NCBI GenBank assembly: GCA_951406725.2
Contig: OX597817.1
Coordinates: forward strand, 42,718,001 to 42,782,000
DNA length: 64,000 nucleotides
Reading direction: 5' to 3'
Source of the DNA: Octopus vulgaris
Lineage: Eukaryota
This document shows positions 1 to 64,000 of this stretch, one piece after another. A program made the translations under genes and the position numbers. Within the stretch, counting starts at the first letter, position 1; every line of letters begins with the position of its first letter. The notes under the pieces were generated by a model. The model was given only the letters and a program-made list of their open reading frames with translations. It did no database searches and was not told where the DNA came from.

Positions 1-69
1 CCTTTAATCATTTTGTTTGTAAATAAAGTAAAATTGCCTTTTATAATAAGACTCAGTATCTTTGCTGTT

Positions 70-750
70 TGTATATATAAGCATTTTTAAGAGTTATTGC
101 AAAATAATATGTTTAAAAATGGAATATGATGAGTTTAAAATCGTTGAGCTTTTTCTTTTATATAAGGAAAAATATGCATTAAAAAAAGTTGTCATAGACT
201 TTCAACCTTTCTGTCTTTTTGTCTATGGCTTAACATGAAAAAGAAATACGTTTTCTGCTTTCCTTTCTTAGCCATTATCCAGTTTTGGCTGTAACTCCGC
301 CCTTCGACACACGAAAATTGTTAAAATATACACACCACGCGCTATATAACTCGATATGAATGACTATACATACATCCCAAATGTACTTACATAACTATAT
401 CAAAATAATATATATATATAGATATACATGAGTGTGGTGAGATGTACTGGAAAAGATGCACCAGATCAATTACTGCATTAATAATATTGAAATAAGATTA
501 TGCTGACTTTTCCGATAGCAGGCAATGAGGGTTAAATCCAAGCTCTGCTAGTTCCTCAACAGTCAATTATTTTTCCACCAGGGTCAATGTAACAATCTTG
601 TTATTTTTCTTATGGCCAGATTACCACCATTGACACTGCCTTACGCCTTATTGTAGTAAATTTCTTGTACTTGCAACATTTACTATTCTTTATATTTCAG
701 CCTTGAGGTTGTGGCCATGCTGGATCATGTGTGTGTGTGTGTGTGTGTGT
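70..750 (+). repeat. Deletion-riddled collinear copy of ~1355-2670
   Basis: Short blocks such as TGCTGACTTTTCCGATAGCA, CCACCATTGACACTGCCTTACGC and TTCAGCCTTGAGGTTGTGGCCATGCTGGATCATGTG match the left arm of the foldback (exactly or nearly so) in the same order, compressed to about half length. Confidence 0.8.
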
Positions 751-1312
751 CTATCTGTCTGTCTATCTGTATATATATATGTATATGTATTTTCAACACA
801 ATTAAACATTTTTTCAGATCATTCTATGTTAATTGTTTCATACTGTGTTCTTATGTGTGTGTATGTGTGTGTATGTATGTGTATGTAATGTATGTATGTA
901 TATTTATGTATTATGTATGTGTGTGTGATGTATGTGTGTGTGTATGTATGTATGTATGTATGTATGTATGTATGTATGGGTGTTTTTACAGATGTAAAAG
1001 TAATAAAAAAAACATTCACTCACTTTGCTCTCCCTCACAAGACTCATGTTTCTATATCGTCATAAGATAAATTTATTTCAAGATAAAAACTATATAAAAA
1101 AAATTTATATTTAATACAAAGTTTATAATTAAAATATAAAAAAAATTATAAGCAAATATTATTTAAGAAAGTATTTTTTGTAAATTTTAAATATTTATAA
1201 TATTTATATAAACTATATGTACTGAAATATTAATTAGATAAATTGTATAGAAAATATATATGTAAGTAGTATTTATAAAAAAGGGATATATATATATTTT
1301 TTATATATAAGA

Positions 1313-1912
1313 CTAGCAGTATCGCCCGGCGTTGCTCGGGTTTGTAAGGGAAATAACTATATAAGCATTTTTAGAGAGTTATAGCCAAAAAATAGCAAAA
1401 AATGCATTAAAAATGGAAAAAATATGATGGTAAAAGTTTTTTAAAAATCGTTGACTCATCGTAGACATTTTTAGAGAGTTACTTCCTTATATAATAGCGA
1501 AAAATGCATTAAAATCGTAGACTCATGTAGACGCTTTCTTAGCCATTTCTGTTTTGGTGTCTTCAAGCCATGAAGTCGTTGTTCTAAAAGAACGCTGGTC
1601 TCCTTGACAACGCATTACGACGTTGATTTCCTTACACTCCCTTCCCCACAGGTGCAGGTGTGAGCGTGGACGCCAACTCCGCCGCCATCGACACACGAAA
1701 AATTATGCATTAAAATGGAATAAAAAATGTTAAATTATTTTTAAAATCGTAGACTCATCGTAGACGCGCGCTAATACTCAGACGGGCTCGATATGAATCA
1801 CGACTATTAGCTACCCGAATTTGGTTAAACTGCACCGCAAAATGTGGGAGGAGTTAGGAATCTAAATCGAAGGGGACAGACACTCACACAACTACAGTTT
1901 TATATATATAGA
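1313..1912 (-). mobile_element. Non-autonomous Helitron (mirror copy of 7238-7829)
   Basis: On the minus strand: 5' TC, 3' CTAG, subterminal CCCG..CGGG hairpin, inserted between A and T. Confidence 0.75.
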
Positions 1913-1939
1913 TATACATAGCGCAGTAGTGGTGAGATG

Positions 1940-2530
1940 TGACAGCAAAGAAAAGCATACATTCACTCTCTGCATGCAATTAGACTCGGAAAGTTCGTGT
2001 GAGGAACCCATTGACCCAATTTGCTGACTTTTCCGATAGCACACAGGTCTCAATGAATGGTTGAATGACCAAATCCAAGCTTCTCTGCTAGTTCCTCAAC
2101 AGTTACGATGTGATTTTGTTCCACCAGGGTTTTCAGGATGTCCTTGTCGAGTTCTACAGATCTTTCAGGATGAGGCTCGTCTTCTAGGCTGTAGTTTATG
2201 GCTCGGAATTTCTGGAACCACCATTGACACTGCCTTACGCTTATTGTCCAATCCCCATATACTGCATTAATATTTCTTTTTTGTACTTTCCGTTGCGTTG
2301 TTGTCTTTATTGAACTCATAAAGCAAAATATGCCAAATATGCTCCTTTGTTACTTCCAACATAGCTTTGAAAAAAGTAGCTGTTAAAATAGAAATGCACT
2401 CTTCAAAACTTGCACTATGAATAAGGACAAGATAAAATTACTACCTGCTTTTATAGCAAGTTAATATAAGTAGTTTATCCCATTCCCCTCTGACTTTTAG
2501 TTCAAGCTGTTGAAAAAACCGCATTATTAT
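1940..2530 (-). pseudogene. Mariner transposase N-terminal remnant (mirror copy, frameshifted)
   Basis: Reverse complement of ~6625-7215; ORF 2050-2319 reads NAVYGDWTISVRQCQWWFQKF. Confidence 0.85.
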
Positions 2531-3048
2531 ATATATATACATACATACATACATACACACACTCTCTCTCTCACACACATGCACACATTTATATTCTGTT
2601 ATTCTTTTATATGTTTCAGCCTTGAGGTTTGTGGCCATGCTGGATCATGTGTGTGTGTGTGTGTGTGTGTATCTGGCACCTGTGTCGGTTCTCACGGCAG
2701 TAGCCACTGACAGCCGAACGATCAAACGCACACACGTACACAAAAAATGTTTTCTACCAACACACACATATATAGAACAGTATACACACACACACGCCTC
2801 TAAGTAGATTTTTTCTCGCCCCTTATAAAACATCCAATATTCCTTAAATAGTCAGAACTTTATTCTCGGTCACAAAGAACATCTACACACCCTCACCCAC
2901 ATGATTGACCGATGCCTGACCCTGCTGGAATTCTTCAGCCAATGTTCACAACATACACTGATAAACAGTTTCGCCATGGGCTCTTAGGCATAGTTCGATT
3001 TGTTTGCTCCGCTCTGTTCTGTTTTTGTTTTTCCAACGGATTTCCTAT

Positions 3049-3135
3049 TTTCTTCCTGAAGAGAAAGACAATATGGTCCCATTATTCAATCGGATTTTGG
3101 TAATTTGTGCCTTTCGAAACACGTGTAGAATGAAA
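3049..3135 (+). ncRNA. Minimal type I hammerhead ribozyme motif (Penelope-like), intact core
   Basis: TTTC-TTC | CTGAAGA | GAAAG...CTTTC | GAAA | CACGTG | TA | GAA-T-GAAA: stem I, CUGANGA core, stem II with G10.1-C11.1, GAAA, palindromic stem III, GUA site (predicted cleavage after 3127). Confidence 0.75.
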
Positions 3136-3191
3136 TAAAACGATTTCTGTTCAATCTGCGTTCAGCTCCATTTCTTCAATTCACCAATAAT

Positions 3192-5957
<2,766 letters not shown>

Positions 5958-6015
5958 ACATTATTGGTGAATTGAAGAAATGGAGCTGAACGCAGATTGA
6001 ACAGAAATCGTTTTA

Positions 6016-6104
6016 TTTCATTCTACACGTGTTTCGAAAGGCACAAATTACCAAAATCCGATTGAATAATGGGACCATATTGTGTCTTTCTCTTCAGGAA
6101 GAAA
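6016..6104 (-). ncRNA. Minimal hammerhead ribozyme motif (mirror of 3049-3135)
   Basis: Minus strand CTGAAGA GAAAGACACAA...TTGTGCCTTTC GAAA CACGTG TA GAA; stem II extended by CACAA/TTGTG. Confidence 0.75.
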
Positions 6105-6624
6105 ATAGGAAATCCGTTGGAAAAACAAAAACAGAACAGAGGCGGAGCAAAAACAAATCGAACTATGCTCCTAAGAGCCCATGGCGAAACTGTTTATCAG
6201 TGTATGTTGTGAACCGGTGGCTGAAGAATTCAACGGGTCAGGCATCGGTCAATCATGTGGGTGAGGGTGTGTAGATGTTCTTTGTGACCGAGAATAAAGT
6301 TCTGACTATTTAAGGAATATTGGATGTTTTATAAGGGGCGAGAAAAAATCTACTTAGAGACGTGTGTGTGTGTATACTGTTCTATATATGTGTGTGTTGG
6401 TAGAAAACATTTTTTGTGTACGTGTGTGCGTTTGATCGTTCGGCTGTCAGTGGCTACTGCCGTGAGAACCGACACAGGTGCCAGATACACACACACACAC
6501 ACACACACATGATCCAGCATGGCCACAACCTCAAGGCTGAAACATATAAAAGAATAACAGAATATAAATGTGTGCATGTGTGTGAGAGAGAGAGTGTGTG
6601 TATGTATGTATGTATGTATATATA

Positions 6625-7215
6625 TATAATAATGCGGTTTTTTCAACAGCTTGAACTAAAAGTCAGAGGGGAATGGGATAAACTACTTATATTAACTTGC
6701 TATAAAAGCAGGTAGTAATTTTATCTTGTCCTTATTCATAGTGCAAGTTTTGAAGAGTGCATTTCTATTTTAACAGCTACTTTTTTCAAAGCTATGTTGG
6801 AAGTAACAAAGGAGCATATTTGGCATATTTTGCTTTATGAGTTCAATAAAGACAACAACGCAACGGAAAGTACAAGAAATATTAATGCAGTATATGGGGA
6901 TTGGACAATAAGCGTAAGGCAGTGTCAATGGTGGTTCCAGAAATTCCGAGCCATAAACTACAGCCTAGAAGACGAGCCTCATCCTGAAAGATCTGTAGAA
7001 CTCGACAAGGACATCCTGAAAACCCTGGTGGAACAAAATCACATCGTAACTGTTGAGGAACTAGCAGAGAAGCTTAGATTTGGTCATTCAACCATTCATT
7101 GAGACCTGTGTGCTATCGGAAAAGTCAGCAAATTGGGTCAATGGGTTCCTCACGAACTTTCCGAGTCTAATTGCATGCAGAGAGTGAATGTATGCTTTTC
7201 TTTGCTGTCACATCT
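6625..7215 (+). pseudogene. Mariner (Hsmar1/SETMAR-like) transposon 5' remnant
   Basis: ORF 6794-7102 (HILLYEF...NAVYG...WFQKF...SLEDEP...TVEELA) followed after a stop by in-frame WVPHEL at 7142-7159; TAATGCGGTTTTT upstream resembles a mariner TIR. Confidence 0.9.
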
Positions 7216-7237
7216 CACCACTACTGCGCTATGTATA

Positions 7238-7828
7238 TCTATATATATAAAACTGTAGTTGTGTGAGTGTCTGTCCCCTTCGATTTAGATTCCTAACTCC
7301 TCCCACATTTTGCGGTGCAGTTTAACCAAATTCGGGTAGCTAATAGTCGTGATTCATATCGAGCCCGTCTGAGTATTAGCGCGCGTCTACGATGAGTCTA
7401 CGATTTTAAAAATAATTTAACATTTTTTATTCCATTTTAATGCATAATTTTTCGTGTGTCGATGGCGGCGGAGTTGGCGTCCACGCTCACACCTGCACCT
7501 GTGGGGAAGGGAGTGTAAGGAAATCAACGTCGTAATGCGTTGTCAAGGAGACCAGCGTTCTTTTAGAACAACGACTTCATGGCTTGAAGACACCAAAACA
7601 GAAATGGCTAAGAAAGCGTCTACATGAGTCTACGATTTTTTCGCTATTATATAAGGGAAGTAACTCTCTAAAAATGTCTACGATGAGTCAACGATTTTTA
7701 AAAAACTTTTACCATCATATTTTTTCCATTTTTAATGCATTTTTTGCTATTTTTTGGCTATAACTCTCTAAAAATGCTTATATAGTTATTTCCCTTACAA
7801 ACCCGAGCAACGCCGGGCGATACTGCTA

Positions 7829-7829
<1 letters not shown>
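7238..7829 (+). mobile_element. Non-autonomous Helitron
   Basis: A|TCTATATATATAAAAC...CCCGAGCAACGCCGGG CGATACTG CTAG|T: canonical TC and CTAG ends, 3' hairpin, AT target, no TSD. Confidence 0.78.
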
Positions 7830-8195
<366 letters not shown>

Positions 8196-8729
8196 TCACA
8201 GAAACAATGATAAAAACATTGATAGAGGGAGAACAAAGTGTGAGAGCTTTTTTTTACATTAAGCAATATATATATCAGTGGCATGTAAAAAGCACCCACT
8301 ACACTCTGGTAGTGGTTGGCATTAGGAAGGGCATCCAGCTGTAAGAACCTTACCAGATCAGACTGGAGCCTGGTGCAGCCACCTGGCTCACCAGCCCTCA
8401 GTCAAACTGTCCAACCCATGCCAGCATGGAAAGTGGACATTAAACGACAACAGACAGGCAGACAGACAGACAGATAAGAAAAGAAATGGAGCAACAATTA
8501 ACAATTAGAAGTTGATCATTGTATTAAAAGGTCATAGTTTAATTGTAGTTGAAAATATAGTTTTTATATATATATATATATATATATCAGGGGTGAAGAA
8601 TCTATGTATAGAACATATGCACTACATGCCTTACTATTTTACCACGATGGATAATTTTTGTGTAATATATAATTGATTATTGATAAATTTCACTAGATTC
8701 ATTGTAGACATATTTACTTTTATTGTTCC

Positions 8730-9097
8730 ATACCAGTGGCACGTAAAAAATACCATTCAAGCGTGATCGCTACCAGCATTGCCTTACTGGCACATGAAAA
8801 AAACATTTGAGCGAGGTTGTTGCCAGTGCCATTGTACTGGCTCCTGTGCAGGTGGCACGTAAAAGTCACCATTTGAGCGTGGCCGCTGCCAGTACTGCCT
8901 GATTGACCCTCGTGCCGGTGGCACGTAAAAGCACCCACTACACTCTTGGAGTGGTTGGCGTTAGGAATGGGATTCAGTTGTAGAAACTCTGCTAGATCAG
9001 ATTGGAGTCTGGTGCAGCCATCTGGTTTGCCAGACCTCAGTCAAATCGTCCAACCCATGCTAGCATGGAAAGTAGACGTTAAATGATGATGATGATT
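8730..9097 (+). mobile_element. Abundant SINE-like repeat with (GAT)n tail (representative copy)
   Basis: Family pattern GGCACGTAAAAAGCACC...GAGTGGTTGGCGTTAGGAA...CCAACCCATGCTAGCATGGAAA...GATGATGAT; further copies near 8280, 11700, 23310, 25335, 26000, 29035, 30025, 34320, 36465, 41470, 43045, 44455 and 47830. Confidence 0.85.
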
Positions 9098-9638
9098 ATT
9101 TTGCATTCTTTCATTTCTCAGTATAAAGTGGTCAACAGAAACATTGGGAAAGGAAAGCAAATTTTTTTAGCACTTCCTTTCAGTTATAGTAAGAGCAGTG
9201 GTGTTATTTTTTTTTAATTCTATTATTTTCATGAAGGGAGCATAAAAAAAGACAGCCAAAACAAAATAGGAGTAAGTGGCTAAGAAAGAGAAAGACAGAG
9301 AAAACAGATAGTTTACTGCTTGCCTTCCAAACGTGTTAAGCCAGTAGACAAGTTGTCCAAAAGAGAGAAAGGTTGACAACTTGTCTACTGGCTTAACTTT
9401 CTCTCTTTTGAAGTGCTGATATTTCTACTGTCCTGTGCAGCAGAAGTCAAAAACTTGCCTATTCAGAGGACTTTCTTGATAATTCTCTTGATACATATCC
9501 CATGTAAACAAAATATTAGATAGCAATACATGTAAATGCATGGATATAAAACAGTTCAAAGAATAATGATACATTATAAAAATCATTTTAGTTTTTCTTT
9601 TTTACAAACAAAGGGGAAATTAAACGGAAAATACTAAC

Positions 9639-9759
9639 TGCATTGATACACCTCCTGCAGAAAACACTTGTTTGTCTTTGATGAAGTTCAATGGAGCAGC
9701 ACCAACATAACTTTCAGGAGGTTGAAGTTTGGGAAATTTATGTACTTTTGCAGAGGAAG
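9639..9759 (-). CDS. LACTB2: LACTB2-like, coding exon 3
   Basis: TTTTTAG| ... |GTTAGT, 121 bp, phase-compatible with exon 2; (A)SSAKVHKFPKLQPPESYVGAAPLNFIKDKQVFSAGGVSM resembles the LACTB2 'KK.P...Y.KDG.V...EG.TL' segment. Confidence 0.75.
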
Positions 9760-11919
9760 CTAAAAATAAAGATGTAAGAAAAATTTCAACAAGGAAGAGC
9801 AACGATATAATTGAAATGCAGCTAATTTGTAAGAGAAAATAGTTTAGACCGATGGTTCTCAACCTTGGGGTCATATAAGATTTTGTTGTTGAAGTTAATA
9901 TGCAATAGATTAGTTGTATTTCTACAATAAATAAAATATTTTAACAATTTATTTACAAATAGAAACGTTATCATTTCTAAATCTCTCAAACAGAGATATT
10001 CAGTAACAGTTCTTTAAAGTAAAGACTATTCACCAAAATAATGGAGCAGTCCTGGATGGGACAAATGTTACTGGGGCTAGACAACAATAACATTCGTCCT
10101 GTCCAGGACTGCCACATTATGTTGGTGAATAGTCTTTACTTTACTTATACAATTCCCAATAATATTTAATTATAAAAATATCAGTTTTTTTTAAACATGA
10201 AATGAGTAGGGTGGGGGGGGTTCTAGCAGACTAAAAGCAGGATTAAAACAGTCCAAAGGCAAAATATAATTGAGAACCTCTGGTTTGGACAATGAATAGA
10301 ATGCAGAGACCAAAACTGAAGGTTGGCATTGCTCAAAAAAAATTGGCATCTTGCCAGTTAGGGGAGCTTTGGTAGACCACGAGGGAACCAAAACGCCCTG
10401 ATGCAGTACCAGGCAGTGGCTCTTGTGGCTTCTGATGTTAACTGATTGGAAATGTTATCATGTACATTGTTTTGTCTTGGTATAAAAGACGGGCTACAGC
10501 AAATATTCTGCTCAATATCACAGTTTTGCTTGTCAATTGCTTGACCTTAACCCTTAGTGGCTGACGATATGTGTATCTCTGATCACGAGAAGAAGTAGTG
10601 GGGAAGCATCATAGCCATGTGCTGAGAGGAATTCTTTGGAGATTGAATAATTCACATGGTGTTTCATTCAACATCCTTAAATAACCCTTATTCAGGGACC
10701 TTTTGGGCAGGATGGGCTACTCAACCTGAAAAAAATTCTAACTGGGCCCCACCTGCAAGGTCATGAGCTGTTTATCTTGATATGAAATCACCATGTTGCA
10801 CACATGTGGCTATGATGTATGTGCCTGGCGTACCCTTATCAGATGGATAGACATGATGTTTATACTGGGCTTCATATATTTTACCCCAGTGTCACTTTGA
10901 TGGCATGAATTGTTCTCTCACTGAATAATAATAATAATAATAATAATGGTTTCAAATTTTGGCACAAGGCCAGCTATTTTAAGGATGGAGTAAGTCAATT
11001 ATATTGACCCCAGTATACACTGGCATGAGGTCCAGTCAGGCAGTACTGGCAACTGCCACACTCAAATGGTGCTTTTTATGTGCCACCTGCACAGGAGCCA
11101 GTCCAGCGGCACTGGCAACAACCTCACTTGAATGTTTTTTCATGTTCCACCAGCACGTGTGCCAGTAAAGCGACGCAGGTAACGATCACGCTCGAATGTT
11201 GCTTTTTACATGCCACTGGCTCGGAAGACAGTTTGTTGCTCTGGCAACGATCATGCTCGGATGGTACTCTTAGCTCACGCTTGGATGGTAATCTTAGCTC
11301 ACGCTCGGATGGTACTCTTAGCATCATGCTCAGATGGTACTCTTAGTGGATGGTACTAATATTTGATTACAAAAATATAATAGGATTCTTTTAAACATCA
11401 AATCGCAATGAGGGTCAAACCAAGTAAAACTGGAATCAACAGAGTCCACAAGTAAAAAACAAATAAGGTTGAGAACTACTGATTCACACAGTCAGTAAAT
11501 TGTTGTAATGAACTAAAAAATCTTGTTGAAAAATATAAAATCTAACTCGTTGAGATCATACAAGGACAAAGAAGTAATTGGACACAAAAGATGCTACAAT
11601 TGGATATGATGCTATAAAAATTGTTCTGGCTACAACTTCTTGTTATGTATAATTCTCATGAAATTTCTAATCCATTTAAGATTTGAAATATGTGTCGGTG
11701 ACACGTAAAAAGCACACACTACATTCACGGAGTGGTTGGCGTTAGGAAGGGCATCCAGCTGTAGAAACACTGCCAGATCAGATTGGAGCCTGGTGTAGCC
11801 TCCTGGCTGCCCAGACCCTGGTCAAACCGTGCAACCCATGCTAGTATGGAAAACCGACATTAAATGATGATGATGATGATAATGATGATGATACATGTTT
11901 TTGATAAAAACTGATTTAC

Positions 11920-12083
11920 CTTCTTGTACATCTTGCAGAATATTAGCTACACCACCAACGTGGTCACCATGCCAGTGAGTGACGATAATATCACTAATAA
12001 ACCATTTATTCGTCTTCAGCTCTGTCTGAAGCAGTGAAATATATTCAGAGTTATTCTCTTCACCAGCATCAATCAGTATTTTG
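11920..12083 (-). CDS. LACTB2: LACTB2-like, coding exon 2
   Basis: TTTTCAG| ... |GTAAAT, 164 bp; KILIDAGE...IIVTHWHGDHVGG carries the metallo-beta-lactamase HxHxDH motif. Confidence 0.93.
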
Positions 12084-14409
12084 CTGAAAAGATGGAGTAA
12101 TACAACGGAACATGAATTAGAAAAATTAATTTTAAAATGAAATTTATTTCCTTTAAAAATAACAATAATAATTTTTTCTACTGTAGGAACACAGGTGGAG
12201 GTGCATGGCTTAGTGGTTAGGAAGTTGAACTTATGATCATAAGATTGTGTTTCCAATTCTTGGACTGGACGGTGTGATGTGTTCTTGAGCAAAACAATTC
12301 ATTTCGCATTGCTCAAGTCCACTCAACTAGCAAAAATTATTAACCCTGCAATGGATCAGTGTCCCGTCCAGGTGGCGAATTTCTACACCACTGAAACCAA
12401 GAAACTGTCCCTTATGAGCCTGGCATGGCTTGAGAAGGAAACATTTCTTCTTCTTCCTCTTCTATAGGAACACAGCCTGATGTTTGGAGGGAGATGGTTA
12501 ATTGCTTACATTGGCCCCAGTACTCAACAACTACTTATTCTATTCACCACAGCACTCAATTAGTATTTATAAAGACAGATGAAATGCTGCTAAGCATTTT
12601 GTCCAGCATGCTAACAATTCCACCAGCTCACCACATTTTTAATGATAATGTTTCAAATTTTAGTACAAGGCCAAGGGGACTAGTGGATTACATTGCCCCA
12701 GTGCTCAAACGGTATTTATTTCATCGACCACAAAAGGCCAAAAGCAGCTAGGTGGCAGAAACATCAGCACGCTGGGTGAAATGCTTAGTGGCATTTCATC
12801 TGTCTTTACGTTCCGAGTTCAAATTACTCTTTCATCCTTTCAGGGTCTATAAATTGAGTACCAGTCATATACTGGGGTCGTATGTGCACAGAGTAGAAGA
12901 GATTACAGCTGCCAAAAGTCAGATTCAGTCTCCCAAACTAGATAAGTGTATTTCAATTTACTTTTTTACCTGATAAAAACTTCAAGAGTTCTCTCTCTTC
13001 CTTTTCTGAGAGAGAATTATCATTAACACTAATGACTATTTTTCATTAAGTTATAACTACAATGAATTAAAACAATATTTTTATCTTAACACATTCTGTA
13101 ATGTATGCCTGATCACAACACGCGTTTGCAAAAGATAACAACGCAAATACCTTGAGATAACAGACAAGATACAACTAGAAATGACAAGCCTGATGACATG
13201 CTTAACATCCTACAAATGTTGAAGAAGATATCACTATGACATGCAACATTTGCATAATGTTAATCACACTTTGCACGTGAATTGGCAACATAGTGAAATT
13301 ATTGCCAAGAATAGGTACAGGTGTAGCTGTGGAGTTAAGAAGGTTGCTTGCCTCTCGACCATATGACTTGGGATTCAGTCCTACTGTGTGACGCCTTGGG
13401 CAAGAATCTTCTGGTGTAGCCCTAGGCTGACCAAAACCTTGTGAGTGAATTCTGTAGATGCAAACTGAAAGAGGCATAACATATGCATGTAATGTGTATG
13501 TGTGCATCCACATGTGTGTGTATGTGCGCATGTACGTGTGTGTGGGTGTACCCTTGTATACACATCACATGATGGTTGCAAATGAGCATCATTGACATGT
13601 GAGGGTGTCCGCTTGTTCCACATGTGAAGGTGTTTGCTTTCAGTCTTGGAAAATATTCTTTTCTACTCTAGGCACAAGGCCCAAAACTTGGGGAGAGAGG
13701 GTTAGTCGATTAGATCGACCCCAGTACACAACTAGTACTTAATTTATTGACCCTGAAAGGCAGAAGGGCAAAGTCAACCTTGGCAGAATTTTAACTCAGA
13801 CAGACGAAATACCGCTAAGCATTTCGCCCGGCGTGCTAATGTTTCTGCCAGCTCACCACTTTAAGAAAATGTATATATATTCTTTTCTACTCTAGGCACA
13901 AGGTGCGAAATTTTTGGAGAGGGGGTCAGTTGATTAAAGCAACCCTAGTATGCAGCTGGTACTTAATTTATCAACTCCGAAAGGATGAAGGGCAAAGCCG
14001 ACCTCAGCAGAATTTGAACTCAGAACATAAAGACAGACGAAATACTGCTAAGCATTTCCCCCAGTGTACTAACGTTTCTGCCAGCTCGCCACCATAAAAC
14101 ATGGAAAATATTAACTTGCTTAGAAACAGGTGAGGGTTGGTGACAGGGAGGACATCCGGCTGTAGAAAACCTGCCTCAACAAATTCTGTCTGACCCTTGC
14201 ATGCACGGAAATGTGGGCATTAATTGATGATGATGGGAGGAGGAGGAGGTTTAATAACAAGGAAAAAGCTTGTTCCCACATATTATGCAATCTTAGCAAT
14301 GTGTTATAGATATCAAATCTACAGTTTACTACTCCTTCACCATCTAACTTTGTTTCCTCATAACTTCTTTACAATCATGCATATTTGTTTAATAACATTT
14401 TATAGAAAT

Positions 14410-14762
14410 ACAGGCGTGGCTGTATGTTCAGAAGTTTGCTTTTCAGCCATGTGATTCCATTTCCAGTCCCACTGCATGGCACCTTGGGCAAGTGCCTTCT
14501 ACTATAGCCTCTAGCTGACCAAAGCTTTGTGAGTGGATTTGGTAGATGGAAACTGAAAGAAGCCTGTCGTATGTATATGTGTGTGTATGTTTGTGTTCCC
14601 CCCACCATTACTTGACAACCAATGTTTGAGTGTTTACGTCCCCATAACCTAGCGGTTTGCCAAAAGAGACCGATAAAATAAGTACTAGGCTTACAAAGAA
14701 TAAGTCCTGGGGTCGATTTATGCAACTAAAAGGCAGAGCTCCAGTATGGCCACAGTCAAATA
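14410..14762 (+). mobile_element. tRNA-headed SINE with internal (GT/AT)n tract (representative copy)
   Basis: GGCGTGGCTGT...CAGTCCCACTGCATGGCACCTTGGGCAAGTG...CTCCAG(C/T)ATGGCCACAGTCAAAT; copies at ~17690-18095 (-), 24622-25085 (-), 53290-53920 and 53995-54385. Confidence 0.8.
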
Positions 14763-15649
14763 AAAGTATAGTCACGAGACCAATTATTTTGCAAGGAAGA
14801 CCAGTCAGTTATTTCAACTCCAGTATTTGACTGTAAATTCTTTTACAAATATAGGTGCAGGTATGGCTGTGTGGCAAGAAGTTTTCTTCTCAGCCACGTG
14901 GTTACATTTCCAGTCCCGCTGCATGGTACCTGAAGCTAACCAAAGCCTTGTGAGTGGATTTGGCTGGTGGAAACTAAAAGAAGCATGCCGTGTGTGTGTG
15001 TTTGTCCCCCACTGCTGCTTGATAACTGGTGTTGGTGTGTTTATGTCCCCATAACTTAATGGTTTCGGCAAAAGAGACCAATAGAACAAGTTTGTCTGTT
15101 CCTTCTCGAGCCACACCTTGGGGTATAGGTTTCCTCACCTGGACAGGACGCTGGTCTGTCGCAAGTGAGCTGCAAGATGCAAGAGGAATGAGTGAGAGAA
15201 AGAAGTGGCAAAAGAGTCAACAGAAGTTCGCGATTACCTTCTGCCGGAGTCGCATGGAGCTTAGGTGTTTCGCCCATAAACGCACACATACCTGGTCTGA
15301 GATTCGAACCCACAATCCCTCGACCGCGAGTCCGCAGCTCTAGGCCATGTGTTTCCACAATAGAACAAGTACCAGGCTTTAAAAAATAAGTACTGGGGTC
15401 AATTTATTCAACTAAAAAGAAATTTCTCCAAGGCAATGCTCCAGCATGGCCGCAGTCTAATGACTGAAGTAAGTAACAGATAAAAGATACATATTCAGGC
15501 ATGATTACAGCTTTGTGTTCTTCTACCTCCACCAAACCACCACCAACAACAACAACATTTCCTCAACTTTCTTTAGAACACATTTTCAATGAGTATGGTA
15601 CTGCTCCAAATACAGACTTTGGACAGCTCAGGATATCTGCAAGTACAGC

Positions 15650-16000
15650 GATGACGCCCAGTGGTTAGAGCAGCAGGATCGCGGTTTCAATTCCCAGACT
15701 GGGCGTTGTGTGTGTTTATTGAGCGAAAACACCTAAAGCTCCATGAGGCTCCAGCAGGGGGTGGTGGCGAGCCCTGTTGTACTCATTCGCTCCAACTTTT
15801 TCTCACTCTTTCTTCCTGTTTCTTATCCCCAACTTTCTACGCAACTGCTGAGCCTGGATGCACATTCATTCATCCGTCGATGCTCTCGGTGTCAGGGTTG
15901 ACCTGCTTTCTCTTCTGCAGGTCATACAAATAGCAAAGGACCATGTTTCGGACTTCTCCCACTCTGGGACGAAGACCGCTTCGCTCAACAAACGAACAAA
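15650..16000 (+). mobile_element. tRNA-derived SINE; related inverted copy at ~15095-15350
   Basis: A/B-box-like CAGTGGTTAGAGC...GGTTTCAATTCCC; body AAACACCTAAAGCTCCATG matches the reverse complement of ~15254-15272. Confidence 0.65.
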
Positions 16001-16583
16001 CAATGACGACAATGTACTAAACATACATCTTGTTGCAACTTGCTGTTGAAGTGGTAAAGGTCAAGGCTTTGTTACTTTAGGGTTTGTACAGAATTGAACT
16101 TTTCAATGAGTAAGATTTTTATGACTGCACTGAAAAAAAAAAACGATACATTTTTTTTTGTTATTTTCTACAGAATTATTGCTTATGGACAATGTTAAAA
16201 AAGTTGTTAAACCACAATATCACTCAGGTGAACATTATTGTCAAAACACAATAATTTACGTGACGTATTTGTGTTTATGTGAATGTGGTTATTAAACTTG
16301 AAGGAAGGAAAAATATATTTCAAAGTTGACATTGGAGTTCAATGTAGTTCTGTGGCTTTTCATATGCTTTCAAACCATCCAACCCATGGGGGAACAGACA
16401 ATAAATGATGATGATGAGGAAGACAATGAATCTAAGACAGAGCTGTTATCAAAAAAGGATGCATACCCAAAAACTGGAAATTATATTTATAACATTCCCA
16501 GGTATTGCTTGTTATTTATATTTGGGTTAAGTGTGACTAGGGGTTGTACTTAGATTTATTCAGATGTATGCAATCATCTTTAA

Positions 16584-16805
16584 CCCTTTCATTACCATAT
16601 TTATTTTGAGATGCTCTGTGTTTCTCTCAATTTATTTTAAATATAACAAAGAATTTAGTAAAATAACTTAGTTATCATTAAGCTAGTGTTAGGAACATAA
16701 ACTGTGACTAAGATTTGGTGGAAGATTTTAATGCAGAATTTTTGAAAATAAGACATTTGTACTACAGAGCCAGAGGCGGTTTCAGGCGGGTTAGTATCAA
16801 AAGGG
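16584..16805. mobile_element. piggyBac-like MITE
   Basis: TTAA|CCCTTT...AAAGGG|TTAA: CCC/GGG termini with TTAA duplication. Confidence 0.8.
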
Positions 16806-19625
16806 TTAACAATCCTAAGTTATTGTTTAGACCAAGCCAGATTTTGATCAAGCAGGCTAATGATCAAAAACAATCCAATTGTGACTAACCTGTCTTTTTC
16901 ACTTTTTACACTGTATTTACAACTACATTTATCCAATGTGTCTTCCCAATCCAACACAGACCTCACATAATTGGGGTTTTTTTACTATCCAGCAAACCAC
17001 ACATCTTATTTGTCACCGTGACACAAATTTCTAAACTGTTATCAATATCCATCTTTGCTGTCCATATTATGCTCTTCAGTCAAGCCATATATAGATTCTA
17101 CTCACCCCTCTACAATCACCTCTCTCACCAGCACATCAGCAACAAAGAGTTCCAATTAGTCAGGCTCAAAGTCTCCTGCTGCTCCGTCTAAAATATCTGC
17201 TTCCCCCATCACTCTCTGAACTCTACAACCACATCTCTTCTTGCCTCAAAGACAACTTAATTTACTCCTCTTCAAAGTCATTGTCCTCTACAACATCACT
17301 GCTCACAACTCACCTTTTCCCTCACCCAACCCCAACCACAGTCCTTCCATATTAATGCTGCTGGGACAAAAACCAAATCTTTTGTATTCAGCAACTTTTC
17401 TACATTAATTTGTTTCATCCCCAAGGTGTGTCTCAGACCAACACAGAGACAATCTAAACATACTTAATTTCTTTCTCATCAGCAAACGCAACATCTACAG
17501 GGCCATAACTGTCTCTGCCCTTCTAAGATAACAGGATAAGTATTGTGGGAATAATGGACTGATGGTAGGAATTAATGTAGAGTAATGGAGTAACTGACAC
17601 TGTTGGTTATGACAAGTGTTCCAGCTGATCCAATCGATGGAACAATTTGCTCATGAAATTAATGAATAATCCACAGATATACTCTCTCTTTACTCTTTTA
17701 CTTGTTTCAGTCATTTGACTGTGGCCATGTTGGAGCACCACCTTTAGTCAAGCAAATCGACCCTGGGACTTATTCTTTGTAACCCTAGTACTTATTCTAT
17801 TGGTGTCTTTTGCTGAAGCACTAAGTTACAGGGACATAAACACACCAGCAGTGGTTGTCAAGCGATGTTGGAGGACAAACACAGACACACAAACATACAC
17901 ACACACACACACACATATATATATACATATATACGACGGGCTTCTTTCAGTTTCTGTCTACCAAATCCACTCACAAGGCATTGGTCGACCCAAGGCTATA
18001 GTAGAAGACACTTGCCCAAGATGCCACGCAGTGGGACTGAACCCAGAACCACGTGGTTGGTAAGCAAGCTACTTACCACACAGCCACTCCTGCACCTATG
18101 TGTACAATGAATATAGTTCTCAGGGGATTCAGTATGATACAAAATGTAACGAGTCTGACCCTTTGAATTACCAGTACAACTCATTTTTGCCAGCCAAAAG
18201 GGAAGTTTTAACCCAATATTTTACATGCTATTATTAATAGCTTTTTCTACTTTGTGTTCCATTGTTAAAAAAATAAACAAGTGATCTGGCATTGACAGAA
18301 ACTGGGGTAGCTTAAAATATTTAAGGGAAGCTTTAGGTCTACTTCAAAATGAGGAATACTTTAGTTACATGAGTCGACAGCACAATAATCTGTGATTTCT
18401 TTGGGTGTGTAGATTTTAGGCAATTTGTTTTTGTGGGGGCGTCCAGGGAATTTTTTCCCCACCTCTTCCCATGATTTTTTTCTGATGGGTGATTTTGTAG
18501 AATGTATATCAGAAAATATTTCCAGAAAAAATGTCAAAACTGATCTGGCATACCTCCATATATTATATGCCCCACCGACTTTATCGCTTCATATCAGTTA
18601 AGCAAATGGCCTTCCCTATTGCCGTTCTTTTGGAGCATATAAGTCAAATTTGGATGGGGCAAAATGAGTAAGACATCAATATTTATCCTTAGACATCGGA
18701 AAGATGAGAAATGCAAAAGATTACTACATAAATAAATATCTACATCAAATGAAACAGGGTCGGGGGAAAATGGCACATGATATGAAATTAACGAAACTCG
18801 ACTAAACAGAAAAAAAAACTCAACATAAAATATCATCTATAGCTTCTTCACGATTCGTTGGAGTGTTGTCTTCGTTATATATTTACTCACCATGCAGTTA
18901 AAGAGAATACATTATTGAAATCAGACATTACTCATTTTACCCCATTTTAGAAATCATATCTTTGAAACTTGAAAATTATCAAATTAGACATTAGAGTGGA
19001 AAAAAAAGGACTTGAAATAATATTGATTGTTAAACACCAAAAACTATCTAGATATTTTATTAGCAACCACAATCAAAATCAAAGTGGAGAACAAATTTGA
19101 AAAAAGAGGACCTGCCACCGGAATATGTTTGTTTTGGGGGGTTTTTTTTCAACTTTAACAACAACTACGCTGACCAATTTTTACTCTTTAAGATGATGCA
19201 ACAGTACAAAATAATGTAATACTTGCAAGTAGGTAGAAAATAAGGTCAAACTAAAGGGTCTCTCCCCAACCCCACTTTCGCGAGCACGCATTTTTTTTTT
19301 TTGTCATATTCGTTTAGAGCAAGTTGTTTTACACCTATTACACTATCTTTTTGTTTTTTGTTTTTAAGCCTGGATCCAGGCCCCTTACTTTGACCGAAAA
19401 ATCGAAAGATGTAAAACACTGAGTAGCGAATGGATAGAAGACTAATATATCCGCATAATGACATTCTCTGTAAAATAAGTACACTACATGGGGTAATGTG
19501 GGTCTAAGCAAATTATGTAAGAGAAAAGAAGATAAGCAGGTTATCATACGTCTGTACCAACACGTCAGCCGTGAAGCTAAACAACCGATAGTGTCAGTGA
19601 AAGAAAGAAATAAAGTTTACTGTAC

Positions 19626-19747
19626 CTATCTCCTTTACCAACTAAATATGTATTTGTACCCTGAAGTGTCATTTGGCCTGGATTGCATCCAAGAATACGG
19701 GTAACACATGATGAAAGCTTCTCAATTTTAGGGATGAACGTAGTCAT
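19626..19747 (-). CDS. LACTB2: LACTB2-like endoribonuclease (metallo-beta-lactamase), first coding exon
   Basis: ATG at 19747; [40 protein letters not shown] is the LACTB2 N-terminal signature; donor AG|GTACAG; 122 bp, joins exon 2 in frame. Confidence 0.93.
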
Positions 19748-19971
19748 TTTACTGGACCTCTTCGGATCAGTTGTAAACACGGTGCCCTCTCTGAAAGGAT
19801 TACGTTTGACTGAAATGCATCCAGAGTTGTCTCCCATGAGTATAAATATGTATAGATATATACACACATATATATATCGTTTGTTTTGTTGTGTCCGGAG
19901 AGGGTAGGTCTCTTTTAGTGCCTTGTTATTAAACACACTCATCGGTAAAGTTTCCACTCATTTACTTATTT

Positions 19972-20300
19972 GGCATAGGCCTATTTGGCATAGTTTCGGT
20001 TGTAGTAGCACAGATTTCCGTCGATTTCCGTAAAAAACTTTTATTTTTTTACATAAGTAATGAGAGCGAAAGAGACTAAGAGGAAGCGATTTTACGACGA
20101 GAAGGTTTCACTTTGAAGTCGGCCTGTGTGTGTTTGATGGGGTGTGGGAGACAGACAGTATGTTGTGTAAGTGAAGTGCTTCTGTTAGTGTGTGTGAAGA
20201 GACAGACATACATATACACATACACCGAGTAAAAAATTACTATGAATCGGCCATACATACATACATACACACACACACATACATAGATACATACACACAC

Positions 20301-20339
<39 letters not shown>

Positions 20340-20778
20340 TAGATACATACACACACACATACATGCAGACATACATATACACATACACCGAGTAAAAAAT
20401 TACGATGAATCGGCCATACATACATACATACACACACACATACTTACACACACACACATACATAGATACATACACACACACACACATACATGCATACATA
20501 CATATACACATACACCGAGTAAAAAATCAGTTATCTCTCTCTTTCACACATTACTCTCTCTGTCTCTTCGCACACACTAACAGAAGCACTTCACTTACAC
20601 AACATACTGTCTGTCTCCCACACCCCATCAAACACACACAGGCCGACTTCAAAATGAAACCTTCTCGTCGTAAAATCGCTTCCTCTTAGTCTCTTTCGCT
20701 CTCATTACTTATGTAAAAAAATAAAAGTTTTTTACGGAAATCGACGGAAATCTGATCTACGACATACGAAACTTCGCC
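19972..20778. mobile_element. Foldback/MITE with ~220-bp TIRs, GG..CC ends and 8-bp TSD (Merlin-like)
   Basis: 20011-20206 is the near-perfect inverse of 20559-20754; ACTTATTT flanks both ends (19964-19971, 20779-20786); three internal repeats containing CACCGAGTAAAAAAT. Confidence 0.8.
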
Positions 20779-20793
20779 ACTTATTTATTTTCC

Positions 20794-20830
20794 CTAAAAT
20801 TTTCGTTGCGTCTAGCAACCTCTTCAGTAG
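20794..20830 (-). ncRNA. Hammerhead-like motif in a Penelope-type terminal repeat split by the MITE
   Basis: Minus strand CTA CTGAAGA G GTTGC TAGAC GCAAC GAAA ATTT TAG; host repeat (~19885-19971 plus 20779-20873) recurs at ~23665-23835 and ~61710. Confidence 0.55.
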
Positions 20831-21020
20831 TCGTTGACCCTGTCCGTTATCCGAGCTGGGTTCTTTTTGTTTGTGCGCATACACATATATGTATGTGTGT
20901 ATGTGCATGCATATATGTGTGTGCGCGTATGTATGTGTGTGTGTGCACACACACATATATTGATAGAAGTGGTAAAACAACAAAAGAATGAAAGTGACCT
21001 CGATATTATGTAAATAGAAG

Positions 21021-21434
21021 GGATCTTTTCGGTTTGAACGGCAGTTTTTTTTAGTAATTTCCACGTAACTAAACACTTTTAAACTTCATATACTGGTAGA
21101 ATGTGTTTATAAAACATCCTTTTCTCTTGGCTTTATTAAGAAAATTCTATAGTTTGTAAGATATTTGTTGTTGTTTTTCTTCAATTTCTGCAGTTTCAAC
21201 CAATCAATGACGTCTGTTGAGGTGAAAACATTAGGTGCCGTATGAATATGTCACTCTTTTAAGAAACAAATTGGGTTTATTTACATTTCTGAAGAAAAAA
21301 GATACCCTTCCCCCCACCCCTAACCTTAACCCTAAAACCGATTGAAATGCGATAGATCGATACTAGGGTCATAATTATGGATGACAATTTCATGACACCG
21401 CTAGAAAAAACTGCCGTTCAAATCGAGAAGATCC
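21021..21434. mobile_element. MITE with GG..CC ends and 8-bp TSD (Merlin-like)
   Basis: GGATCTTTTCGGTTTGAACGGCAGTTTTTT / AAAAAACTGCCGTTCAAATCGAGAAGATCC; AATAGAAG duplicated at 21013-21020 and 21435-21442. Confidence 0.85.
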
Positions 21435-21946
21435 AATAGAAGAATTTATCTGTAAATATGATATGTGGCCACTATCTCTTCGGTTACGCGGCCATCGAAA
21501 ATATGCTATGAAAATGACTGTTAAACAAAGGGAAATTACTGTGTGATTGACCGTTATTAAGACAAAAGAGCTATTAGAACGACCGCTAAGTGAGGGGAGT
21601 GAGTAACGGTAAGGGAATAAAAATGTTCATAGTATTTGCGTAAGCGCACATGTCCATACCTATACATGCGCGCCCGTACACCCATGTACATGCGCCTATA
21701 AGTATATACTCATCCACCCTCACTTGAAACACACACAAGCTCACCCACACATTCGCCAAAAAATATATACATACCCGCATACACGCTCGCACACACACGC
21801 GCATAAAAAAGGTTCATGCACACGTCTATATACGCACATGCACAAAAAAAACAGGGCTAAAAGCAAAAGAATGTATATATGTATTTTAATACTTTTGTGA
21901 CAACCATTACTTAACACAACAAAGCTTATACAAAGCTTTACATTTT

Positions 21947-21988
21947 ACTTTTGACAACTTTTTTCTGAAAAAGTGAAACCGGTCAAGT
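21947..21988 (+). ncRNA. Variant or degenerate hammerhead motif
   Basis: ACTT TTGACAA CTTTTT TCTG AAAAAG T GAAA CCGG TC AAGT. Confidence 0.45.
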
Positions 21989-22069
21989 TAATAAATATCT
22001 AAAATTGCATTTTCAAACCTTCTTTCATATATATTTCCACTCGTGTGGTTCCTTACAACTTCACTTTGT

Positions 22070-22142
<73 letters not shown>

Positions 22143-22764
22143 GTACATGTATGAGCTTGTGTATGTATAAATATATAACTTAGCAGTTCGGTAAAAGACA
22201 CTGATAGAATCAGTACTAGGCTTACAAAGAATAAATCCTGTGATCAATATGGTCAACCAATGGCAGTGCTCCAGCATAGCCACAGTCACATGACTGAAAC
22301 AAATAAAACAAAAAAAAACTATGCCATTTTAATCCCGAGCAAGGCCGGGTATCTCTGCTAATATATATATATATATGCATGCATGTACATATGTAAGTGA
22401 GGTAATAGTTTTAGTATTAATAGTTTCATTATGTATATATTATATACATAGTGAAACTATTAAAACTGACAGTATTATCTTACATTACAATAGAGATGTT
22501 GTTTCACTTTTGACATGTAATACTGAAATGGTGTAAGAGATAAGAGATTGCTCCAGGCTTGCATTAGGCAAGAAATTGAAGATTTTTTCAGCCCATGACA
22601 CTGCATGGACACTAAGTAAGGTATGTGTAAAATTTGAATGAAATCAGTTGGATTGTTCTCAAATTTTAATGATGCACACATACAGACATACACAGAAACA
22701 CACACACACACACACACACACTCTCAGATCATAGCAGAGAAAATTATATTTTGTGGTGTAATGT

Positions 22765-23300
22765 ATGGAAATTATTCTATAGAAGAAAAGCAAGCACTTG
22801 CTATCGTGGTAAACAATTGCAAAGAGGAGTATGATTCTGAATTAGAGCGAATGAAAGGAAAAACTGATTGGGATGCTAACAGGAAACGCCATGTCCCAGA
22901 CGCACTAAAACAGGGATATCTTGCGAAGCAGTTTGTTTTTTTTACTCGAATTTGGCCAGTGTCAAAATCTCTGATCAACTATTTGATTCTGTTGTCCAAG
23001 TAGCCAAACACTGCTATGAAAAATATCTGAAAGACAAACTTGACAGTGCTGAAAAAAAACCCAAGAAACATTTCAGAGTTGCTGGAGGAGGTCGTAAAAC
23101 AAAAGCACCAGGCATGAGAGACACCTTATTTAAATGGTTTGTGGATGTTAGAACATCACTGCATGTGAGATTATCACAAGCTCTTTTCTTAATGCAGGTT
23201 GAGGAATTTTATGAGGAGTGGCTTTGCCAACACCCAGACACATCATCTGAGAAAAAGCTTTATTTTTCAAAAACTTGATGAAAGGTTAGTAAAAAAGAGT
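22765..23300 (+). pseudogene. pogo/Tigger-like transposase N-terminal fragment
   Basis: FRVAGGGRKTKAPGMRDTLFKWFVDVRTSL resembles a CENP-B-type HTH; frameshifted. Confidence 0.6.
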
Positions 23301-24199
23301 ATGGTCAATGCCAGTGCCAGCTGACTGGTCCCGTGCTGGTGGCACATAAAAAGCACCATTTAAGCATGGTTGTTGCCAGTGCTGCCTGACTGGCTTCTGT
23401 GCCGGTGGCATGTAAAAAGCACTATTCAAGTGTAGTCGACACCAGTACTGCCTGACTGGCCCTCATGCCAGTGGCACATAAAAAACACCCACTACTCTCT
23501 CAGAGTGGTTGGCATTAGGAAAGGCATCAAGCTGTAGAAAGTTTGCCACATCAGATTGGAGCCTGGTACAGCCTTCTGGCTTGCCAGCCCTCAGTCAAAC
23601 CGTCCAACCCATGCCAGCATGGAAAGCTGACGTTAAACGACGATGATGATGATGGTGATGATTGTTGCATCTGAGGAGAGTCGTTCTGTTTTAATGCCTT
23701 ATTAATTAACATTCACCGGAGCAATTTCTATTCATTTACTTATTTATGTATTTTTTATATTTTTTGTTGCTTCTTGCAACCTCTTCTGTAGTTGTTGACT
23801 ATCCGTTATCGGAGCTGCGTTCTTTTTGTTTGTTTGTGTGAATGGATGTGCATCACCGTGCATGTGTATACACATATGTATGTATATATGTATGTATGTA
23901 TGTATGTATGCATGTGCGTGAATGCATATATATATGTGTGTGTATGTATATATATATGTATGTATGTGTGTGCTTACATTTGTATGTATTCTGCATATTC
24001 CTGTTTGTGTGTGTGCGTGTGTGTATTTGTGTGCGTACTTATGTCTCCTCGTGTGTGCGTGTTTGAGTGTCTATATGTATGGGTTTGCGTGACTGTACAT
24101 GCATCTGTAATGTATGGATGTGTATCTCCATATGTGTCCTTGTTGTGTGTGTGTATATGGTCATATGTTTCCATCTCCTTTTGTGTGTGTGTGTGTGCA

Positions 24200-24232
<33 letters not shown>

Positions 24233-24838
24233 ATGTGTGTGTGTGTGTGTGTGTGCTTGTCTGCCAGTATTACCTATGTACCTATCTATCTACTTACCTA
24301 TCAGTTTACCTACATATCTACTTACGTATCTCTTTACCTACATATCACTTTACCTACCTATGTTCGCCTACATAACAGCCATCTAGCAAATCTACTTGTG
24401 TATGTTTTCAATGGTGGCTATTGTGATATTTCTTTTTATATGTCTGTTTCCTTTTACACAATATTAAAACAACCATAAAAATTTTCTGAGGGAGCTCCCC
24501 CACTGGTGGTAACTATATGTAGAGAAGGGAAAAGTTGACCATGAGAAAAGCAAAAAATGAAAGAGATAAATGAATAGCAACACCATTTCTGTTGCTATCA
24601 CAGATTTTGAAATTTTAAGATTACTCTTTTACTTGTTTCAGTCATTTGACTGTGGCCATGCTGGAGCACCACCTTTAGTCAATCACATCGACCCCAGGAC
24701 TTATTCTTTGTAAGCCTAGTACTTATTCTATCGGTTTCTTTTGCCAAACCGCTAAGTTACGGGGACCTAAACACACCAGCATCAGTTGTCAAGCAATGTT
24801 GGGGGTACAAACACAGACACACAAACATATACACACAC

Positions 24839-24951
<113 letters not shown>

Positions 24952-26277
24952 TACATATGACAGGCTTCTTTCAGTTTCCGAAGCTATAGTAGAAGACACT
25001 TGCCCAAGGTGCCATGCAGTGGGACTGAACCCAGAACCATATAGTTTGTAAGCAAGCTACTTACCACACAGCCACTCCTACGCCTGAGTAAAAATTTTCA
25101 AATTTGGTATATTGATGTACTTTTCAATGCTGAATCTGAGTTTGTCAAACATTTATTCCAGAAAAATTGTAGCAAAATGTTACAAAAGTTTAAATTTGAT
25201 CATTTCTACTCAATCAGAAAACAGGATTTGTACATGATAGCAAGTGATAAAATGAAAGTAAACGTTAGAAGATGATGTTTTAAACAAAATGAAAGCAATG
25301 TATGAGAAATAATACTTATTGGAAATTGTAGTTGTGATACCTGTGCTGGTGGCACGTAAAAAGCACCATCCAAATGTGACTGATGCCAGCACCACCTTGA
25401 CTGGCTTCCGTGCCGGTGGCACATAAAAAGCACCAACCGATCATGGCTATTGCCAGCCTCCCCTGGCACGTAAAAAGCATCCATTACACTCACGGAGTGG
25501 TTGGCGCTAGGAAGGGCATCCAGCTGTAGAAACACTGCCAGATCAGACTGGAGCGTGGTGCAGCCTCCTGGCTTTCCAGACCCCGGTCGAACCATCCGAC
25601 CTCTGCTAGCATGGAAAATGGACGTTAAACGATGATGATGATGATGATACAGAGAGAAAGTGACAAGGAGTGAGGTAACTAGTAGACATAGGTTGGTGGT
25701 GACAGAAAGACAACAGATTTGTAGATCCAAATGTTGAGTTATTTCTCATAGCAAATTATATTTGTTTTATTATTATTTATGGAGAACATTCTCTTTGGGG
25801 CATAGATTTTGAAAATGAAATTTGTTTTTCTTGAGGATACATCATTTTAGAGACTTTCGGCACTAAACACACATAATCACATACACTCACATGTGTATAT
25901 GTGTGTATTTGTTTGTATGTGTGTATATGGTTGTCTGTCCATCTCTCTATACACACACACACACACACGCACACACACACACACACATTCAAAGACATAT
26001 ATTCGTCATCATCATCATCATCATTTAATGTCCACTTTCCATGCTGGCATGGGTCGGATGGTTTGACTGAGGTCTGGCGAACCAGATGGATGCACCAGGC
26101 TCCAATCTGATCTGGCAGATTTTCTACAGCTGGATACCCTTCCGTAGAAACTCTGCCAGATCAGATTAGAGGCTGGTGCAGCAATCTGGCTCGCCAGACC
26201 TCAGTCAAACCATCCAACCCATGGAAAGCGGACGTTAAACGATGATGATTATGGTGCTGGATATATGTGTTTGAATG

Positions 26278-26309
<32 letters not shown>

Positions 26310-27444
26310 TGGACAGACAACCATATACACACACACACACACAAATACACACAAATACACACATATACACATATGTGCATACATATACTGGATGTATTCA
26401 TTTGCTTTGAGGGTAAAGAGATAATATGGATGTAGAAGGCTGACTCATGAAACAATTACAGATTGAGTGACAGTAGAAGAATAGGATGGAACAATAGGGT
26501 GTTTATTTGTTATATTTGACCAAAAATAGAAAAATGATACCTGAAAGTAGGTTGATGTAAGAAGTGTAACAGCGGTCAGAGTCTCATGTCTCATTGACAG
26601 AAAATACAGCATAAATATGACAGCATGTTGTGATATCAATGACAGTATGTGTTGTCATTGATATCACAGCAATAAAATAACAAATTTAATAATCATAGGA
26701 TTTTAGAAGTTATGTCCTTGAAGCCCCACATTGCAGCCCCAATGACACTGCACCAAAAATGTCCCCTTCCTATTCATCTGTAACCAGACCTTAGTGATCT
26801 GTACCTGAAGAGCCATGAAACCATCTAAAACCTATGCTGGTAATTCTACCTGATGAATTGAAGGCACATGGCTCAGTGGTTAAAGCATCATGAGGTTGTA
26901 AGTTCAATTCCTAGAGCGGGCTGTGTGTTGTGTTCTTAAGCAAGACACTTCATGTTGCTCTAGTTCACTCGGCTGTAGAAATGAGTTGTGATATTACTGG
27001 TGCTAAGCTGTATCAGCCTTTGCCTTTCCATTGGATAACATCGGTGGCATGGAGAGGAGAGACTAGTATGCTGGTCTTCCATAACGACCTTACCCGAACT
27101 TGTGCCTTGGAGGGGAACTTTCTAGGTGCAATCTCATGGTCATTCATAACCAAAGGAGGTCTTTACCCTTTGCCTTAATACTATTCTCAGTAAATTTGAG
27201 TCCACTAATCACAAAACTACAGGGTGCAAAGGGTAGCTGAAGATACTTAGTTATCAGTATATTACTCTCTTCAAACCAGAAAAATCAATGAGAGCCATCA
27301 CCAAAGAACTTAACCATCAGAGTGGACTATCAGAACTGTGGTGCTGAAGGACACTAAATTCAAGTTGTATGTACCGAAAACAGGAAAACTCAAGTTAATC
27401 AAGTACTTACCCACAAATATAAAAACATTCATGGATATGGCATG

Positions 27445-27630
27445 TTTTGATTCTTCTGTGATGAGAAACACTTCAATCAAGAGCAAAAGTCTTACAGAAG
27501 AATTGACAAATGGTTATGTGCAGATCCTTTTGATGTCACCATAGTGATGCACATTAAGTTTCCAGCAATCACGATGGTTTTAGGAGTGGGGAATAAAACA
27601 GTTTATGTCATGCCACCTCACGTTTTTTTT
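27445..27630 (+). pseudogene. Tc1/mariner (maT-like) catalytic-domain fragment
   Basis: Broken frames give FFCDEK, WLCADP and VMHIKFPA.TMVLGV...VMPPHVF. Confidence 0.6.
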
Positions 27631-28576
27631 TAATTAATTAAAAACCAATTAAATACCAATGGAAGAAATAAGTGCTTTTTTATTTCTTTCAGATCCCCAT
27701 GGCAGAGAAAATGCTAACACAAGAAGTTAAAACACATTCAGTACCACCACCATGATCATCACCATCACCACCACCACCACCACCACCACCATCGTCTTCA
27801 TCATCATAAACAGTCTAAATTTGACGATTTTTTTATGTCTCCTGTTTTCAGGAATAGATTGATACATTGGTGAACGGTCAACGGCGTTGGAGAGCATGAT
27901 GATTAAATTTGTAGTTGAAAAAAAGTAGCTGACATTCAAAGAGAGACTAAACAACTTCCTCCCAATGCCATATTCCTAACTGAAAGAAGCCATTGATCAG
28001 GTGATGTCTGAAATAAGTGAGGACTATTCAGTGCAGGCAGGTTAACAGTTCCAGACAGACATTGAAGCACTCATCAATGCTGAAGACAGGTTCAATCCTC
28101 AAGTACCGGGACCTGTCAGTGAACTATTTTTTGCACTGTGCAGCATTTGAGATGCTTGGAGAGGCTGGACTACTAACAACAAAGTTCTTGTCATCATTAG
28201 TGGCTAGCCTTACTGAGGCGTCAGGTGGTCCCCATTAAGGTGCTTGGCTGTTCCAATGCCTTAGCCTCACATTACCCATGGTAATGCTGTGAGCATCTTG
28301 GCTTGCTTCAGTTGGTTCCATTAACTGATAGAATAAGTACTAAGCTTACAAAGAATAAGCCCTGGGGTCGATTTGCTCGACTAAAGGTGGTGCTCCAGCA
28401 TGGCCACAGTCAAATGACTGAAACAAGTAAAAGAGTATATGTGTGTAAGTGTGTGTAACTTTTTGAAAATCTGTGTAAACTGTGAAACCAGTAAATATAA
28501 TAAAAAAATATTTTAACTATTCTCAGTGCATTTTGAACTTCTTTTTCTCCTATATTTCTACCTGTGTTTTCTACAT

Positions 28577-28940
28577 GCATAGGATTGAAAGAAATGAAGT
28601 TAATATGATCCACTGGATGTGTAATGTCAGTGTGCATATACAGCAGAGTGTAAGTGCCCTGAGAGAAAAGTTGGGCATAAGAAGCATCAGATGTGGTGTG
28701 CAAGAGAGGCGTCTGTGCTGGTGTGGTCATGTGTTGCGTATGAATGAAGACAGATGTGTGAAGACGTGTCACTCCCTAACTGTAGATGGAACCTGTGGAA
28801 GAGATAGACCCAAGAAGACATGGGATGAGGTGGTGAAGCACAACCTTTGAACATTGGGCCTCACAGAGGAAATGATGGGAGACCAGGACCTTTGGAGATA
28901 TGCTGTGATTGAGAAGACCTGGCAACCAAAGTGAGATCAC
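28577..28940 (+). mobile_element. RTE-clade LINE 3' fragment
   Basis: ERNE..MIHWMCNV...LREKLG...RRLCWCGHVLRM...GRDRPKKTWDEVV; minus-strand relatives at ~37940-38050, 38990-39300 and 44740-44890. Confidence 0.85.
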
Positions 28941-29463
28941 AGCCATGCATGTCTGACCCTGTTAAGAATACCCCTGATGCATTGGGTGATATGATATGCT
29001 TGAGAAGACCTGTTGAGTAAAATTAATATCATAGCTGTGACCAGTGCCCCCTGACTGGCTCCTGTGCTGGTGGCACGTAAAAAGCACCACCCGAACGGGG
29101 TCGATGTCAGGTCTGCCTGACTGGCTCCTGTGCTGGTGGCACGTAAAAAGTAACAACCAATCATGACCGATGCCAGTACCCACTGGCTCTTGTGCCGGTG
29201 GCACATAAAAAGCTCCATCTGAACATGATCACTGCCAGGCCCACCTGATTGACTCCCATGCTGGTGGCATATAAAAAGCACCCAATACTTGCTTGGAGTG
29301 GTTGGCATTAGGAAGGGCATCCAGCTGTAGAAACAATGCCAGATCAGTTTGGAGCCTGGAGCAGCCACTGGCTCTCCAGACCTCAGTCAAACCATCCAAC
29401 CCATGCCAGCATAGAAAACAGATGTTAAACGATGATGATAATGATGATGATGATAACTATACC

Positions 29464-29511
<48 letters not shown>

Positions 29512-29646
29512 TATTTTAATAATACCATCCCTATATTTATTTATAAATGATTTTACGCATTTCGTTTGTTCGTACGGTGCTTGATCACTTCAAACAAACT
29601 TTCGCAGGCATGATGGGGGAGAATGTTAGTAGTTATTTAGCTGGTG

Positions 29647-29709
29647 GACTTCGGTTGATGAGAAATCACGCGTCTAGGTGGCGCTAAATTTCGAAACCGG
29701 TACCAAGTT
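29647..29709 (+). ncRNA. Minimal hammerhead ribozyme motif (U3 variant)
   Basis: GACTT-C-GG | TTGATGA | GAAAT...ATTTC | GAAA | CCGG | TA | CC-AAGTT. Confidence 0.65.
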
Positions 29710-29990
29710 GACCAGCATCTACTTGTTCTGACCCATTTGAGGTAAGACATTATTATTGTTCACTGATATTTTTTCCTATCTTGTCTGTAATAGATTTGTG
29801 ATTTTTCAGTGGTACAGAAGTATTTTTTGACTTCTATCATGAGCGATATAGGTACTCATTTAGTACCCTTGTGTAGATATGTACATATCTAATATTGTAT
29901 GTATATATTTTATTAATTTGCCTGTACGGCTAATAATTCGCTTACCACTTGTGATGGTATTTTAATAATACCATCCCTATATTTATTTAT

Positions 29991-30022
<32 letters not shown>

Positions 30023-30024
30023 CA

Positions 30025-30480
30025 TCATCGTTTAACGTCCGCTTTCCATGCTAGCATGGGTTGGACGGTTCAACTGGGGTCTGGGAAGCCCGAAGGCTGC
30101 ACCAGGCCAGTCAGATCTGGCAGTGCTTCAACAGCTGGATGCCCTTCCTAACACCAACCACTCCGAGAGTGTAGTGGGTGATTTTATGTGCCACCGACAC
30201 AGGTGCCAGACAAGGCTGGCGAACAGCCACGCTCGGATGGTGTTTTTTTATGTGCCACCGACACAGGTGCCAGACGAGGCTGGCGAACGGCCACGCTCGG
30301 ATGGTGTTTTTTATGTGCCACCGACACAGGTGCCAGACGAGGCTGGCGAACGGCCACGCTCGGATGGTGTTTGCTACGTGCCCACAGCACGGAGGCCAGT
30401 CGATGCGGTACTGGCTATGGCCACGTTCGGATGGTTTTCTTATGTGCTACCGGCACCACAAAGATACAAATTCCATTGAT
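30025..30480 (-). mobile_element. (GAT)n-tailed SINE-like copy with three ~63-bp internal tandem units
   Basis: TGTGCCACCGACACAGGTGCCAGAC at 30187, 30251 and 30314. Confidence 0.85.
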
Positions 30481-30504
30481 GTTCATCGATTTTGATTTGG
30501 TTTG

Positions 30505-30550
<46 letters not shown>

Positions 30551-30651
30551 AATATTAATTAGAGACAAAACCACTATTATGCAAATCAAACAAAGAAAGA
30601 CTTAATCCAATACATAAAAAATTTTATATAAATTAAATAAAATTAAATTCG

Positions 30652-30697
30652 CCACTACAATTGTTTCGTGTCTCTTCTAAGGACATTCATCAGGTGG
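30652..30697 (-). ncRNA. Minimal type I hammerhead ribozyme motif
   Basis: Minus strand CCAC CTGATGA A TGTC CTTAGAAGA GACA C GAAA CAATTG TA GTGG. Confidence 0.75.
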
Positions 30698-30757
30698 TCT
30701 TCAGATCTTCTATTCAATTTTAAGTTATGAAGTATAATTGAATAGAAGATCTGAAAA

Positions 30758-30803
30758 CCACCTGATGAATATCCTTAGAAGAGACACGAAACAATTGTAG
30801 TGG
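30758..30803 (+). ncRNA. Minimal type I hammerhead ribozyme motif (mirror arm, one stem II mismatch)
   Basis: CCAC CTGATGA A TATC CTTAGAAGA GACA C GAAA CAATTG TA GTGG. Confidence 0.7.
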
Positions 30804-31184
30804 CGAATTTAATCTTATTTAATTTATATAAATTTTTTTATGTATTGGATTAAGTCTTTCTTTGTTTGATTTGCATAATAGTGGTTTTGTCTCTAATTAA
30901 TATTATATAATATTTTACTATAAAATTGGATTCAATCCTAAATCTGATTTTTCCCTGTAAATTTGGATTTATTCCCTAATATTTATTATTATATATATAT
31001 ATATATATACACTTAATCATATCGGAGGGAAATGGAAATTAATAGAAATTTTCATTTCCAGTGGCCTAGCGTGTAAAAATTTAGTTCAAAGACCATGTAT
31101 TACTCATAAAATACAGTGTACATTTAAACACATATGAGGAATCTATTCATGGGATTCATCACGCTAGAACCTAGCTGTTCTTTC

Positions 31185-31511
31185 TACGGAGATTATGAAA
31201 CTGAATATTTTTTTGTGGATGATTACGTCGTTTATGTTTCAAAAAAGAAGAAAAAAGGGTCGTTAAATGAGGGGGAAAATATTTTCCAGACATTTAGTTA
31301 TTGTTTCTAGCATATCGGGTTTTCTTGTGGTGGTAGATATTTTTTCGTCTGCTGTTTCAGGAGAAATCTACGCATGCATGAAATATCAGACGAAAGTAAA
31401 ACAGGGAGTTTTTAGCTTTTTGAAAGTGGCAAGGTGGATGGAGGGGAACAGGGTATTTTGTAAGAAAAATTAAAATCTAAAGAAAAAATTTCCAGTTTCG
31501 TAATCTCCGTA
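31185..31511. mobile_element. Small TIR element
   Basis: TACGGAGATTATGAAACTG is the near-inverse of CAGTTTCGTAATCTCCGTA. Confidence 0.55.
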
Positions 31512-31924
31512 TTTTTCTACGTGGATTAATAAAAAAAAATTCGAAAAAAGTGAAAAATTATAAAATTAGGGTAGGGAGGAGGAAATTAAAATTTTGGAAA
31601 TATGATTTCTTTTATTTTTTTTGCAAAATCGTAATCTCCTATATCAAAACCAAAGGAATCCGAGGAAATTTATGAAAAAAAAAGAAGGGTATGGAGTGCT
31701 TACACTTTACCTCCGCCGGTTTATATTACAATTAAGAAAATGGTAATTTTTTTTTTTCTTTTTAAAGAAATTATATAGACTGTTACGGAGATGTACTTGC
31801 ATAGCAAGTGACCTGATTTGAGATCGTGTGCTGAAACAAAAACAATTGTAGCGTTGAAGATGTTTATAAACCATTTCAAAACACACGAAAACCATTAGCT
31901 TCACTTCAGCATTTAAATTTAATT

Positions 31925-31971
31925 TGTCAAAACATTTTCTTCGCTTTGAAATCGCGACCTGTTCACTGGCA
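31925..31971 (-). ncRNA. Hammerhead-like motif with G3-C8 swapped core
   Basis: Minus strand TGCCA GTGAACA G GTCGC GATTTCAAA GCGAA GAAA ATGT TT TGACA. Confidence 0.45.
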
Positions 31972-32193
31972 TGCAAAAATAATTTTTGCTTTATTAGAGT
32001 GTTGCATTAAAAATTAGAAACGTAAAAATTTCGTTTTGAATTTTCCACGCCGGTTTTGTAGCAACGCGCACCCCCACCATATTACGACATAACCGTCACA
32101 TTGACTACGTTGGCAAATAACAGATCAGGTTAAAGAAGGGCTGCAATTTAATGCTGTTAGGAAAGTTCGTTCACTGCTGACATTTATTCTACA

Positions 32194-32558
32194 ATGCAGC
32201 TGAATAACTGGAAGGCAATCAGCGGTGTTATAGTACCTGCTGTTGTTTTATTCATTGCTGTTTATTACTATTACTATTTTAATAAACACAGCAGCGGAAT
32301 CAATGAAACTAAACACGGCCTCGATGAGATTCTTTCTGGTCTCCTCCGGGCTGAAAAAAAAGTTGATAATCTTGCAAGGCCTCGAGTGGCACTAGGACTT
32401 GGTGGATGTCTCGACTTGACCGTCAGTGCTTTAGCTTTATTCCAAAAACTGGGATTAGCTCCATCGAACAATTCTAATGTTCATCACGAATCAATCAGTT
32501 CTTTTGTTGAATTGGAAGAATTATTCACTTATTTCTTCACCTACGGAGCCGCAGCAGA
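32194..32558 (+). CDS. ADPGK: ADP-dependent glucokinase exon 1
   Basis: ATG, hydrophobic N-terminal anchor, RVALGLGGCLDL...HHESI...F.YFF.YGAAAE; donor GA|GTAAGT; 365 bp. Confidence 0.93.
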
Positions 32559-35500
32559 GTAAGTAATTTATATCATCAACTCATCATGTCTTATACCAAA
32601 AGTTTATTTCTCGAAGTTGTTGCATTTAGATTTAACATATTTATAAACGCGAAAAGTTAAGATGTTACCGTTTTGCTGACTTTACTGAAATTCGAATTTT
32701 AATGAAATTGAAACCTAATACCGACAGCTGCAAATGTTTACAAATGTTATGTTTACAAGCTGATTATGTTTGACCTTCGTGTTTTATAACCATATGACAG
32801 TAATTGGTAATATTATCAGTTTTTATTGTATAGAAAATTGGAAATTTGTGTTGAACTAGAAAATTAGAAATTTGTTGGGTAATTTGAAATACGATGTTTA
32901 TTCTCTTCGACTATTTTAAATAGCAAAGCAGAGATGTACCATACAAAACCAACGAAGCGTGAAGGGTTACGCATTTAATGTTGTCCATCTTTTCTCTAAA
33001 TGCTGTAGAGGCTAATTAAAATAATTGAATTCTAGTTATTATTTTATTTCCTGGGTAGACGTTTGGGCTCTTCTCTATAGAACGGGGAAAGTGGAGTTGT
33101 GAAACTTGTCTTTCCTTGAAGTGAAACTACTCTATCGGGAAGAGGGACAGGGACACGAGCTCAATTCACTAAAAGCTTGCTTTTATGATGACCCATTGAG
33201 AGAGCCCACATGTTTAGCCATCTGACCTGCTCAACAAAGGAAAACCCGACTCCGAGAAAAGTGTGATGGCCTGCGTCAGCAAAATTCAGTAAATAAAGTT
33301 CGTAAATTCAAGTTGCTATTGTTTAGACCTGACTGAGAAGACTTATGATCAAAGGCATTCCAGCTTAAATTGTCCCATCTTTTGTTTTTTTAAGACGATA
33401 AGGTTTTAAGGGGAGCGTTTGGTTATTGTTTCTGTTAGTTTGAGCGATCATGCAGAGATTCTGCTGTTGTTGATTCGATATATGTCATGATAGAGACCTA
33501 AACGTAACAAGACACTTTAGAGGAAAATGCTTCTCTTACGTGCTGAATAAACAAATTTTTTTATGTATAACCACATCTTCAAATCGTAAATCGCTGGACA
33601 ATATGCTGAAGTTTGTTTAGTCTACCCAAGCTGATTTATGTCAAATAACGATTCTCTCTCTCTCTCTCAACCGACAGGACAAACTACTGTAATTAAATAA
33701 GTTTGTTTAGTGTTAAGGGTAAGAGATTCCACAGATAAATGAATGAAACTATTGAGATGGACGTTCAGAGGACGACCCTATTAAATAAGGGTTCTTGTAG
33801 GCCCTCAACTGAGCGGGTAATGAAAAGCAAAAGACGTAAATAAAGCAAGGTATAGTGAATGCTTCCATAATAAAAATTTTATGGAAAGAATGCCGATTTT
33901 ATATATTACCGAAGGATCGCAAATTTCTAGGGTGAAATTGAATCTCTAAGTGTGTCAAATATTTTCATGGATGAGTAATTAACAGCAAATAAAGAAGGTA
34001 CAATTAACTTCCTTCAAAACTATGTTCCACTTTCAGTGGGGCAAACAGTTTGCATAAAGTCTGTTTCAAAGTTGTGTAGTCTCTCTCACTTGCTCAATCT
34101 ATGAGTAACAATAAATAAAAGGGAAGGGATATTCTTCAGAAAAAAAAAAGTTTTACTTCCGAGAGCGGTGTTCAGGGAACGAACTTTTAACGAACCGAAT
34201 TATCTCTGACAACAGCTTACATAAGTCCTCTCTTCCCTCCTCCCTCTCTCTGTCTTTGTATGTAAACACATATAGAGAGACACGCAAACGTGTGTATGTG
34301 TGTGTGTATTACATGTAATCATCATCATTTAACGTCTGTTGTTCATGCTAGCATGGGTTGGACACTTTGACCAGAGCTGATAAGCTGAGGGGTTGCATCA
34401 CACTCCAGTCTGGTTTGGCATGGTTTCTACGACTGGATGCTCTTCCTAACGCCAACCACTTTACAGAGTGTAGTGGGTACTTTTACGTATTATCACTCGT
34501 GCGCTTTTACGTGGTACTACCACGAGTGCTTTACACCACCAGAAGGACCAGACTTAACACTTCTGCTGTGGGTAGAAAAGGCAGTGAGGGAGTTAAGTAA
34601 CACCTGTATTGATGTAGTGAAGGTTGTGAAGAAATTCAACCCTTGATAATTGGAGTAACCCGACAGGAAATTTTCAATCCCGGTGAAGGATGAATGGACC
34701 CCATTTGTGGATATCTTTCTCAGAAAGTTCTGTCAGGCAAAAACCATAAGTAATATAAAGGGCAACAACTTCGTTTTTACTCAACTTTTCAGGAACCAGA
34801 AACCACTGGGTTTGTAGAAACGATACATGTGGTCATTGAGGAGAGTTAAATATCCAAAGTATGAAAATAAAGATTATGTAATTGTTTCAGGTGTTGGTAC
34901 CTGTGTCAGAGAGATTTCCTTTCTTGGAAACATTGTGACATATTTCTGAAAGCTCAGTCAATTTCTATAGAAAGAAAGATTAAAAAGTTCAGTAATGATA
35001 GGGACACGTTTAAGATGGTTTGACAGTAATGTATATAGAATGCCATCTGGTTCAGCCTTAGGTAATTAATGTCAGTGATCAAAATAAATAACGTTAATAA
35101 CCCACTCTAATTATACCATTATTATAAATGTGAAACATTTATATTGATGATGTATAATGGTGCTTCATGTGATGATTATAATATAGAACAGACCTGCTAT
35201 ATGCATCCCATCTATATCATCCATAGATTATTGACAAGAAAAATATCTAAAACTGTCAGTTTTAAATAGCCAATGTGTAGACTACTTCCAAGATTCTCAA
35301 GTTAAAGAAATAAGTTCCTACGTAGTATTTCTTTGCATGTATAAAAACTAAATATTTCAAAACTTCAAATTATTCAGGACAGATGAAAGTGTGTCACATT
35401 GTTAACTGAATAAATGAATTGAAATTTGTTGTTTAATGTGTAAGACTAAATTTTTCTTAGTAATTATTGAAGATTTCATCTTGTTAAAAAGTTTATTTTG

Positions 35501-38077
35501 AAACTTGAGTTATTCGTAAATTTTTACAAAAGTTGATTTGAAAATCTTTGGGTCTTTTCTTTTTTTTACATGGCAGCCTTTTGTTCGTATTAACCATTTT
35601 TAATTGATTTAAATGGAAATGTCTTAATATCTAAATTACTGTGAAGGTGACGAGCTGGCAGAATCATTAGCACTCTGGGCAAAATGCCCAGGGAAAATCT
35701 TTACGTTCTGAGTTCAAATTCCACCAAGGTCAGCTTTGCCTTTCATCCTTTCAGGGTTGATAGAATAGGTACCAGCTGAGCACTGGAGGCAAATTATCAA
35801 TTTTCCCCCACCCCTGAAATTGCTGGCCTTTTGCCAAAATTTGAAACTAATATTTAAGTTATTGTGTTTTGGCAGAAGACTAAGGCATTAGCTATATTGT
35901 AGTTGAATACTGTGCGTGTGCATTTATGTTTGTGTCTCCTTGTCTTGACATCACATGATAGCTATAAATAAGTGCCTTTGTCACACAAGCAATGTCATTC
36001 ATTTCCAATATGTCTGGCCATGGGAAATATTGCCTTGCCCAGAAACAAAGGACGTTTGGCAACAGAAAGGGCGTCTGGATGTTGAAAATCTGACCCATGC
36101 AGGCATGAAAAAGTGGATGTTAAAATGATTATGATGATGAATATTTTGGGGATACTATATAAATTGTTGCCTTTTGACATACTTTTAAAACAATTGGTAG
36201 GATTTTGTTCTTTAGCTTCTTTTGGCTGGTTGTTTGTCCTCCAAATTTACTTTTAATAACTGTTACTATTCATACACTGTTAAATTGTAATGCTCACTTC
36301 CGGAAAGTTGCTCTCAGATTATTTCTAAATTTGCTGTATTTTAAATAATGTAATAATGTAAAATACACAAACTTGTTTATTAAGAAAAAACTTTTCATTT
36401 ATAAAAAATATATATATGTGATGACTTTGGAAAGAGCTTTTTAGATAATAATAATAATAACCAGCTTCTGTGCCAGTGGCACATAAAAGGCACCATTCAA
36501 GTGTGATCGTTACCAGCGTCGCCTTAGTGGTACCTGTGCCGGTGGAATGTGTAAAAAGATTCAAGCAAGGTCATTGCCAGTATCGCCTGACTGCCCCCCC
36601 CCCCACCCCGTGGCATGTAAAAAGCACCCACTACACTCTCAGAGTGGTTGGCGTTAGGAAGGGCATCCAGCTGTAAAAACTCTGCCAAATCAAGATTGGA
36701 GCCTGGTGCAGCCATCTCGCTCGCCAGCCCTCAGTCAAAATCGTCCAACCCATGCTAGCATGGAAAGCGGACGTTAAATGATAATGATATATAATTGTTT
36801 TTTTTATTTATAAGTTTATTAAAAATTCTATAGAAACATTTTTATAAATAAAAGCATATGCATACTTCCAGCTTGGATCTGCATTTACCTAAGTTTGGTA
36901 ACAGAAACATTATGTTATTAGTTTACTTATTCTATATTATTGTCTCAAGAACTCTCAAGAAAGTTATAATGGTCGGTGCTTTGCCTTGTCTTATAGCATT
37001 AAGCAAATTAAAGATGAGATACATTGAAAACCACTAAATCACCTCAGGTAGGTTAGAGAATGCTATTACATCTGGTAACAAGATCAGGCATCTGTTTCCA
37101 ACAGCTAGGTGAATATAGTCAATATAAAATTAAGCTTTCTATTCACTGTCACTATGAAATACTTGAACTTAATACCTTATTAATAACTTATTGATTTTAT
37201 AATTTAATGAATAAATTTCTAAAAGTTAATGCTATACTTTTTCTATTTTGTGTGTCTGTTTTTAGTTAATTGTATAAATACATAAATCTACTACATTTTG
37301 AATTTGAGTTTTACCTATTTTTGTACCCACATAACCTTTTAGTGTTGGGTGCATAAAATGTAAACACTAACCTGATAAACTGCAATATTCATCCCAAGAT
37401 AGCATCTTTTATAGACAGTGTTAAAAATCATAGATATACATCAGTAGCTAGTGTTAACAGTAGTTTAACTACTGTGAATGACATTACAGAGACTGGGTTT
37501 TAATTCAGAAGTGTGTGTGTATTCTTTTATTTGTTTTGGTCATTTGACTGTGGCCATGCTGAAGCACTGCCTTTAGTTGAACAAATCGACCCCAGGACTT
37601 ATTCTTTGTAAACCTAGTACTTATTCTATCAGTCTCTTTGGCCAGACCACTAAGTTACAAGGATGTAAACACCAACATCAGTTGTCAAGTGTATGTATGA
37701 TGGATTCTCTCTCGTCATGAACAACTAATGAGTATTCAGTAAAAGCAAAGTGGTAATCACGTTCTATGAACACAAATGTGTCTCTTGAGCCTTGCTGGTA
37801 CCTTTGCAAACCTTTTGACAAAGGGAACAAGTTGAGGACTCAGTTTGCTCAAGTGCTTGTGGATCATTTACTATGTGTTTTCTTGAGTGGACGGCAAGGC
37901 CTGCTTTGCTCTGTGCTACAAAAGCCAATGATAGATATATGCACACTGACATTACCCATCCAGCAGAGCATACTGGCTTCATTTCTTTCAAGTCTTCACA
38001 TATCCTCAGTGGTCACAGATCAAGTCTCACTGCCATGTAGCATAATATACATGTAGCATAATACACACATATATGTG

Positions 38078-38410
38078 AAGGCGCATGACTCAGTGGTTAG
38101 AGCATCAAGCTTACAATTGTGAGGTAGTGAGTTCGATTCCCGGACCGTGTTGTGTATTGTGTTCTTGAGCAAGACACTTTATTTCACGTTGCTCCAGTTC
38201 ACTCAGCTGTAGGAATGAGTTGCGACATCACTAATGCCAAGCTGTATCAGCCCCTTTGCCTTTCCCTTGGATAACATTGGTGACATGGCGAGGCTGGTGT
38301 GGTGTGGGTGACTGCTGGTCTTCCATAAACAACCTTGCCCGGACTTGTGCCTCAGAGGGTAACTTTGTAGATGCAATCCCATGGTCATTCATGACTGAAG
38401 GGGGTCACCC
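38078..38410 (+). mobile_element. tRNA-derived SINE (second copy ~26862-27172)
   Basis: GACTCAGTGGTTAGAGC...GAGTTCGATTCCC A/B boxes then TGTTCTTGAGCAAGACACTT body. Confidence 0.75.
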
Positions 38411-38769
38411 CTATATATATATTTATATATCATCTTCATCATACATCTGTTTTCCTTGTTGGCATGAGTTGGACAGTTTGATTGAAGCTGTTCAGGTTCC
38501 ATGTCCGTTTTTACATGGTTTCTCTGGCTGGATACCCTTCCTAATGCCAACCGCTTTACAGAGTGTACTGGGTACTTTTACACAGCACTGGCACTGGTGC
38601 ATTTACATGATATCAGTATGGATGCTTTTTATATGACACCAGGACCCATGTGCCCACAAGGTTGGGAATGCCCAGCTGGAGAGGAATGCAGGGGACAGTC
38701 TGTATGCAAAGACAATCATGCTTTTACTTAGCTTGACGTATCTTTTGAAGCACAACAAACTACCAGGAT

Positions 38770-38964
38770 TATTATTACTATTCAGGTCACTACCTGGAAT
38801 TGAACTTGGAATCTTGGGGTTAGTAGCCAGCGCTCTTAACCACTATGCCCACGGGCATATGAGAACCTCATTCCTAACCACTCTGGCATAGTGGTTAAGA
38901 GCACGGGCTATTAATCCCAAGATTCCGAGTTCGATTCCAGAAAGCGACCTGAATAATAATAATA
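38770..38964. mobile_element. Head-to-head pair of short tRNA-like SINEs with (AAT)n tails
   Basis: GGCATAGTGGTTAAGAGC...GAGTTCGATTCCAG...CCTGAATAATAAT at ~38885-38964 and its inverse at ~38770-38850. Confidence 0.7.
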
Positions 38965-39577
38965 AACTACCAAGAGTCGTGGTCTCCTGTTGTTCCCTCT
39001 GTGAGTCTCAATGTCTGTAGATCCTTTCTCATCATATCATCCCATGTTTTCCTGGATCTACCCCTTCCATGTATTCCCTCTATTCTTGATGTAACTGTCT
39101 TCATTCATATGCATTACATGGCCATACCAATGCACACAACATCTGATGCCTCTTATACCCAGTTTTTCTTTCAAATCACTTAAACTCTGTCACATATGTA
39201 CACTGACATTACCCATCCAGCAGAGCATACTGGCTTCATTTCTTTCAAGCCTTCACATATCCCCAGTAGCCATAGCCCATGTCTCACTGCCATGTAGCAT
39301 AATATGCATATAAAATATATAATACAGGAAGATGGACTGAACAGGCTTTAATTCAAATCACAACAATTGTTTCTGTGCATTAGTAACAGACAGCTGTTAG
39401 TTGCTGTGTATTCCTGCTCTATGATAGCATTTGGTAACTGATATCTGTAGAGAAGCTTTGAAATGTATGTTATAAGGTGATATTATACATATATAAATAT
39501 GTGTGTGTGTTAAATTAAATGAAGCAACAAAACCAATACTGTGTGGAATTTTCAGGACATTTATAAAAAGAAAGTTA

Positions 39578-39625
39578 GTCTTACAGCTGTTTATGGGATG
39601 TTAGGGATATCACTTCATCAGAGAC
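39578..39625 (-). ncRNA. Decayed hammerhead motif (GAAA to TAAA)
   Basis: Minus strand GTCT CTGATGA AGTGAT...ATCCCA TAAA CAGCTG TA AGAC. Confidence 0.55.
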
Positions 39626-41113
39626 GATGTGAAATGGTTAAATAGAGGGAAATAGTAGAGTTCAATGTAAGGAGTTATTTTGGAAAAGGATGGATATAGG
39701 AAGTATAAAGAGAAATAAGAGAATAAAAATACAAGTGAAAATATATGTAGAATGTTACAGTTGCATCCTACAATATTTCCCATATTTTAGCTTTGAGTAA
39801 CACAAATGGGATTTGGATGTATAAAGTCAAAAAAGAAATTATAAGGAACATATATATAAAAATAATCCCTTCTGCTATAAACACAAGTTGTGAAATGTTG
39901 GGTGGGTGTGGCTAGTTAATCACATCAACCCCAGTGTTCAACTGGTGTTTATTTTATCAACTCCAAAAGGATGAAGGACAAAATTGACCTCAGTTTTGGT
40001 AGAATTCAAACTCAGAATGTAAAGACCGGTGAAATGCTGTTTAACATTTTATTTGGTGTGTTAACAATTCTGCCAACTTGTTGCTGTAATATATATGAAA
40101 ATAAGGGAATGATTGGTTCATTAATATTTAAAACAAAAATAATAGGATAATTCTCAATAAAAATAATGTAAGTAAAGATTTTCAGCAAACACATTGATGT
40201 TTCTGCTACATTTTTGAGGACATAAGATGTTATAGCAAACTTCCTGATAGAAAGGAATTCCTCTTGAAGGTTTGTTCAATTAATTAGTATAATTCCTAAT
40301 GTGCAATATATGGAGGAACAGGTACAGATGTGATATTCAAACTGAATTCAAGATTATTTCATGGAAATAAAAGCAGCGGGTGCAGACTTAAATATTTAAG
40401 GAACTCTTTTGCCTTAATGGACTAATCCATGCTAACCATATTTTTCTACATCATTTCTGTAAATTGGAAGGCAGTTTATAACTGTAGCTGGAACATGTAG
40501 TTCACCATTATTACACATTCAGTTAATACCATCACTGGCCATTGTCTGCAAAACTACTTTATTTTATTAAATTGTCATAAAGACAGTACAAAGGTTAGGT
40601 AGTTTTGTGGGCTGGACAAGACATTAATGAAATGAATGATAATGATACAAGAATGATATGGATGAGAGAAGACAGAAAGCACCTGCCGACCCTCTGCTTC
40701 TCTATAACATTGTTCTTTCACAAACATACATTGAGGTATTAAACCTCTTACATTTTTCAATATTTAAACATATATTGGGGTATTAAACCTCTTACAATTT
40801 TTCAACGCATACAATTTATTTGGACTAAAAAGTCCATTACAAATTTAACACATACTTGAGGCAAGTATGTGTATACTTGATGTAACTGTCTTCATTCATA
40901 TGCATTACATGGCCATACCAATGCACACAACATCTGATGCCTCTTATACCCAGTTTTTCTTTCAAATCACTTAAACTCTGTCACATATGTACACTGACAT
41001 TACCCATCCAGCAGAGCATACTGGCTTCATTTCTTTCAAGCCTTCACTTATACTAATCCCCGCTTAACTCTATTTTGTAATACCATCTAAAAGGCACTGG
41101 TATTGACGCCATG

Positions 41114-41456
41114 TACTGTATTTGATGGCCTATAAGACGCACCTTTTTTACCCAAAAATGGCTTTAAAAATCCCCCTGTATCCAATGCACTCAATGTAGG
41201 CTCAAATCTCACTCAAAACAATATGTATGTTTACAAAACGTGTGCTGCCATCTGTTGGTGAATAATCACCTATGGTATGTTTATATCGAATGTGGATGCA
41301 ATAAATTGCTTATAATTACTAGTAATAACATAAAGTTATACAGGTAAGTGGAGGAATTAAAACATTATTTGAGTGGTAATTTATTTTACAAAAGTATAGC
41401 CGAGGCTAGGGTGTGTCCTATGCACTTATGTGTCTTTTCAACCATCGAAAACAGTA
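41114..41456. mobile_element. Tigger/pogo-type MITE
   Basis: TACTGTATTTGATGG..TATAAGACGCACC versus GTGTCTTTTCAACCATCGAAAACAGTA; TA-bounded imperfect TIRs. Confidence 0.65.
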
Positions 41457-42428
41457 AAAAGCATAGGTGCTGGTGTCATATAAAAAGCACCCAATACACA
41501 CTAAAAAGTGGTTGGCATTAGGAAGGGCATCCAACTGTAAAAACCAAGTGAAAACAAACTATGGAACCTGGTACAGTTCCTGGCTTTGCCATCTCCTGTC
41601 AAACTATTCAGCCCGTGCCAGCATGGAAAATGGACATTAAATAAAGATGAGGAATATTATATTGCATTCTAAAATTGAATACAGAGCTAAAGGTAATTAA
41701 TTCCTTCAATGTATTTTTATAAAATATATTAATTTTTAGATGATTTCTACTTCATACAATCATAGAAAATTGAACAACTTATACATGGAGACCTGATTTG
41801 AAAGACATAAATGAAATGAGCTTCAATGTATCAACTAACAACTTGCTGTTTTAAATCTGACTAAAAGACTTCAGGCACAGTCATGCCTTTGGATGTCAGA
41901 AGTGAAAGTAGAAAAATCTGACGTCAGACGTCAACTTCGTGTATTTACATCGTCATGTTTAAACTTTCGTTTATTTACGTACCACCATGCTTTAATTTAC
42001 GCCGTTTATTTACGTACCACCACGCTAGGTTTATAAAAGCTTGAAGTTAATTTTTAAAATAAATGTGATACTTATTCTGTTTAAACTTTATAAATAAATA
42101 TATTCTTGCATTATTCATTATTGTTTTTAAAAAAGAAATCACACCAAATCTGCACAAATGAACCCCCATGACCATCACCGCGAGACTAGAAGTTAAGCCT
42201 TAAGTTTGAAATAAATTTTTTTTTTTCCTTTTGATGCTCTTCTGAATACATTTAATAGAATATTGTCAGTCCTGTTTGAGCAGACTAAACATTTCTACTC
42301 TATTAACTTACTTCACATACATTCTTTTTAAGACATTTTCTCTTTTCTTAGCGCATTGGCTTTTGTAAAATTTATTTTTCTTTGACTTCCTTATCTAATT
42401 TAATATGATGCTTTATTCTGTTGTCCAG

Positions 42429-42619
42429 GCGCTATGTCCATAACTCTTCATTGTTTGATGTATTATCGTCAAATGCAGACAATTTAAAGGACAAACAATG
42501 GACTCTCGGTGGCAATGCACCAGTGATGGCCAATCGATTATACCATGAAGGAGCAGATGTGCTTTTGGGTACATCGTGGAGTGAAAAACTGCTTAATTTG
42601 ATTCCAGAAGGAATCAAAG
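42429..42619 (+). CDS. ADPGK: ADPGK exon 2
   Basis: CCAG| ... |GTAAGT, 191 bp; RYVHN...WTLGGNAPVMANRL. Confidence 0.93.
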
Positions 42620-45600
42620 GTAAGTTGCTTATACAAATGATTTGGCTCCTTTTCTTAATATTTTATCAAGTGGACCTCATGGAGGCAATGACCAAAACCT
42701 TTGGCATTATGTCATGCTTGAGAAGAAAACCCATCAAGCTGAGCAAAATCACAGTTGTGGCAGATACCGGTGTCACACAAATGGCACCCATGCCGGTGAC
42801 ACATCAATGCATCCGTTACACTCTCATTTCTTTACTGTCCACAAGGGGCTACACACAGAGGGGACAAACAAGGACAAAGAAACGGATTAAGGCAATTACA
42901 TTGACCCCAGTGTGTAACTGGTACTTATTTAATCGACCCCGAAAGAATGAAAAGCAAAGTCGACCTCGGTGGAACATAACAGCAGACGAAATACTGCTAT
43001 GCACTTCATCCGGCATGCTAACATATCTGCTAGCTTGCCTTCTCAGGGTGGTTGGCATTAGGAAGGGCATCCAGCCATAGAAAACCATGCCAAATCAGAC
43101 TGCATTATGGCACAGCCTTCCAGCATACCAGCCCAGTCAAACCCTCCAACCCATGCCAGCATGGACAACGAATGCTAAATGATGATGATGATGATGTTCC
43201 ATACTTTTAGGACACAATAAAAGGAATACTAAACTGACATATACTGAAGAACATAGAAAATTATATTGGAATGTAATTAGTATAGTTAATTTTCATGGGA
43301 TAGCCATGTATCTCCTCTACAGCAAGACACTTGTTTCTGTCCTTCTATCATGCTTTAACCTCTTATCACAGGCACAAAGTCACCTCCTTCACTACTACAC
43401 CCCCTCAGTTGAGGTGATTTTGTCTTGCAAGTTATTTGGTGATCTCATTAATGCCAGTGCCACATAAAAAGCATACAGTACACTCTGTAAAGTGGTTGAT
43501 GTTAAGAAGGCCATCCAACTGTAGAAAACTTGCCAATGCAAACATTTCAGTTTAGCTCATTCTTCTGGCTTGCTAACTTCTGTCAATATATCCAACACAT
43601 GCCTACAATAGAAAATGGATGTGAAATGATGCTGCTGCTGTTGATGGTGATGATTTAACTTTGATTTTCAACTGTATGGACCATTGAAAGAGTTGAAAGT
43701 TTAGGACAAATTTGATATAATGAAATTAGCTTTTTAAGACTGAGTGCCAATTCAGCTTTCATAATAGTTAGTAGGAATTGCAAAGAACATCAATTTGGAA
43801 TTCTTGTGAAGGTATTTCTTTCTTGATTAGAAAAGCAATAGATCTACCTATAAAACAATGCTGCATCATATATTTGATTCCTTCTGAGTCATTCTTTTCT
43901 ACTCTAGGCATAAGGCCCAGAATTTTGGGGGAGGGGGCCAGTTGATTAGATCGACCCCAGTATGCAACTGGTACTTAATTTATCGACTCCGAAAGGATGA
44001 AAGCTGAAGTCGACCTCAGCAGAATTTGAACTCAGAACATAAAGACAGACAAAATACCTCTAAGCATTTCGCCTGACATACTAACGTTTCTGCCAGCTTG
44101 CCGCCTTCCTTCTGAGTCATTGTGCCATATCCATTTGTCAGATGTTGTCACAGATTTTGAAATCAATATTTTAAGTTTTGTATTTTGAAGCTTTTCTTTA
44201 ACTTAATACTTTATATCTTGCTGTGTCAATGAGTAATCAGTGTTACCAGTGCTTCATTCTCACTCATGCTTAATGTTAGACTCTCCAAATTATTAATATT
44301 TTATTCATTGAATACTGACTTAAGCCTTGAGGTGGGATTTATATGAATGTATTCTCAATTCTTTGAGTACTAACTGAAACACTTTTCAAGCACTTGTCAT
44401 TTGTCTGGACCACCACACTATTAGTAAATATAACTGCAAGAATCTACTGATCATCATCATTTGACATCCATTGTCCATGCTGGCATGGGTTGGATGGTTT
44501 GACCAGAGCTGGCAAGCTCTGGTGAGCTACTCCAGACTCCAGTCTGATTTGGCATGGTTTCTACAGTTGGATGCCCTTCCATATGCCAACCACTTTACAG
44601 AGTGTATTGGGTGCTTTTACGTGGCACTGCACAAGCACTTTTACATGGTACTGCCACAAGTGCTTTTCACCACCAGAGGGACAAGTCTTAACACTTCTGC
44701 TGGAGAGTACGAGTCTTCTTGAGGACAGCAAGGTGCCAGGCATCTCCGTCTTTTGTCATCTCACCTGAAAGGTTCAGCGTCCGCGCTTGTTCTTTAGTAC
44801 TTCATTCCATGTCTTCCTGGGTCTCCCACTTCCACGTCTTCCATCTATTTTGAGAGATCAGCACTTCTTTATGAAGCTGTCGGCATCCATCTTATTTCTT
44901 TACTGCCCACAAGGAGCTACATACAAAGGGGGCAAACAAGGGCAAATGGATTATATCGACCTCAGAGTGTAACTGGTACTTATTTAATCGACCCCGAAAG
45001 GATGAAAGGCAAAGTCGGCCTCGGCGGAATTTGAACTCAGAACATAAAGACAGACGAAATAGCGCTGAGCATTTCGCCCAGCGTGCTAACGTTTCTGCCA
45101 GATCGCCGCCTTCATTCCATTCAGTCTTTCTGACACAGACTTGTCAGGAGACAATGAAGCAAATTCTGGCTGTCACACTTTAAACATGACGAAACCAGCA
45201 CAGTCTTCTTTCTTGCACACAGCAACTAGCTCCTCTTAATGTTCAACTAAACCAAAATATAAACGTTACTTATTTTCAGGAAACTCCACTCCATATTTGT
45301 TTTATAAACACATAGTTCTGGAGTCAATCCCACTGCGCAGTACCTTAAAAAAGTGCTTTCTACCATCACTTCAAGTTGACCAATGCCTTGTGAGTGAAAT
45401 TTAGTAAACGAAAACTGTGAAGAAGCCCATCACCTATGTAAATATACACGGGCTCATGCCTGTGTGTATGTGTATATCAGCAACGTATTGGCACACGCAC
45501 TGATAAACCAGTGCAGCAGGCAAAAATACTTGACGCTATTTTTCTTTGTGAGTTACGTCCCTTTACACTAAAGCCAGCAGCCATTTGCTAACTCCAGATC

Positions 45601-46156
45601 AATAAAATTACTACACTTATTACTGAGGTCGATATGATCATCGGAAACCTTTGAAGCCCGTGCCCCAGCTTAGCTGTCCAAAATTTGAAACCAGTAAAAG
45701 CCGTTTAATCAATTAATTTGCTTAATTAAAAAGGTGTGAAAGAATTCCACACTTCTGAAACTTTTCCTGTTCATGTATTTTTATCAAATATGAATCTGTC
45801 TGTTGAAGCTCCATATTAACTGCAATAATCTGTCTCAATTCACTAACCCCTTTCTATTGGAGAGAAACCTCATAGACTCAGACATAATACTCAAAGAGGT
45901 TTAAGACTGATTGTGCAATATTAACATTGCTATGCAAATAAGGTAGCTGTAAATGTTTTCGTGTTCTTTTGATAAACAATCTATAGACCAAATCTGGTTT
46001 ATCAAGTCACATTTTTTACCAAAATTTCTCCACATTAACAATTAGTCATGCATGTTATAATTCATTAATAATAAAGCAAAAATTACTAAACATTAATGAA
46101 ATCTATTTCTTTTTATATATAAACTGTATGTATTCTATAATAATTGTTTTCAACAG

Positions 46157-46253
46157 TTGTTGGTCCTAAACTGTCACATGATGATATTCACTTAATTTTG
46201 GAATACAACAAAGGAGAACAATGGGGAAAGAAAGTTTCACCTCGAGCTAATCG
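46157..46253 (+). CDS. ADPGK: ADPGK exon 3 (not in the ORF track)
   Basis: AACAG| ... |GTAAGA, 97 bp; VGPKLSHDDIHLILEYNKGEQWGKKVSPRANR. Confidence 0.92.
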
Positions 46254-47361
46254 GTAAGACTAACATTCATAACTAAATAAATACATTCAGTCTTAGATTA
46301 CAGTTAAAAATTTTATTTCTTGATCAGAGTGTGTTTGTAAAATAGTAATTGAAAATTCATCAAAATTACAACTTGTTTTATTTACAGGATTATAAATGTT
46401 TCATTTACAGGATGGAATGGAATCTATGGGCTTATAAGTTGTGAGATTCCTAGCTTTTATTTTACTACAGGTTTTTGAACTAAACTGAATGGGAGAGAAG
46501 ATAGCTCTGCTGCTAGCAGGCTCGTGGCTATGCTTGATATGCAGCTAACGAGTACATAGAAATTTCATATAATGTACCTAAGAGGTGTAGTGGGATTACA
46601 GGCAAGCCCACAGGGAAAGAAGACTTCATATGTAGCAGCAGATACATTGAGGAAGTTAACAGTAAAAATACAAAATAGATTACTTTTGTGGCAGTGTTTT
46701 ATGGCTAGATGCCCTTCCTTTCACCATTCCAGTTGCCTTTTACAGCATACAGAGGCATAGTATACCTATCCTGTAACTGGGACACACATGGTATATGGGA
46801 TTTTATATATACAATACTCAAATTATTTCTAATCCTTATACATGCCAGTGGGCAGACACATGTCAACCTGAATAATTTTTAATTAGAATTCAGGGAAAGA
46901 AGTTTCTTTTAGCTCTTTAGTACTATTAAAAACATGGCATTTCAGTTTGTTTTGGTAGCTTCTAGTAATTATAGTGGATAAAAACAGAAAGATTATCCAA
47001 TTTAAGGAAATACTTTTCTTTTTACTTTACAAATATTGTGTTTTATATTTTGGCTTGGATGCTCAGGTTTCAATTTGGACTAATGTTGTATATAACTTCC
47101 ATATTTTAAAGCCAAAAGGACACATAGGCATATTGGATGCACCCTAATTTCAGCAGTGCATATTCAGGGGGAAATGGTTTTAATGCATTAAAGCTCATGA
47201 GAAATTCAACTTCATTTATAGGACCCAGGGTGATTTTTTTTAAAAATAAAAGTGTCTTATATGCTATCAAATATGATATCTAATTTGTATGAAAAGCTTT
47301 TTGTATCCAGGATATGTGACTTAATAATGTTAAATATTAAAAATTATTTACTGTTTTCTAG

Positions 47362-47498
47362 ATTTATAATTCACAATGATAAAAGTAACCCTCAACTTAC
47401 ATCAATGGAAATCTTTTCAAAAGAATTGCTTAAATTTAAACCTTCGTTGTTAATTCTTGGTGGTCTTCAAATGATGGATAATTTTCCTTTTGAACCTG
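47362..47498 (+). CDS. ADPGK: ADPGK exon 4
   Basis: TTCTAG| ... |GTAAGA, 137 bp; FIIHNDKSNP...KPSLLILGGLQMMDNFPF. Confidence 0.92.
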
Positions 47499-49212
47499 GT
47501 AAGAAATTTCTATAATTCTAAGAAAAAAGTTTCTTTTGATTAATTTTTATATTTACATTCAACATGTATTCCTAATATATTTACATGTACACCATGTTTC
47601 ATTAACAAAATTAAGTAATTGCTTCATGAAAGAAATTCTTTCGAATATGATTATAAGTAAGAACTTCTTTTTGGCATCTAGAGATTTTAGATGTCAATTT
47701 GTCAGAATAGAACAAATATTTGGAAGGTAGCTTAGTAAAATGACACCTTTGAAAACTGCACAGGAAAATCAATCTTCAGCAACAGGAAAGAGAAACCTAG
47801 TTTTAAGGGAATTTTTTTGAAAATCTACATCATCATCATCATTTAACGTCCACTTTCCATGCTAGCATGGGTTGGACAGTTTAACTGAGGGCTGGCGAAC
47901 CAGATGGCTACACCAGGCTCCAATCTTGATCTGGCAGAGTTTCTACAGCTGGATACCCTTCCTAACGCCAACCACTCCAAAAGTGTGGTGGGTGCTTTTA
48001 CAAGCCACTGGCATGGGGGTCAGTCAGGCAGTACTGGTAACGACCTCACTCAAATCTTTTTACACATGCCACCGGCACAGTAAGGCAATGCTGGTAATGA
48101 TCATGCTCGAATGGTGCCTTTTACATACCACCAGCACGGAAGCCAGTTAGCCGCTCTGGCAATGATCACGCTCGGATGGTGCTCTTAGCACTCTACTTGC
48201 ACAGGGCACAAGTGCCAGTAAGGCGACACTGGTAACGATCACCCTCAAATGGTGCCTTTTATGCGCCACTGGCATGGAAGCCGGTTAGGCACTCTGTCAA
48301 CGATCACACTCGTATGGTGCTCTTCACACTCCACTAGCACGGGTGCCAGTCATCGAATTTCACTTTGATTTCACTTGCCTCATACAGATACTTAAAATCA
48401 GTTGAGCACTTTACATAAACTTCATTAGAGATTTAGTATGCATCTTTGTAGGTACTTAAAAATGTGAAATTAATTGCCCATAACTCATATGATGTGAGAA
48501 CACAAATCATATACTTCTATAGAATGAAATGATTTTGATAATAAGCCATGTTGGGTAACAATAAACTATGAATAAATGTCTTTCATCAAGTCATAGTTAA
48601 CCAAACATACATGAAGATTAAATAGAAGTAGCTTGGAATGATAAAATTTTCATAATGAAGAAATAAAATTTATCTAAGATATTATAGTGTTTATTGTAAT
48701 TGGGTCCAGTATACAACTGACTGAAAACTTTAATTGATTAATAGTCTGCAACTGTAGAAATGGTTTAATTTTAGCCATATGATATCATTATTGATGTTTA
48801 TTTTATAAAGATTAGAGAATAAATGATTAACTGTAACTGGATATATATATTTGTTGACAAAAGTTACCTATTGTTCATTCTATTTTTGTGTGACTTTTTG
48901 CTACATTTTCACCTTTTTTAAAGCAAATGTCTTTATGGCTCAACCATTATTGCAAATTTTATTTGATACACATTTTCCTGCTCTGTACATTGAAGTCAAC
49001 AGAAAAAAAACTAGAAAACTTAAGGGATACAATGCAACTTGCGTTGTATAATGTGAATGCTATGAACTACTTTTCCAAAAACTATTGTATATATTTACTC
49101 TTTGAAATATTGAATTTATTATTTAATAAATCTTCAGATTCATGTTGTTTAAGTGATATCTAAATATGCTTTAAGCTATTTTTAAAATTCATCATTTTTT
49201 TTCTATTTTCAG

Positions 49213-49880
49213 ATCAAAGACAACTTAAGTTATCAGAACTGGAACAAATGCTGTTATCTGTTTCACCTGAAACCAAAATTCATTTTGAATTTGCATCTTT
49301 CGCAAATTCTGATCTGTTGAGTGAAATAATAAACAAAGTTGTCATACATAGTGATTCACTTGGTATGAATGAACAGGAGCTGCCAAATTTAGTGACTGCT
49401 CTTAATGATGGCAGTGTCACATTAATATCTGATGCCTATCCAAGAATTGCGACTGTTTTAGATCAGATGCGATTTGTATACAGCCATCTTCAAAACAGAA
49501 CAAATAACATAAGTAAGCGTAAAGTCACAAGACTGCATGTACATACACTTGCCTTTCAAGCTATTTTAACTGACAAGTCTTCAACATGGAAACATTCAAT
49601 GTCAGCCACAGCTAAAGCTGCATTAACTGCTCACCGTCATGTTTGTGGATCAGTTGATATCGATACCTTAAAAGCCAGGCTCATCATGGATGATTCCTTC
49701 TCGACAAGTCAAGTTGAGTCTGGTCAACGAATCCCACTCCAGAAGGACCGTCCTGTCTCATGCTGGAACGAAGATGATTATGAAATATGTGTTGCCCCTG
49801 TTCTTGTATGCACCCAGATTCTCAAAACTGTTGGGGGAGGAGATAACATTTCCTCTGCAGGTCTTGTTTTACAGATTTAA
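49213..49880 (+). CDS. ADPGK: ADPGK exon 5 (terminal)
   Basis: TTTCAG|, 668 bp to TAA; IHFEFAS, DSLGMNEQEL, RLHVHTL, TVGGGDNIS (ribokinase-fold GxGD); the five exons total 1458 nt = 485 aa with consistent phases. Confidence 0.95.
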
Positions 49881-50145
49881 TTTGTACAAAAGAAAGGATC
49901 AAATGGGAGAAGTGTTCAGCTTCTCGTTATTTTCATATTAAATTTTTTCTTAGAGTTGAGAAGGTTTAAACATTGTCCTTATTATCTCCACAAGCAATTC
50001 GCCATACAATCTACATTTTATTACATACATAATTCTGAATTAATGAGGTGAAATTCATTACATATGAAACTTATATCTCCAGCTGTATGATTTCTATTCA
50101 TAATCAGATGATAGCATGGAAAACAGATGTTAAATGATGATGATG

Positions 50146-50181
<36 letters not shown>

Positions 50182-50680
50182 ATAGAAATATTAAAATAAC
50201 TAAGTCTCTCTAAAAGAGAACAGCGGCAGCGTTCCCGGAAAATAATAGTTATCGCCATACTAATATGGCATTCTTATAAAAATAAGAAAAAAGCTGTCCG
50301 CTTATTAGCTCCATGAGGCCATCGCCTTAAGTTAGCTATTTGATACACAAACTGTATCCATATAACCTTCGAACAAGGGAGGTCAGTCGCTCCACACATA
50401 GTTGAGTAGTGATCCAGGAAAAAAGTACTGAATATAAACATAGAATGCAGTAGTTTATTTATGTCAATCCACAGGTTGTTTGTCTGGAGCTCTAACAGCA
50501 TGCATCTCCTTTTTCAAGCAAGTCAGATTGATATATATATATATGCTCACTACATTTCTAGGTCAGGAGAATTGACTCTACATATCCTTAGCTTCTGCCA
50601 ATATTATTTGCATTAGTTTTAGACTAAGCATTGTAGCTGCACTTTGGTACATCAGATGTAGTATCTGTCTTAGTCCTCTT

Positions 50681-50724
<44 letters not shown>

Positions 50725-52528
50725 CAGTTGATGAACACAAACATGAGGGCTAAGTTGAAGTTCCATTCCTATCAGAAATAACTTAGTCTTTAAATTTTTT
50801 ATAAAATGAAGTCAAAACAATGATTAATACTCACAGTCTAATATCAAATTGATTGAAAAAACATTTTCATATAGGAAAATAACATTTACTGTTTATTAAC
50901 AAATCATATAAGATAGTTATATTTAAGTGATTCCTTAAAACACTATCAACAATCTTATTTTATATGTGAACCTTCTTTGGACAGTTTTTGGAAGACTAAT
51001 ATTTGTTTTTTCAACTATTAACAGCTAATTTATTTATTAATTAACCATAAACTATAAAATCATGTTTTTAAAGAAAACAAAACTACTAATATATGCTAAT
51101 AGTATTTAATACTTTCCTTAAAATGTTTAGTGGTTTAAAACCAGGCCATTATGTCAAATTTCTAGATGCCAAAAAACGTCACATGTTTTTTAAAAGTTCT
51201 TTTCCATATTTCTATATATAATATTTCAAAAATTTTCACAATAAACAAAATTTATATTTACAAGAATTTATGGAACACACAATATATTGCAATAACTATA
51301 GTTTTTCATTAGAACATGATTGAAGGCTCATGCAAACTTTATTCTCAGCCTTTTACCTTCCACTTAAAGCCCATAAAACAAAATTATATTAAAAGTTTTC
51401 TAAATAATTGCTCGAGTTTAATTTTTTAACAAGGAAGGAAGAGTGTAGGGTGTCTGCAATTTCTTGAGATTTATTAAAATATATTTGTTCTCAAGTACAG
51501 AATTTGGGTTTAACTGGATCAGGTGAGAAAGAGGATTATTTTTCCAAAGTTTCTAAATTGTTTTAGGATAGCTGAATGCATAGCTGTATAAATTGCGGCA
51601 GTCGTGAATTATAAACTTTGCTTACTTAGATCTTGTAGTGTAGTTTAGATTTTTTTATGTTTGTGTTCTTTGGATATAGTTTATTATGGTCTGAATCATG
51701 AATTTTGGGGACGTCCAGAAAATTCACTTCATATTTTTCTCATTTTGAAGGAATTTAGTCTTTTATGTTTTTGAAAACCTCTATAATCAGATTTACTGTG
51801 TGTGTAACTCTTATAATTTTTATAGTTTTTTTTTTCCTGAAGTTGAATGTAATGAAAAATAGGAAAATTTGGTCTCTTTTTATGTGGTGGTGAGTAGAGG
51901 AGAAGCAAAAGATATTGCTTCTATTCTACTGCATTTATAGTTAAAATAAAATTCTTACAATAGGTAAAACAGCCAAATATGTATCCTTTAAGAATTCTAT
52001 TTTTTTCCTTTCAAAGAAGAGGGAGGAAAAATTGGAAATGTTAAAGTTGAAGATACTGTTCTTGAATGAAATGTCTAAACTGACTTGAGCAACTTTTCAA
52101 AGTAATTGAAATCAACCCAACTTTTAATTGTTCAAAGACAAAAATGAAGATAATTTTCAATATGAGTAGATATCAAGTTTTTACATTTCTTGAGTAAATT
52201 CCACTTCATATTCTGGGATCAAAGACATGAAGCAAAGTAGAAATGGTGATATTCATGTTTCTCCTAAGAACAGTGGCTCAGTAGGTTAAATATATCCAGG
52301 AGGAGGATTCAAATCTCACAGCTTTAATTCACCTGGACCTTTCAACCTATGTAGTAATAGATGCTACATATATTTAAAGTAGCTTATTTAAAAGATTACT
52401 TATTTAAATATTCAATAAACTTATTGCTTTTCCCTTTTTTAATTATATAATTGATTGTGTATGCATGAATGAAAAGGGACTGCTAAAGAAAGAAATCGTT
52501 ACAGTTAAATTTTAAAACAATTAGTATA

Positions 52529-52896
52529 TAGCCATCTATGTATCATACTCAATGTATATACGCTGTTGATAAGCAAGATATTGCAGTTTTCATCTAAGAT
52601 TTAAGAACATGTTATGGATGTGTTGTGATTAGAAAGACAATATACTTTGGCGGGAAATGAAAAATTGCACAGGACATTAGATGCATTTTGGCCTTGTTGG
52701 GCCTGGTCAGTCATGTGTATTCATCGTTGACTGGGCCTAACAAAGTTAGCCTCTGCTGGAGTGATTTTTTTGTCTCACTTGGATATGTATTGTCTTTTTA
52801 AACACTGCATATCTAGAAGAGATTTTATCTCAGGCAAAAACTGCAGTAACTTATTGTCAACGGTGTATATACTTTAAAAATAACCATAGATGGCTA
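52529..52896. mobile_element. Old palindromic element with a decayed hammerhead motif at 52674-52716 (-)
   Basis: TAGCCATCTATG...GTATATAC..TTGATAAG is the imperfect inverse of CTTATTGTCAAC..GTATATAC...CATAGATGGCTA; minus strand ACATGA CTGACCA GGCC CAACAA GGCC AAAA TGCA TC TAATGT. Confidence 0.55.
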
Positions 52897-55800
52897 TTTT
52901 TAAACTGAGAATTATCAACAATTCATGTAATCCCTATAATCTTTTAATTTATTTATTTCATAGTTGTAAATTTGATTTTGATTTTATTTATTCATTAAAG
53001 TAAACCATTATCAAAAAAACTCCTTAGCAACTCTAATAACTTTAGACTGTTAGATATCCGAGCTGACGTCAAGTGTTATTTCAAAGTTAATAGAAATTTT
53101 TAATTATCTTTCCTATCTGGGCTCTATCTCATCTAGGATTTTAATTGGAAACAAAATACACTCTTCTAAAAATGTATAAATTAAAATTGAAGTGTAGCAT
53201 CCTTCTACATAAAATTTAGCAAAGTAAAGTAGTTGTTTGATCAGAGATATTCAATCATTTTGAGAAAGTATGCAGAAATATAGAATTCTCTAGGCGTAGC
53301 TGTATGGTAAGAAGTTTTCTTCCCAACCACATGGTTCCAGGGTTTAGTCCTACACCTTGGGCAAGTGTCTTCTGTAGCCTTGAGGCGACCAAAGCCTTGT
53401 GTGTGGATTTGGTAAACGGAAACTGAAAGAATCCCACCATGTGTGTGTTTGTGTGTATATATATATATATGTATATGTATATATGTATATATAACCCATG
53501 CTAGCATGGAAAGCAGACGTTAAACGATGATGATGATATATGTATATATATATGTGTGTATATGTATATATACGTGTGTATGTATATATATGTGTGTGTG
53601 TGTATGTATATATATATATGAGTATATATATAAGAGCATATACATATGTGTGTGTGTGTATATATATGTATGTGTATGTGTGTATATATATATGTGTGTG
53701 TATATATATATGTGTGTGTGTGTGTGTATGTATATCCCTTGCCACCAGTCAACAACCGTTGTTAGTGTATTTATGTTCCTGTAACTTAGCAATCCAACAT
53801 AAGAGACTGGTAGAACAAATACCAGACTTTAAAACAATGAGTAGTCAATTTATTTGACTAAAATTCTTCAAGGCAATGCCCCAACATGGCTGCAGTCTAA
53901 TGACTGAAACAAATAAAAGATAGAAGATATTTTCATTGTTTATGGCCAGCACAGATAATATTTATAATTGTACTTACATTGTTAGGTAGTAAGCTCACGG
54001 CTGTGTGGTAAGTAACATGCTTTCGAACCACATGGTTCCAGGTTCAGTCCCACTGCATGGCACCTTGGGCAAGTGTCTTCTACTATAGCCTCGGGCCAAC
54101 CAAAGCCTTTGAGTAAATTTGGTAGACAGAAACTGAAAGAAGCCCATCGTATATGTGTGTGTGTGTGTATATATATATATGTGTGTGTCTGTGTTTGTGC
54201 CCCCAAAATCGCTTGACAACGAGATGCTGGTGTGTTTACATCCCCGTAACTTAGCAGTTCTGCAAAAGAGACCGATAGAATAAGTACTAGGCTTACAAAG
54301 AATAAGTCCTGGGGGCGATTTGCTCAACTAAAGGTGGTGCTCCAGCATGGCCACAGTCAAATGACTGAAACAAGTGAAAGAGTATGTCAGACAAAATGCT
54401 TAGCAGCATTCCGCTGGCTCTTTACATTGAGTGTTCAAATTTCACTAAGGTTAGTATAATTGATTTACCCACCTCTCCCTCAAAATTGCTGGCCTTGTGC
54501 CAAAGTAAGAAAGAATTGTTATACTTACATTTTACCATTTTCTTTAAGAGAGCTCTATTTAAGTAATAACAATCAGCTGGCCCAAAGTACTTTGTCAAGA
54601 TTTAGGTTCTTGTGCCATGCTGCATTGTCACATAGTGGAACACCTAAGAACAGCTCAATATAAACACAAGCATGTTAGATTTGACAGAAATTGGAAATTG
54701 ATCTCCCAAAATGAAACATATAGAAAGAAAAGGAGAAGGTCTTTGCCCAAGACTAGAAGAGAAATGTCTCGTTTGACTGATTGTTTGATAGTAAAAATGG
54801 TAGGGCTTTTTGTCATGAATGGGCAATATTTTCTTGACTATGTTTTGTGTTGAAACCTGCCTGTCAAGTTTGTCTTTCATTCCTCAGACATTCAATTGAA
54901 ATCATTACAGCTCACTTACTAGGGTTGGTTTAGTTCACTATCCTCTCTATCTACAAACGTATGACCTTGAGCTAAAGTCAGAGATCAATATTATTTTCAT
55001 CACCACAAATTCCACTTGAAAATAGAACAAAAAAATTCTTGTGATAATTGATATTCTTTAGGATTTTTAGGTTTGAGCTACCTTTTTTTTTTTTTAATTA
55101 ATATATACTTTTTCTAACAACGGATCAATAAAAGTTTCATATCTAAGAATGAGTATTTCAACCCTGACAAATAAAAACATTATACACTGTATGTTTTGTG
55201 ACTAGGAGCTACTGTTCTATAATATAGCAAAAAGGAATTTGAGGAAACATTTCTATTCAGACCCAAAGTATTTTGAAGAATAAGTTTCCAAAATATTATA
55301 TGAGTGATTTAATTTTTTTATAAAAAAAATTTATTTTTGTATTGAAGGAGAAATGTTTTCATTTGACTCAAAAGGTTTTTTGGGTTTTTTTTATTAGTGC
55401 TACACAAAGCTATTTTATGTAATAATCTATTTATTGAAATAAGATTTAAGATCTCATTAGAAATTAAATTTTCAGATTTAAAGCTACTGAGAATTTCTTC
55501 AAAATTAAAATCTTTCAGATGTTTGTTGTTTAAAGCATCCGTCCTTCAGTTTTTAAAATTCTCTTTACACTGAGTGTGTGTGTGTGTTTATATGTGTATG
55601 TGTGTTTTAATCTTGAAGTATCTTTTCTAATAAATTTAATTGAAAAATACCCATATTTTATTCATTTTTTTTTTTTTACATTAAAATCTTTATTTTATAT
55701 TTTGGGTCAAAACTAAGATATTATGTCATTTTAAATCAAAAAATAATAAACACACTAGAAGGTAACATCCTAACTGACCATGCGAAAGAAACATTTATAG

Positions 55801-56283
55801 CATACAGCTATTGCTTTCTCATTCAGATCCTAACGAACACTGATCAGCTGCTCAAAGGAGAATTAGTACGAAGGTTAATTTTGAAAATGATGAAACCGTA
55901 TTTATTAACCACTTTGACAGGCTGTGTAGGTAAGCTGTTCACTTCCAGACCATGTGAAAAGGATAAAAGAAATGTGTCTGTTTTTTTTTTAAGACAGTAA
56001 GGTGTGATTTGAAGGAGGTTTGGCCATTAATTGTTGCTGGGCAAGTGATTATATAGAGGTTCCCTCCTCAATTTTGTAAATAGCAGAAAATATCAGTGAT
56101 GTATGTAGATCAAGGGGAGCATTAGAGATAGCCATAGCCTCCTAAGAAAGGTTGGATATCACAGATGAAATGGCGGGTTTAAGATGTATTGTAGACATGC
56201 TGTATTAAATAGTCATTCAGTATATTTCAACACGAAACAAATGTGTTAAAGCAAAAACAATAAGAATTTTGCTTTTTCAATAA

Positions 56284-56676
56284 CAGCAGTATCGCCCGGT
56301 GTTGCTGGGTTTGTTTCAACCCTTTAGAATTGGAATTTTTGAAAAGTAAAAATTTTGCATTATGTAAATTATTATTCTCTTTAAGTGAACATTTTTCTGG
56401 TTGAAATACACTGAAAAATGGCGACACAGCAGACAAAAAATCGTTAAAAAAATAGGGATTTTCATAGAAAAAAAAGCACCTTTTTGATGTAAATAATTTT
56501 TGGTCTTAACATGGTCTGATTTGAATTTTATCTTCTACGGAATGAAGAGCAAGCCTTCTTCTATCATACTCTCAATTTTGGTCAACTTGCACCGCAGGGT
56601 CTCGGAGGAGATAGTGTTAGTTGAAGGCTACCAAACCTGCCATACACAGACAACTTCAGCTTTATATATAGAGAGA
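56284..56676 (-). mobile_element. Non-autonomous Helitron, family 2
   Basis: Aligns with 59946-60336; shares the CAGTATCGCCCGG..GGGTTTGT terminus with the 1313/7829 element. Confidence 0.7.
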
Positions 56677-58499
56677 TTTAGAAAATTTGCCATCTTTTTC
56701 TAATATCTCTAACTTGGGATTGCATGAGGGACTATTCAAATTTGGATGTTTGTATGTACTTTTTTTTAACAGAGATTTTCTATATATATAGCTGGATACT
56801 TTCCTAACAGCAAGTCACTGAATAGTGAAGAGAAAGCAGTATTTAATTTCTCTAATGTTTATTTAGTTGTGTAATTTAACTTTTTTTGAAAGGCTTATGT
56901 GATATAAATTAATTAATGCAGTTGAATCTAGTCTCAGTTCCCAGTTATTTCATTCGCAATAAAAGTCACAAGATGATATCTTAATCTTAAAAGCTAACAA
57001 GGGAGCCCATCTTGGTCACTCAACCTAAATCACTGCTATAAATAAATGTCAAATTCCCTTCAAATGACACCTTATAGTCATAAAAAAAGTGGAAGAACAC
57101 AGTGGATAATTTTGTACCAGATATACTGTTAGAAAAAATTATTGGCTGGTCACAGTTATAGAAAGCTTTTGATCATGAGTCTCTTTGGTCAAAGTTGACC
57201 TGTGGTTAAACAACAACTTTGCACCTAAAAGTCAGAGGCTTCATAGCTAACCAAGAATGCAACTAGAAAACCATCCCTTATACTCTCTCTAGTACACTGT
57301 GATTATGGTATTGAAAACAAACTATACCAGTAAAGAAGGATGAAAATGCTGCCATTGAGAGCATTTTCAAAGCAACAATTTTTGGTACAATTCAACATTC
57401 TCTGCTGAAAGAGTAATAAAAAAAAAATTTTGAAATATTTCTATGCATATAGCTATAAGGAGCAATGTATCTGTTGCATTGTTAGATCACAGGTATACTA
57501 GCTGTATTGACAAAACATAAGTTTTAAAATAATAACGAGTTTACTGTGATCAGACACACTACTATTCATCAGAGAAGGGGAAAAGAAAACTGCAATTAGT
57601 CAAATAAAGACAGCAACAAAAGCCAAAACTACATGAATAGTACACAGAATAAAGTACAAGATAGAAAAACAAACAATAAAAAATCCATCAAGAAAAAAGG
57701 GTACATGGGTATGCGAAGAGTATTCTGGGTGGAATTTAGAAAGCATGGAAGTTTTTAAGGATACAGGGTCCTGACAGCTAAAATACTCTGATAAAAGTAT
57801 TTTATCACATGCTTTGACAATTCTGAGCATGAAAAAAATGTTTCTGAAAGTCATTAGTGTTGTACTTTTTTTTTTTTTGATTTTACAAGGCTCACCATTA
57901 AATTAAAAAAGGTGACCAAAGATGTTGGATAACTTTTTGGACTTCTACCAAGTCATTTGCTAATGTTGAAGCTTTATGGTGTATTGATGCCCACATTCAG
58001 TATCTTGTCATTCTTTTCTGGTTTGCTGGACTGCTACACTCTCCCAAATTGCACTTTTGGAGTTTCTAATGTATTTATATAGTATTGATGCTTCACGTGC
58101 AGCCCAGTTTGAATGGAGGATAAGCTGAAGTATTGACATCTATGAAATTGTAAAATTCAAACCAGTTTGGGTGCTGTAATTCAGTACAATAAGATTTCCA
58201 GAAAAAGTGAGTTGTGGTGAAGTTTCTTTCTATCCATAACAGACATGTTGGAGATGATCAAAGCACAATTGGAGTAGCCTAAAGGTCTCTTGGTAGTGAT
58301 GCTGATAGCAGTTTCAGGAGCAGAAAAAATTAGCAGATCGAAAGTGTTGTCACTACCATATTGAGAGAGGTAGTATTTGGGACTAGTTTGAACCCAGTTC
58401 TTAATCAAAAGAGTAATTTCCACTTAGCAGACAGTGAAAGGTTTTTCTATTATCTCTAGGTTATTGAAATCACCAATAATGAAAACAAAGATGGTTATT

Positions 58500-59535
58500 T
58501 TCCTGTGTTTGTCAAGAGATTGTCACAGTTCTAGGACAGCAATCTTCACCCTATGAGACAACATCTGGTGTACCACAGGGATCTGTTCTTGGCCCCCTTT
58601 TATCTGTTGCATATATTAATGACATAAATGCCAACTTAAAGAATGCATAGTGCTGAAATATGCAGATGACATCAAGCTGTACCTCAAAATAAAGAGGACA
58701 GATCCTGTACACTATAGATCTTTATTGCAATCAGACCTGGACACAATGCAACAATGGATCATGGACTGGTAACTCAAGCTGGCTGTGGACAAATGTACCA
58801 CCATGCATTTTGGGTGGAAAAACCCAGTGTCTGCTTACTCCACAAGACTAATCTCAAAAAGTCTTCTTGTGAATGTGACCTGGGCATTATTGTCGACAGC
58901 GATTTGTGTTGGACAAAACACATTGCTAAAATTGCCAAGAAGGCAGAGGGTGTCTTGGCATCACTTACCAAGTCTTTTGTGAGCCGCTCTCCAGGATATT
59001 AATCGTCTGGAAACTGTTCAGTGACGTGCAACCAAGATAATACCCTCCATCAAGCATTTGCCATATTCTGAATGCCTTACTTCCCTGGGCATGGATACAT
59101 TGAAACTCTGACGTCTGGCAGCTGACTTGGCAGACACCTATAAAATTATTAACCATCTTACAAACAATAACTCTGAGCACCTTTTCAAACTCCACCTGTC
59201 TAACACCCGTGGACATGTTTACAAAGTCAGAAAACAGCACAGCTCTCATGACTTTTGGAAACATTTTGTCATGCTAAGATTGGCTGAAGTATGGAACAAA
59301 CTGGCGGCATCAGTTGTTAGTTGTCCGAGCACTGCATCCTTCAAAAGTTCCATGCTTCCTGAGATTCGCCAACACTACACCTGATTTTCTCCCCTTCATA
59401 CACACGCAAGCATGTATCTGACGCATACACTGTTCGCTTTCCAGACATTTGTACATTACTGCATATGCTTTATATGCACTTTTGACAAGTTGTAATGTAC
59501 CTGAGCACTGTATACAATAATTTCATTATATTAGT
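58500..59535 (+). mobile_element. CR1/L2-group LINE, 5'-truncated RT pseudogene
   Basis: SGVPQGSVLGPLL..AYINDI, KYADDIKLY, LQSDL, DKCTTMHFG, DLGIIVD and NTRGH in broken frames. Confidence 0.9.
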
Positions 59536-59945
59536 TTGGGAATTACAATTCCAAGAAGAATTGTTGATGTGCTTTATAAGAAAATCACAGAAAAATATGT
59601 TTTGTTGCAACTGGCTCAATTATCACAAAGAATTACTAAAAAGTTTGAGGTGAATATATACCATGACACCACCCCTTGTGCGATTAAAATGGTCTTTGTG
59701 GAACAAGTTGTAGTCAGGTGAGTTTTGAACATTAGGAATGAGAATAAATTAAAATCAAAAAGTGGAATTATAAGCAATTTGGTCAAAAGGTTTGCTTCAC
59801 AACTATTTGGTCCTGGGTTTAATCACATTTGTATGATTCTTTAACAGACATCAAGGTAACCAAGGCTTTGAAAGTGGAATTTGGTAGATGGAAATTATGA
59901 GGAAGCCTATCATGGGTGTGTAGGTGTTTCTGTGTTTTCATTATA

Positions 59946-60336
59946 CTAGCAGTATTGCCCAGCATTGCTTGGGTTTGTTTTGACCCTTTCGAATTGGAAA
60001 TTTTGGAAAGTAAAAATTTTGCATTATGTAGCTTGTTATTCTCTTTAAGTGAACATTTTTCTGGTTGAAATACACCGAAAAATGGCGACACAGCAATAAA
60101 AAAATTGTAAAAAATAGGGATTTTCATAGAAAAAAAAGCACCTTTTTGATGTAAATAATTTTTGGTGCTAACATGGTCCGATTTGAATTTTATCTTCTAC
60201 GGAATGAAGAGCAAGCCTTCTTCTATCATACTCTCAATTTTGGTCAACTTGCGCCGCAGGGTCTCGGAGGAGACAGTGTTAGTTGAAGGCTACCAAACCT
60301 GCCACACATAGACAACTTCAGCTTTATATATATAGA
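59946..60336 (-). mobile_element. Non-autonomous Helitron, family 2
   Basis: Minus strand A|TCTATATATATAAAGC...CCCAAGCAATGCTGGG CAATACTG CTAG|T. Confidence 0.75.
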
Positions 60337-61570
60337 TATTGCACAACACCCCTTTTCAAGAATAGATAACTCTGTGATTTGACAAATTTACTTTGATAAA
60401 ATAAGTACTGGGGTTAATTGAAAATCTAAAATCCTTGAATGCAGTGTCCCAGCATGGCCACAGTTCAGTGTCTGAAGCTGTTGAAAGAAAGAATTACAAA
60501 AGTGGTATGAAAAGCAAGTGAAAATACAATTTTTTTCTTTAGCAATTATCCCTTAAAATCAGGTGGTTTCCCCACCACCACAACCACCCTCTATTTTCAT
60601 TAATCAGCTTTGAGATCATGTGATGGTCCTGACATGATATATTTCTACACACATTTACATACATTCCCTTCCTCCTCGCATAATTTAATATATAAGCACT
60701 GCTGTTTATTGCTGGTTACTATGTAAACAAAACTGTCATCTGACTGCAGCCATAAACATAATTCACACCACAGCATGCAATTGATTGTACTAAAACTGGC
60801 GTTAACACTTTAATTGGATAATTTAGAAAAATGACACAGTTGTTTTTATTTAGCCAGAGGTTAGCTTTAACCAAGCAGATCTATATTCAAAAGTAGTCCA
60901 CCTGTGACCACCTCAACTATTCAAGCATGATGCCTGCAGGAGTACATTATTTATTGTGTCCTTCTAATCTAAGATGGTATTATGTAATTTGAAGAGAGAT
61001 TTGGCTACTATCCCTAGCATGGTGTGGTTTGACTGTTGCTTGTGGAGTTGATCAAAGGCTCCCTCATTGGCATAGATAATGTAGAGATAGTAACTTCCTG
61101 TTGAGCTCAATGCAAACCACTCCTCTTTAATTTCTAGTTACAACTTGGTTAGAATTCATCATTTAGATATCATTACTAATTATAATTAATTAAAATTTGG
61201 TTTATTAAACCAAGTATTACTACACCAACTATTTTATGATTTATTAAGTTTTCTCGCAGCAGGTGCCCTTGGGTAATTATCTCCTATCATTTCTCAAAGT
61301 CTTTTCTACCATAGGCACAAGGTTTCTACAGCTCAATATCCTCCCTAATGCCAACCACTTTACAGAGTGGACTGGGTGCTTTTTACATGGCACCAGCACC
61401 AGTAATTTTTATGTAGCATCTGCACCTGTGCTTTTTACATGGCACCTTGGTCTTACATATTTGTTGCATTTTAATACAGCATGTCCATAACAGATGATAT
61501 TATAGGATGAACACTGCAGCAAAAGGCCTATCAACGATGTATATACATAAAGTATGATACACAAATGAAT

Positions 61571-62990
61571 ATTCTAATTTAATACTGCCTCAATTGCATA
61601 TAACAGATTTTTAATTAATTCTAATCAACAAAAATGTCAAAACTGTATCACTTGTCTTTTTATCTTTTTTAGAATTAGTAATTTAAATTATTGTTCTCAT
61701 CACTGAAAGTGTATTCTGTTGTGTCTGGGGAGAGTCATTTTCTTTTTGTGCCTTATATAATTTAATACACTCACTGGTAAAATTTCCACTTATTTCTTAT
61801 TTTTATTTTCCTAAAATTTTCGTTACATCTTGCAACCTTTTCAATAGTCATAAAAATAAAAATAAGAAATAAGTGGAAATTTTACCAGTGAGTGTATTAA
61901 ATTTTATAAGGCACAAAAAGAAAATTACTCTCCCCAGACACAACAGAATATGCTTCAACACATGAACTCATATAAAAAATCTTGGAAACCAAATCCAAAA
62001 GGAAAACTGAAAGTGTAATTTCATTTTTATTTAAATTTCTTGTTTTTTTGTTTGTTTGTGTTTCCTTCTTTCTGTATCAAGTTAGCTAACATCCATTCAA
62101 CTTATAAGGTTTCAAGCCAATATTTATCCCTTGATAATTTTCCTTGTAATTTTTTTACCTGTTATGTTACTAGCTATGGTGTTTGGTTATCTCCCTTTAC
62201 ATTCTATTTCTAGTCCAGCCTAGGTTCACCTTCTCAGTTGACAAAGAAGTATTGACATCAATATAACTTACACCTCAGAAGATTCTAATTTAATACTGCC
62301 TCAATTGCATATAACAGATTTTTAATTAATTCTAATCAACAAAAATGTCAAAACTGTATCACTTGTCTTTTTATCTTTTTTAGAATTAGTAATTTAAATT
62401 ATTGTTCTCATCACTGAAAGTGTATTCTGTTGTGTCTGGGGAGAGTCATTTTCTTTTTGTGCCTTATATAATTTAATACACTCACTGGTAAAATTTCCAC
62501 TTATTTCTTATTTTTATTTTCCTAAAATTTTCGTTACATCTTGCAACCTTTTCAATAGTCATAAAAATAAAAATAAGAAATAAGTGGAAATTTTACTGGT
62601 GAGTGTGTTAAATTATAAGGCACAAAAAGAAAATTACTCTCCCCAGACACAACAGAATATGCTTCAACACATGAACTCATATAAAGAATCTTGGAAACCA
62701 AATCCAAAAGGAAAACTGAAAGTGTAATTTCATTTTTATTTAAATTTCTTGTTTTTTTGTTTGTTTGTGTTTTCTTCTTTCTGTATCAAGTTAGCTAACA
62801 TCCATTCAACTTATAAGGTTTCAAGCCAATATTTATCCCTTGATAATTTTCCTTGTAATTTTTTTACCTGTTATGTTACTAGCTATGGTGTTTGGTTATC
62901 TCCCTTTACATTCTATTTCTAGTCCAGCCTAGGTTCACCTTCTCAGTTGACAAAGAAGTATTGACATCAATATAACTTACACCTCAGAAG
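61571..62990 (+). repeat. Direct tandem duplication of ~710 bp
   Basis: ATTCTAATTTAATACTGCC at 61571 and 62282; both units end CACCTCAGAAG; only a few differences. Confidence 0.95.
61712..61951. mobile_element. Palindromic Penelope-like repeat with hammerhead-like motif in the spacer (61811-61847 -, duplicated at 62522-62558)
   Basis: ~100-bp arms; spacer reads on the minus strand CTA TTGAAAA G GTTGC AAGAT GTAAC GAAA ATTT TAG. Confidence 0.65.
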
Positions 62991-63242
62991 ATAGCGCATG
63001 CCAAAATCCATTGATGGAAACTAATAAAAGAATCACCAGCATTTCCTCTAAGCTTTATACTTGTTTGTGTGTGTGTGTATACACATTTTACAACAAGAAA
63101 TGGGGAAAAACGTGCACACAGGATGTTAGGATGGATTTTTTTAATTGAAGAAATTTGAACATGGATACACACATATTTTGCAAACAAAGACAAAATTTGC
63201 CCACACGACAAATTTCTGCACACATTCAATGCAAAAAATTAA

Positions 63243-63590
63243 AAGGAATATTGCTCTTGTGAATTACGCAGTGCATTCCAGAAGTTTTCAGACTTTTTAG
63301 GAGCGACAGTTATAACTCTCCTAGATTAGAAGGAATATATGCTCTTATAAATTATGCAGTGCATTCCAGAAGTTTTAGACTTTTTAAGAGCGACAGTTAT
63401 AACTCTCCTAGATTAAAAGGAATATTGCTCTTGTGAATTATGCAGTGTATTCCAGAAGTTTTCAGACTTTTTAGGAGCGACAGTTATAACTCTCCTAGAT
63501 TAGAAGGAATATATGCTCTTACAAATTATGCAGTGCATTCCAGAAGTTTTCAGACTTTTTAAGAGTGACAGTTAAAACTGTCCTAGATTA
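63243..63590 (+). repeat. 87-bp tandem repeat x4 (further partial units at ~63875-64000)
   Basis: AAGGAATA at 63243, 63330, 63417 and 63504. Confidence 0.93.
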
Positions 63591-63719
63591 TTGTAATTTT
63601 AATATATCATTTCTATACATCTAATAAGCTGACCTGCCAACTTTTTATTATTCCAGATTGAAGGAGATGACTGTAATGGCACTTTGAATACAGAGCTGAC
63701 TAGTTTGGAGAATGCAATC

Positions 63720-63878
63720 AGGACATGAAGACGATTTGAAAGCTTGTGTTAAACTGGGCAAAATACCATAGAAGCTTATGAAATGCTTCAGACTACTTAT
63801 GGGTTAACTTTTTCGCAGGCATAAGAAGTTCAAGGGCAGCAGAAAAAAGGTAGAAGATGGTGAGAGATGTGGGAGATT
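63720..63878 (+). pseudogene. Mariner transposase N-terminal remnant
   Basis: CVKLGK, EAYEMLQTTYG and KKFKGSRKKVEDGERCGR in broken frames. Confidence 0.7.
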
Positions 63879-64000
63879 AGAAGGAATATTGCTCTTGTAA
63901 ATTATGCAGTGCATTCCAGAAGTTTTCAGACTTTTTAGGAGCAACAGAAGGAATATTGCTCTAGTGAATTATGCAGTGCATTCCAGAAGTTTTCAGACTT

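What the first reader, a model, noticed from the sequence alone, without database searches (positions are those of the whole stretch)
61811..61847. C3-G8 to U3-A8 compensatory change in the hammerhead core within one repeat family
Seen: homologous repeats read CTA-CTGAAGA-GGTTGC-n5-GCAAC-GAAA-ATTTTAG at 20794-20830 (-) but CTA-TTGAAAA-GGTTGC-n5-GTAAC-GAAA-ATTTTAG here and at 62522-62558. The only two core differences are positions 3 and 8. Established: C3-G8 is a Watson-Crick tertiary pair in the active hammerhead, and compensatory swaps can retain activity. Inference: this is selected covariation that CUGANGA-only searches would miss. Caveats: stem I is only 3 bp, the cleavage register (AAUU then U) is uncertain, and the two U-A copies are one duplication.
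Basis: partly seen in the sequence, partly recalled or inferred. Interest (0 to 1): 0.75.

Follow-up and report, generated by a model that had tools for sequence, protein, structure and literature searches.

The report
Known hammerhead variant in Penelope retroelement

Summary
The letters are as reported (minus strand). The motif is the minimal hammerhead of a Penelope-like retrotransposon: 23 of 30 loci anchored on its GIY-YIG endonuclease carry it 180-740 nt downstream. Genome-wide, one pattern family gives U3-A8 2,870, C3-A8 about 124, U3-G8 71 and C3-G8 only 7. Mixed states outnumber C3-G8 about 28 to 1, and coupling of positions 3 and 8 is near zero (phi 0.04). No C-G subfamily was found. 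Instead an old subfamily amplified with a U3-G8 wobble (16 of 23 copies sampled without regard to the core). U3-A8 is already described in Schistosoma Penelope-like elements, and a U3-G8 example stands in the same paper's supplement. Many short copies begin about 10 nt upstream of the motif, often with an extra G (14 of 29), so they were likely copied from capped, uncut RNA. This fits in vitro data that cleavage is dispensable for insertion. Cleavage was not tested. Verdict: real motif, known variant, covariation claim not supported within this family. The scan noted this variant before, on other DNA of this and other genomes.

The parts
61811..61847 (-). Minimal type I hammerhead motif, U3-A8 core (U3 at 61844, A8 at 61839, G12 at 61821, predicted cut between 61814 and 61813); stem II has one G-U
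61712..61849 (-). Short pLTR copy of the young (Y) subfamily: starts 2 nt before stem I, ends at about +134, the family's commonest 3' end
61853..62005 (+). Inverted, 5'-truncated partner pLTR copy lacking the motif (starts about 4 nt past the predicted cut, runs to the long 3' end); forms a 103-bp hairpin with the minus copy
62522..62558 (-). Identical U3-A8 motif in the second unit of a local tandem duplication
61532..62992 (.). Two-unit tandem duplication (period about 711 nt, 97.2% identical) holding the hairpin insertion plus flanking DNA
20794..20830 (-). C3-G8 copy of the same family, of older type (flanks closest to O/M copies); one of only 7 exact-pattern C3-G8 copies in the genome
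19876..19975 (-). Downstream remainder of the pLTR of the 20794 copy, cut off from it by an insertion of about 800 nt; best matches are M-type U3-A8 copies
23755..23791 (-). Third, decayed copy of the old (O) subfamily: C3-G8 but U4>A and G12>A

Best explanation
The motif sits in the pseudo-LTR of a high-copy Penelope-like retrotransposon with a C-terminal GIY-YIG endonuclease, has the layout of the known minimal hammerhead, and carries U3-A8 as its family-wide core, while the rare C3-G8 copies are likely point mutants of U3 ancestors rather than a covarying sister subfamily. Shown: position in the element, copy counts, three flank-defined subfamilies (O with mostly U3-G8; M and Y with U3-A8), and copy ends. 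Inferred: a promoter in the pLTR likely starts a capped RNA about 10 nt before stem I; the element's reverse transcriptase likely starts at one of two internal sites (about +134 and +190-197) and copies back to the cap, giving short and often inverted head-to-head insertions such as this one. Because these copies keep the whole motif, their templates were likely uncut. The motif would cleave only as a dimer through the AAUU palindrome, weakly or with protein help. Selection on the 3-8 pair is therefore likely loose: position 8 changed once between G and A with U3 held, direction not determined.
For: Element: GIY-YIG Pfam E=1.1e-6, above cut-off; a 665-aa RT+EN frame with YVDD and a CX4CxxC linker ends about 670 nt before the motif; 23 of 30 EN-anchored loci have the motif, 21 U3-A8, 1 C3-A8, 1 deletion. 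Counts: 2,870 / about 124 / 71 / 7; C3-G8 expected under independence 3.1, odds ratio 2.3, phi 0.038. O subfamily anchored on its downstream flank: U3-G8 16, C3-G8 4, other 3 of 23 covering the core, of 30 loci. No flank marker separates 8 C-G from 25 U-G O-type copies; C3-A8 copies are scattered over the Y tree. C3 is about 4% in Y (3.7% diverged) and 6 of 52 in the G8 copies of the AAGAA-loop list (O 9.1% diverged), about what scaling by age predicts (my arithmetic). Ends: 13 of 30 downstream-anchored copies start at -13..0, 2 of 30 at +33; G before the -10 start in 14 of 29, p=6e-4; 3' ends pile at about +134 and +190-197. Literature: PMC4209133 (U3-A8, low activity, dimers), PMC11167929 (HHR mutants still insert; uncut RNA is the main substrate).
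Against: C3 is in excess: 4 of 23 in O against 4 of 176 T>C changes at other T sites (p=0.007; the 176 is my hand tally), and the genome-wide odds ratio is nominally significant (p=0.047). A small, older C3-G8 source is therefore not excluded. T>C at position 3 is also about 2.5-fold above position 4 in the A8 background (about 124 against 49), and this is unexplained. Exact patterns miss older relatives with changed stems. The motif changed less than its flanks between O and Y (2 of 37 against 33 of 143, p=0.018), which suggests some constraint, but those copies were chosen by the motif, so the test is biased. No cleavage data. The cap reading rests on one base at 29 junctions that include one duplicated pair and one microsatellite flank.
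Confidence: 0.75

Rival explanations
1. Stepwise compensatory evolution under selection for cleavage: an ancestral C3-G8 core went through a tolerated U3-G8 wobble to U3-A8, and the window's C-G copies are relics of the first stage.
For: C3 excess in O; both old-type copies in the window are C3-G8; the dominant final state is a Watson-Crick pair; C3-G8 is the consensus of PLE hammerheads, and homologous S. japonicum (C-G) and S. mansoni (U-A) motifs stand side by side in the supplement of PMC4209133.
Against: [quoted passage not shown]
Confidence: 0.18
2. One reading: two subfamilies, C3-G8 and U3-A8, kept by selection, with mixed states rare.
For: The three window copies alone look that way; U3-A8 dominates.
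Against: C3-G8 7 against about 195 mixed; old subfamily mostly U3-G8; phi 0.038.
Confidence: 0.04
3. [quoted passage not shown]
For: Templates appear uncut; a U3-G8 subfamily amplified; no stem II compensatory subfamily (7 hits, 2 compensatory).
Against: All other catalytic positions (G5, A6, A9, G12-A14, A15.1-U16.1) are the majority letter in O and Y samples taken without regard to the core; published minimal hammerheads of this layout cleave weakly as dimers (PMC4209133). This rival overlaps the best explanation and differs only in whether any cleavage remains.
Confidence: 0.2

Closest known systems
U3-A8 minimal hammerheads of Cercyon Penelope-like elements, Schistosoma mansoni (Cervera and De la Pena 2014, PMC4209133; read: main text parts 1-2 of 4, supplement parts 1-2 of 3)
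   Same: UUGAAAA first box, extra base between A9 and G10.1, G10.1-C11.1, palindromic four-base stem III, U17, 3-bp helix I, place in the pLTR after the RT-EN frame, over a thousand mostly single copies (about 1,300 hits there). Fig. S3 also lists a U3-G8 motif (Saccoglossus 1) and an A-A-U-U/U17 motif with 3-bp helix I (Crassostrea).
   Different: Different host and element (linker CX4CxxC, Neptune/Nematis-like by motif; clade not tested by tree); the extra base is G, where the published consensus has H (one listed row has G); here subfamily-level counts show a U3-G8 subfamily and no C3-G8 subfamily.
Natural U3-A8 hammerheads (Perreault et al. 2011, PMC3088659; read: section 8 and passages)
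   Same: C3-G8 covaries to U3-A8 in several natural ribozymes; the paper says such swaps were active in vitro.
   Different: Those are not a within-family census of a retroelement's minimal motif.
PAc Poseidon element of Anolis (Frangieh et al. 2024, PMC11167929; read: parts 1-2 of 4)
   Same: Hammerhead in the pLTR; two internal RT start sites giving a tail; uncut RNA is the main insertion substrate; no RNA-seq ends at the cut.
   Different: PAc keeps C3-G8, and single C3G or G8C mutants kill cleavage; here the two 3' ends are about 60 nt apart, against a 30-40 nt tail there.
Inverted, 5'-truncated pLTR insertions of endonuclease-bearing PLEs (Craig et al. 2021, PMC8557442; read: passages)
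   Same: Head-to-head inverted copy at the 5' end, optional tail.
   Different: None of substance.

Membership tests
Minimal type I hammerhead of metazoan PLEs (PMC4209133) | Catalytic boxes C/U3-UGAN-G/A8-A9 and G12-A13-A14-A15.1 | tested here: met
   UUGAAAA and GAAA; the U3-A8 form is in the paper
Minimal type I hammerhead of metazoan PLEs (PMC4209133) | One unpaired base between A9 and G10.1, and G10.1-C11.1 closing helix II | tested here: met
   G at 61837, G61836-C61822; helix II forms in the predicted fold
Minimal type I hammerhead of metazoan PLEs (PMC4209133) | Palindromic A15.1-N-N-U16.1, H17, short helix I | tested here: met
   AAUU, U17, CUA/UAG; same columns as the Crassostrea row
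Minimal type I hammerhead of metazoan PLEs (PMC4209133) | Lies in the pLTR downstream of the RT-EN frame | tested here: met
   23 of 30 EN-anchored loci; L192
Minimal type I hammerhead of metazoan PLEs (PMC4209133) | Compensatory changes in helix II among families | tested here: inconclusive
   One pair tested: 7 double-changed hits, 2 compensatory, no subfamily; stems are invariant between O and Y majorities
Minimal type I hammerhead of metazoan PLEs (PMC4209133) | Self-cleavage (as a dimer) | not testable with these tools
   No assay; the RNA-seq lay cannot show it
   7 C-G, about 124 C-A, 71 U-G, 2,870 U-A; O subfamily 16 of 23 U-G
Endonuclease-bearing Penelope-like elements | Single frame with RT and C-terminal GIY-YIG | tested here: met
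   665-aa frame; RVT_1 only E=0.008, below cut-off; GIY-YIG E=1.1e-6, above cut-off, on L128
Endonuclease-bearing Penelope-like elements | pLTR with inverted 5'-truncated partners and optional tail | tested here: met
   Inverted upstream partners at about 53 of 133 anchored loci; two 3'-end peaks
Neptune/Nematis clades of PLEs | CX2-5CxxC linker between RT and EN | tested here: met
   CX4CxxC in the L192 frame, definition from PMC8557442
Neptune/Nematis clades of PLEs | Placement in an RT phylogeny | not tested
   No reference set was fetched
Animal non-LTR retrozymes | Head-to-tail non-coding monomers, each with a hammerhead | tested here: not met
   The motif belongs to an RT-EN element; the 711-nt duplication extends beyond the element's mapped ends

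The most novel reading that the evidence does not exclude
This family gives genomic evidence that Penelope hammerheads need not cut for the element to spread: a subfamily amplified with a U3-G8 core, a state of low activity in a canonical hammerhead, and the commonest short insertions are full-length cDNAs of a capped, uncut RNA that begins 10 nt before the ribozyme. The O and Y cores (U-G against U-A on otherwise identical stems) form a natural series for asking what PLE hammerheads are for.
Probability: 0.4. Interest if true: 0.42.

Novelty: new member of a known kind. Interest (0 to 1): 0.17.

Why it matters
As a covariation discovery it matters little: the swap is published for the same class of element, and within this family positions 3 and 8 hardly covary. 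What remains useful is practical and mechanistic. A CUGANGA-only search would miss about 99% of this family's roughly 3,000 motifs. The U3-G8 subfamily and the capped, uncut templates bear on the open question of whether PLE hammerheads act in retrotransposition at all (PMC8557442 calls their function unclear; PMC11167929 found them dispensable in vitro).

Tried and rejected
Rfam: no hammerhead family among 101 hits at E<=1; minimal motifs are not expected to score, so no weight given. Sequencing runs: no RNA holder listed on record. Lay of two raw RNA runs and two contig sets of related organisms: reads cover the motif on both strands, with no place where many molecules begin or end; the libraries look unstranded and are not end-preserving, so this is no evidence on cleavage. 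Positions 3 and 8 were not among the 40 variant rows shown (178 not shown), so nothing firm on other species. Stem II covariation: one pair tested, no compensatory subfamily. Pile-up of genomic 5' ends at the predicted cut: 2 of 30 within one base, 1 of 30 in O, 4 inverted partners at +34..+40 among about 53; not above scatter, a minority class is not excluded. Motif-versus-flank conservation was discounted as biased by how copies were chosen. Ordering O before M was dropped. No full-length copy with both pLTRs was found in 7 extended loci. Retrozyme reading rejected (see membership). Papers not held: Przybilski and Hammann 2007, Nelson and Uhlenbeck 2008, Scott 2013, Martick and Scott 2006, so I have no read rate for U3-G8 or U3-A8 from them. 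Literature searches: (octopus + Penelope + hammerhead) listed nothing on this family; one search listed nothing on cap-derived G at PLE junctions. The bioRxiv retrozyme preprint was seen only through one passage and its supplements are closed; Repbase/Dfam entries could not be checked.

Full report
Observation. The three sequences are present as described, all on the minus strand. The copies at 61811-61847 and 62522-62558 are identical and belong to one tandem duplication of period about 711 nt, 97.2% identical. They differ from the copy at 20794-20830 at 5 of 37 places: 3, 8, two in loop II and one in stem II; four are transitions. In hammerhead numbering the finding reads CUA (helix I), U3-U-G-A-A-A8-A9, an extra G, a 5-bp helix II closed by G10.1-C11.1 with one G-U, G12-A13-A14, the palindrome A15.1-A-U-U16.1, U17 and UAG. 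The predicted fold has helices I and II (-5.7 kcal/mol, z -2.3). The motif lies in the loop of a 103-bp inverted repeat; in the predicted fold helix I stacks on that long duplex. A third, decayed copy is at 23755-23791.

What carries it. The window is G000:C4:42718001-42782000 of a 2.8-Gb animal genome (earlier AI notes call it octopus-like, which I did not test). A 32-letter pattern finds 2,773 copies against 0 for the control. Upstream of long copies is a GIY-YIG endonuclease (Pfam E=1.1e-6, above cut-off). Anchoring on that protein instead of the motif, 23 of the 30 best loci have the motif 180-740 nt downstream: 21 U3-A8, 1 C3-A8, 1 with a deletion (six of these loci are one cluster on C1 and may not be independent). 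L192 has a 665-aa frame with an RT region (YVDD; RVT_1 E=0.008, below cut-off), a CX4CxxC linker and the endonuclease. This is a Penelope-like element with a C-terminal endonuclease; the linker is the one described for Neptune and Nematis (PMC8557442 passages). I did not place it on a tree.

The covariation test. With one pattern family (CTA-3-TGAN-8-AGGTTGC-N5-GYAAC-GAAA): U3-A8 2,870; non-U3 with A8 151, of which the 100 listed are 82 C, 11 A, 7 G by my count, so about 124 C3-A8; U3 with non-A8 96, all listed, 71 G, 15 U, 10 C; C3-G8 7. Independence predicts 3.1 C3-G8; the odds ratio is 2.3 (p=0.047) and phi is 0.038. Mixed states outnumber C3-G8 about 28 to 1. About 38 of the 71 U3-G8 copies share a loop (AAGAA) seen in 2 of 100 listed U3-A8 copies, which points to a subfamily. 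A tree of downstream flanks only (97 of 135 distinct copies; 38 unclassifiable ones left out) separates O (G8), M and Y (A8). Sampling O by its downstream flank, 23 of 30 loci cover the core: U3-G8 16, C3-G8 4, A3-G8 1, U3-C8 1, U3-A8 1. In the AAGAA-loop list the 52 G8 copies among 100 listed (of 131) are 45 U3, 6 C3, 1 A3 (my count). No flank column separates 8 C-G from 25 U-G O-type copies. Of the 7 exact C3-G8 copies, three have the O loop, three have young-type loops and flanks, and the window's 20794 copy has older flanks whose downstream piece best matches U3-A8 M copies.

Results against this reading. C3 is more common than background: 4 of 23 in O against 4 of 176 at other T sites (p=0.007), and both old-type copies in the window are C3-G8. 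But the excess also holds where C3 makes a mismatch (about 124 C3-A8 against 49 U4>C), and scaling Y's 4% by divergence (Y 3.7%, O 9.1%) predicts about 10% in O. A small ancestral C3-G8 source cannot be excluded. O and M are of similar age, so the direction of the G8/A8 change is open. Exact patterns miss older relatives with altered stems.

How it likely works. Shown: 3' ends of 133 anchored copies cluster at about +134 and +190-197, and inverted partners abut the 5' end at about 53 loci. Among 30 young copies chosen by their downstream flank, 13 start at -13..0, 3 run further upstream, 14 start inside or after the motif, and 2 of these lie within one base of the predicted cut. Copies truncated at -10 carry a G at the junction in 14 of 29 cases, where the element has C and flanks have 13% G (p=6e-4 against 20%). 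Inferred: a pLTR promoter starts a capped RNA at about -10, RT starts at one of two internal sites and copies to the cap (reading an extra G as a copied cap is from my recall of retroelement work, not from a call), and the templates were uncut. This matches PAc, where RT starts internally at two sites, hammerhead mutants still insert, and cleavage needs the protein (PMC11167929). Published minimal hammerheads are inactive as monomers and weak as dimers (PMC4209133). In a canonical hammerhead screen only the G-C swap rescued the 3-8 pair and other single and double mutants were low (PMC9901934 section 7), while PMC3088659 says U3-A8 had been shown active in vitro. A motif under loose constraint, in which U3-G8 and U3-A8 subfamilies can both amplify, fits all of this best.

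What is known. Cervera and De la Pena 2014 describe U3-A8 instead of C3-G8 in Schistosoma mansoni Cercyon elements, about 1,300 hits. Their Fig. S3 lists homologous S. mansoni U-A and S. japonicum C-G motifs, a Saccoglossus U3-G8 motif, and a Crassostrea motif with the same AAUU/U17 register and 3-bp helix I. Perreault 2011 reports natural U3-A8. Searches listed no paper on this family. Earlier AI notes of this scan reached the same known-variant verdict on other DNA of this and other genomes; I had the paper before reading them.

Verdict. Observation confirmed; interpretation partly supported. A new member of a known kind, interest 0.17. The more interesting residue is the U3-G8 subfamily together with capped, uncut templates (probability 0.4, interest 0.42 if true).

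Noticed in passing
window 19976-20790: An insertion of about 800 nt with 206-nt inverted arms (20001-20206 / 20559-20764, 98% complementary) around CA-rich tandem repeats splits the 20794 pLTR copy.
   Followed up: partly
window 11825-12298 and 19580-19957 (-): Exons of a metallo-beta-lactamase-fold gene (Pfam Lactamase_B E=9.5e-6; LACTB2-like by recall). The 20794 and 23755 motifs lie upstream on the same strand.
   Followed up: partly
window 32161-49880 (+): ADP-dependent glucokinase-like gene (last exon Pfam ADP_PFK_GK E=2e-74); the finding lies about 12 kb downstream on the opposite strand.
   Followed up: partly
window 61700-61960 and 62410-62670 (-): The tandem duplication puts two identical motifs 711 nt apart on one strand, each with helix I stacked on a 103-bp duplex; if transcribed, they could pair through their AAUU palindromes, a natural dimer substrate.
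   Followed up: no
genome-wide, position 3 of the motif: T>C at position 3 is about 2.5 times as common as at position 4 even when it breaks the pair (about 124 against 49); cause unexplained.
   Followed up: partly
pLTR, about +75 and +36 from the motif start: A GTGAGT donor-like site downstream of the motif and a TTTTAG/G acceptor-like site at its 3' edge are kept in O and Y; PLEs are known to carry pLTR introns. No joint supported splicing there.
   Followed up: no
window 3192-5957 and 2541-2672 / 6485-6615: A 2.8-kb TA array flanked by inverted sequence.
   Followed up: no
window 30669-30786: A near-perfect hairpin of about 115 nt (miRNA-like Rfam score below gathering), probably a small foldback element.
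   Followed up: no
window 63238-63590 and 63874-64000: An 87-bp tandem repeat, four copies plus further pieces at the window end.
   Followed up: no
G000:C1:206.65-206.73 Mb (L163-L168): Six copies of the element's endonuclease and pLTR spaced about 15-18 kb apart, probably a segmental array.
   Followed up: no
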